NCBI GenBank assembly: GCA_000934665.2
Contig: KZ538675.1
Location: 1-54,503, forward strand
Length of the DNA stretch: 54,503 nt
From: Catajapyx aquilonaris
Lineage: Eukaryota
Direction: 5' to 3'
The translations under genes were made by a program, and so were the position numbers. Within the stretch, counting starts at the first letter, position 1. Each line of letters starts with the position of its first letter. The notes under the pieces are model-generated. The model made no database searches. It was not told where the DNA came from and saw only the letters and a program-made list of their open reading frames with translations. This document shows, one piece after another, positions 1 through 54,503 of the stretch.

Positions 1-319
1 GGCGGCCAAACGCCAAGATTACAAAAATGGCTCCCACGCTAAATTTCATCCTTAGGATGTCAAAAATGATTTGCGATCATAAAAAAAAGGTCCCCTCCAA
101 AAAACGCACGGGTTTCGGTTCCTCGACCGGACTAATAAGACAACCAAACAAAATAATGACACTTCACAATACACTCTTATACATACCAACCCTGAGAATA
201 CACACAATAAGTATACACCAAAAAAAGACAATTTTAAATCCCAGTCAGCTAGCCACACTGCCAGGGTCCATGTATCCATTTACCTCCTCCCACTATCCCA
301 CATTATAACTGGTACCAGA

Positions 320-1003
320 TAACAACCGTAAAAGAAGGATTGAAATCATTAGAAGAGGGAATGAAATCATCAAGAGACGATATGACATCCTTAAAAGAAG
401 GATTGAAATCATTAGAAGAAGAATTGAGGTAAGTGACAACCACGTGTCAATCCAACTGCTCCAGTGTAGTCAAGAAGGCTGTTATAAAGATAATTGCGGG
501 ACTCCCCTTTGATTATACAAGCCTCATAAATCTGAATCTGTACGAGTGTCACACCCCGTACAGGTCTGGACACCATCCATGGATTGACCAGTGACCCTTC
601 CACTCTGATGAGAGTCCGGGTTGACCTGGAGGATTGGGAAGGAGAGAAGAGAGTCACCTTGAATCACACTTTCATGGTCCAAGATGAAGAGAAGAAGTAG
701 GCTACAGCCTCACTGTGGGAGTATACGAGAAGAGGCCGGGAGTAAGAGCACCGTGGGGCTCTCTTATTGCCTACCACAAGGGCACGGCCTTCTCCACAAA
801 AGACCGGGACACGACGATGGGTGGAGTGGGGGGAACTGCACAGAGAGGGACAAGGGTGGCTGGGGTACGGGCATTGCCAATATTCCCAACTGAACGGATA
901 TTATCTCAAGGGAGAGCATGGCTATTTGAATCCAGGTGTCCAGTGGTACCACTGGAAGGGATCTCTGAAAAGAACAGCAGCCATGAAGATCAGACCCAGA
1001 TAA
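320..1003 (+). pseudogene. Fibrinogen-related domain (FReD; ficolin/angiopoietin-like) pseudogene, with a possible upstream coiled-coil exon
   Basis: After acceptor cag|564 the sequence reads GLDTIHGLTSDPSTLMRVRVDLEDWEGEKR. It then continues across shifting frames as AYHKGTAFSTKDRD, GGNCTERDKGGW and YGHCQYSQLNGYYLKGEHGYLNPGVQWYHWKGSLKRTAAMKIRPR*. These are FReD motifs split over three frames with an internal stop. An upstream segment (about 320-428, KEGLKSLEE twice) ends in gag|gtaagt. Confidence 0.8.
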
Positions 1004-1575
1004 ACGACCAGTAATGACTTTTTTCACATGCCACCCTGTAATACTCACCACCCTTGCCTGCACCATTTTTATATCAGGTATGCATATTGATATTAGTGAG
1101 GTATATCGTAGTAATAGTAATCTACGTAATTAATAATTTGTTTAGGTACACTAGATCAGTCACAGAAGTTCCTTAGAACTCTTCTGAAATGATCAGTACA
1201 ATAAAGCGGCCATTTAAGTATGACTTTCTGATACATCTTGCAGTCACAGAGCAATATTGTCATATGTGTAAAGTACAGTGTATAAATAATCCATGCTTCA
1301 TACAGAATATTTGAATGGTAACTGACTAACTGTGTATGATCATAAGATCAATCCATTAGTTAGTTCTAGAGATGTTATCAGCATCTTGCTAGCATGCATT
1401 ATATGCCAGAAAGGTGCCACGATTTACTGTCAAAGCACAGCTCAATGTCTAATGCAACATGAACTGTACGATAAAGTTCTTATAACCATCGTGTAATAAG
1501 TGTCAAAAAAACTCATTTATATAATATTACTGGCATTTTTCACAGGAAAGGTTAATCAACTGCATCCTGCTCTAT

Positions 1576-3601
1576 ATGGTGGTACTAAGGAAGTCAGATC
1601 CTCAGAGAGTGATAAAGATATGGGGTGTTATTCAAATATAATCAAGAGACGGAAGGAGACACCAACGCTAGATAGGGTGTGTCAAGAACTGAAATCCATT
1701 CATAAATTAACCGAAGGTGAGATTTAGCATATTGATTGGTAATAAAGTATGCATTTAAGATAATGTTCAGAATAAGTTACATTTACCTCGACAACTCTGC
1801 TGCTGCAGTATAACGCAGTAACAATATATTACGCAGCAAAAATTGAAAGACTGTCACTATTAATTCAGGCACAATAAAAAAAACACCTACAATGGAGTAC
1901 ATGTGATGGATTGATACATGTAAGGTGAAGGTGCTGGACTGCAGAGCCTCAACAATAGTCAAGACACAAAAGATATATTGCATACCTAAAGAACCAGTAT
2001 GTTTCATGGCATGTATACTTTGTCTTCAATGTAATATATGTTGTCATAAGGTCCCTTTTAATTCAGGCGCGGTAAAAAAAACACCTACAATGGAGTGCAT
2101 CTGAAGGTTTGATATGTAAGGTGAAGGTGCTGGACTGCAGAACCTCAACACAAAAGACACAATAGATATATTGCATACCTAAAGAGCCAGTCAGATTGAT
2201 TACCGGTATATTGCTGTTACAGTAATATTGAAATGAAAACATTCTTATACTGTATATGGTATGTTTCATCTGTTTTATACAACAGGTGGATGAAAGAGAC
2301 CATGATTGGTATTGCTTTACATGTCACCTTCCTGGCGATGTCCTCAAGTGCAATACCTGCCACAGGGTGTTTCACAAAAAGTGCACCGAGGCTCCTATAG
2401 ATGATGACTTCAAATGCAGCATCTACTCAGTGAGTAAAATGAAAATATTATGAAGTGACTTACAAAGTGGTGCTCTGTCACATTGCATTACTAAATGTCT
2501 GCTTGTAACACAGTACACACTGCAAATTATTGTCTGCATACAAGTGAAACAATAAGCTATGTCCAAAAAACCCAAGATATATCTTGAAAAAACCAGTGTC
2601 AAGCTAATTGAATGTGAAGATTTGACCTTGCACTTGATGACATGCTAATGTGCTAGTAATAAAATCCTAGCATCTTGGCTCGTAAGGGACTTGACCAGAC
2701 AATATAGCATTTTATATGATACTTATTACGGGCGTATAAATAACTCAAAACAGATAGTGAGTTTCACTTGCATTCTGATGCTAATTAGAGCTACTGTAGG
2801 ATATGAGTAGGAATATGTATGATCAAGGTATGATATAATATATCACTACCCGCAGAAGTTTTTTAAACTTATATCAGAGTAAATATACAGACACGGTCCA
2901 TGGATTGTACCTTTGTAGATGCCCGAGAATCTTCATGTCTGCATAGTAGAAGGAGAAACCAGTTCTATAAATCATTGACCATAGATCATCAGCAAGAGCT
3001 GCTGTGCTATTTTAACATGATATATGAACCAGTAGACATTGCCACTACTGCCAACAAGGCTGACAATGAGAAGTACCAAGAGCTTGGCGTACAACACACT
3101 TGATGAATTCCTGGCGGATGTGCAAACAATTGCTCACAATGTTGCTATGTACTATGGAAAGCCACAGACAAATACGACTGGAAAGAGTGAATAAGCTGAA
3201 CATCTCAGTAATATATTGACCTCACTCTTAATTGTATGTACTGTTCCTCACCACAAATGAGTATATTCATTTATGTTTTCATCTCATCAGCAGGCAATAA
3301 CATGTTTAGCCAACCCAGGGCCATGCTTCAAGCGTGTGAACATGACTTGCGAGAAATAGTTAGGTGTACAGATTGTTTCAGGATATCAGTTGAGAAGCCT
3401 CCGGTGTGGTTCACACAATTGTGTGATTCACCTCATGTATTCGTGTATGCTAAAGTCTCAGGTTACCCTTACTGGTCAGCAAAGGTGATGAAGAGAAATG
3501 AAACCCATTACAATGTGCGGTTCTTTGGTGGACAGTATGAAAGGGCTACCTTGAAATTTCAATGCATCAAACCTATAACTGAAGACGGCATCATATTCAG
3601 G
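1576..3601 (+). pseudogene. ZMYND11: ZMYND11/BS69-like chromatin reader, disrupted and apparently lacking the MYND domain
   Basis: ATG 1576 gives MVVLRKSDPQRVIKIWGVIQI*, then a frameshift to IIKRRKETPTLDRVCQELK (N-terminal winged-helix-like), with TAG at 1725. PHD exon 2286-2429 reads [28 protein letters not shown]. The bromodomain segment PVDIATTANKADNEKY shifts frame to LDEFLADVQTIAHNVAMYYG. Zn-linker/PWWP exon about 3291-3601 reads CTDCF...VYAKVSGYPYWSAKV...VRFFGGQYERA. Confidence 0.8.
1861..2191. repeat. Imperfect direct duplication of about 135 bp (about 1861-1998 and 2060-2191)
   Basis: Both copies share taattcaggc...aaaaaaaacacctacaatggagt...taaggtgaaggtgctggactgcag...ttgcatacctaaaga. 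Confidence 0.85.
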
Positions 3602-4919
3602 TAAGAGCATACAAAACAGTCAAGAAGTACTGTTATAGCTACAATCGCTAAATATGGCCAAGATGAGATCATGTCTATTTGACTAAGCCAGTAGACAAAA
3701 ATAGAAGTGGTTGTCATCTTTCTTAATATTTCAGGTATGTTAATTCCAGTCAAATAACTAGTAAATGTAACAACAGTCTGAATAGGCCTATCCAAACTGA
3801 AGTATTGGAAAGGTCGCAATCTCTTGGACTTCAGGCCATTACATGTCCATAACGAGGGCAAAGTTAGAACTGTGGTACACATTCATTTTTTGCCATGTCT
3901 AGGTAAAAGTTACAAAAGGTATAACTTTTAAAACTGAAACCACCAAGGTACCGGTACTCCCAAATTTCGAGTTACAGAAGTTTGAAAAATATTGCAATGC
4001 AGAACTATATAAGGATATTTTTCTTAATTTCCACACTGCTGTTTATGTTACGAGTATATAAACAAAAATCTGACCTCCAAAATGTATGCCATTTCATTTT
4101 TGAGGAAAAAGTAGTCTGGCCAGCACATAATATAATAACAATTTTCACTCTGAATAAATTATTACTTGTCATCGTTAATAATGCTGTTGGCAGGTGACAC
4201 TATGACTTGCAATTCAAGCCATAAACTATGGTCCGTCTTTAACCATTAGACAGCATGGTGTAAAAAATGTACCTGAATCAGACCCACGCTTATTTGTGGC
4301 GACAAAAATGAATATATTATACAGCAAATTATTGCTAGCATTTTGAGTTATGGAGAATGTTGAGATGTGGAAATTCTACTCAGGGAAGGAGCTGAATTTC
4401 CTATAATTCTCTTCAAATGATGAAGAATGTCGTCTTTAGCTCAAATGTAGGCAGGCTGGAAGTGGTGAGGACACTAGATGACCAGCTGGAGGTGACCTGG
4501 CTGGTTTGTTATGTTCAGAGCAGACCTCTTCTGTCCATGCTGTCCCCACCCTCACTCTCCGGTTCCAATCCTGTCACCTGATGATGCTGAATCTGGCACC
4601 TGAATCCACTTCAATCACCATAGGCTGATCATCAACATCCACGTTCATTGGGGTCGGGGCTGTTGGGGTTATACAAGAAAGTGCGTCACACTGCCGTCTG
4701 GGTTATCAGGGGATGGGCATGATCACCTTCCCTTGGGTCCTTTGTCCACATGTTTCTTCTCTGGTGTTGCCATTGATAGGCACACCTACTGCAAGTGCCC
4801 CGCCATGCAATAGTAGGTGACAGCAGCTGCCCACCCATCTTGGTGTGCATGAGGAGGGACAGATGGATGAAAATAATAGAAACAATGAGAAAAAAGAGGA
4901 AGTGGTATTTCTCTGAGTT

Positions 4920-5072
4920 TGTCTCCTAACCGCTCCTACCCCAAAGACCTGTACGGCTTGGGAGACCCTGCTAGTAAACTAGAAGCTACCACCAGCATAG
5001 CTCTTGCATGGAGTCATAGGATAACACAAGCTCCCCCACCGTCGCAAGGTAGAGATACCATCAGGGGGGATC
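4920..5072 (-). mobile_element. Non-LTR retrotransposon (RTE-like) 5' leader remnant
   Basis: The minus strand reads accttgcgacggtgggggagcttgtg...gagctatgctggtggtagc...agggtctcccaagccgtacaggtc, resembling RTE/BovB-type 5' ends from memory. A related copy lies at about 20955-21085. Confidence 0.5.
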
Positions 5073-5982
5073 CTACCTAGCCTCGCTTATGGAGCTTAAA
5101 CCTATCTACGATCTAAGTGGTTTTGCTTTGTAATGTCTATTCAGCAGGTTTGTTGTAATTGCCATTGAATAACGACTTAGGCGGCAGCAAGAAGTGGTCC
5201 AAGGAAAATGTCTCCTGGCCACACCCGGAGAGGAAAATTCTGGGAAAATTACAGCTTGCTCCCGGCTTGCTCCTAATTACCATCGGTATCCAGTTGGCCA
5301 GGAAATGAGATCTTACCCTTTCTTTGTCCAGCATCCAGGGTGTGGTCCGGGACCTCAAGCGGCTTGGGTCCACCCACGTCCAACTTTCCTTTCTTCTACT
5401 TGGCGTTGCTAGGTGTGGTCAGTGAGGCTAGCCTGGAGAGAGGGTAAGGATGGTGTGGGCAGGAAGTGGGCTGCTGACTCTGCACAAAATTTAGACCTTG
5501 GACTCTGCTCTAAACATACCATGGTGGCTACGTCACCTTCAGCCAGCATCCAAACAGGGTGGCCAGACCACTTCCAGTCTGCCTGCATTTTAATCCAGCA
5601 AGGACCTAAAGACACAACCATGGATGCAACGTAGGGGGGTTTGAGATTTAGAAGTTCCAATGTATATGGAAATGGGCATGAAAATGTGTGCTGTTGGGGC
5701 CATTTGTAAATATTGTGGGGACATAACGTCAAGGCTTCTTTGAATCTACCCATTATGAAAGTGTCCGTCGCAGTATATGGTATACAGTACTGGTATACTT
5801 ACAATTTGTTATACAGGATCATAAGAAGATAAATTCCAATGTGCAGGCAGAGGCTTTAGAAGTGGTCAAGATTTTTTTGGCATGTTAGTTAGGTTGTGAA
5901 CACCCCCCCCCTNCCCCCCCCCCCCCCCCCCATGAAAATCTCACAGGTACCTGTACGCTACTGGTTTCATGTGCTTTTTTTT

Positions 5983-6028
5983 TCACTCAGCAAGGCGAGA
6001 TGTTACCATCTTGGCCACCACACCTCCA
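5983..6028 (-). mobile_element. tRNA-head SINE fragment, same family as 14933-15270
   Basis: The reverse complement ggtgtggtggccaagatggtaacatctcgccttgctgagtgaa matches 14939-14981. Confidence 0.7.
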
Positions 6029-7229
6029 CCCGTTTCATGTGCATTTTAATTTTACCTGTTATTTTACTTTTGTTTGTTAGTTCACTTGCAGTGAATTATG
6101 CTGCAAGTACGAGTAATCATAATTTTATTGTATTTCTTTTTTGTTTGCCATTTTCTAATACTTCCTGATCATTTACTTACATGGGATCTGGTTGTGACTT
6201 TTTGTTTCTGAGGGACATTCATTAATTTTCATTCTCGTACCGTACTGATTTTTGTACAAGTCAATGCAGCTATGTTGGTTTGTTGTTGAGGTTGATGGAG
6301 GGAGCTCATGACCATCGACCTTTCACCATATAGTCTGCAAAGGCCAACCAGAGAAATACAATCCAAAATCTAGTAAATGAATAATTTATTTCCAGACAAA
6401 ACAAAAGTTGAGTGATTGCAATACACAAGAGCAACATAACATTTGCATGTAGTCTGATTAACATAAGTATTGTGATCATACCAAAAACAGTCACTCCCAA
6501 TTGTGCCAAATGTGTCTAAGAAGCACAGGTGACACTGAAGATGTTAAAAAATTCCAGGAAATGCTACACTATAGTAATGGTATATCTACATCCATAATAA
6601 CTCCCCATGCATTCCTTTATCAACTTGTACAGAAACATAGCTTACTTCCTATTTTCGCACCCAGTTGCCATTACATTAATGTGAGCAGGTGTACCTGCGA
6701 GATGGATAAATATATTTTCTGTTGGTACTGTACATTATACATAATTTGTTTGGTTGTGCTTTCCAACAATATATTACTGTGGATATATCGTTATGTACCC
6801 TGGCGGTTCAGTCCCGTATGTGGATTTCATTGCTTGACGCATAACGATGTTCTAAAAAACTAAAACCTGCAGTTCTGCATAGAAGTTTATGCCCGCTACC
6901 TACATGAGTAATTCTTGACAGGCAATGCAGATTCTTCTTTACTAGTGGTACTTCCAACCTAAAACTATAATTTCGCTATTCACCAATTCTGATACTATAG
7001 GCCCACATGCGGTATCATACTTCCTTTCTGCATAAAATTCAAAGCCACCATGGTTGCCCACACAAGTTTATGACAACTGATTTCTAAGCCTCTCTTCAGC
7101 AGCACAGCAATTCCCAAGAAGTTCCCTGCGATATGTCAGTTTTTCAATCCTGAAAAAATTGGGTCATTAGGCTGTTAATCGCGTTGTGGCAGGTTATAGC
7201 TGGTACTTTTACTGTGATAAATGGAGGTG

Positions 7230-7290
7230 AAAGGTGCTGCGGTAACGTACATGCCCACGGATTGGAGAGTCCTGGGTTTAATCCCAACTT
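7230..7290 (+). mobile_element. Degenerate tRNA-head SINE fragment
   Basis: ggtgctgcggtaacgtacatgcccacggattggagagtcctgggtttaatccc resembles the head of the SINEs at 30625-30942 and 39390-39718. Confidence 0.5.
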
Positions 7291-8744
7291 TTGCACAGGG
7301 AACAATGATGGCTTTGAATAATTTTAGCAGAACACAAGTTGCTACAGCATTAATGTTTGTATTAATCTGTAGTAAGACAGTAGACAAGTAAGAAAATTCT
7401 AGTTTCGGTTGGCATTATCCCCAGTAGACAAGAATCGTCGTCTTTAAAGAATTACTCATGAAGTAGGTAATGGTCTTAAACTTTCACATCACACTGTAAC
7501 TACATTGCCAACTCCATACCCATAATTGTTTTACATGAACAAGCCAGTTTTAACCACTCATACGTGTGATACACCACACAATGAAACTATACATCTACAT
7601 CAAACTACTTCATGAAAATAAAACAATCCTTTGGCAACAAAAACACATTAGGGATTGTATGCTTATTCTTATACTCTGTATTCTCTTCAACTTTTTTTTT
7701 CTTCTCTAACCCCTCTTTAAACTTCACATATATACACTTCATACATACATAGTAAACATCTGCCACTATACATGTTGGCCCCCAAGAAAAGTGAAGCGGG
7801 AAAGCAAAAGAAGAATTTTGGTAGCTGTGGAAGTACCCTTTTTTTTTTGACTTGCAACTTCCATGTTATACGCTGCCTGCAGTACAGGAATGTTAATTAA
7901 AGTGGTAGAAGAGCAAAGCCACACACAGCCAACACTCGCACAAACACTACAAGTGGACGTGGAACCAAAGGCAGATTCGAAAAATTGCGCTAGTTCCAAA
8001 GTCATTCAAAAAGAGACAGGAACACAAGACCAAAACAAGGTAAACCTGCACTAGAATGTTCCCTGACAATGGAAGAAATAAAACTTGCACATGGCACTCG
8101 AATGGTTGGGAAAACACTGCTAGCAGTTAACCAAACTCTCAATCATTCTTCTTGCACAGTTTTAAAATTTTAGGTTAGTTCATGTTAAAGCAACCTGGCT
8201 AGACTGTAAACTCACCCAAAAACTTACACACTAAATGGGCTTAATTATACAATCCCTGTTTCTGAACACACCTTTTTGCTTCAATCCCATGATTCCCCCC
8301 TTCCCCCCCATTAAAAAAAAAAAAAAAAGAGCATGAACCTTGTCTTGCTAAACACAACCCAATCTAGTTACATTGAAAAGGCCTCATTTTGTAAGATTAC
8401 ACCTACTACACTTGCTAGTACGTATTTAACCTCCCTTCAAATGTGTACCCCAGGGTTCGGAAAAAGTTATGACAAAAAGGACAGTGCAACAAAAAAATAA
8501 CAGTACCTGCCCTAATGTCCACTAAGTAAAGCTCCACAGTGACAAAATAACAAAAAAAAATTGAGGTAGCATTATGCATAAACCCTATTTTGACTCAATT
8601 TTTGCTTGCATGATGCTGTAAACCCTGAGGTTACACAATATGTACACTAGCAAAGTGAAGTATTCCTTCATCCATTCGCCATTGTTAACCAGCTCCAAAA
8701 TGAGCGGCCAGCTTCTTTTACGCAAGGCTAACTAGGAACCTGCA

Positions 8745-19163
<10,419 letters not shown>

Positions 19164-20349
19164 CTCCTCCTCCTGGGAGTTTCCCAATGCGGCGTACACA
19201 ACCGGTAGTCCCCGGGGCGGGTGCAGCGGACAGCCTGCCAGCTGGTCCTGTCTGCTCCCTCGCCTTCCTTACGCACACAGCACCCACTCGAAACCGAGTG
19301 GTAAATAGAACCTGAAGCGAAAGTGGATACACTTTCTCTCAGGAGAGAAAGCCTGGGCTCCCCTTTCTTCTTTTTTTTCTTTTCCTTCTTGTTCCCTTCG
19401 AGAGAGTAAACCCCCGCTACCTCTTCCCTTCTCGCTTCGCTCAGCTATGAATAGGGATAGTGCCAGAAAGTCACGCCGGAACAGGATGTGGCGCTTGGTC
19501 GACCAGCACTACCACCAGTTTTACCGTACACCTGTATAACAAAATATGTTAAAGACACAGAGGATAGCATTATTAATTTTAAAAGCTGTTTAATTTTTGT
19601 CATATAAATTAAGCAAAAAAATTATGCTTATTCATTAAGATTAGATTGGCTACATTGTTTGCCCAGGATTCGCTAGATGTCGCGCGCAAAAGTGGCTAAA
19701 GTAACAAAATTTTACAGTTTTTATATTATAAAATTTTAGCCTCTTTGCTTTTATGTGAAGAACTCCATCATAGAATTTTCCATTACTACTTCGCCATTTT
19801 GTGTCTAAAAAGTGGCGGAAGTTTTGAATATTACTCTGGCTATCTCTGGAAGCCCCCTGTAATTTTGAAATGAACAACCACTTTATCAACGTGGGTTTCT
19901 GCAACTCTAACGTTACCAGTTTAATTGTGGGCAACTTTGCAAATTGCAACTGCGCAAATTCCCATCCCTTCTGCTCATTTTGCCAGTTGTAGTCACTCTT
20001 CTTGATCTAACACTTAGATCGCATATTTGGATATAATGCATAATGATAATTAACCTGTGCTTGTTGCAGTCGTGATATATTTTTTAAAAATACTGAAATA
20101 CTGTGTGTTCAGCGCAAAAAAAACTTTTCTACAAAATATGTAATACACTGGTAAAAGTCGATTCAAATTTCCATGCACCATTGCGTTTGCGCCATACGTC
20201 ATTTCCTGTGACGCGGATTGTGATTGGTCGGCATTTTCTTTGTCTCTTAACTGACAACAGCGCTTCCTGTACATGTGGCGTCCCGAAGTTCAGTCGGGTT
20301 GAATTTCAGGCAGATTTCTTGTATTGGAGTCTTGCCTGCGAGAAGGGGC
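19164..20349. promoter_or_regulatory. Divergent (head-to-head) promoter interval between S6K and the PIWI-like gene
   Basis: The two ATGs (19163 minus, 20350 plus) are about 1.19 kb apart. The interval has CpG-containing patches and a reverse CCAAT (attgg) near 20224. Promoter function is inferred from position only. Confidence 0.5.
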
Positions 20350-23300
20350 ATGGCTAGTAAGAAGGATGGAAACTTGGCCCAAGACCAGGGCTCCTGGAGA
20401 GTGGGAATAACTGACCATCAACAATCAGATGGGGCTGTTGGATGGGCTGACCGCGGTGGTGGTGACCAGCCAGTCGCAACGTCTGGTGGTGATGAGTGCG
20501 GCGACCATGCAGCTCGAGATGCAGCTGATGAAAAAAAAGTAGGCAAATAAATGTTTTTACAATAGATCTATTATTATCATAGCATGCATTGTGCATACCA
20601 TCCTCAGGCCACAACTTGAACTACACTCTGCAAAGTTTTGACACCCTGTGTCTCATTGTTGTTGATTGTCTACCAAACAATAAATGCAAATGAAGCGTGA
20701 TTAATTTCATTGTAGACTGATGTCACTGATGCTGTCATTGTTATGCTGATTTGCCTAGTTAGCAATGGCGATTTCAGTCTTTGGGATTTAGAATATGTAC
20801 AGACCACAAAATAGAGTATTCAAATAAGTGCTTTTCAGCAATTTTGTTTGGGTGGGAAAGAGCCAGAGCAACAACGGCTGTCTGGCTATTAGGTGGGACA
20901 GATGAAGATAGAAACATAGAGTAAAAAAGAATACAGGACAGACACCTTACTTGTCAGTCTCCTACCCCCAAAAGACATTTTCAGCTTGGGTGACGTTTCC
21001 AGTAAGCAAAGCTACCACAGATGTTCTGTAGCTCTTAGGGCTGTTTGAAAAATGCAAGCCCCACCATGGCAAGATGGACACAGCTTTGAGATTATTTTTT
21101 TAAATAGCCCTATTCACTCCCATAACCTGCTGGGCTTGGATCTTGAGTAGGCCTACACTTCATGCCTTTACACCAAGACAGTAATGCAACTAACATGAAG
21201 GATCATCCTTCCTTTTCCTATATTGCTGTAGCTCACTATTGTGATCGGGAATTATTGTAAATGGAGCATGTTATACAACAGGGCAATTATAATTGGTTTA
21301 ATACACTGTAGTAATGAATTATTGATTTATCGTGATTTATTTACCTTCCAGATTGCTGATGCATCCAACTGTTACTCATTTTCCACACAAGCTGATCTTC
21401 CCCTTCTGATGTCAACTGACTATTCTTGTGACAACAGAGAATACATACCTGCATTTAATTACCCTAATTTCCCAAGTCTGGAGAATCCCATGCTCTTTGT
21501 CCACCCATCTCAATTTGCTACAAGTGATGGCATTGCTAACATGATGACGAATTTAACTTTGGACGATCCTGTTGGTGGACAAGGAGTGAATGGGACTGCT
21601 TGTGGACTACCTGTGGGAATCAGTATGGAGAATGCTTCCTCAACACTTAATTATCAGTGTGATTCTGGAGAACACAGTCTCATTACTCCCAAATCTTGCA
21701 AAGGGCCTGAATTGAGTTATGGACCAATCATCTCTGGTTTTTCATATGGCTATAACTTGGCCAATAACACCGTTTCAAATGAGCAGTGTAGTTTGTATTA
21801 TGGCGCTGCTGCCACCAGCTGCTGTGATCAGCATAATGTCGCTGCCATTTCAAATGTTGGCCTTGGCTTTGATGAATTAACATCAGTCCCTAAGTCCAAT
21901 CTTTTCAATGAATGCATCAATAATTTGGATGATCAAAAAAGCCACAGCATCAATCAGAAGAATTTCAGCAATGGTGACCAAAATTATGCAATTCCACTAT
22001 GCACAGATGTGAATAGTGATCCCCATCAGCATGTGTCCAACATTGGGCACATGTCCGTGACAGACTCTGAGCAGGGTTACTCAGGAAAGCCAATGGAATC
22101 CCGGTCTAATGCTTTTGAGATTGATGTGGATAGAAACTGCATTGCTTTTCATGTCTACACAGTTGACGTCCTTCCAAAGCACTTGGCTGAGAGTTACAAT
22201 GAAATACTACAGGCACTTGAACCTCATACGGGCACCCTTGGACCCTTTTACATCTCTGGATCCCATTTGTTTCTTACTCGCTTTATTGGAAAGGAGGTAA
22301 GGCCCTGCATGCATCAAGTTTTTTATTTTTAAATTTAATTTATCACCCTCAACACAAAACAACGTTAAGTGTTAAGTGCTGTGTTAAGCGCTATTTCTGG
22401 AATATACTGCTATTTATAATGTAATGATTTCCTTTGTTCCATGGTATATTGTTTTACTCTTTCCTTTAACAGCCCATCATATTGGAGTCTTATATCAAGG
22501 ACTGCCATTCATTTGTAGCCATCAAAATTTGTCATGTCAAACCACTACAGTCAGATGACATCATGATCAAAGAGCTCAACAGCTTTTTTCATGACAAATA
22601 CAGCAACAACCTAGTAATGCATCAGAATGGTTGCCACAAATCCAGGTTCAACAATCCCCTCAACTCTGACAGTCATCATCTTCAATTGGGGCAAGAAAAC
22701 TCTCCAGCCATTAATAAGGCTCATGAATGTGATCAGCTGCTCCCCACAAACCTCATGCAGAAGATTATTCCTACCCAAAACGTCTTAAGCCTGATCTGCA
22801 ACATCAAGAGCAAATCCTCGCCTGACAGCTTTATGCACAATTGTGAGGTTCAACTTGTAGGTCAGAGTGTCCAGGCAACTTACGACAAGATGGTGTATAC
22901 TGTGACCCAAATTGCTTGGCACCAAACACCAGGAAACACTACTGTCGCTTGGGAAGGAGGATCCATGACACTTTCACAGTACTACGAGCAGGTCAGTTAC
23001 ATTAGGCGAAGTTACATGAAGTTTTCAAGATGAGGAATTTGAGATTTTGTGACATTTATCACTACAATGAAGTTTTAACTCCTCAGATGTATGGATTAAG
23101 CAATAAGTTGGAATTTGACCAGCCCCTACTTCAGGCCATCCCTCAAGGAATGAAACAGTGTGAACTTACTGTTTCAATTCTCGTGCCACAACTATGCTAC
23201 TTGTCTGTCCAGACAGATACCGTAAAGCAAGAATTAGACCAGGTAGCCAGAGATCCCCCGATGGATCCCAAGATATGGAGGGCCAATATGGATGACCTGG

Positions 23301-24045
23301 TGAGCTACCAATCAGATCAAGTAAAGAGCCAGTTGCTGGCCCAAAGGGACATACATATCAAGAATAATTCCTTGCCCCCAAATGAGAGGGTATTAGAGCC
23401 ACCTCAGGCACTGATCTTTGGACGTGGAAGTATTGCCAGCCTTACAAACTCCGAGGACTTTAGTGATTTGACCCAATGTAAGTAGGCCTACATAAAAACA
23501 ATGGATTGATTTATTTAAATTTTGTTCTCTCATACTGATATATGCCACCTGGAATAATAATCAGCTTACCTTTACATCAGTAAAAATATCAACTCCAGCA
23601 TGAGATGAGATGCACTGGTCTTGCATATTAGTGGCTGATAAAGGTGCTTAGTGTGTCAGTATGACATTTTCACTTGCCCATAGTCTTGGCAGCTAACTGA
23701 TAAGTAGGCAGTCCCCCATATTTCCATCGTCAATAACAATGTGAACCAATAACTTTGATTATACTAACTCTTGCTATACATAATTATTTTGTTCGCAGGC
23801 AACTACTTGGCAGTTCCTATCACCATTGTGTATTGGGCTATTCTTGCTCCCAAGAAACTTCAGGGAGAAGTAGAGGCTTTTCTCGAAATACTGATTGAAG
23901 CTGCACACAACCTAGGCTTAATATTGCCGAAGCCTTACTGCTTGTGAGTAACAGGATTTGTCACATATAGAGAAATAATACAGGGTGTTCCAAAGCACTT
24001 ACAATTCATAAAACACTTATTTAAGGCACTTGTAAAATTTGTTTT

Positions 24046-24129
<84 letters not shown>

Positions 24130-26449
24130 GATACCCTGTGATAGGCCCCTTGGGCCTCTTAGGGGATCATCTTTTGAATTACCGACTTTAATCATTTGCC
24201 TGAAATGTGATGGATTTTGACAGTGGGAGGAAACGGGAGAACCCCGAGAAAACCCACGCGAACACGGAGAGAACCCATCGAAACTCTATCCACATAAGTA
24301 TCCTCCGTCCGACCCGGGGATCGAACTCGGGACCTTAGAGGTGGAAGGCTGCGGCGCTAACCACTCGGCCATAAAATTTATATGTTTTAAATGCATTTAT
24401 TTCATGCATACCAAGATCTTACTTTTTTATTTGATGCCATGGTTATTTTTGTATTTCAATCGCGTAAGCAGCACACACATTGACACATGTAAACATGTAA
24501 GTTACTGAACATATCACAAATCTTGAAACCTTCAGAAAACATTGAGGTGAACATGTCATAGTATGTAAAAGCATTTATGCTGTAGTAGCATGAACAGTTG
24601 CATAAACGTTTGATTTGAAATGCTTTTTTTAAATACACATTGACAACAAGATCAGGACAGTTTCTTAAATACTTAAATATGACAATTGACCATTTGATGG
24701 AGTCACCTGATCACTGTATGTACTGTATGATCCACGCCACGTAAATATATGCTTTTCCAGCACACAAAACTTACTCCCCATTTCATGCCCTGTGTTCCAT
24801 TTCTTCATATGTTCATATGATATGAAAGCACATTGGTAATTTTCCCATTTTCCACACCTACCCTTTCATGCCTTTCCCTCCTCAAAGCAATGCAGACATG
24901 CCACATGCCCATTTTTAGGTCTAAAAAACATGTCAGAACCATTATTTTTTATGGTCAACTTGGACGTATGTTTTTAAATAAATTTTACAGTTGTCATATA
25001 GTTATTGAGCTCAATATAATGACCTGTTAATGGACAAGTTTGCAATTCATCCCTGATCAGGTCCACTGTCATTACTACCATTACTATAGTAGGCCACTAC
25101 ATAATAGTTTTATAATACTGTGATTAATAATTGTTAAAGGAATTTTAGAGTGCTTATTCATATGCCAGCTGATATGAAATTTCTGACATCTGGCACAAAC
25201 TGGCTCCACAGATTCTTGGAGTCTATTGTCAAATTTTCATTGCAGAAAATATCTGTCTAATGGAAAGGCAGAGACATACACCTCAACTGTGGAGTTCCTC
25301 CAGGCAAGGTGTAAGAAGGACCATGAAGTGGGCTTGCAGCTGGTCCTTACCATTTTAACTCAACAGGATCAGATATGTTACGGTGCCTTGAAGACGTTAT
25401 GCCATTCTAAACTGGGCATTGTCAACCAGACACTTGTCGGCACCAGCATCATAAGCAAGAAAAACAATCCCTACAATCTGGAGGAGACAGCTACTCGCTT
25501 GGCTTCCCAGATAAATTCTAAGCTTGGTGGGGAAGCATGGAACATTGACTTCCCTGTCAAAAATCACATTATGTTTGTTGGAGTGGAAGTGTCCCAGGAT
25601 TCCACAGACCCTTCTGTAACTGTGGTTGCTGTGGTGGCCACTACCAATGCAAATTGCAGCCAGTACTACTCTGTGGCTCATTGGGAGGCTTCCAATCATT
25701 CCACACTGGCCACTTGGATTGGGCATGATGTGGCCAAAGCAGCCACGATCTACGCTCGCTGCAATGGTGGGCAATGGCCTGTGTATGTTGTGGTCTACAG
25801 GAATGGGGTCATTGACAAGCTGGAATCAGTTGACATGATGGCAAAGGAGGCAATAAGCATTAAGAATGCATTGAGGATGACCTCACCCAAGGTACAGTTT
25901 TTAAAATTATTAGTAGGAAATCGAGCTAATGTATGCAAGGGAGTAACTTATAAAATGCTATTTCTATCAAAATAACTGGTTGTTACCAATTTAACTACCT
26001 ATGAGTATTGCTATGCATCAAAGGTGTTACATCTGTGCATAATTGGAAAACATATATTTTACCAGCCGTGTAAGATGGCCTTTCTGGTGATCAATGAGAA
26101 CTGCAGTGCCCCTCGGCTGATATGGGATGTGCAGGCCATCCCTCTTGGAACAGTTTTGGACCAGACCTCACCTGCAACTGGCATGAGAGAGTTCTTCCTG
26201 GCATCCTCAAGGGGCCCCAAAGAGAAAACAGCTCCTGTTCAGTACTCCTTCCTCTGCAATGAGCCAGGAATAGATGTAGAAAAGCTGCAAGCACTCACAT
26301 TTCTTTTAACATTCATGTATTTCAACAAGTCTAGAGCCATTGCCATACCTGCTCCATGTATGTATGCACAGAATCTGTCAAAAATGGTAGGGAAAACAAT
26401 GCACTCCCTCCCACATGAGAGTCTGTGTGACAAGCTGTTTTATTTATAG
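20350..26449 (+). CDS. piwi: Divergent PIWI-clade Argonaute (N-PAZ-MID-PIWI), 7 exons, about 1072 aa, predicted non-slicing
   Basis: Exons 20350-20538, 21352-22296, 22473-22991, 23087-23477, 23799-23943, 25246-25891 and 26066-26449 total 3219 nt and are open and phase-consistent. PAZ: LVGQSVQATYDKMVYTV...SQYYEQMYGL...DQPLL...LVPQLC. MID: YGALK, NQT, QINSKLGGEAW. PIWI: MFVGVEV, VVYRNGV, PLGTVLD, PAPCMYA, C-terminal DKLFYL*. Exon 1 is the least certain. Confidence 0.9.
20955..21085 (-). mobile_element. Second degenerate RTE-like leader remnant, in PIWI intron 1
   Basis: tctcctaccccc-aaagac...gcttgggtgac...aagctaccac...tagctctt...caagcccccacc...gcaag aligns by eye with 4930-5050. Confidence 0.5.
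24048..24128. repeat. (AAT)27 microsatellite, forming the 3' tail of the adjacent minus-strand SINE
   Basis: Perfect AAT run read directly. Confidence 0.95.
24129..24371 (-). mobile_element. tRNA-derived SINE in PIWI intron 5
   Basis: The minus strand begins tggccgagtggttagcgcc (A-box) and contains gagttcgatcccc (B-box), a central gtgggttttctcggggttctcccgtttcctcccac and an (ATT)n tail. Confidence 0.85.
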
Positions 26450-26708
26450 GTCGTAGCAAGAGCTTGGTCGTAGCAAGTCGTAGTTATGAACCTTTTCCTA
26501 TATGGAATTAACCTTTGTTTTCCTTTTAGTTAACAGCCTCAGGAACTTGTAATTATTGTATGTTTGCATAACGTGGTAGGGTATATGTTTGATTAATAGC
26601 ACCTGTCATTTATTAACAGGTAACCTTTTTAAAGCATTATGCTCATTTTCTTGTGTGTTAGTTATATGTACTCCCATTTGATATTATCCGTTTATGTTTT
26701 ACTGTACC

Positions 26709-27004
26709 GGTACTATTAACTGCAAAAGTACTGTCGTACTGTTAAGGCCCATTCACACAAGCCGTCGCGGTTTTGGTCTTTGGTCGGGTTGACGCCGCGG
26801 ACCAAAGACCAAAACCGTCGACGGCCTGTGTGAATGGACCTTTACTAATGTGATGGCGTCTGCAATTTGTTGTTTAGCATGGGTGTTGCTGAGTTACGGA
26901 TGTTAATTTAGCAATATTTCGGAATCCACAACCCATGCTAAACAACAAGTTGCGGACGCCATCACATAACAGTGCACGACATTACTTTTGCAGTTAAGAG
27001 TACC
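26709..27004. mobile_element. Fold-back/MITE-like element with long inverted arms, interrupted by a nested MITE
   Basis: Left arm ggtactattaactgcaaaagtactgtcgtactgtta[insert]...tgtgatggcgtctgcaatttgttgtttagcatgggt pairs with acccatgctaaacaacaagttgcggacgccatcacataacagtgcacgacattacttttgcagttaagagtacc. Confidence 0.8.
26745..26841. mobile_element. 97-bp PIF/Harbinger-like palindromic MITE with TTA target duplication
   Basis: tta|aggcccattcacac...cggttttggtctttggtc...gaccaaagaccaaaaccg...gtgtgaatggacct|tta. Confidence 0.8.
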
Positions 27005-27023
27005 ATGAAGGCATGTATGACTT

Positions 27024-27156
27024 AAGTATGAACACCAATTTTTGTAAAGACTAAAATATGTATATTAATGAGTAGTTTTTGGCAGTACAGTGTACTGCCA
27101 AAAACGACTCATTAATATACATATTTTAGTTTTTACAAATATTGGTGTTCATACTT
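27024..27156. repeat. Near-perfect 133-bp palindrome with essentially no loop
   Basis: aagtatgaacaccaatttttgtaaagactaaaatatgtatattaatgagtagtttttggcagtaca-g-tgtactgccaaaaacgactcattaatatacatattttagtttttacaaatattggtgttcatactt; about 3 mismatches. Confidence 0.92.
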
Positions 27157-27180
27157 CTGAAGCTGTGTAAGTTACTCTGT

Positions 27181-27186
27181 AATAAA
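27181..27186 (+). terminator. Candidate poly(A) signal of the PIWI-like gene
   Basis: First AATAAA I found downstream of the stop at 26449. Confidence 0.5.
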
Positions 27187-27727
27187 ACGAATCATGTTCA
27201 TGAAATTGCCCTTTTGTTTATACACCTGACGAGAACCAGCTGAGTGACAGATTTTGACTAAAGTCCAGTTGTTTATGTTAGTCAAGTCAATCTTGTGATT
27301 TCTGAATTTGATTTTTGTTACTAATTATCGGTAATATTAGATAGGATCAAGAGCTTGATAGGATTTACACTTCTGCATGGCTTCTGCAGGATATTATTTT
27401 GTACATGGCACGCCATGTTGCACACTGAGCATGCGCCGTAGTTACGAACTAAAATAAATAAACAAAAATCAACCCGTGGCTTTCAAGGTAAATATTTCAA
27501 TTAAGTCTGTCTGCATTAAATTAGAACAAAAAGTTCTAGTTTTATGTATTGGATGTACGCTGCTGCCCTCTGTGTTCCGTGATCAAGTAGCACGTCTTGA
27601 GAAGTCTTCCCGTCAATCCATGCGAGCATAGGATCTTCTGCTGCTGTAACCTTTTCTACTCCCGCTGTCCTCTTGTCCCTGATCTTGCTGTGGAGCCGGT
27701 GTTTCATCCCACTTGCGGACACTAATA

Positions 27728-30700
27728 ATGGACAGATTCGGCGAGAGCAACTACCGAGACGGCGGGGATGATGAAGGGTGAGGTGGCAGCAGCGGGATTT
27801 GTCAATCCAGCTGATTGATTTGTGAAATATTTTGCAGGTTGACGGAAGAGGTAGAGGCCCTCAAAGCGATCTTCATGGAAGAGGTGGAGGTCAACTACAA
27901 TGACCAGTACGTATGGATAGGTGGATGAGCATGGTGGAGGTTTCTAGTTAAAGTTACTGAGGAATTGACTATGTAATCATACTGGCGTGCTGCCCACTAC
28001 TGCCATATATGTTGACTTGCACAAGTGTGCAATCACCACGTTCTACTGGTATTACAGATTTGAATTTTTTTCAAGGCTGTCGGATGGGGGCCACAGCTCG
28101 CGTTGCGTATGGATGGGCAGTGAAAAGCTGTTTTTATGAATTAATTTTTGGCATGTTCTGGTTGCTTTTGAAAGTGAAAATATGGGAGCATGATGTGGAT
28201 AGAGCTCATGAATTAGACAGTGGCTGGCAACATATAAGGTCACTACAACAAATGTAAGAAAAAGACATTATCCTCCCAGGAAGGGGTTCTCATGGAGATT
28301 ATATTCAACACCTACGAATAATGGTGGGATGTCAATTGCTATAATGTCAATCTCTTGCAGTGTCTGTGATATTTCTTGATTATACTTATCGACCCAAACA
28401 CAGTAATCAGTATAGGAGGGGTTTTTGAAATGGTTTGCTGAAATGGTAGAATGTGTACTGCTGAATCATCATGCATTAGTACATTTTGGTACAGCCTGGT
28501 GACTCGTGTGGTGACTGCAAGCAATCTTTCGAGTAGAAATATTACCAATACATGAAATCAGCCCACTTTTCACCTTCCGTGAATTGCATTGGAATTATAA
28601 CAATTTTGTTAATTTTCAGAGGGAGACCTGTGGAAATAGTGACTACTTTGCACCCTGCAACAGCAGAGGATACTGAGCATCAGTTTGTACGTGTGACCTT
28701 AGTTGTGATTCTTCCTCCTAACTACCCTGACTGCAGCCCTGAAGTCCAGATTCGAAACCCACGAGGTCTCTCTGATGAACAACTGGGAAAGATGCGCAAG
28801 GTCTGCAAGACTAAGTGTGAGGACTACCAGGGCACTGCTGTCATATATGAGCTTATAGAGGTACAGTAGATTGATAAGCTTATAGTTTGGAATGTGATCA
28901 TAATTTCTGCAATGACTGTTCTTGAAGAATTTCATTTAGAGTAACAAATTGTATAGTAGGATGGGAGACCGAAGCAGTTTGGAGTAGGGGATATGGTGTC
29001 CGACTGCTAATCGGGAGGTCCTGGGATCAAATCCCGGGGCCGGCAACTCTGACCGTGGTTTTCTGTGGTTTCCCACGCTGCATGCGATTGTGAAATGGTG
29101 GAGTTATGATCACCTTTAGTTTTCTGGCCCCCCTTGCAATATAGATGCCATCTACGAATATATCAGATTAGTGTAATCGCCAGACCTTCAAAACTTAGCA
29201 AAGGTCATCTCTGTACGTGTTACCGTTTTTGAATTTTAAAATACTTGCCATGACTTTTGACTCAGCCCGTGTAACTTAAAATTCATTGGGTCAGAGATGA
29301 CCAAAACATAATAAAAACCATCCTTACGCCGCCTATGATGAAAAAGAGGCGTTATAATAATTATTTACTTCCCAAAATCATGAATGTATGCAGTACAGGG
29401 TTAAACTACTTAATATGTGAGGGATAAGGATGGCAGAGTTCAGGCCATGTCATGTAGCCTCTGAGGACCTGAGTTAGATCACCTGATTGGACCAAGGATT
29501 TTTTTCAGAAAGAGTTTCAGTAGATCCTCTTCTTTGATTTTTCTGGGCTCTCTGGTTACCTCCCACAATCCATAGAAGCACATAACTTATTAAAGTTATA
29601 AACTGAAAATATGATCCTGAAGAGACTACATGCCTATCAGAGGCTTGAATCTGCTGGACTTCTCCCCTCGCACCACCCAGATATCACTTGCAATGCCTGG
29701 TATCTGTGACGCAATGGTCTCTAACATCCAATCTCGGAACAGGTTTCTCTCGCCTGGGCTGGCAGAAATATGAATTCTATGTGTACCACGAGAGAGTTGC
29801 ACAAAACACGAGACAATGCATGTCTGCAGCCAGTGCAAGCAAGCAGAGGTGCCCAAACTGGGGTTTCCAAGAGGTATCGGTCCTCATGGGTTACCTGAAG
29901 GGCCATGAGAATTTGGCAGGTATGGTGTGTTCTGTGCTTCTGCCCCACCCTGCCAAATTTTCAGGCCCTCAGGGATGCCTGGGAAGGCCGCTGCTTTCAC
30001 ACAGTGAAAGTGTTACATTTATGTGCTGGAAAAAGCAATGACGAAAGCTATTCACAGTAAAACATCTATAAAAGTCGAATCTCCATGGGACCGGGAAAAA
30101 ACTTTGAGTTATAGAAGATTCGAGATAGAGAAGATTGGAATTTTTTAAGCATGTAACTCTATAAGGAAGCCTACCTATGAGCCTACCTTTATATCATGTG
30201 ACAAAAGGTGTTCAAAACTTAAAAACAACTGTCACTACAGTATCACACTACAATGTGACTCCTCATTGTTTTGTTGTAAAAAAGTATGTTATTTAATCAA
30301 AGGCAGATGGGAATGTCTGGGCCCATGGGACCTGGTGCAGATGGCATGAGTCATTACTGGTAGACTGAGATCAGGAAAGAGACTTTCTGTGCATGTGGCC
30401 TACTCTCAAACCTTCGGCTGGGAAATAAGAAAATTTTCTGTACTCGCCAACATGAACTTCGACTTAGGGAGCCTGAAAATGCATCAATATCCCATCGTAA
30501 GGCCCTGTCTGCACTTCGAGTTATAGAAATTCGAGTTAGGGAAGTTTATTTCTTATTATTTTACATTGTGACCAACCAAGCTCATAATTTTCTTCGACTT
30601 ATAGAGAACTTCGACTTATAGCTAAGGTTTTTTTTCTTCTTCTTTTTCAAAGTGTACCCCGCGATAGGGCCTGAGGCCCCCTTGGGGGTGGGGGGGTGGA

Positions 30701-33700
30701 ATACCACCATAGGGTGACTGGGAGGGGATGTACAAAGGGCACGTGCAATGTCTCTGATTGGTCATTTTGTGAACTCCCCGGGGTGGATTACAGGATTAGT
30801 CTAGTGGCGATTCCACCCGAGACGAAGCCAGAGATGGCCCAACTCTGCACGAGATGAAGGGGGGGAACCCCAGGCTGGGATAGCATCCGGGACCTTAACA
30901 TCCGTGGGTGCATACATTACAGCAGCGCCACTTTGCCTCCCTGACTAGTAGAAGTTTTACTGTATTTCCATCTGGTGTGTTTTTTAAAAAACAAAATACT
31001 GACATGAGGAACATTTTTCCGAAGTAGCCTAACTTGGTGTTTGGATGAATGGTGAGGAAAGGGGACTATTTTGGTTGGGAAACTCGAAAAACGGCTTGCG
31101 AAAGAAGAAGTGACTCATGTGATTCGTACGTGCCTTTTAGTTCACGGTTCAGTCCAGTTTTAAAATGTCGGGGAAGAGGAAGGGGTTGACACGAGTTCAA
31201 CATATTGCCCGAGTCCGGGCTGATGGTCCAATGGATCAGGAAAAATTATGATTTTGCACCATATTGAGGTAAGGTGCTTATTTTTGCTCTCCCCATTTTC
31301 CTCTCTTTCTAGCGGGCAAAAATATTAGTAATGTCCTTGATCTGGTTATAGCGGAAATGTGTCCATAACGGAAAATTCTTGGGGTCCCATGCGATTCCGC
31401 TATACACGGGTTTCATTGTACCAACCTAATTCCTCTTTGCAATGAGTGGATGAGCGCATTACATTGTCCCTTATTTTTGCAAAGTTCCTAGTCACAGCTG
31501 CAAGCGTTTCACAAGTGATCCTACATACCTGTTTTAAGAGTTGGTTTTTTTCTCTGTTGCACCCGCAGACAGTAAAGGAAGTGTTGACCAGCAGCAATAC
31601 ACCAACTGGTCAGTGTCCCATCTGCCTGTGTGATTTCATGGATGGAGATGCAGTATCCAAAACCGAGTGCTACCACCACTTCCACTGCTACTGCTTGGGG
31701 ACTTACGTGCAGAAGTGTCTGGAGGAGCACAAGCAAAAGCAAGCCGAACTACCACCCTGGCAGCAGAAGCTTGATGTCAAGGTAGGAAATATGCCTTCAT
31801 TTATTCTCTTTGTACATTACACGAGGTAACTGCACCGCTTGTAGTGGAGGGCATTTTTAACCAATACAGTATAAGGCCCTGGTCATTTGAGAATAAATCT
31901 GTGACATCATAAACGACTAGCAGCAACTATCAGTGTATAAGATTCAGTTGCAATACCTCGAGCAGTATGGTTTTTGGAGGCGGTGCTATCAGTGGAAGAG
32001 GGGCATGGCCTCAATGTTGCAGAAGAATGGTATTTGTAATATTTTTTTGAAATGTCTAGCAGGCAGGTGTTAAGAGTCAATTGATTGTTCAGATGACTCT
32101 CAGGCAACTTATCTCCATGAGATACGATGCACATGTCACCAGAGTAGTACCCAGATACCAAAACATTACATCTCTCTCTGGGCTTGCATTCAATTCAGTT
32201 CTAGGATTCACAGTTTCTGGATGTAAATATCAGCAGTACTATTAAATATTTGTGCCTTGGTAATGGTTGCCTTCTACATCACAATTGCATTACGAGTTTG
32301 CATAAATCTTTTTTCAGATTTTCTTGGATTTGCAGTTTCACTTTGCACTTAATAATTTATGTGGTGGTATTTGAGTGTTAAAATGTTAACCTTTAACTAC
32401 GTAGGTGGAGCCTGAGGGGCTCCAACGGTATATTTAAATATCTGCTTATCAACTAAATTGTTATATTGGACTTTTCACATACAGAAAGTACAGTTCAGAT
32501 CATTAGGCTTCCGAAAACGTAAAAATCTCACACTGAGTCAGCATATTCCGACAGGGAAAAAATTTTAATTAAAAGGTTACATCATGTTTGAGCTGCTCAG
32601 GCTTCACCTACATAGGTAGAGCTTGAGCTGTTCCAGGAGGGACCTGTTCCTCATGACGAATTTTTTTCAACCAAAGAATAGAGACTAAAAATTTTTTTTC
32701 TTTCCTTTTCATTCTTAGGAAGGTTTTTCTGACAAAGTCACGGAAGGACAGGGAAAATAAAATTTAATGAAAAAGTTACATGCGTTTAAATAGTGCTTGG
32801 ATCCTCTCAGGCTCCACCTACGAAGTTAAGGGTTAAGCACATTTTTTTATGTCCAAAGTTTTGTCGATGTGAACTAAATGTACAATTACATATATTGCTT
32901 ATGGACTTTCTGGTGAAATAGATCTTGCTAGATATTTAGCAGTTGCAATGTATTTACAACCATAGTACACATTCTAAATTTTCTAATGTCACTGCATTAC
33001 CAAGGATTGAATTAAACATGTCAAGAGTACGATACCAGATTTTTTGATTCTTCGATAATTAATTCTATACATCTTATGGAAGGGACAAAAAGGTCTGTCT
33101 ACAGTACCGTACCACTCATAAAGAATGGTACGATTCTATAGACGAAATAACCCCTGGGTCGCCAGCATGTTTTTAAGTGTTGCAAGGAAGTCCGAGAAAA
33201 GGGAATCAAAATGAAGGAAAAAAAGAGAAGAAAAAAGCAAGGCAACATCAAATCCTGGTTAAACATTTTGGTAATTGAAAATTTCATTTAAAAATCGGGA
33301 TGGGTCATACGAGTCGCTAGAGGTCAACCTTGCCCATGGGGTCATGGCGAATAAGGTTGGGAATACTGCTGGACATTGAGGATAAACATTTCGTCCATGG
33401 AGTCATACCATTCTTTATGAGTGGGACTGTACATTCATCAGGGCAAGGAAAATGCAATCCATGTTCTGTCTCAAGGAAACAGCTACAAGTTGGTAAAGAG
33501 GTGAATGTGCCAGTAAGTATACTAACCTTGTTAGGATTTTCAGGTGTGCATATTTGGTTGCCATTCTGATGCTTTATTTTTATTTTGTTTTGTTCAAAAC
33601 AGAAAATGTTTAGATCTCTAATCTCTTATTGAATGTGAAGTATGGCATGAGTTAGTCACATTTAAGTGATGTGACAGTGACTTGGGAACTAGGCTATGTA

Positions 33701-36700
33701 AACAATATCTTCGTGTTAGTGATTTCAGCAGTACGGTATTCTACGCCACAATCATGGATCCATTCTTCATTACTCTTTTAACTACTATTAACATTAATAG
33801 TAGTTAGTATGATGAAAACCAACCCCATAAGTGTAGTTTTGTGTATATTGGCCAGGGTGCATGGTCGATAATAAATCCAGAACAAGTAGTTCATTGTTGT
33901 TATGCATAGTTGGTAATATTTTTCTGAACAAGTAATAGCAAGGATCTGCCACTTGTTTTGGGGTTTAAAGTGGGTTCTACACAGTCGGTCCAACTCCAAC
34001 TCGGACCGGATTCGACCATTGGACCTTCTGTGTAAATGACATTCTGTGTCGGATCCAACGTTGGAGCCAGGGAGGCCAGCGCAGGTCACCTAGGCAGGTC
34101 GGAGATGGGAGAGTGGGCGGGGCAAGACGTCAGATTGACTGTGTCAATCACTGTTCGACTCATCCCGGCTCTTCTAGTCGAACTCGATGACCCCCACACC
34201 ACCTTCACCTCCACCTTTTTTTAGTACACAAACTTGTCCCCCACCCTCCACCCTCTTCCACAAAAACGTGTCCCCCCCACCTTCAAACATCGAACGTCGG
34301 ACATCGAACAGCAGTCAGCCTCAGAGTCGGAGTCAGACCGACTGTGTAGAGCCCACTTTAAGGCTGCATTTACCTATGAGGGATTTGATCAGTAATGAGC
34401 TTTTTTTTCTTTTTAATAATGTAATGGATACCCCGTGATAGGTCTAGTGATGAGCATTGCTAAGAAATGGAACCGATTGTTGGGGCGAACAATCGCCTTT
34501 CACCCTAAACATTTGGTTTCATCGCACATCAAATCGCTCATATGTAAACATGGCCTAATACTGATCAAGTACCCCAGCCTTAGTGACAGATGGTGACATG
34601 TTATTTGCAATTATTGTGACTGTGGTCTCCACTGATTGTGTGATGTGTCATTGGCAATGAGAGTAATTGTCATAGTTGTGTAACAAGGTCAAACGGAAAT
34701 ACAGCCAGGAAATAGTGTTCCACATGAGGGGCTTTCCCCTGAGAGAAGAGAATCCTTGATTACGTAATGCTGTGCAATCCTACTGTTGTGCCAGCTTGAG
34801 TGAGGTGAGTTGTACAGTAGGATGATGGGGTGTTCCATGTTCTACTGTATTAGGAATTTGGCTTGATTTTAGTGTGGTATCATGTAAAAAGTTTTGCAAA
34901 GCTAATCTGAAACTATCCTGAAAAATCAGTAATGTAACCAAATTAGTCTGGCCAGGATTCTGAAAACATGTAGCCAATAATTACTACGATGCCATGTGAT
35001 GCACTAGTGATACTATCAAAATACAGGTTGAGAATCCTTTATTCAAAATTCCAAAAATTGAAAACCTCCAAAATCCTATAAAAGTTTTTTAAATGCTGAC
35101 ATGACGCACCACAAATGGGAAATTCCATGTGAGTGTAGCATGACTAGCATTGTTGCATGTATCGCTACTTATATAATAATTATANNNNNNNNNNNNNNNN
35201 NNNNNNNNNNNNNNNNNNNNCCCCCCCCCCCCCCCCATTTTAAATGCAAATATTCCAAAATCCGAAAAAAATCGTATGTCCGAAACACCTTCCTTCCCAA
35301 GCATTTCGGATAAAGGATTCTCAACCTGTACTGCATCCTTTCAGAATGTTAATCTGAGGTTCTGTATAAAATCTTGTGAGCTTATAATAGCTCCCACAAA
35401 ATCTTCCTCCTGCAATAGTTATCATCTGAGATGACTCACAGAAAAAGTACTTGATTCTAATAACTACGCTTTAGACTAACTAACCTGTAGTCAGTGATCT
35501 GCAATGGGAGTGTCACAGTATTTGATAGCCACTAAAAGTGAATAACTATAACATTTCTGACACATACCAATATGTTAAAGTACCTTCTGGCTTTCCTTGC
35601 ACAGCAGTTGCGCTAGAATATATTTATCAACTCGAACTGTTGAAGAAAGTGTGACGCAGGCTGATAATCCGTGGACTATACTGGTACAGGAATAAATAAA
35701 TACCAAACGCAACATAAAATAGCTAAATCTAAATGTGACTATCAACTTGTACCAGTGAGGACATGTTTTTTAGAACTGAATAATTTGGCACTGCAATTCG
35801 CTGGTCAAGTATGATTTTTACCAAGGGGACTCCTCAAAAAAGTGTACACCGGCTCTCTTGAGTTGCGGCTCTCCACGGCTCGCCAGTACCAGTGAGGGTG
35901 TACACTGGCTCTCCGAAGTGACTACCCCCTTGATTTTTACAGTGTTCTTACTTGCCTTCAAATTAGGCTGTAATTTCGATTTTGCAACATAATGGTAATG
36001 CCACCCTAAGTTAGAATGAAATATTAATTTTCATATGATATTCAGCACAGCTGTTTGCTTCTGTCTCTTTTTGATAATAAATTGCTTTTGCGGTATTAAA
36101 ATACTGGATACAAACTGGGACTTGCAATGCACACTATTCTTTTATACATACCTCTGCGCTAATCGTGAATGTATAGTTTTCACCGGTTTGCACTTTTATT
36201 TATGCTAGTCATTGCGGCCAGTTGCGGCACATTTACCTGTATCCTGCACATTTTTTAGTGTTACAATTCCTGCTTCATTTTTTGGATATAAATTTTTGCC
36301 TTTTGGCCAGGAACATGTATTGCGGTGACAAAACTTGCTGGTTGCTACTGCACGTGCAGCACACACAAGGGCAATAAGCCTACAAGCACAAATGTGACCT
36401 CGACATTTATTTTACCTAATTTGATGCGCAGTCACACGGTTGTCCTCACAAGACTCAAGCCCGATTATATTCCACGCCCACTTCCACTAGAATAGATACA
36501 TGCTTGGCTTGGGTGCTCAAATGGTAGGGGTGCCTTCATTCTGCGGGGAAATCCCTCGAACTGATAGGGAAGTCCGTCCTTTTTTTTTGTATTGGGGAGG
36601 GGGGAGGGATTAATGATAAATAAAATGAACATTTAAATGAACTACTAAGAAATTTAATTTAGTAAATGTTATCAAACATGAATCATGCAATCAATAATCT

Positions 36701-39700
36701 GGAATGTTGCCGCTGCTTGTGAATAGGGAACGTGAAAGTAAGGACCCGCCATTTTTACGGATGGTCTAGGGAGGGCCTTTCCCGGGCCTTTCCTGATTGT
36801 ATAAACTGCAGCGTTGCCAAAGCCACTATAATGTACCGTATTTTAATAGTTAATTATGTCAGATTATGTTGTGTTGACCAGCAACATGTATTTACATGCA
36901 CAGTTGACCAATTTATTTACACTTGAGATTTTTTAAGTCTACAAGTGTTCTGGCGAGATTCCAGAGTGGTTTTTGTCTTATCTGGAGACCAAAATTCACG
37001 TCCCCTTGCCCCGGCTGAGGTGATGTTTCGACCACCTGGCCAAGGATTTTTGATGGCCTCTGAATGCGTCAATATTAGTTTTCTTCGTTGCGCCTTGTGA
37101 TTGGACCAATGATGTAGGCTAGCTTATATGCCTGGGGCAGTAATGTCGAAAAAATTTGCGGGGTGAAAGTTTCGCATTAACCGTACATGCAACAAAATGG
37201 AGTGAGAGAAAAAAAGACTTTCTTTTTATAGACTGCTTTACTTTTTAAATCATCTTACTGGACGTAAAATTTTAATCATGTTGACAAAATTGTAAGAAAA
37301 TTTAATTCGGGATATTATTCGAATGTAACTGGGGCATGTTTTTAAATTAAAATTAAGCCTTTAAAATCATCTTAAAATATTTCGTAGTATTAAAAAACCC
37401 AAAATGGCACCCCAATACGTTGATTCTCAAGCAGGTATTAGATGCCAATAATATTGTGAGTGTAGAAAAGTCAGTACCGTATATAAACTTATAATTATTC
37501 TGATTTAAGAGCTGGTGAAGTAGGGCTAAGATTCAGGTGCATAACAAGTGATTTTATTAGAAGGGAAGCCTAACAACTTATTTCCTTAAAACTCGTCATT
37601 AATTCACTGATGTTCAATACTAAAAGCTTTGTAACTTTCTAAGAGATGACCCTAACTATATATGACGGATAGTGCAAATCGTCTTACAGTATACATAACG
37701 TCTTTAATTATTATTATAATAGTACGAATGTATATGCTAAGTGTCGCTAATATTGTTGGACAGCATATCGCAGTGTTGTGACTTATATTTTGGTCGAAAT
37801 CGTTTGCCAAGTTCCTATTTGTTGTATCGGCTCCTACGTTCGTGGTGAAGTACCGATTTCATTCACCTCGGGTGATTCCCCCCATGCTGCATACCTTATA
37901 GTAAATAGTGACTTATTTTTGAAACTTGTTGGACCTGTTTGACATTTCTGGAAAAATTCCCCACTCTTCGTGGGTAACCAATCCCAAAGCATATCATTGA
38001 ATTCGGGCAAGATTCGGGGTATTTGGTGGATGGTATATAAGGCAGTGGGAAGTGGGAGTAGTCTCAGTTGTCGCCCGGACTTTCACAGTAGTAGGCCTAG
38101 TAGGAGAATTGTACACGGTGAGTAACTTACTAACTTTTGAGTCAGACAGTGTCATTGCTATTTTTCCCCCTATAGGAACAACTTGAACAAGCCATGGTTT
38201 GATGTTAATTAGGGTGGAATTCATGTGATCAAATTTTGAATTAATCGGCAGTCGTAACACAAGAGCTGTAAATATTTTAAAACCTTCCATATTCTTGATA
38301 GCACAGTTGGTTATAGAAAACACGCCAGTTTATTTCAAGAAGTGCTACTGTCGTATGACAATGGCATAGTGAGTGGTATTTTATGCGATTTGCATAATTA
38401 TGTATAGCTAACTTGAGTGGAGATGTCACGAAAGTACAGAATCCAGATAGACACAAATTAATCAACAAACACACCGTGTTAAAGTTTAGAACGTCTGAAG
38501 GTACCAATCAGTTTGTGTATCGCACAAGTCGCAAAATATATTTTTGGGGTCGATAGCCCGTACCAGGCCTGTACTATATTTTCTTTTCCGTTCAAGTTAA
38601 ATATCCGGTTCTGCTTTCATCACCATGATGTGGCTGTTGTTTTTTAAAACTGAGAAAGTCAATAAACGTCTGTAATGAGCTTACTGGATCTGGATGATGG
38701 GAAACTGGGGAAGTTAATTAGAATGCCATGATATTTTGTGTCAGGTTTTTATGCTGATCGTCTGATCAAAATTTCTTGTATAGAAAGTGACCTGTCGGTA
38801 CAAAATTGGCAAGTCTGAGGGAATAATTTGACTCCCTGTGTAATGGATGTTTTTAAAAACTGGCAATCTACGCTCTAAAAAAATTTCGAAAATATTTCCC
38901 AGAAGGCCTCGGCCTTAATAGTTTCCAATTTTACTGAATTTTACGTCAAACGTCAAATTACGGAAGACCGAGCATGTAACATATTGACTGTCAATGAAGA
39001 GGGCTTGAATAGGCATTTAATAAATTATTAAAGTTGTGAAAATTTAAAGTGGATTTAGCACTGCATGAAAATTTTTGAGATGAAAACCTGCGCAGCATGC
39101 CATGGGTATGCCATGTGTACGCTAGATGCCATTTTCGAACCGTATTATCTCAGTGTCGCAAAAGATTGCAACTTCGGTTTTCACATCGACTCGTTGATGG
39201 CACTTCTTTTTCCTCCCACGAAATTCCCCACGAGGCATCACGTGTGCATGACTTTCACCCAGCCGGCAAGTTTTGACAAACTGTGCGATAATAAATCAGC
39301 CATTTAGATCCGCTCCACAAACTTTTTATTCAAATTTTGTAAGTTTTAAATTAATTTTTTGCCCCCTACTTATGGACCGTGATATTTTTATTTTTTCTGT
39401 ACCCCGTTATCTGGCCGATAGGCCATTTCTAGGGGGGTGGGTTACCACCATTTGTGGTTTGGAGCGATACATATACTTATATCTTAATTGCTCCAAGGGT
39501 AATTAGGAGGGGATGTGCAAAGTGCATGTGCGCTGTCGTTAATTGGTCATTTTGTGAACTCCCCCGGGTGGCTTAGTCTATCGGAAATTGCCACCCGAAA
39601 CGAAGCCAGAGATGGCCCAACTCTGCACGAAAGAAGGTGGGAACCCCGGGTGGGGATTGAACCCGGGACCTTAACTTCCGTGATCGCACGCGTTACCGCG

Positions 39701-42700
39701 GCGCCACTCCGTCTCCCACAGGACCGTGATATTAATCCTAATGCATCCTAAGGGCATTCTTCTGGCTCCCAAACTCCTGGCATTAATATTTAATAATATT
39801 AGTATTTAACAAATTCATCGTTCTTGAACAAGATCCGACTTAAAAAATTGGTCATCATCAACTAGTGTCTGAAAAATTGATATTAAAATTCCGGCAGATT
39901 TTTAGTGCCTGCTGTGGCCATTTCAAGTGCAAGAAAATTTGCAAATTCTCGACTTTTGAGCCCAGGTTTTCACTACTCGGGGGACATAATTAAAAACTGA
40001 GTTTCACTTTTTTATGAGGAACAATGTCCAATAAAAATTGTTGCTGTTAACTGAAACTCAATCCTGAGAGGTTCCAACCGGTTTCAAGCACTTGAGAATA
40101 TGAGAGTTAGGTCTCCCTATTTTTACCTTCTTTGTGACCCCATGTAGCGTAAGTGTGAATTTTTCCTCATTTTTAAAACAAGTTATGAAATTCGTTAATT
40201 TTTGCTTTGAAAATGGTTTTTGGAGAATCACCCATATTATGTCGATCATGTTTTACAAGGGAAAGAGCGAAAACAGGGGTCCAATGTCGCGAAATTGACC
40301 AAAAACGCGAAGTTTTTTTTTGTTTTGTTTTGTTTTTTTTGCTCACGAACTATACACGTGTCAAGCTTCAAACTTGACACATGGCAACTTCTGGGAGTAT
40401 ATATTCATGTCACCAAATATGAAATATGTAGAGCAATTACATCGCAAATTTTCGGAGGTCGAAATTATTGGATTTGACCGATGTAAAGCGAGGCGCGTTT
40501 GTTTCTGGTTTTAATTTGGGAAGAAACCTACCTTTCTACAGCTCTAGAACATTTGAGGGGGGTGTTGGAAAAAGGTGATAAGTGATAACTCACAAAAGTG
40601 TAATTTTTCAGAAGAGTGAATTGAAGTTTGCATTTTTTTTTTTTCACAAATCATAGGGAATGCAGGTTTTGATCTAGTCTGTGTTGCCGTCTTGTACATG
40701 ATACGTGAACTTGGAGTATACCAAACTGTTTGTCATGTCTTTTACATAGTTGCGAGGTGTTCAGGTCAAAAATGAGGGTTACCACCTTTTTCCACCACAC
40801 CCCTCATTTAACTGCTGCACTAATGGGTTTTTTTCGTAACTTTGTAAGTCGCAAATCTTGTTAGATTGTGAGTGACCAACTCCTGTTACAAGTTATAATT
40901 AACTTTGCAAGCCTGCCATTAAACAAATACAATGACTAAAGATGGCGATGCTTAGATGCGTAACTTGTAATACCGTCAGAGGCGGGAATGTCATGAGATG
41001 GGATTGCAAAATGTTACTATCTACTAGACTATATTGATTGCATTAAGATCTGCTTCGACAATCTGGTTCATACAGAAAGTATTCTGATAATTAGGCGAAT
41101 TAATTTTCTAAGAAGTTAAAGTCAAACTTTGACTTGATTTTTCGACAACTTCTGATATTGTGTCAGATTGGATTTTCCCTCAAACTCGAAAATACCTAAT
41201 GCGTCATAAAGGGATTAAAGTTCATCATGGGCTGACCTCATCTCCATGCACATGATTTATCTCATTTGGAGGCTGGTAGTTTATTTGTTGCTTACCAGAA
41301 AGTTGGTGTTACATTGCAGGTTGTGCAAACTGTCAATCCCTGTACATTTCTCAAATTTGTTTTATTTTATTTTATTGGCTAATGTTAAGAGGTTGACAGT
41401 TCAAATAGGGTAATTTAATTACTGCTCACTTACTGCATGAAAATCAGGTGTTTGGTAATTTTGGAATAGTGTATGACTTTCAGTATTGTTGTGGGGAATT
41501 TCTAGTAATCTGGTTGTGATACACTTGACGCTATCACTTGACGCTAAATCTTGATTATAGATAATTATAATTATGTTGGTGTTTGTTACAGTGCAGGTTG
41601 TGCAACAGTCCCTGTGCATTTATCAAATTTGATTTTTTTAAATGGGCTTATGTTCCAATAAGGTAGTTTAATTACTGCTCACTGATTACATTGTTGTGGG
41701 GAATTTCTAGTAATCTGGTTGTGATAACCTTGGTGCTATCTAAATCTTGATTATACATAATTATATAAGTTCCCTTGTGAAACGGGATGAATAGCAAAGA
41801 TTGACAGTGTGTTTTTAAACTTGTTGCAGTTGTCATCGCTTTAAAATCATGGCTAAGTTCCTAACACAAGACAAGATGGTTTTGACAAAAACCTTCCTGA
41901 TTCTTTCTCTGTTCAGCATAATAATGATATCAGAATCCAGAGTGGTGAGTGACACAGTACCAATCAGTGCATGTGTATAATGAGTATGTGCTACTTTGAA
42001 ATAATGACAGACCCATTTCATGACTGTTGCATCCATGGCTATGGTGTTTATATTCAAACGAAACATGTTTTCTTAAAAAAAATACAGATTATTTGTCCAG
42101 TCTGCCGAGAGCCCGTTTTGGTGGACTTGCAAAGTCTTCTGGCTGCACCATTGCCCCAGGAAGAGTCGTCTTCCGCCTTTTCCCCAACTGATGAGCTGAA
42201 GGAACTGCGGCAGAAAATGGCAGATTTATATGTGAAGCAGAAGGAAAAGGGCGGGATTATTGACTTAAAAGAGGAGGAGAATCGGTTCTTACTGTTTACT
42301 GGAGAGGTGAGGGCAGGTTATGTTTCACATTTTGCAGGTGAAGGCTTGTCCTGACATGAAACTAATGCACTGGGTCCAATGGAAAAGTCAAGGCATTTGT
42401 TGTATAGGGGTATTATGATTTTCAGTTATTGGACATGAAGTTCAATAAAACTTGTGTTAAATTATGGAAGCAACGCAACATACTTTTTACAATGAGAATG
42501 CCTTGATTTTTACCTATGATAGAACATATGGGACATATTAAATTTAAAGTGTACTCTGCAATCTCTTGATTATCTGAATGTGAATGGCTATTTTTTCAAC
42601 AGAAGGTAACTAAGGGAAGTATATGCAAGGCAGTTTGCGAACCCCAGGATCTGATAATGGAAAATCCTGAGGATATGCTCTTGAGCACGATAATCGATCC

Positions 42701-45700
42701 ACAAGACAAGCAGACTATTAAGGACTTGATTGACACAGAGGGCCTCATCTACGCTATTGGCTACACTGCAGATGAAGTCTGGACAGATGACCAAAAGGCA
42801 ACAGCAGATGCAGCAGTCAAGAAACAGGACCGCTCAAGTGTGTATTATCAGCTCCTGGTAACCCACTACCGGGTAGATGTCCACTTTGGCCAGGTCGACA
42901 GCCACCGCAAATGGATTAACATAACGTACTTCCGCTTGAAAGCTTTTGTCCCAGACATAATCTATCCAACTGAGGTTGAAGTACATGACTACACGAAGTA
43001 TCAGTATCAGCTCTACATAGGGTATACTGCCAAATGGGTACACAACATAGATGGCCCAATGTGGGACAGGGCAATGTGGGACCATCTCCACCTGGAGCCT
43101 CATCATCCACAATTCTTTGGGGATGCAAACATGACCCAACGTTCTCTCCAGGAGAGCATCATTGACATGTTGGCCTGCCGTTGGGAGAGGACTCTCAAGG
43201 GAGATCTCAATGTCACCAATAAAGTCCTGGCCTATGTGGAAGACAAGTACCTGGAAAGGTACAACCTACATGATAGGGCAATTGTAAGGGGAATTCTAGA
43301 CGACATTGTCAATTCAGATTGAAGTGTCACGAGGCACAAAAGTGTAATAAGGGCCTGTTATTATATAAAGCATATTAGTTACCACATTTCGTTTAATTTT
43401 GTTCACTATTGAAGCTTTTTAAGGGACATTTGCGCATATTAGTAACAATGTGTATGTGAAATAAAACCCTGCTACCGTCATATTTCTTTTTTCCACTTTT
43501 CTCAGTAGCATTCTGAAGAGGATTATGACATTCAGATTTGGTGAGGTACAAATGGTTATGCATATCCAATAATGGATTGTAGAAAAATCTGACTGTAACC
43601 TAGGTGCAACCAGGTACTCAGGGCAAGAGCATTCTGCTCCTTGCCATTAACTGGATGCTGTTAGCTGTAGTACTCTGGTTAGAAAGGTTTTTGATATTAC
43701 CCTCATTGAGTAAGATGCTGGTGCAAAATGCAAACATACTAATGTTTCGCTTTTCAGGTCAGGCAAAAAAACTTGAGCCATGTAGTTTTCCAATTGCAAT
43801 TAATTATTATTTGCTTAGGGAATCATGCTCTCAGAGAAAAACTGTAAATTTTCTAATAGCCCAGCTATATTGAGGAAGCAAAGGATAGATTAACTGTTTC
43901 TCCAATCAAGTGTCAAATTATAGTTTTCTTGATTTTTTATTCTCCAGACTGGAAATTCTAAACTCAAAATAATTTTATAGTTTGTCAGTTAGCAAATGGT
44001 ATAGGCCGGGGTGTCTTAAAAAGTATAAAATTTGCATATTTTTGCCAAAGAATTACACAGAATATTACTTTTTTCTGCTGCTACCTTTTCCTTTCCTCTC
44101 GGAGGAATCTCTTTAGCATCATATTGATTTTCACCTATTTCCATTCCCAATATTATTACTGTCAACTCAGATGCATGTAGCACTGAACAAGACTTTGTCA
44201 TCGTCATATACTGACCCAAATATTGCCAATACATGTGCGGGGTGAATTGGACAAATTGCATTTTGAACTATCACCCAACTTTCCAATTGTCATGACAATC
44301 AAATACAGACAGTTTCTGGTTCACGAATAACTTGGCGGATGTGAAGGGAGATCCCAAGAGTGTGCTGCCACCTTTAGCAACTTTGATGGACAGATAGGGG
44401 TTTTAGCAAGTCACATAACCCTTCTTGAAGTTTCAGATGAATTTGTATTGTTTGTCCTCTAAAATATTCACTGAAATATTAAAATAATCCATTATGATTG
44501 CATCTCTTTCTTAATTGCAGCTGGTTTTATTCAATCCACAGCAAAATTACAGTGTCTGAATTATTTTAACTTGCGTGTTTATTGGAACAGAATATGAAAA
44601 ATCATGACCTTGTGGCACAAACCTGTTTTCTTATGCCTAGGCCCACAAGGTGCAGTAGAAATACAGTATCTCCCATGTCAGATTCATGAGAGCTTGATAT
44701 CACATACAACTCTTGGTCAAGTTTTGAAGTTTATTACATTTATTTATATGAAGGAGCAACTTCAGGATTGATTTTTCCATGCCATACAATAACATTTATT
44801 GGAGATTATAATAATGTCAAAATGTAAAAGTGATGGATTTTGCCTATGTAATGTCGGCGTTGGCAAAATAATGTTCTCAAGTTAAGAGTTGTCTTTTTTT
44901 TCATATTTGAAATGCCCACAGAAGGTACTAAGAACCTAAAATCATCTTACAGATTCAGAATGGAGCCCAGTTACAGTGTGGAAAACGAAACGACGATATG
45001 ACGTCGTCATTTTGTTCTCATGCAACAATAGGAGTCAGATCATCAGATCGTCGTTTCGTTTTCCGCACTGTACAGTTATTTTAAACTTGTCTGAATTTGT
45101 AGGTTAGTGTATAAGCATTCGATCAAACATCTAATGTTAGTGTGTCTGTCTGGGAAAGCCTTCACCTGTGAAAGGGAGAACAAGCACATGTTTAATATGG
45201 CTGGCACTAACATCTCCCTGTTCTAGGTGGAGGAACCAAGAAATGAAGACATGCCACCACCATTCCAGCCCACGGACACACCTGAAGATTCTCGGCATCC
45301 CAACCCATTCATGAGTGCTATGGAATTTTCAAGGCCTGGGCCTAAGCTCAAACTTCCACCAGCCTTCACTTCTCTCAACACTCTTCACACTTATGAGGGT
45401 TGGCATGGCAGCAGCCAAAATGGCAGTGACATTGCATCCAAGCCCTCCAGCCAACCCATGATTTCAGAAGCTGAGAGTTTGGAGACAGGGGTGGGGAACA
45501 GTCATGGGGGTGGAAGGAATTCAGATGGTAGATCCTATGGTGGAAGACCAAAGCATGGGCGATGTCATGATTTGGCTAGTAGGAGGAGACCAACTCCAGC
45601 GGCGGCTGGAGATGAACAAAAAGGTGGGAGTAGCAGCAACAATGGTACTGCCACTGCTCAGATACCAGGGCCACCTCCTAGGCCCAAAAATCCACCTCCC

Positions 45701-45781
45701 CATCGCTCACGAAGACCCCCTCCTGGTTTCTCCCGCAAACCACCCCCCTCCAGATCTCCTCCTGGATTTGAAGCTAGCTGA
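27728..45781 (+). CDS. RNF25: E3 ubiquitin ligase RNF25 (AO7): RWD domain, split RING-H2 and Pro-rich tail, 6 exons
   Basis: Exons 27728-27777, 27838-27906, 28620-28860, 31569-31781, 42088-42306, 45227-45781. Motifs: EEVEALKAIF, LHPATAED...QFV, PPNYPD, NPRGLSD, GQCPICL...ECYHHFHCYCL, CPVCRE and QKEKGGIID. Confidence 0.95.
28965..29075 (+). mobile_element. tRNA-derived SINE fragment
   Basis: tRNA-like head ...gactgctaatcgggaggtcctgggatcaaatcccgg followed by gtggttttctgtggtttccc. Confidence 0.6.
30055..30962. mobile_element. Tc1/mariner (Tigger/pogo-like) non-autonomous element with a SINE inserted near its right end
   Basis: Termini cagtaaaacatcta and tagaagttttactg|ta, with internal repeated ttcgagttatag/ttcgacttatag motifs. 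Confidence 0.6.
30625..30942 (-). mobile_element. tRNA-derived SINE, same family as 39390-39718
   Basis: Shares attggtcattttgtgaactcccc and cgaagccagagatggcccaactctgcacga with the 39.5-kb copy; T-rich tail on the plus strand. Confidence 0.8.
32390..32832. mobile_element. piggyBac-like MITE with TTAA target duplication
   Basis: ttaa|cctttaactacgtaggtggagcctgag...ctcaggctccacctacgaagttaaggg|ttaa. Confidence 0.85.
33102..33429. mobile_element. Tc1/mariner-type MITE flanked by TA
   Basis: ta|cagtacc..ccactcataaagaatggtacgattc pairs with gagtcataccattctttatgagtgggactg|ta. Confidence 0.8.
33969..34357. mobile_element. TIR MITE flanked by TTAA
   Basis: ttaa|agtgggttctacacagtcggtc...gaccgactgtgtagagcccact|ttaa. 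Confidence 0.8.
34362..34555. mobile_element. PIF/Harbinger-like MITE flanked by TAA, abutting the previous element
   Basis: taa|ggctgcatttacctatgagggatttgat pairs with atcaaatcgctcatatgtaaacatggcc|taa. Confidence 0.65.
35024..35328. mobile_element. Tigger/pogo-like MITE flanked by TA, spanning an assembly gap
   Basis: ta|caggttgagaatcctttat...ataaaggattctcaacctg|ta. Confidence 0.85.
35185..35220. other. Assembly gap (N run) adjacent to poly-C
   Basis: 36 N bases read directly. Confidence 0.98.
39390..39718 (-). mobile_element. tRNA-derived SINE with apparent target-site duplication (ggaccgtgatatt at about 39373 and 39721)
   Basis: Minus-strand head gggagacggagtggcgccgcggtaacg...ggttcaatcccc (B-box); homologous to 30625-30942. 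Confidence 0.85.
40553..40808. mobile_element. MITE-like element with imperfect TIRs of about 28 bp
   Basis: tgaggggggtgttggaaaaaggtgataa pairs with ttaccacctttttccaccacacccctca. Confidence 0.65.
41315..41765. repeat. Imperfect tandem duplication in RNF25 intron 4
   Basis: tgcaggttgtgcaa...ttaattactgctcact...ttgttgtggggaatttctagtaatctggttgtgata...ctaaatcttgattata occurs twice (starting near 41315 and 41592). Confidence 0.8.
42657..43322 (+). CDS. Intronless nested ORF (221 aa), HD-like putative metal-dependent phosphohydrolase resembling DUF5662
   Basis: Clean ORF with motif order HFGQVDSHRKWI, VHDYTKY, WDHLHLEPHHPQFF, IIDMLAC. The frame stays open back to the acceptor ttttttcaacag|42603. 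AATAAA at 43460. Family assignment is from recall. Confidence 0.75.
   Translation: MENPEDMLLSTIIDPQDKQTIKDLIDTEGLIYAIGYTADEVWTDDQKATADAAVKKQDRSSVYYQLLVTHYRVDVHFGQVDSHRKWINITYFRLKAFVPDIIYPTEVEVHDYTKYQYQLYIGYTAKWVHNIDGPMWDRAMWDHLHLEPHHPQFFGDANMTQRSLQESIIDMLACRWERTLKGDLNVTNKVLAYVEDKYLERYNLHDRAIVRGILDDIVNSD
43460..43465 (+). terminator. Candidate poly(A) signal for the nested ORF (intronic site within RNF25)
   Basis: AATAAA about 140 nt after the stop, followed by a T-rich tract (tatttctttttccactttt). Confidence 0.55.
44974..45070. mobile_element. Small TA-flanked palindromic MITE
   Basis: ta|cagtgtggaaaacgaaacgacgat...atcgtcgtttcgttttccgcactg|ta. Confidence 0.8.
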
Positions 45782-48173
45782 CAATTACAGAACTTAGGCT
45801 GTAACTGGCCACCACAAGGCAGTTCCAGGCACTTGCTGCTACTCTTACTGGCTGTTGTGAGCTGCTTAGTAGGGTTCTGTGACTGGATTCGTAGTCACCT
45901 CTGTGGTTGTGTCAACAGTGCATGCAGGAGGACAATTAAGTCTCCCATTCCTCTGCTTTTGCACAGTTGTACCATATATTTGTGTCCATAATGCTCATAA
46001 CAATAAATTAATTTATCAGCGTCAGTTATTAGTTGTTTCTCAATAACATGAGTATGTACGGTACAGGACATCCGAAGGCGTCACATGCTGGAGACCAGGG
46101 AAACTGGAGCCATACTAAATAGCTGATTACATTGGAAGTGAATATTTTTCTGAAAATAATAACCAGTTTTGAAATCGTTTTGCAGCACCAGCAAGTGACA
46201 TATGACAATAAATGTCAATATTGTGAATAATTACAAGGCATCACTTGACTCTTATGTGGCTTGTTTTTGCTGCAAAATAACTTCACATGCCAATAAAATG
46301 CATTGAAATGTAAAGAAAAATACATTTATTTATTATTCTGTGCCTCAGCTACACATTTGGCACCTAACAGCTGAGTGGCTGTACCAGTGTCAGTCAGTTG
46401 GTAGAATCCACGTGGCACAGAAATCACACAAGTATGCAGCAGGTACATTTTTATAATTGTGGAGAGCATTTGTTGGAATAGGAGATTGGGAAGAATATGT
46501 TAAAATATACGGAGTGATCCTCTGCCCAAGTTTTTGATCCAACAAGAGGGTGTGGGGGAGAGTTGATAGTTTAGTCATCCCTGGCAAACAGTCATGCAAA
46601 AAGGCTCGAAGTTGACTGGAGTTTGAATAGACTCCAGTAGTGATCCATCAACTCTCCCTGCCCCCACCCCATTAGATTGTCAGCTTGGGCGGAACACACT
46701 ATGTGTGGGAAGAAGGTTTGAAATATTGCTGCTGTGAGAAAACCAATAACAGTGACCACATTGGCATCAGCAGATGTAGCATGGTTTTTCTAGTCCTACA
46801 ACAAGATTGCTTAGACATATTGAATTACATTACATCACATCATGATATGTTTTACATGTGCACATATGGTTTTGGAAACATAATTTAAATATAAATACAA
46901 CATGTAACTGAACAAAGAAACAGTATTCTAAACTAGAACAAAGACCAATATACCTTTCAACTGTCTATCAAACAATAACGATTTGAATCAGAAACCTCTC
47001 CTTTTTCAATTGAATTTGTCATGGTGTTTTTTTAACAATGGGCATACATTCATGGTACAAAAATATTTCAAATTTCCAAAGTTATGTGTGATGCTGTTGA
47101 TAAAATGAAGCCAAATATACAGTAATTGTACCACTTGAACCTATAGTACTGTGGAACCACTGGTATACATGACGGTAAAGAGGCCATAAGGGCTAAAAAT
47201 AGGTCGTCATCAGGATTCAGGGAGAAAATATACCAGGTGGAAGACTAATTTTACCCAGTATCCTACTCTTAAATTACCAATACTTAGGCATCCTGCATTC
47301 ACTAGAAGTGTTCATGGCATTAACATAATTTTATAATACATTAAATAATTTCTTCTTACAGAAATAGGATATGTAGTTGAAATTTTTCAGTCATATTGCA
47401 TCTAACACCCGTTATTACTTTTTTATCACTGGATATTTTCAAGTCAAGGTGATTGTTAATTAATTTTGTGGATAATGTGAACTTTTTATAGCTAATGTAC
47501 CAATGTGCAGCTCAAGTTGACAGGACAATAGGGAAAAAGCTACTGATTGCGTATTCCAGCAACCTACTGGGAAAAATAATCCAGGGCTACATCACTTGTT
47601 GTGATTGTTACTTCTTATTAAATTGGCTGCTGGAGTAAATCACAACCTCTTCCTTGCTTACGTTGGATTGTGCACAACGCTGTATATGCTCATTAACTTC
47701 GATAAAAGTTTTAGGTTCAAAATTAGCACTTGTTTTCTTATGATTATGTAATATGACCTGGATTCAGTAAAAGGTTTCTGAGTGATAACAGGAACGGATT
47801 GAACGTATTACTTATAAGCATGCTAAATTACTCATTATAAATTTTCACTAACTTCCAGTATACAGTATAAATAAATGTTAAAATAAACTTATTTTCATGT
47901 ACATTCATTACTATACAATGTCATCTACAACTAATTGAGATGTAGACAATCAACAACTCCACGGATAAAGATTGTAGAGATAGTACATGTGACTTCTGCA
48001 GAAGGAATTACAAGTGAAAATTTAGAATGAGAATCTACTGTGTCTTATAACCTAATAAAGACAGGAACTTGCACAAAGTGGCACAACAATTCAACATATA
48101 CGCATACAACATTACATGAACATATTAACACAGACATATTGTAACAATGACATTTGGAGGTCATTATGAGAGA

Positions 48174-50585
48174 CTAGTTGAGTTTGTTTGAACACCATAA
48201 AACAAAGGGTAGAAGGATGTGAATGAAACAGGGTTGGCTCATTTGGGCCATACTTCTGTACCACACATCATCCTGTCCTCTGCGACTTTGTATTGGCCTG
48301 TATGTTTTGTTTAAAACCTGCATATCTGGTGCATAGATATGTCGAAATCCTTCCATCTATACGAAAGGGATGTGAATGTTATTTTACAAGAACATCATCA
48401 GAAGTTGTGTTGACATACCTGCTGCAGAGACACATGTGATGGATCTTCAAAAACTATCCATTTCACTCCTACTGTGCAGTCAGGGGTGGTCAGTGATCCA
48501 TTGTAATAAAAGAATCGGTCAATTGCAACCGGTAACAGGTCTCTCAAGGGTGGCAGATCCTTTATTTTGGAATTGTTTCCAGAGAGGTTAATTTTGTGCA
48601 GCAAGCTTAAGGCAGGCCTGTATTGGTAGTTTTCCGTTGCATGAACCTTTAAAAAATCAAAAGCATTGGTGAGCCATTGCGGTGACGAATTCTCCTGTTT
48701 TACTTTTCTTTTACTCTCTCGGTGCTTATCAACGTACTTCAAACAGAACTCCTAGGACAAGAACACCTCTGTTTGCCAAAGCCTGCCTCATTGTCCTGTA
48801 CTTCTCATTTGCATGAACGAAGTGCGCCTCCAGGGGATACCTGCAGATTATTATACAGTAAGTAGCTGTTGAAGTAAGTAGCAGGTTGCATATGATATAA
48901 TACAGTGAAATATAGCTAATGCGGACTCTGGATACAGCTGAAACTTTACCTTGGTCCCAGAGGAGGATATTCAAAGCATGTAATTAAAACATGTTCAGTA
49001 TGAAAAATATTTACGGAAGAGAGTGTGCATCTGAGGATTAGTCCATGATTGTCATTTGTCACATTAGTGTTCGTTAGAAAAATAGTAATTGCAACTTTGA
49101 CTTTACTGTTCATTGTCGATCCTATGTTCACTGCCATGAAAATGCGTCTCTCCCCAGTGAAAATGGATCTCCTGAAAAGCATAGACATCTTTCCCTAGAT
49201 GAGCGCCAGACACCGTTGGGGTAGAGCCTTTCCATTCTGCTAATAATCTTACTGGAAATAATTAGAAGTGAACAACAACCATTATTTTGCAGCACATGTT
49301 TACAACATCCTGTCAGGTGTTGGATTTAAAAATTAGCAACAAGACATACCTCCATGTCCTGTGTTTTGTAAAGTAAAAGACTTTGCCTTCTGATGGTAGT
49401 TTTTGAAGATAAGAGGCGGAGCACCAGGAATTGCATTTGCCTTTGCTTCATTTGAATTTATGTCAATTGGTGACTGGTCATGATTATGATCATGACACTG
49501 TTGCGGCCACTTATCAGGTCCTGTGGAATTCAGATATATTATGCAAATGTAAGTAAAGTGATATCAACTGCATCTTACCATTCGGATGTTCATATCCCCA
49601 GTTAACATACTGAGAGCAGCAATCTGAAAATATATATTAATTTGAATTTGTATTTTTTCAGGAACAAGTGTGGAATAAGAATACATTTTCTCCCACATAA
49701 CGTACGATGTAAACGGTACATGCCATTACACTCTTGCGCTTCGTCCTCGACTACACACTTTGCGCACTGTAATTACATCTAAATTGTAATAACACCTTTA
49801 CCATCCGGTCTGCATGGAGCCAGACCAAAGCCCCCATTTTCATACTAGATCATATAGAATTTCCCCTACACTGCCCATGGCCTAATGATCATGTTAATAT
49901 GGCATGTAACTGATCGTGATGTGGCATCATGACACTCTGTGTCTTCTTTCTAATTAGGTGTCCATCGCATTCATTCATTATGTAGAGGCACATTATCTGC
50001 CCGAGACATCTCTGAAGCGCACCACCGAGTAAGTGAATATTGATGCGGTAATTAGAGATTTACCTGCTTGAAATTATGGATCATATGACACGTAACGCGA
50101 GCCATTCCGTAACGTTATTGCAAACTTCGTAATTTTAATTTAAGAAATTATTATGCGTACGTACAGGAAATAGGTGATGACGAATTCGTGCTGGACGTAG
50201 CGATGCCGTCTCCTATAAAACAGACATTCATCTTCGTTTGCATTCATTGGAGCCGATTAGCCCTGACAAGTATCCGGAAAGTCCGTTTTTTTAAAAAAAT
50301 GTAACGTTACATAAAACCGCGTTTTAATTACGTGGCTTAAAAATTGACGCCCTGATATAATAATGTGATTTTAAAATTATTTGATCCTTAAAAATCGCTA
50401 AAAAGGCAAATTAAAAAATTAGTAACCTCCTATAGTGAGCTTAATCAGTGTATGGTCTGCTGCTCTAACGTACGTAAATTAATTACGTACAGTCGTACAC
50501 AAAAGTGAACTTGCCTTTCCGAATTCAATTAAATTTTTTTTGTCCAGTTTTCACCTACAGACATCAGCAAGATTATCAATAGCAT
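48174..50585 (-). CDS. Alpha-carbonic anhydrase, secreted or GPI-anchored type, 7 exons
   Basis: Exons 50585-50555 (signal MLLIILLMSV), 49623-49579 (WGY), 49520-49350 (GPDKWP..QSPIDI..NTGHG), 49251-49107 (EIHFHWG..GSEH), 48840-48738 (YPLEAHFVH), 48646-48419 (YNGSLTTPDC) and 48356-48174 (YRPIQ, hydrophobic tail). All three Zn-binding His are present. Confidence 0.93.
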
Positions 50586-53500
50586 TTTGTTCAGAATTTA
50601 TGATCGATTATGCAAGACTTATAATTGTGTCAGATTCTACTTTGCAAGGCTTCTAAGAAAGTGTAATGAGCACGAATAAATTATCTGGAATTTCGACCTG
50701 ATTAAACTGATTACGGATTCCTGGCAGGTTCTAAAATTAGTACTTTGATAACATTCGTCGGTACAGATTGAGTTCTTCGAATGCAGATATGTCTGAGTCT
50801 GCATCGAATTTGGGCGGCGTCTTTGGTGCCTTGAATTCCCTTTAATTTTGCCAGAGGAAGTAAGACCAAATCGACGGATTTCCATAATCTGATTTGACTC
50901 GCATAATTTATATCAAGGTACGGAAATAATTATCTGGAGGATAAAAAAAATAGGTGGAAATGCACAGTATCGCAAGTGTGACACCATATCCTGTAAAACC
51001 GTCAGGGTCATTTTTTAGGTCTTGAAATAAAACGGTGTGACATTTGTCAGTTTTCCAAAAGAGTGATTTTTATAACAGGATTGCAAGCGGTTAAGAGCAA
51101 AACGACAGTTATCAGGACTTCACCTATAAACCAAGATAATTACATATGCTGTTCAAGTATTTACTGCGTGTTTGCACCGTTTTTAAACAAAAAATGGATT
51201 GTGCATTAAACGTATTATGCTTAAAAAAACACACGAAGGATGGGGGGGGTGAATTACAGTACTTTGAACGTATATAAAACCCACCTTTTTAAGTAATAAT
51301 TTGACATTATGGAGATGGTGCGTTTGCGGTTAAGACTTTGCCAAAAGTTATGCGTCTAAAGTTAGCTATCGTTACGAGGAGGAGGGAGCCGAAGATTGGA
51401 TTCAAACTAGGTAAATTTGCACAAAATTTTTACAAAGACTATAAATAGGTGAATCAGCTTTAAAGAAACCTTGGAAAGTTTTAGTACAGGCAATTATTGA
51501 AGACAATTGTTACACTTCCGAAAGCCAAGGTTAATTACTTTTCGTTTGGTAGAAAAAGACAGTTTTTGCTGAAAATCTCCTCACTTTTTGTGTCCCACTT
51601 TTTTTTTTTTGGGATGACATCGTAAGGTAAGATCCATTTTTCCCCTCCCCAATATTTACATACAAAAGACACCCAAGTGCATTCTGAGGTCAATCATGTC
51701 TAGAATTTCAATCGTGTCAACGTCATCATAAAGTTTGCATTCCTCTTTATGCATAACACTTTCATTTTGGTTCCGCTGTATTATGACACTGTCTGTAGTT
51801 ATGAAAGTTCCTTAACATCTCGGACGTAATCTTTCCGCTTAATACACATTAAATAGTAGGGTAAGTCTTCTATTCAAAATGTAGGTTAAGGTGAAAATTA
51901 CGTCAAAAGATCGGTTTCATGTTGAGTTTTAGATGTGTAAATATTTGCATGCTGATCAAGTTATGTTGGTTCATCAAATTTTGGCAGTGTTTGCATTACT
52001 AAGTATTTCACTTAAAATTAGGCTATCATTACCAGTGCTCATAAGGACATCAGCATGGTCATCAAGAAGTGACCGCTTTTCATTGGAAGATGCCGCGCAT
52101 AAATTGAACCCCAAACAAGTCCATTGACTCTACATCCCACAACTTCCAAAGATGTTTCAGAACATATTTTAATAGTTCACATGCGTCATATTAAATGACA
52201 CATCCTGTCGTCTGGGCTTCCCTACGTGGACCGTTGGAAATTATACACGTCAAATGTTTAAGGAAGTTTCCTTCTTCCTACTAAACTTGTTCCTTATGAG
52301 TGTTCCGGTATTTTTCCCTTGCTGATATGCTGTTTCAGGCTATAAAAAAAACCGGACAAGCTTCACTCGCACATTACCTGCCTGATTAATACACAAATAG
52401 TACCAGGTCAGATAACAGTCTTCGATTTTTCGGCCTGAAATTAAATGACCGTGAGATTGAACAGCATGTATCCAAAAGGGAATAACTAATCGCAAATTTG
52501 CAAGCACGAATCAATCACGGAAGCAGGTTTATAAAATATAAATACTACAAATCAATGCCAAATTTATCACCTATCAAGGACATTGCTATAAAATTATCCA
52601 TACCATGTAATATCAGGAGTGTGAAGTAACTAAGTATCAAGCCGTTTTCCATCAGGTCCTCTAACTATATCCACACACTAATGTCGCTCTTCCTGAGTTC
52701 TTCTTTATATGACCCCCTCTAGAGCTACTATTAAGCTAGCCTGGGTTTGAACTCAGCCTTGCACTGCTTTTGACTGAGTAGAAAAGGGGGCCGATGGGTT
52801 AATGGATCATCTTCTCGCGCTTCATTTCGGACCTTGCGCCTGCGCGAAACCCATTGCGCAGTACCAACCCAATAGGTCACTTATATATACTGGTAATCAA
52901 AGTATACCAAATGAGGCATTAAATCATGTGAGGGATCAAACAATACGATATATTCCGACCATGACACATATTGGGTCGCATATGTTGCTTTTTAATTTCA
53001 TAACTACATTGTCTAATAGTTTTATAATTAAATGTTGAGATGGTGTCATGACATTTTTTTTGTAGCTGTCGAAATTTTAAAAGAGGTGTTCCAGACTCAT
53101 CAAGCTCGACATCCCAGCTTCTATTGTCAAGAGGGTAAATAATGGAAGAGTAATTAGTCTCACATTTCTTGGGAAACAGCGCTTGCAATATTACTTACTG
53201 TCACTGTTATTTCCTTCTCATGGACGATAAACGTTTCTGCTATTCCAGGCTGAACATGTCATTTCATTTTTATAACGCTCTTATGTTGGTACAGTCTTGT
53301 AAGAGTGTGAAATATTTATGTATTTATCAGAAGAATATAACTCTTCGTGTTTAGAAGATGCGTGATATTCGCACGTGCGTAGCGCACCTATTATTTTATA
53401 CCTTTGTAATCATTTTAAACACTATGTTGGCAGCGGATGATGATGCCATGCTTGATTATAATACTTTAACCTTTGTTTATTGAAGAACTGTGTAAACCGT

Positions 53501-54503
53501 GAAATCAGCACAGTATGTCGTAGCCAAAAATAACACCCAAGACTTCCTGCTATTCGCTCAGGTGATTTTTCAATCATACCCGATACATTGAATCTATTGG
53601 ATCACTAATTACATCAATAACCACCATCATACAAACACACTTTGACCTTACATGTCACGCATGAATTCACAAAAAAATTTGTTTCAAAAATATTAGTACC
53701 TCAACAAAAAGCGAATTAAATAAAGTGTGTGCTTCGTCTCGGATGGTGCAAAAGTGAGCCTGCGGAAACACATGATGGTCACGATAAGGAAACGCAAGCA
53801 CGGGAACCATTGACGACGTGTGCCAAAGCGTGACCCCCCCCNCCGTCATTTACGAGTTGTCCTCGTCTTGAATTGCCACCTTGTTCTTCATGTTGTTGTT
53901 TGGGGTACCGAACACCACATGGATTCCCCGACCACAATAGGAGTTGCTGTGAGTCACTTTCGGTGACTTCAGTAGGGGGTTTTTGCCGAAGGTAAGAAAT
54001 TTTGTTTTTTTTGGGGGGGGGGGGGATGGCAAGTCATCAAATTCTGAGAAAATAAGTTCAAAATACATTACGTGTATTGTTTACATTTGTAATTGTAAAT
54101 TCCGGCACTGGGTGGGAATGTTACACCAACTGCGGCATTATTGGCACACAATTTTTTTTTTTGTTACTTTGTCGATAGCGTGTGAAATTACAGATACATG
54201 TGCTGGTAACACCTGGGAATTTTGGCATTTCCGTCACGCTAGTGTTTTTCAAGGAATGGAGACGTTTGTGTTTTGATAATATTTTAGCGGTTTTTTTTTT
54301 GTACAATTTTTATGAACACTGGTATGGATGCACTGTAATCTAGATTTAAAATGATAGTAGGGTCTACTGTTGATTACTAGAGACAAAACAATCTGCATTT
54401 TTTTTTAAAAAAAGAAACCTTGGTGGGAGTGTATGACACATTTTCATCAGGTGTGTGGGAACATTGTTGTCCAAGGTTATGGAGTCGTTGCAATAAAATT
54501 CCC

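Follow-up and report, generated by a model that had tools for sequence, protein, structure and literature searches.

A highly divergent PIWI-clade Argonaute gene of Catajapyx aquilonaris with a replaced catalytic tetrad and a retained 5'-phosphate pocket

Non-slicing PIWI proteins are already known, and include Drosophila Piwi, aphid Piwi8 and PIWIs of mites. Drosophila melanogaster Piwi (PDB 6KR6) has the tetrad DVDK and is described as having no slicing activity (PMC7015924); because it carries this tetrad, an intact DEDH is not needed for membership of the PIWI family. Its recognition of the 5'-phosphate is described as metal-dependent, through a conserved glutamine (Q589; Q645 in Siwi) and the carboxylate of the C-terminal leucine, and the role proposed for it is that of a binding platform guided by RNA (PMC7015924). 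The PIWI pocket is given in the same source as Tyr, Lys, Gln, Gln (Lys in AGOs) and Lys, together with the C-terminal Leu carboxylate. In Siwi, H874K is reported to abolish, or almost abolish, slicing and E708V to lower it (PMC7015924), and a single Asp-to-Ala change is treated as enough to abolish Siwi slicing (PMC13535231). Pea aphid Api-Piwi8 has the triad DDR (PMC3230593) and certain mite and tick PIWIs lack DDH (PMC7659050); in both cases the PAZ/MID/PIWI architecture is described as kept.

The gene described here is a further case, found in a window of 54,503 nucleotides, which is the whole stretch of DNA that was analysed. Like Drosophila Piwi, which is the best solved relative of its exon 7, it is PIWI-clade with a non-canonical tetrad, and like the extra, lineage-specific PIWI-clade genes described in aphid, mite and tick (PMC3230593, PMC7659050) it has replaced catalytic residues and a preserved architecture. 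It differs from Drosophila Piwi, which keeps both aspartates, in keeping none of the four residues, and in having no basic or RG-rich N-terminus. The aphid, mite and tick proteins are placed by those sources in recognisable PIWI/Ago3 groups, whereas the present protein has no identifiable subclade and its full-length identity to any PIWI is 26% or less in a search over 1.84 billion representatives. Siwi, MILI/HILI, MIWI and EfPiwi give the best sequence and structure matches and have its domain order, fold and 5'-phosphate pocket, but they have DEDH and basic cores and are much closer to one another than it is to them; P0137, for comparison, reaches 600-725 bits with PIWI structures that range from sponge to mouse. 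The open-access literature searched yielded no PIWI described as carrying an ESNQ-type site or as acidic in its core.

Gene model and RNA evidence

The gene lies at 20350-26449 on the forward strand, with seven exons and 1072 codons. The interval 25246-26449, to which the initial annotation had drawn attention, corresponds to the final two exons.

20350..20538, + strand: putative exon 1; ATG at 20350, 63 codons, open frame with GT donor
21352..22296, + strand: exon 2; AG acceptor, GT donor, phase 0; acidic N-terminal extension, then start of the Argonaute N domain
22473..22991, + strand: exon 3; L1 and first half of PAZ (Pfam PAZ E 2.7e-07; EfPiwi L1-PAZ E 2.1e-06)
23087..23477, + strand: exon 4; C-terminal half of PAZ and L2, very divergent; placed by splice sites and within full-length BLAST alignments
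23799..23943, + strand: exon 5; beginning of the MID domain; fits exon 6 in splice sites and split-codon phase; tblastn
25246..25891, + strand: exon 6; MID 5'-phosphate pocket and initial two thirds of the RNase H-like PIWI domain (Pfam Piwi 68.3 bits)
26066..26449, + strand: exon 7; end of the PIWI domain, terminal LFYL, TAG stop (Pfam Piwi 62.5 bits)

All six introns are GT-AG and no internal stop, frameshift or broken splice site was found in the 1072 codons and six introns. The last intron (25892-26065) is GT..AG and of phase 0, and therefore the frame is intact across it, as had been claimed. The chance that a composition-matched random frame would stay open is P about 1e-26. Exon 1 is the least certain piece of the model, as no homology to anything was found for its 63 codons. 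It lies inside a CpG-rich stretch, with a CpG observed/expected ratio of 0.76-0.88 at 19000-20600 compared to 0.18-0.19 in the gene body, which we count as putative promoter evidence for a real gene. The extension encoded by exon 2 (aa 64 to about 300) is acidic and rich in Ser, Asn and Gly; no Pfam family matched this exon, and full-length PIWI alignments start at about aa 300. No second PIWI copy was found in the window by tblastn using the model and 71 full-length PIWIs, and Rfam gave no match over the whole window.

Contigs from run X5, the library kind of which is unrecorded, were matched to positions 24200-33000. The run is called RNA-derived only because one contig skips the introns of the neighbouring RWD/RING gene, joining its exons. 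Two contigs match the present gene without mismatches, one in exon 6 (25282-25524) and one in exon 7 (26063-26295), the latter carrying a further 66 nt with no placement in 24200-33000. This second contig departs from the genomic sequence no more than 3 nt from the predicted acceptor, and the flanking intron bins have no depth. Depth over the gene is low, 3.1-3.7 compared to 16.4 for the neighbouring gene, and the junction between exons 6 and 7 is not seen in X5. The additional 66 nt do not place on 25826-25891, and the bin there has a depth of 0. The start of the exon-7 contig at 26063 would suit a preceding exon with CAG as its last three letters, whereas exon 6 has AAG there. One candidate is an in-frame splice of exon 3 to exon 7; no other upstream exon ends in CAG, and both boundaries are of phase 0. 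Another is an antisense transcript spliced via the minus-strand GT at 26062-26061. With two low-depth contigs and the exon 6-7 junction unconfirmed, expression of the gene is only hinted at.

Clade membership and replacement of the catalytic tetrad

The protein is supported as a member of the PIWI clade, as initially proposed, by its Pfam domains and by its solved relatives, the top ones being all PIWI-clade. The PAZ match in exon 3 scores 31.0 bits (cut-off 28.8) and those to Piwi in exons 6 and 7 both exceed the cut-off of 28.9; PAZ is followed by MID and Piwi domains in one polypeptide, and full-length PIWI alignments span about aa 300 to 1072. Using phmmer against solved structures, exon 6 matched Siwi with E 1.2e-15 and exon 7 matched Drosophila Piwi with E 1.5e-16. 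Such PIWI structures are reached at 1e-15 to 1e-16, compared to only about 1e-6 to 1e-5 for the AGO clade (human AGO1-4). An AlphaFold2 model of exon 6 alone had a pLDDT of 88.0 and a pTM of 0.70, and when it was used in Foldseek, ranks 1-12 were occupied by PIWI-clade structures only. A word-based protein search with exon 6 gave no match at E<=0.001 among 925 and 138 candidates, a search of the ESM Atlas gave only generic Piwi-domain clusters (best 0.95), and exon 4 alone had no solved structural relative at E<=0.01.

Median identity to other PIWIs is 23%, the lowest of the set. The end branch of the model is the longest in the tree, about three times the median, at 2.19 compared to 0.81 (FastTree, 72 rows) and 2.07 compared to 0.68 (IQ-TREE in quick mode, 46 rows). 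The IQ-TREE set contained 45 of the 71 full-length rows, P0067 and P0083 being deliberately omitted, and both trees were made without an AGO outgroup. Assignment to a PIWI subclade did not succeed, as the model joined other long branches (P0067/P0083 with FastTree, P0131 with IQ-TREE) and no well-supported set. Orthology with Drosophila-type nuclear Piwi is not supported either, since the well-supported clade of P0128, the Drosophila-Piwi-like representative (1150 bits to 6KR6), excludes the model, although the long branch makes the placement unsure. P0128 lies deep in another clade in both trees, and the tetrad loss of the model is to that extent independent of the one in Drosophila Piwi. No close relative or orthologue was found in the protein searches, including that of the ESM Atlas. 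Because this amount of change has left no stop or frameshift, we infer selection on the reading frame.

Column counts were taken from a MAFFT alignment of the model with its 150 best homologues. The residues D670, E708, D740 and H874 of Siwi correspond to E844, S882, N916 and Q1047, and none of the four DEDH residues is kept.

25586..25588, + strand: E844 (GAA) where Siwi has D670, the first catalytic Asp; D in 144/150 homologues
25700..25705, + strand: S882-T883 where Siwi has E708, the glutamate finger; one extra residue; E in 116/147 homologues
25802..25804, + strand: N916 (AAT) where Siwi has D740, the second catalytic Asp; D in 126/139 homologues
26369..26371, + strand: Q1047 (CAG) where Siwi has H874, the catalytic His; H in 77/104 homologues

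Three of these replacements had been noticed initially, D to E in GVEVSQD, D to N in YRNGV and H to Q in CMYAQNL. They are present in the translations of 25247-25891 (P0001) and 26066-26446 (P0002), and the alignments agree. In phmmer, GVEVSQD pairs with GYDVCHD of Siwi and GMDVYHD of MILI, YRNGV with YRDGV, and CMYAQNL with C(K/N)YAHKL of EfPiwi and CQYAKKL of Drosophila Piwi. The loss of the glutamate finger had been overlooked; the finger stands 10 residues past a conserved Ser in 100/106 rows, where the model has S882. The case for a non-cleaving protein is accordingly stronger than was first stated, and the alignment with PIWI structures and homologues that had been suggested as a check reveals no intact DEDH. 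In 101 homologues all four columns are filled; of these, 68 have DEDH, and one, two, three and four changes are found in 16, 10, 6 and 1, respectively. As a set, the changes in the model are not chance-like. From what is established for RNase H-like and Argonaute active sites, the protein would be expected not to slice, because all four metal-binding residues are replaced.

The only one of the 101 homologues in which, as in the model, all four positions are changed is P0127 (813 aa, EGIR). It also has a low charge in common with the model, its core being nearly neutral (net -1, Arg 3.5%). In both trees it groups with P0128 in a well-supported clade apart from the model, and the likeness is thus convergent.

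The 5'-phosphate pocket and its surroundings

25379..25522, + strand: codons of the 5'-phosphate/metal pocket; Y775 25379-81, K779 25391-93, Q791 25427-29, Q818 25508-10, K822 25520-22

By residue identity the PIWI-type pocket is complete, comprising Y775, K779, Q791, Q818, K822 and L1072. The corresponding columns among the 150 homologues contain Y in 142/144, K in 140/143, Q in 146/146, Q in 149/150 and K in 150/150, and a terminal Leu is found in 94/104. The MID motifs YGALK, NQT and QINSKLGG and the C-terminal LFYL, on which the initial annotation had relied, are in the translation, and all five pocket residues match.

Other conserved positions have changed. The motifs VINEN, SRGPKEKTAP and YFNKSRAIAIP do depart from the PIWI consensus as noted at the outset, and in the same alignment the altered columns are K (108/122) to E956, G (100/104) to E998, T (87/104) to K999, W (96/103) to K1033, G (96/104) to R1035 and R (71/105) to A1038. 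The model keeps 54/77 near-invariant columns, whereas the median among the other full-length PIWIs is 94%. The changed ones in the PIWI domain include K956E, G998E, W1033K, G1035R and K1048N, R1038A being under the threshold. Retention was 10/10 in MID and 24/35 in PIWI, a difference that is not significant (Fisher p = 0.089).

The core of the protein (aa 321-1072) has a net charge of -9, a pI of 6.26 and 2.3% Arg, compared to medians of +20, 9.14 and 6.0% for 72 other PIWI cores, in which the minimum Arg content was 3.5%. The N-L1-PAZ-L2 lobe, at -12 compared to a median of +8, is the lowest of 77, and the MID-PIWI lobe is slightly basic (net +3). Pooled neighbouring ORFs contain 4.1% Arg, and given this figure the Arg deficit may be partly genomic. 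Non-canonical tetrads are found in each of the four least basic cores (the model ESNQ, P0066 DEDS, P0107 DQDR and P0127 EGIR); P0128, by comparison, is outside the 15 least basic listed of 73 cores. An acidic core is unlike an RNA-clamping channel and argues against guide loading. Arginine-rich (RG/RA) N-terminal motifs, which bind Tudor proteins, are typical of PIWIs. As aa 1-320 contain just one RG and one AR (Arg 1.6%), such motifs are absent and there is no RG/RA-rich N-terminus.

Possible modes of action

The reading we favour, at a probability of about 55%, is that of a selected, non-slicing PIWI which still anchors 5'-phosphate RNA and acts by binding. The locus would be a real, selectively maintained gene for a highly divergent PIWI-clade Argonaute, in which cutting was lost when E844, S882, N916 and Q1047 replaced DEDH. 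Because the PIWI-type pocket and the C-terminal Leu are kept, anchoring of a 5'-monophosphate small RNA has most likely been preserved, and instead of cutting, the protein would serve as a platform or scaffold that is guided by RNA or binds RNA ends. Guide loading and the mode of action are what we infer here. Of the initial interpretation, clade, non-cleavage and MID pocket stand, and guide binding and paralogue status are its tentative parts; the acidic core, the altered groove and an exon for the end of PAZ and L2 that is unrecognisable by itself cut against the former. These same features, with the N-PAZ lobe the most acidic in the set, the missing Tudor-type arginine motifs in the 320-aa N-terminus, and the coincidence of the four least basic cores with non-canonical tetrads, would suit a selected but guide-free protein scaffold or decoy, for example one titrating PIWI cofactors, with the pocket a leftover or binding something else. 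Med13, described as an Argonaute-like fold serving as a scaffold (PMC7810384), is a precedent. We regard this as unlikely, since the survival of five pocket residues and the terminal Leu at 23% median identity is difficult to account for if the pocket is no longer in use, and the MID-PIWI lobe remains slightly basic. A more novel reading, which we think very unlikely, is an orphan 'half-Argonaute', ie a selected PIWI fold in which only the pocket for 5'-phosphate ends is kept, with an erased catalytic site, a channel turned acidic and no guide-target clamping, acting as a decoy or regulator of the piRNA pathway. If this were true, it might, for example, cap or sequester 5'-monophosphate precursor ends or titrate PIWI cofactors, and the unrelated P0127, P0107 and P0066, with their erased tetrads and neutral cores, would form with it a convergent, undescribed functional class.

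Less likely than the guide-free scaffold, though not so doubtful as the half-Argonaute, is a decaying or recently dead copy, transcribed and open in frame by chance. The longest branch and lowest identity in the set, the poor retention of near-invariant columns, the lack of an orthologue in protein searches, the low RNA depth and the contig that reaches the exon-7 acceptor unjoined to exon 6 are all as expected for such a copy. However, a neutral excess branch of roughly 1.3 replacements per site, at least, would be expected to give tens of stops and frameshifts, and instead there are 1072 open codons in seven exons with six canonical introns. Furthermore, the losses are patterned, MID being fully kept, and the fold of exon 6 is predicted with confidence, so that function would have to have been lost very recently. 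We give almost no weight to a weak or unconventional nuclease in which E844 stands in for Asp and other residues complete the metal site. The change from D to E does retain a carboxylate, and the acidic E877 sits five residues upstream of the finger position, but S882, N916 and Q1047 bring neither carboxylate nor imidazole, and in Siwi H874K alone is described as almost abolishing slicing (PMC7015924) and one Asp-to-Ala change is treated as sufficient against it (PMC13535231).

Non-slicing PIWIs show an RNA-guided nuclease turning into a pure binder, and Drosophila Piwi is the sole structurally worked-out case in the literature searched. The present gene is an independent and more extreme one, with all four catalytic residues gone, an acidic core, no Tudor-type N-terminus and the pocket untouched. 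Should the protein prove to be expressed and loaded, it would offer a test of which PIWI features guide anchoring really requires; should it turn out not to be loaded, it would rank as a rare instance of the PIWI fold being put to a different purpose. Either way, a tally of the 'PIWI genes' in a genome overestimates how many slicers it has.

Structure and surroundings of the gene

Positions 25246-26449 are exactly the final two exons of a larger gene. The exons upstream of 25246 were traced from open frames and splice signals.

Exons of the gene model
20350-20538, + strand: exon 1; ATG, open frame and donor; without homology, the weakest part of the model
21352-22296, + strand: exon 2; open frame and splice signals
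22473-22991, + strand: exon 3; open frame and splice signals; Pfam PAZ
23087-23477, + strand: exon 4; open frame and splice signals; PAZ C-terminal half and L2
23799-23943, + strand: exon 5; open frame and splice signals
25246-25891, + strand: exon 6; 25247-25891 gives 215 residues (P0001); Pfam Piwi
26066-26449, + strand: exon 7; 26066-26446 gives 127 residues (P0002), ending LFYL, then TAG; Pfam Piwi

Each of the six introns is GT-AG, and joining the seven exons gives 1072 codons with no internal stop. The initial annotation had described the spliced frame as intact and it is: the phase-0 intron 25892-26065 has GT and AG boundaries. The CpG observed/expected ratio is 0.76-0.88 at 19000-20600, which spans exon 1, compared to 0.18-0.19 in the gene body. 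The PIWI exons are single-copy, and no second PIWI-like copy was found within the window.

A perfect (TAA)27 microsatellite lies inside intron 5 (24047-24128). Just 3' of the stop codon, at 26709-27156, are nested MITE-like inverted repeats (with arms of 66 and 37 nt, both at 95%, and of 34 and 29 nt), over which DNA depth climbs to about 10,000. Past the stop, the earliest AATAAA comes at 27181, which would place the repeats within the 3' UTR. Short repeats of very high copy occur at 24200-24370 and 28904-29197 (also 30080-30960 and 32430-33000). Their word depth in the DNA sequencing run X1 is at least 2e5, compared to about 35 for single-copy sequence. Present both in the intron and within the neighbouring gene, they resemble SINE-type elements.

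That neighbour (27611-42351, + strand) encodes an RWD domain at 28537-28869 (Pfam E 1.6e-14) and a RING finger at 31446-31826, and its first exon lies within CpG-rich 27300-27900 (observed/expected 0.77). The surroundings are an ordinary gene-dense eukaryotic context; among the window ORFs, no transposase or reverse transcriptase adjoins the PIWI gene. There is an assembly gap (a run of N) at 35185-35220, and single Ns at 5913 and 53842.

Other Pfam matches in exon-sized ORFs
3212-3601, + strand: PWWP, below cut-off
12975-13343, - strand: protein kinase, below cut-off
42570-43319, + strand: DUF5662, E 3.5e-11
48401-48751, - strand: alpha-type carbonic anhydrase, E 3.7e-18

Slicer site and 5'-phosphate pocket

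Membership of the PIWI clade was upheld by the Pfam domains (PAZ in exon 3, Piwi in exons 6 and 7, each over the curated cut-off) and by the best solved relatives, which are all PIWI-clade (Siwi, MILI, HILI, MIWI, EfPiwi and Drosophila Piwi, E 1e-15 to 1e-16); human AGO1-4 match at only about 1e-6. An AlphaFold2 model of exon 6, built on an 80-row alignment (pLDDT 88.0, pTM 0.70), gave PIWI-clade structures at Foldseek ranks 1-12 (TMq 0.57-0.68).

Every motif quoted in the initial annotation was found in the translations P0001 and P0002. With phmmer against solved structures, GVEVSQD aligns with Siwi GYDVCHD and MILI GMDVYHD, YRNGV with YRDGV, and CMYAQNL with EfPiwi C(K/N)YAHKL and Drosophila Piwi CQYAKKL. 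The claim that the slicer site is replaced was borne out and, from the structure matches and a MAFFT alignment of the model with its best 150 matches from an exhaustive HMMER search, extends to all four tetrad residues: Siwi D670/E708/D740/H874 (numbering from PMC7015924) correspond to E844, S882 (with an extra T883), N916 and Q1047. The consensus residues are present in 144/150, 116/147, 126/139 and 77/104 rows, respectively. Loss of the glutamate finger had gone unnoticed; in 100 of 106 rows this Glu stands 10 residues past a conserved Ser, and the model has Ser at the Glu position. The remaining motif changes were confirmed as well: K956E (K in 108/122), G998E (G in 100/104), T999K (T in 87/104), W1033K (W in 96/103), G1035R (G in 96/104) and R1038A (R in 71/105). 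Among the 101 homologues with all four tetrad columns filled, a sample leaning towards divergent cluster representatives, 33 depart from DEDH at one position or more and 17 at two or more, and only P0127 (EGIR) is changed at all four.

The MID pocket is retained, as had been proposed, with Y775 (142/144), K779 (140/143), Q791 (146/146), Q818 (149/150), K822 (150/150) and the terminal Leu (94/104) all present. PIWIs are described as coordinating a metal at the 5' phosphate through the C-terminal carboxylate and a Gln whose position is occupied by Lys in AGOs (PMC7015924); Q818 is that PIWI-type Gln.

Divergence and charge

Exon 6 has 514 matches at E<=0.001 among 1.84 billion representative proteins; no match reaches 1e-30, and the best is 38-40% identical. 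No match came from word-based searches across 5.8 billion clusters. For exon 4 alone no solved relative was found. Full-length identity to PIWIs is 23-29% (38 best BLAST alignments), and both the median (23.1%, compared to a median of medians of 33.1%) and the best identity (26.3%) are the lowest of 72 full-length rows. The model's end branch measures 2.19 (median 0.81) with FastTree, and 2.07 (median 0.68) in a quick IQ-TREE run of 46 rows from which homologues P0067 and P0083 were deliberately omitted; neither tree has a well-supported clade containing the model. Of 77 near-invariant columns the model retains 54, a few of the N-terminal ones probably through alignment noise; other full-length PIWIs retain 94% in the median and never less than 64%. 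Retention is 10/10 in MID and 24/35 in PIWI, a contrast that is suggestive only (Fisher p = 0.089).

The core (residues 321-1072) has a net charge of -9, a pI of 6.26 and 2.3% Arg, where the medians of 72 PIWIs are +20, 9.14 and 6.0%; the N-L1-PAZ-L2 lobe carries -12 against +8. Pooled neighbouring ORFs in the window have 4.1% Arg, so the Arg deficit may be partly genomic. The N-terminal 320 residues are acidic and rich in Ser, Asn and Gly, with one RG and one AR. The four least basic of 73 full-length PIWI-type cores are the model, P0066 (DEDS), P0107 (DQDR) and P0127; all four carry non-canonical tetrads, which hints that losses of slicing and of positive charge may be repeatedly coupled.

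Expression and likely function

RNA evidence for the gene is thin. The kind of run X5 is unrecorded, and no run recorded as RNA covers the stretch. A 719-nt X5 contig joins 27611-27776 to 28620-28858 and 31567-31781, with 70 nt deduced from depth following the first piece, and so skips introns of the RWD/RING gene; X5 therefore appears RNA-derived. A 243-nt contig matches 25282-25524 in exon 6 and 233 nt of a 299-nt contig match 26063-26295, both with no mismatches, and depth is zero across intron bins 24494-25081. The genomic match of the 299-nt contig breaks off no more than 3 nt from the predicted exon 7 acceptor, as expected of a spliced transcript. Its start at 26063 requires an upstream exon ending CAG; exon 6 ends AAG, and only exon 3 ends CAG. 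The remaining 66 nt have no placement in 24200-33000, the end of exon 6 included, where depth is also zero (bin 25670-25963), so the exon 6-7 junction is unconfirmed. The contig may come from an isoform joining exon 3 to exon 7 in frame, or from antisense transcription (GT at 26062-26061, minus strand).

In Siwi, H874K is reported nearly to abolish slicing and E708V to lower it, and Drosophila Piwi (DVDK) is described as non-slicing (PMC7015924). Since slicing needs the DEDH site and the model has none of the four residues, the protein should be inert as a nuclease, and residual activity is very improbable. The proposal of a non-cleaving, guide-binding PIWI is thus well supported in its first half; guide binding is plausible and unproven. 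We favour, at a probability of roughly 0.55, a non-slicing binder still anchoring the RNA 5' end. It would hold the 5'-phosphate end and act by binding, as proposed for Drosophila Piwi; the chief argument is that a protein evolving fast elsewhere has kept every pocket residue as well as its C-terminal Leu. Mosquito Piwi6 is likewise reported to silence without need for its tetrad (PMC13535231). The acidic core, the altered groove motifs and the eroded PAZ/L2 count against a normal guide-target clamp, and a pseudo-Argonaute that has abandoned guide use is a minority reading, set against that same persistent pocket. A dying gene, with which the thin RNA evidence would agree, seems somewhat less probable still. 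A 1072-codon open frame has a probability of about 1e-26 in random sequence of matched composition, and neutral change over the excess branch length would be expected to yield many stops and frameshifts; the frame was therefore probably under selection over most of its history.

PIWI-clade genes that have lost slicer residues are already on record: besides Drosophila Piwi, whose DVDK compares with E/S/N/Q here, pea aphid Api-Piwi8 is given as DDR (PMC3230593) and many mite and tick PIWIs as without DDH (PMC7659050). In contrast, the cichlid piwil1 duplicates are reported to retain the catalytic residues (PMC11753138). Both trees place the Drosophila-Piwi-like homologue P0128 far from the model, so slicer loss in the model would be independent. 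What makes this gene stand out is its acidic core, its extreme divergence and its lack of close relatives.

Follow-up and report, generated by a model that had tools for sequence, protein, structure and literature searches.

In the CSB gene, exons 1–5 are spliced to the PGBD3 ORF that is nested in intron 5, as described in PMC3459987 and PMC2268245. Among viral proteins, ORF57 of CyHV-3 is an essential virulence factor; according to PMC5588920, its function is not known and crocodile poxvirus has a homologue. DUF5662 (PF18907) is a known but unstudied protein family; a literature search for either name found no paper. Here, we describe an ORF whose product adds a member to this family. It is nested in the last intron of an RNF25-like gene of Catajapyx aquilonaris, in a window of 54,503 nucleotides (the whole stretch of DNA that was analysed; Table 1). 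We think it reasonably probable that this ORF is a long-resident, single-exon gene with its own ATG that encodes a probable metal phosphoesterase.

Table 1. Features of the RNF25-like gene and of the ORF nested in its last intron
Feature	Position	Strand	Basis
RWD-domain exon	28609..28863	+	Human RNF25 RWD structures 2day/2dmf, E 3.9e-19; PF05773, 54.5 bits
RING-finger exon, first part of RING	31611..31802	+	zf-RING_2, 27.5 bits, aa 56-90 of frame 31446-31829
RNF25 penultimate coding exon (IICPVCREP...FTGE)	42088..42306	+	Boundaries deduced from the reading frame and splice consensus
Host intron, 2,920 nt, holding the nested gene	42307..45226	+	Splice boundaries
Candidate 3' splice acceptor (ctattttttcaacag)	42588..42602	+	Sequence only
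18 stop-free codons in the ORF frame (KVTKGSICKAVCEPQDLI), running into M1	42603..42656	+	Sequence
Intact intronless CDS, 221 aa plus stop (ATG 42657, TGA 43320-43322)	42657..43322	+	ORF call, PF18907 match, invariant columns kept, AF2 model
Candidate AATAAA poly(A) signal, 138 nt past the stop codon	43460..43465	+	Sequence pattern only
Pro-rich terminal coding exon, stop TGA 45779-45781	45227..45781	+	Acceptor ttctag/, phase 0

The host gene can be recognised as RNF25-like from its RWD exon, which matches the human RNF25 structure 2day, together with its RING exon. A phase-0 donor (GAG/gtgagg) follows the penultimate coding exon, and the Pro-rich terminal exon, which has no Pfam match, is assigned to RNF25 by frame continuity only. 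Between these two exons lies the ORF, which occurs as a single copy within the window. Its stop-to-stop span of 250 codons in DNA of about 40% GC, a PF18907 match above the gathering cut-off and 158 relatives at E ≤ 1e-3 place it clearly beyond chance. The encoded protein consists of an N-terminal helical extension (residues 1–72) and a conserved core (residues 73–221) with the motifs H76-x6-H83, H110-D111-x2-K114, H143-x5-H149-H150 and E166-x3-D170. No other coding remnants were detected in the intron (of 31 stop-to-stop frames of at least 35 aa, none has a Pfam match at E ≤ 0.01), and Rfam gave no match there. The initial annotation had reported the intact intronless ORF on the RNF25 strand, the order of its His, Asp and acidic motifs, the RNF25 identity of the host, the phase-0 exon end at 42306, the splice geometry and an AATAAA belonging to the ORF. 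All of these were found again, the motifs at the reported spacings; the reading of the ORF as 'phage/bacterial-type' was not supported, as shown below.

The proposed membership of DUF5662 was borne out by a Pfam search, in which residues 76–206 matched PF18907 at 43.8 bits (cut-off 27, E 2.7e-11). The same model was matched by all 50 members of alignment A1. The protein keeps all six invariant family columns (H83, H110, H143, H149, H150 and P151), as well as columns that are at least 90% conserved, e.g., D111, K114, E166 and D170. At E ≤ 1e-5, there are 24 relatives, and the six named ones among them come from bivalves and a barnacle only: Pinctada imbricata (two), Mytilus edulis, Mizuhopecten yessoensis, Argopecten irradians and Amphibalanus amphitrite. 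These are full-length stand-alone proteins of 218–291 aa. In one relative (P0004, 224 aa), residues 1–219 align to residues 1–219 of the query and both proteins start with MEN. This shared start and the length of the named relatives suggest that the ORF would be translated from its own conserved ATG as a complete, stand-alone protein. The nearest relatives, stand-alone proteins of 220–250 aa from bivalves and the barnacle and many more from unnamed eukaryote-like sources, are 34–45% identical to the query, while barnacle and bivalve proteins share 37–43% and those of different bivalve orders 42–53%, so that the query is as distant as another phylum. In an unrooted tree of 137 rows, it falls in a clade of 49 rows (SH-aLRT 84) with all six named animal proteins; no starred clade contains it, and its sister group lies on long branches. 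We infer that the protein belongs to a eukaryotic or animal branch of DUF5662, 'animal branch' here standing on six named sequences and on the context on a few contigs.

The GC (0.468), GC3 (0.554) and CpG o/e (0.36) of the ORF match the host exons (GC 0.42–0.53, CpG o/e 0.21–0.58). In one eukaryotic relative, a spliceosomal intron (GT...AG) directly follows HHPQ; this relative lies next to BAG and WW-domain ORFs on a contig that looks animal-like. This host-like composition and the intron-bearing relative suggest that the nested gene is an old resident of the last intron, on the strand of its host, and they speak against a recent transfer. One run from a second study, which contains 0.95 of the sampled words of the stretch, was also counted toward long residence.

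That the ORF came by horizontal transfer from a phage or a bacterium in recent times, or is a contaminant, is disfavoured, and we consider it extremely improbable. Pfam DUF5662 is defined largely on phage proteins, and by language-model features the Atlas clusters closest to the query are Uroviricota DUF5662 clusters (0.96). However, tblastn against 50,697 phage records gave no match, nor did searches of PHROGs and NCBIfam, and motif-plus-tblastn scans confirmed none of 68 candidate stretches in IMG/VR and none of 30 candidates in 185,579 prokaryote species genomes. On the Pfam model, phage-like members reach 105.9–111.7 bits and the query 43.8. The query has the same N-terminal extension as the animal proteins, its composition is host-like, and RNF25 exons stand on both sides of the ORF in one contig. 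With bivalve, barnacle and eukaryote-like proteins as the closest relatives and with the phage and prokaryote scans empty, the 'phage/bacterial-type' origin was not upheld.

Of the broader claim of horizontal or viral acquisition, the phage and bacterial part found no relative to support it, whereas a link to picorna-like RNA viruses stands, in either direction. Capture of the ORF, or of the ancestor of the animal branch, from a eukaryotic virus, for instance a picorna-like RNA virus, possibly independently across animal lineages, nevertheless seems rather improbable. Five of the 25 long relatives are Picornavirales-type polyproteins in which DUF5662 stands beside RdRP_1; three of the five also contain helicase, 3C protease and Rhv capsid domains, and one has a calicivirus-type coat. 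Three of the four RNA-virus domains in the tree fall in a clade of 27 rows next to the animal clade, while the fourth (P0120) sits unplaced on a long branch. As the tree is unrooted, capture by a virus from a host fits it equally well, which counts against a viral origin of the gene. Capture from a virus would suit the lack of introns in the gene, both here and on several eukaryote-like contigs (L004, 222 aa; L007; L008), and its patchy occurrence among the named animals, as well as the best viral fold matches: ORF57 of Cyprinid herpesvirus 1 (CyHV-1; E 3e-3, prob 1.00, TMq 0.58) and proteins of two Hubei arthropod RNA viruses. However, the ORF is flanked by no viral-domain remnants (the 31 intronic frames without a Pfam match) and neither terminal repeats nor target-site duplications nor a poly(A) tail surround it. 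Its composition is fully host-like, and the identities seen across animal phyla resemble those of an old divergence.

That the ORF is a passive insertion, a copy without expression or function in this genome that arrived recently or is decaying, appears very unlikely. The nested gene is only predicted to be expressed independently of its host, which leaves room for a silent copy. The ORF is intronic, and no promoter was identified in the 350 nt upstream, an AT-rich segment with a CpG o/e of 0.12; this also counts against a nested gene. The protein was not found in a collection of 5.8 billion proteins, so that the source annotation may have missed the ORF or the collection may lack the proteins of that genome. 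Against a passive copy, the frame is open over its full span, every invariant or nearly invariant family residue is retained, and the protein model is confident (see below). The CpG depletion and GC3, like those of host exons, argue for long residence, and since long residence without selection would break the frame, its intactness speaks against this explanation.

The ORF could instead serve RNF25 as an alternative last exon, which we hold to be unlikely. Splicing from 42306 to 42603, with polyadenylation after 43460, would yield an RWD-RING-linker-DUF5662 chimera in place of the Pro-rich tail. What defines a terminal exon is an acceptor together with a poly(A) signal, and candidates for both are present: a plausible acceptor, ttttttcaacag, with a 7-nt pyrimidine run ends at 42602, in phase with the donor at 42306, and the open leader and the AATAAA follow it. 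CSB-PGBD3 provides a precedent for the mechanism. This layout (same strand, upstream in-frame acceptor, own poly(A) signal) is the one expected of an alternative last exon, and in that respect counts against a nested gene. The initial annotation had described the acceptor as good and followed by 18 stop-free in-frame codons; both elements exist, the acceptor being a plausible one. A second phase-0 cag that it had pointed out also exists (codon 42645–42647, from which an exon would begin at 42648), with a poor pyrimidine tract. Other copies of AATAAA occur at 42444 and 43218.

The ORF is preceded by an in-frame stop (TGA 42567–42569), which leaves a stop-free leader of 87 nt. By criteria that were fitted post hoc to the candidate (YAG, an exclusion zone free of AG, at least 55% pyrimidine and a pyrimidine run of at least 7), acceptors number six in the intron and 76 on the plus strand of the window, and 0.04–0.06 phase-0 acceptors of this quality are expected by chance within the leader. 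The in-frame acceptor at 42602 is thus only mildly unusual; the low expectation, post hoc as it is, speaks for an alternative last exon and against a nested gene. Its tract is only 55% pyrimidine: under a second crude filter (at least 65% pyrimidine, no run condition), nine intron sites pass, including the real terminal acceptor at 45226, but the candidate fails. An equally long open leader, of at least 18 stop-free codons, lies before 34% of intronic ATGs (n = 243). The ORF also retains a Met of its own, which aligns with the first residue of its stand-alone homologues, and no RWD or RING domain occurs in the 79 longer homologues that were scanned (25 + 54). As the nested gene could equally well use the acceptor for an intron in its 5'-UTR, it could serve that intron, the RNF25 alternative last exon or nothing, and the codons between it and the ATG may be either a would-be linker or simply a 5' leader.

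Returning to the nested gene as a source of a stand-alone protein, the AF2 model of its product (pLDDT 96.3, pTM 0.89) has four helices in the N-terminal extension and a helical, HD-like core. In a fold search of 48,161 representative chains, the top six matches were HD-GYP or PgpH cyclic-dinucleotide phosphodiesterases (Z 6.1–4.8, 123–141 residues aligned, rmsd 3.6–4.5, model residues 73–221), all with Z < 8, a range in which the tool warns of common helical arrangements; a second fold search agrees. The core contains seven conserved residues of the metal-ligand type (H83, H110-D111, H143, H149-H150 and D170), plus K114 and E166. This ordered His/Asp set, together with the weak but consistent fold matches, suggests that the protein is HD-like. 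The initial annotation had also called it HD-like, which these data favour, whereas Foldseek against the PDB (nothing at E ≤ 1e-3), a profile search of PDB sequences (0 matches) and Pfam (no canonical HD family among the 25 listed of the 30 families that A1 members match at E ≤ 5) count against it. After removal of the DUF5662 clusters, HD families are the closest clusters in the Atlas (0.75–0.79), which is a lead only. DUF5662 relatives are fused to dUTPase, Ham1/ITPase and RNA ligase, and a phage-type member adjoins a DHH phosphoesterase. The protein is probably a binuclear, metal-dependent nucleotide phosphoesterase, its activity and substrate class being read from sequence and model. Its HD-like core would hold two metals and cleave the phosphoester of a nucleotide-type substrate, for which cyclic or linear (oligo)nucleotides, non-canonical (d)NTPs and RNA ends are candidates.

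The order of the ligands, H...HD...H...HH...D, presumably resembles that of binuclear HD phosphodiesterases. The best structural matches to residues 73–221 (PgpH 4s1b, DvhD 9rbz, Bd1817 3tm8, PA4781 4r8z, 4mcw and V-cGAP3 5z7c; Z 6.1–4.3) are 8–13% identical to the query at Z under 8. Unlike HD-GYP proteins, the query lacks the GYP motif and has a conserved GYT at 122–124, in a different position relative to HD; it also has no sensor or transmembrane domains. CyHV-1 ORF57, the best BFVD fold match, is a weak and purely structural one: it has 453 aa, is about 16% identical to the query and is absent from the 158 sequence matches. CSB-PGBD3, in which a piggyBac ORF lies in ERCC6 intron 5, is likewise nested, same-strand and intronless, with an in-frame acceptor before it and its own poly(A) signal after it (PMC3459987 and PMC2268245). 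The ORF described here differs in being known from sequence alone, in not encoding a transposase, in having no transposon ends and in having its own conserved start codon. The Picornavirales-like polyproteins contain the same domain, with 27–36% core identity to the query, between the 3C-type protease and the RdRp (P0079, P0081, P0095) or after the RdRp (P0057, P0120). There it is embedded, without the stand-alone N-terminus of the query, and none falls in the query's clade. With PF18907, the query shares the ordered His/Asp positions but represents a divergent eukaryotic branch with an extra helical N-terminus of about 70 aa; phage-type members, of about 150–210 aa, score far higher on the model, as given above. 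Although only 35–38% identical to the query, the proteins of Pinctada, Mytilus, Mizuhopecten, Argopecten and Amphibalanus share its length class, N-terminal extension, motifs and clade.

The 221-aa ORF nested in the last intron of the RNF25-like gene is a further member of a known, uncharacterised family, DUF5662. As the initial annotation had described, an intact, intronless ORF with a set of histidine and acidic motifs is present, and its uninterrupted reading frame is open from stop to stop over 250 codons (see the table of positions). The motifs are H76-x6-H83, H110-D111-Y-T-K114, H143-x5-H149-H150 and E166-x3-D170. PF18907 (DUF5662) matched the protein at E 2.7e-11 and 43.8 bits, against a gathering cut-off of 27, over aa 76-206, which correspond to profile positions 5-144 of 156. 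Searches of PHROGs and NCBIfam with the ORF gave no match, nor did a word-based homologue search with the ORF alone at E<=1e-3. When 1.84 billion representative proteins were searched exhaustively with phmmer, 158 relatives reached E<=1e-3, of which 68 had E<=1e-10 and 11 had E<=1e-30; the best is P0001 (E 9.6e-78, 40% identity). In A1, an alignment of 50 sequences comprising the query and 49 single-domain relatives, H83, H110, H143, H149, H150 and P151 are invariant, and D111, K114, G122, Y123, W136, E166, S167, D170, M171 and others are conserved in at least 90% of the sequences. The query holds all of these columns with one exception, as it has Thr instead of Ser at position 113 (HDYTK, consensus HDLSK). 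An antisense ORF (42834-43265) was rejected as a shadow of the coding frame. No literature was found under DUF5662 or PF18907.

Positions in the window of the nested gene, the exons and signals of its host gene, and neighbouring genes
Feature	Position	Strand	Remarks
S6-kinase-like exon	12972-13343	-	
Piwi-domain gene	21232-26449	+	long N-terminal exons without Pfam match
RWD frame of host gene	28609-28863		
RING finger frame of host gene	31446-31829		
End of exon with second RING half	42306		phase 0
Inverted repeat, first arm	42321-42356		15 nt inside the 5' end of the intron
Stop on donor read-through	42352-42354		in frame
AATAAA	42444		in intron, upstream of ORF
Stop preceding the ORF leader	42567-42569		TGA, in frame
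Open frame of ORF, stop to stop	42570-43322		
Candidate acceptor, last base	42602		phase 0
Leader of ORF	42603-42656		18 open codons
Second phase-0 cag	42645-42647		
ORF (221 aa)	42657 to 43320-43322	+	ATG to TGA
AATAAA	43218		within CDS
AATAAA	43460-43465		downstream of ORF
Hairpin	44972-45072		30-nt arms, 41-nt loop
Inverted repeat, second arm	45147-45182		45 nt from the 3' end of the intron
Pro-rich frame, start	45227		phase 0
Pro-rich frame, stop	45779-45781		
Carbonic-anhydrase exon	48398-48751	-	

The protein had also been called HD-like; Pfam confirmed membership of DUF5662, while the HD part of the claim is likely, from weak fold matches. An AlphaFold2 model built from A1 is all-helical, with a mean pLDDT of 96.3 and a pTM of 0.89. 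Foldseek against the PDB, a check proposed in the initial annotation, gave nothing at E<=1e-3, only 14-3-3-like noise at E>=0.3. When the model was compared with 48,161 representative chains using VIA-align, the best six matches were HD-type cyclic-dinucleotide phosphodiesterases: the HD-GYP protein DvhD (9rbz, Z 6.1), PgpH (4s1b, 5.8), 9rc0 (5.6), Bd1817 (3tm8, 5.2), PA4781 (4r8z, 4.9) and 4mcw (4.8). These aligned 123-141 residues at an rmsd of 3.6-4.5 Å, all on the core of the model (residues 73-221), and many more HD hydrolases followed at lower ranks. A second VIA comparison with the PDB agrees (Z 5.8-5.1). As Z values below 8 are beneath the level that the VIA tool deems safe for helical proteins, we count the HD fold of the modelled core only as likely. 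With DUF5662 clusters excluded, the nearest clusters in the language-model Atlas were HD families (0.75-0.79), which is a lead only. No HD-clan family was among the 25 listed of the 30 Pfam families that members of A1 (50 sequences) matched at E<=5, and a sequence-profile search against PDB sequences gave 0 matches at E<=10. HD-domain metal-dependent phosphohydrolases are defined by an ordered H...HD...D metal-ligand motif, and binuclear HD phosphodiesterases such as PgpH have their ligands in the order H...HD...H...HH...D. The query has the ordered motif H83 ... H110-D111 ... H143 ... H149-H150 ... D170. HD-GYP c-di-GMP phosphodiesterases carry a GYP signature after the HD motif, whereas the 221 aa of the query contain no GYP and have a conserved G122-Y123-T124 instead, just 10 residues past HD. 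The best matches among viral fold models (BFVD) were proteins from Hubei lepidoptera virus 4 and Hubei odonate virus 15, along with Cyprinid herpesvirus 1 ORF57, whose match is weak (E 3e-3, prob 1.00, TMq 0.58). Cyprinivirus ORF57 is described as a virulence factor that is essential, has a homologue in crocodile poxvirus and is of unknown function (PMC5588920).

Next, we focused on where this gene came from. It had been proposed to be of phage or bacterial type and horizontally acquired, which we found unsupported: phage and prokaryote scans confirmed no relative, there are animal relatives and the composition is host-like. A tblastn search of 50,697 phage records gave no match. Motif-seeded scans, which could miss distant prokaryotic DUF5662 members, yielded 68 candidates in IMG/VR and 30 among prokaryotes (one genome per species, 185,579 species, using A2, a set of 10 close sequences), 0 of which were confirmed in either case. 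Phage-like DUF5662 genes appeared only as weak matches in the metagenome scan, on contigs L018 and L021, and score 105.9 and 111.7 bits on PF18907, compared with 43.8 for the query. They lie in dense gene arrays (L021 3360-4586, L018 4362-6069) directly beside a DHH phosphoesterase, with an NMN transporter, an AAA/STAND NTPase and an isochorismatase-family gene nearby. The ORF itself has a GC content of 0.468, a GC3 of 0.554 and a CpG o/e of 0.36, inside the range of the host exons (GC 0.42-0.53, CpG o/e 0.21-0.58); the surrounding intron has a GC of about 0.35. The metagenome scan also contained DUF5662 genes in eukaryotic settings. On the eukaryote-like contig L004, an uninterrupted 222-aa DUF5662 ORF lies beside a HEATR1/BP28CT gene, and on another, L010, a DUF5662 ORF adjoins an AIG1-family GTPase gene. 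The relative on the animal-like contig L013 (4989-5701) lies beside BAG- and WW-domain ORFs and is split immediately past HHPQ by an intron of roughly 200 nt, bounded by GT...AG and containing a pyrimidine tract, beyond which the frame resumes with YWGDRSMPEEFLKESIVDM. The family has thus resided in eukaryotic genomes long enough for at least one lineage to gain an intron.

Traces of a mobile or viral vehicle were likewise sought in the window. Viral or transposon remnants were not seen, as 0 of the 31 intronic frames of at least 35 aa matched Pfam at E<=0.01, and we found no repeats bracketing the ORF, no target-site duplication and no second copy of the ORF in the window. A retrogene was rejected, as there is no poly(A) tail after 43465 and no target-site duplication, and so was transposon cargo, as the ORF is not flanked by terminal repeats. 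Among sequencing runs matched to the window, none identified as RNA, four DNA runs derive from the probable source sample, and one run from a second study, of a kind not stated, contained 0.95 of the window's sampled words. We conclude that the gene is a member of an animal/eukaryotic DUF5662 branch that is old and diversified.

The relatives place the query in this branch. A profile search with A2 found 24 proteins at E<=1e-5, six of which are assigned to a species. Pinctada imbricata accounts for two of them, and Mytilus edulis, Mizuhopecten yessoensis, Argopecten irradians and the barnacle Amphibalanus amphitrite for one apiece. These six are 218-291 aa long and share 35-38% identity with the query; P0153, the closest of the others, shares 44-45%. 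The N-terminal helical extension of the query (aa 1-72) is common to the relatives found in this search, and residues 1-219 of P0004 align to residues 1-219 of the query, both proteins starting with MEN. Several relatives (P0001, P0002, P0003, P0005 and P0012) are tandem duplications that fit two complete DUF5662 units into 449-723 aa, and some of these contain low-complexity runs typical of protist genes.

In the phylogeny of homologues, the query groups with the named animal proteins and has RNA-virus domains as neighbours. The tree was built from 137 domain rows, consisting of the query and every match that covers over 130 of the profile's 239 positions, with shorter ones excluded. The query falls within a 49-row clade (SH-aLRT 84) that holds all six named animal proteins, where it is tentatively placed, with a support of 81, as the sister of a group on long branches. 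Pairwise identity is 42-53% between bivalve orders, 37-43% between the barnacle and the bivalves, and 34-45% between the query and all others, which sets the query apart from the bivalves by about as much as a separate phylum. Of the four RNA-virus domains, three belong to a neighbouring 27-row clade, and P0120, on a long branch, is left unplaced. The virus link is to picorna-like RNA viruses, and transfer between host and virus could have gone in either direction. Picornavirales-type polyproteins account for five of the 25 longer relatives that were scanned. DUF5662 is embedded in each and RdRP_1 is present in all five; three contain an RNA helicase, a 3C protease and an Rhv capsid domain, and one a calicivirus-type coat. 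In P0079, P0081 and P0095 the domain follows the 3C-type protease and precedes the RdRp, and in P0057 and P0120 it comes after the RdRp. Other fusions among the 25 involve one RNA ligase, one dUTPase and one BHMT C-terminal fragment. In a second set of longer relatives, 52 of 54 have a DUF5662 match, one of them together with a Ham1/ITPase domain. The dUTPase, RNA ligase and Ham1/ITPase partners, found in P0147, P0091 and one member of A3, a further set of relatives, are all nucleotide or RNA-end enzymes.

What the protein does may be approached from these associations. By sequence, the conserved His/Asp cluster is typical of metal-dependent HD-type esterases. The protein would bind two metal ions and would hydrolyse the phosphoester of a nucleotide-type substrate. 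Such a substrate is suggested by the best fold matches (phosphodiesterases for c-di-GMP, c-di-AMP and cGAMP), by the fusion partners of the relatives (dUTPase, Ham1/ITPase, RNA ligase) and by the DHH phosphoesterase neighbour in a phage-type locus. The presence of DUF5662 in RNA-virus polyproteins and the weak ORF57 fold match suggest a role at the host-virus interface, where we may speculate about control of nucleotide pools or removal of immune nucleotides. In the most far-reaching version, animal and picorna-like-virus DUF5662 proteins, and possibly alloherpesvirus ORF57, would form one arms-race family of HD-type phosphodiesterases that destroy nucleotide immune messengers (cGLR/STING-type cyclic dinucleotides) or sanitise nucleotide pools, and here the domain would also be a swappable RNF25 C-terminus, through an alternative last exon, that couples ubiquitin ligation to nucleotide-signal hydrolysis; we regard this whole proposal as improbable.

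Our analysis shows that DUF5662 is not solely a phage family: full-length proteins that carry an additional N-terminal domain make up a diversified eukaryotic/animal branch. The domain is also built into picorna-like RNA-virus polyproteins, and structural kinship with cyprinivirus ORF57 is possible. The fusion partners and the fold matches to cyclic-dinucleotide phosphodiesterases point to a nucleotide-esterase activity that can be tested. An unstudied family common to invertebrates and their viruses is the main reason why this locus matters.

The identification of the host as RNF25 held up, with an N-terminal RWD domain followed by a RING finger. The RWD frame matches the RWD structures known for human RNF25 (2day, 2dmf; E 3.9e-19) and Pfam RWD (54.5 bits), and the RING frame matches zf-RING_2 (27.5 bits). 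The exon with the second RING half (IICPVCREP...) ends in ...FTGE|gtgagg, and a Pro-rich frame begins after ttctag|, an exon that we infer to be part of RNF25 by frame continuity only. The ORF therefore shares the strand of the RNF25-like gene and lies within one of its introns, which is 2,920 nt long. The Piwi, S6-kinase-like and carbonic anhydrase neighbours are ordinary-looking animal genes with introns. Reading through the donor leads to an in-frame stop (...FTGEVRAGYVSHFAGEGLS*) followed by an AATAAA, so a short RNF25 isoform without the Pro-rich tail is conceivable. The intron contains a hairpin about 155 nt upstream of the terminal-exon acceptor, with arms 93% complementary and a predicted RNA fold of -49.8 kcal/mol (z -7.6; 0 of 200 shuffles as good). 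It has no Rfam match, and an Rfam search over 41900-45900 gave nothing at E<=0.1; the hairpin may represent a MITE-like element or some structured feature of the intron. Near the two ends of the intron lie the arms of a 36-nt inverted repeat (75% complementary), the pairing of which may loop out the nested gene, or the repeat may be due to chance.

The initial annotation had placed the ORF so that it could be spliced as an alternative C-terminus of RNF25, and the sequence bears out this geometry. The candidate acceptor (...ctattttttcaacag) is in phase 0, and the leader, KVTKGSICKAVCEPQDLI, reads in frame into M1 of the ORF. For the second phase-0 cag, the codon exists but its pyrimidine tract is poor. 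The AATAAA attributed to the ORF is also there, and two additional copies lie upstream of the ORF and within its coding sequence. Definition of a terminal exon needs an acceptor and a poly(A) signal, and the acceptor, the 18 open codons and the AATAAA at 43460 would, at the sequence level, fit use of the ORF as an alternative last exon. Acceptors that pass our criterion number 6 in the intron and 76 on the + strand of the window, and 0.04-0.06 would be expected in phase 0 within the 87-nt open leader, a figure whose significance is overstated because the criterion was chosen after seeing the site and set so that the candidate just meets it. However, at least 18 open upstream codons precede 34% of the 243 intronic ATGs, the Met of the ORF is at the conserved start of the family, and the close relatives are all stand-alone proteins. 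RWD or RING domains occur in none of the 79 longer homologues scanned (25 and 54), and the candidate acceptor might instead be used for trans-splicing of the nested gene or for an intron in its 5' UTR. Use as a last exon of RNF25 is a legitimate hypothesis but seems rather unlikely, and we consider an independently translated nested gene the rather more probable reading of the locus.

If RNF25 does not form this splice variant, the locus amounts to an ordinary nested gene from a family that nobody has studied. If it does, the variant would be the second clear case of an intron-nested enzyme ORF used as an alternative C-terminus, and the first to join an E3 ligase to an HD-like hydrolase. CSB-PGBD3 is the known precedent for a nested ORF that serves as an alternative last exon (PMC3459987, PMC2268245). 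No fused RWD/RING-DUF5662 architecture is seen in the 79 longer homologues of our ORF. Common to our locus and CSB-PGBD3 are an in-frame acceptor upstream and a poly(A) signal downstream, predicted here from the sequence.
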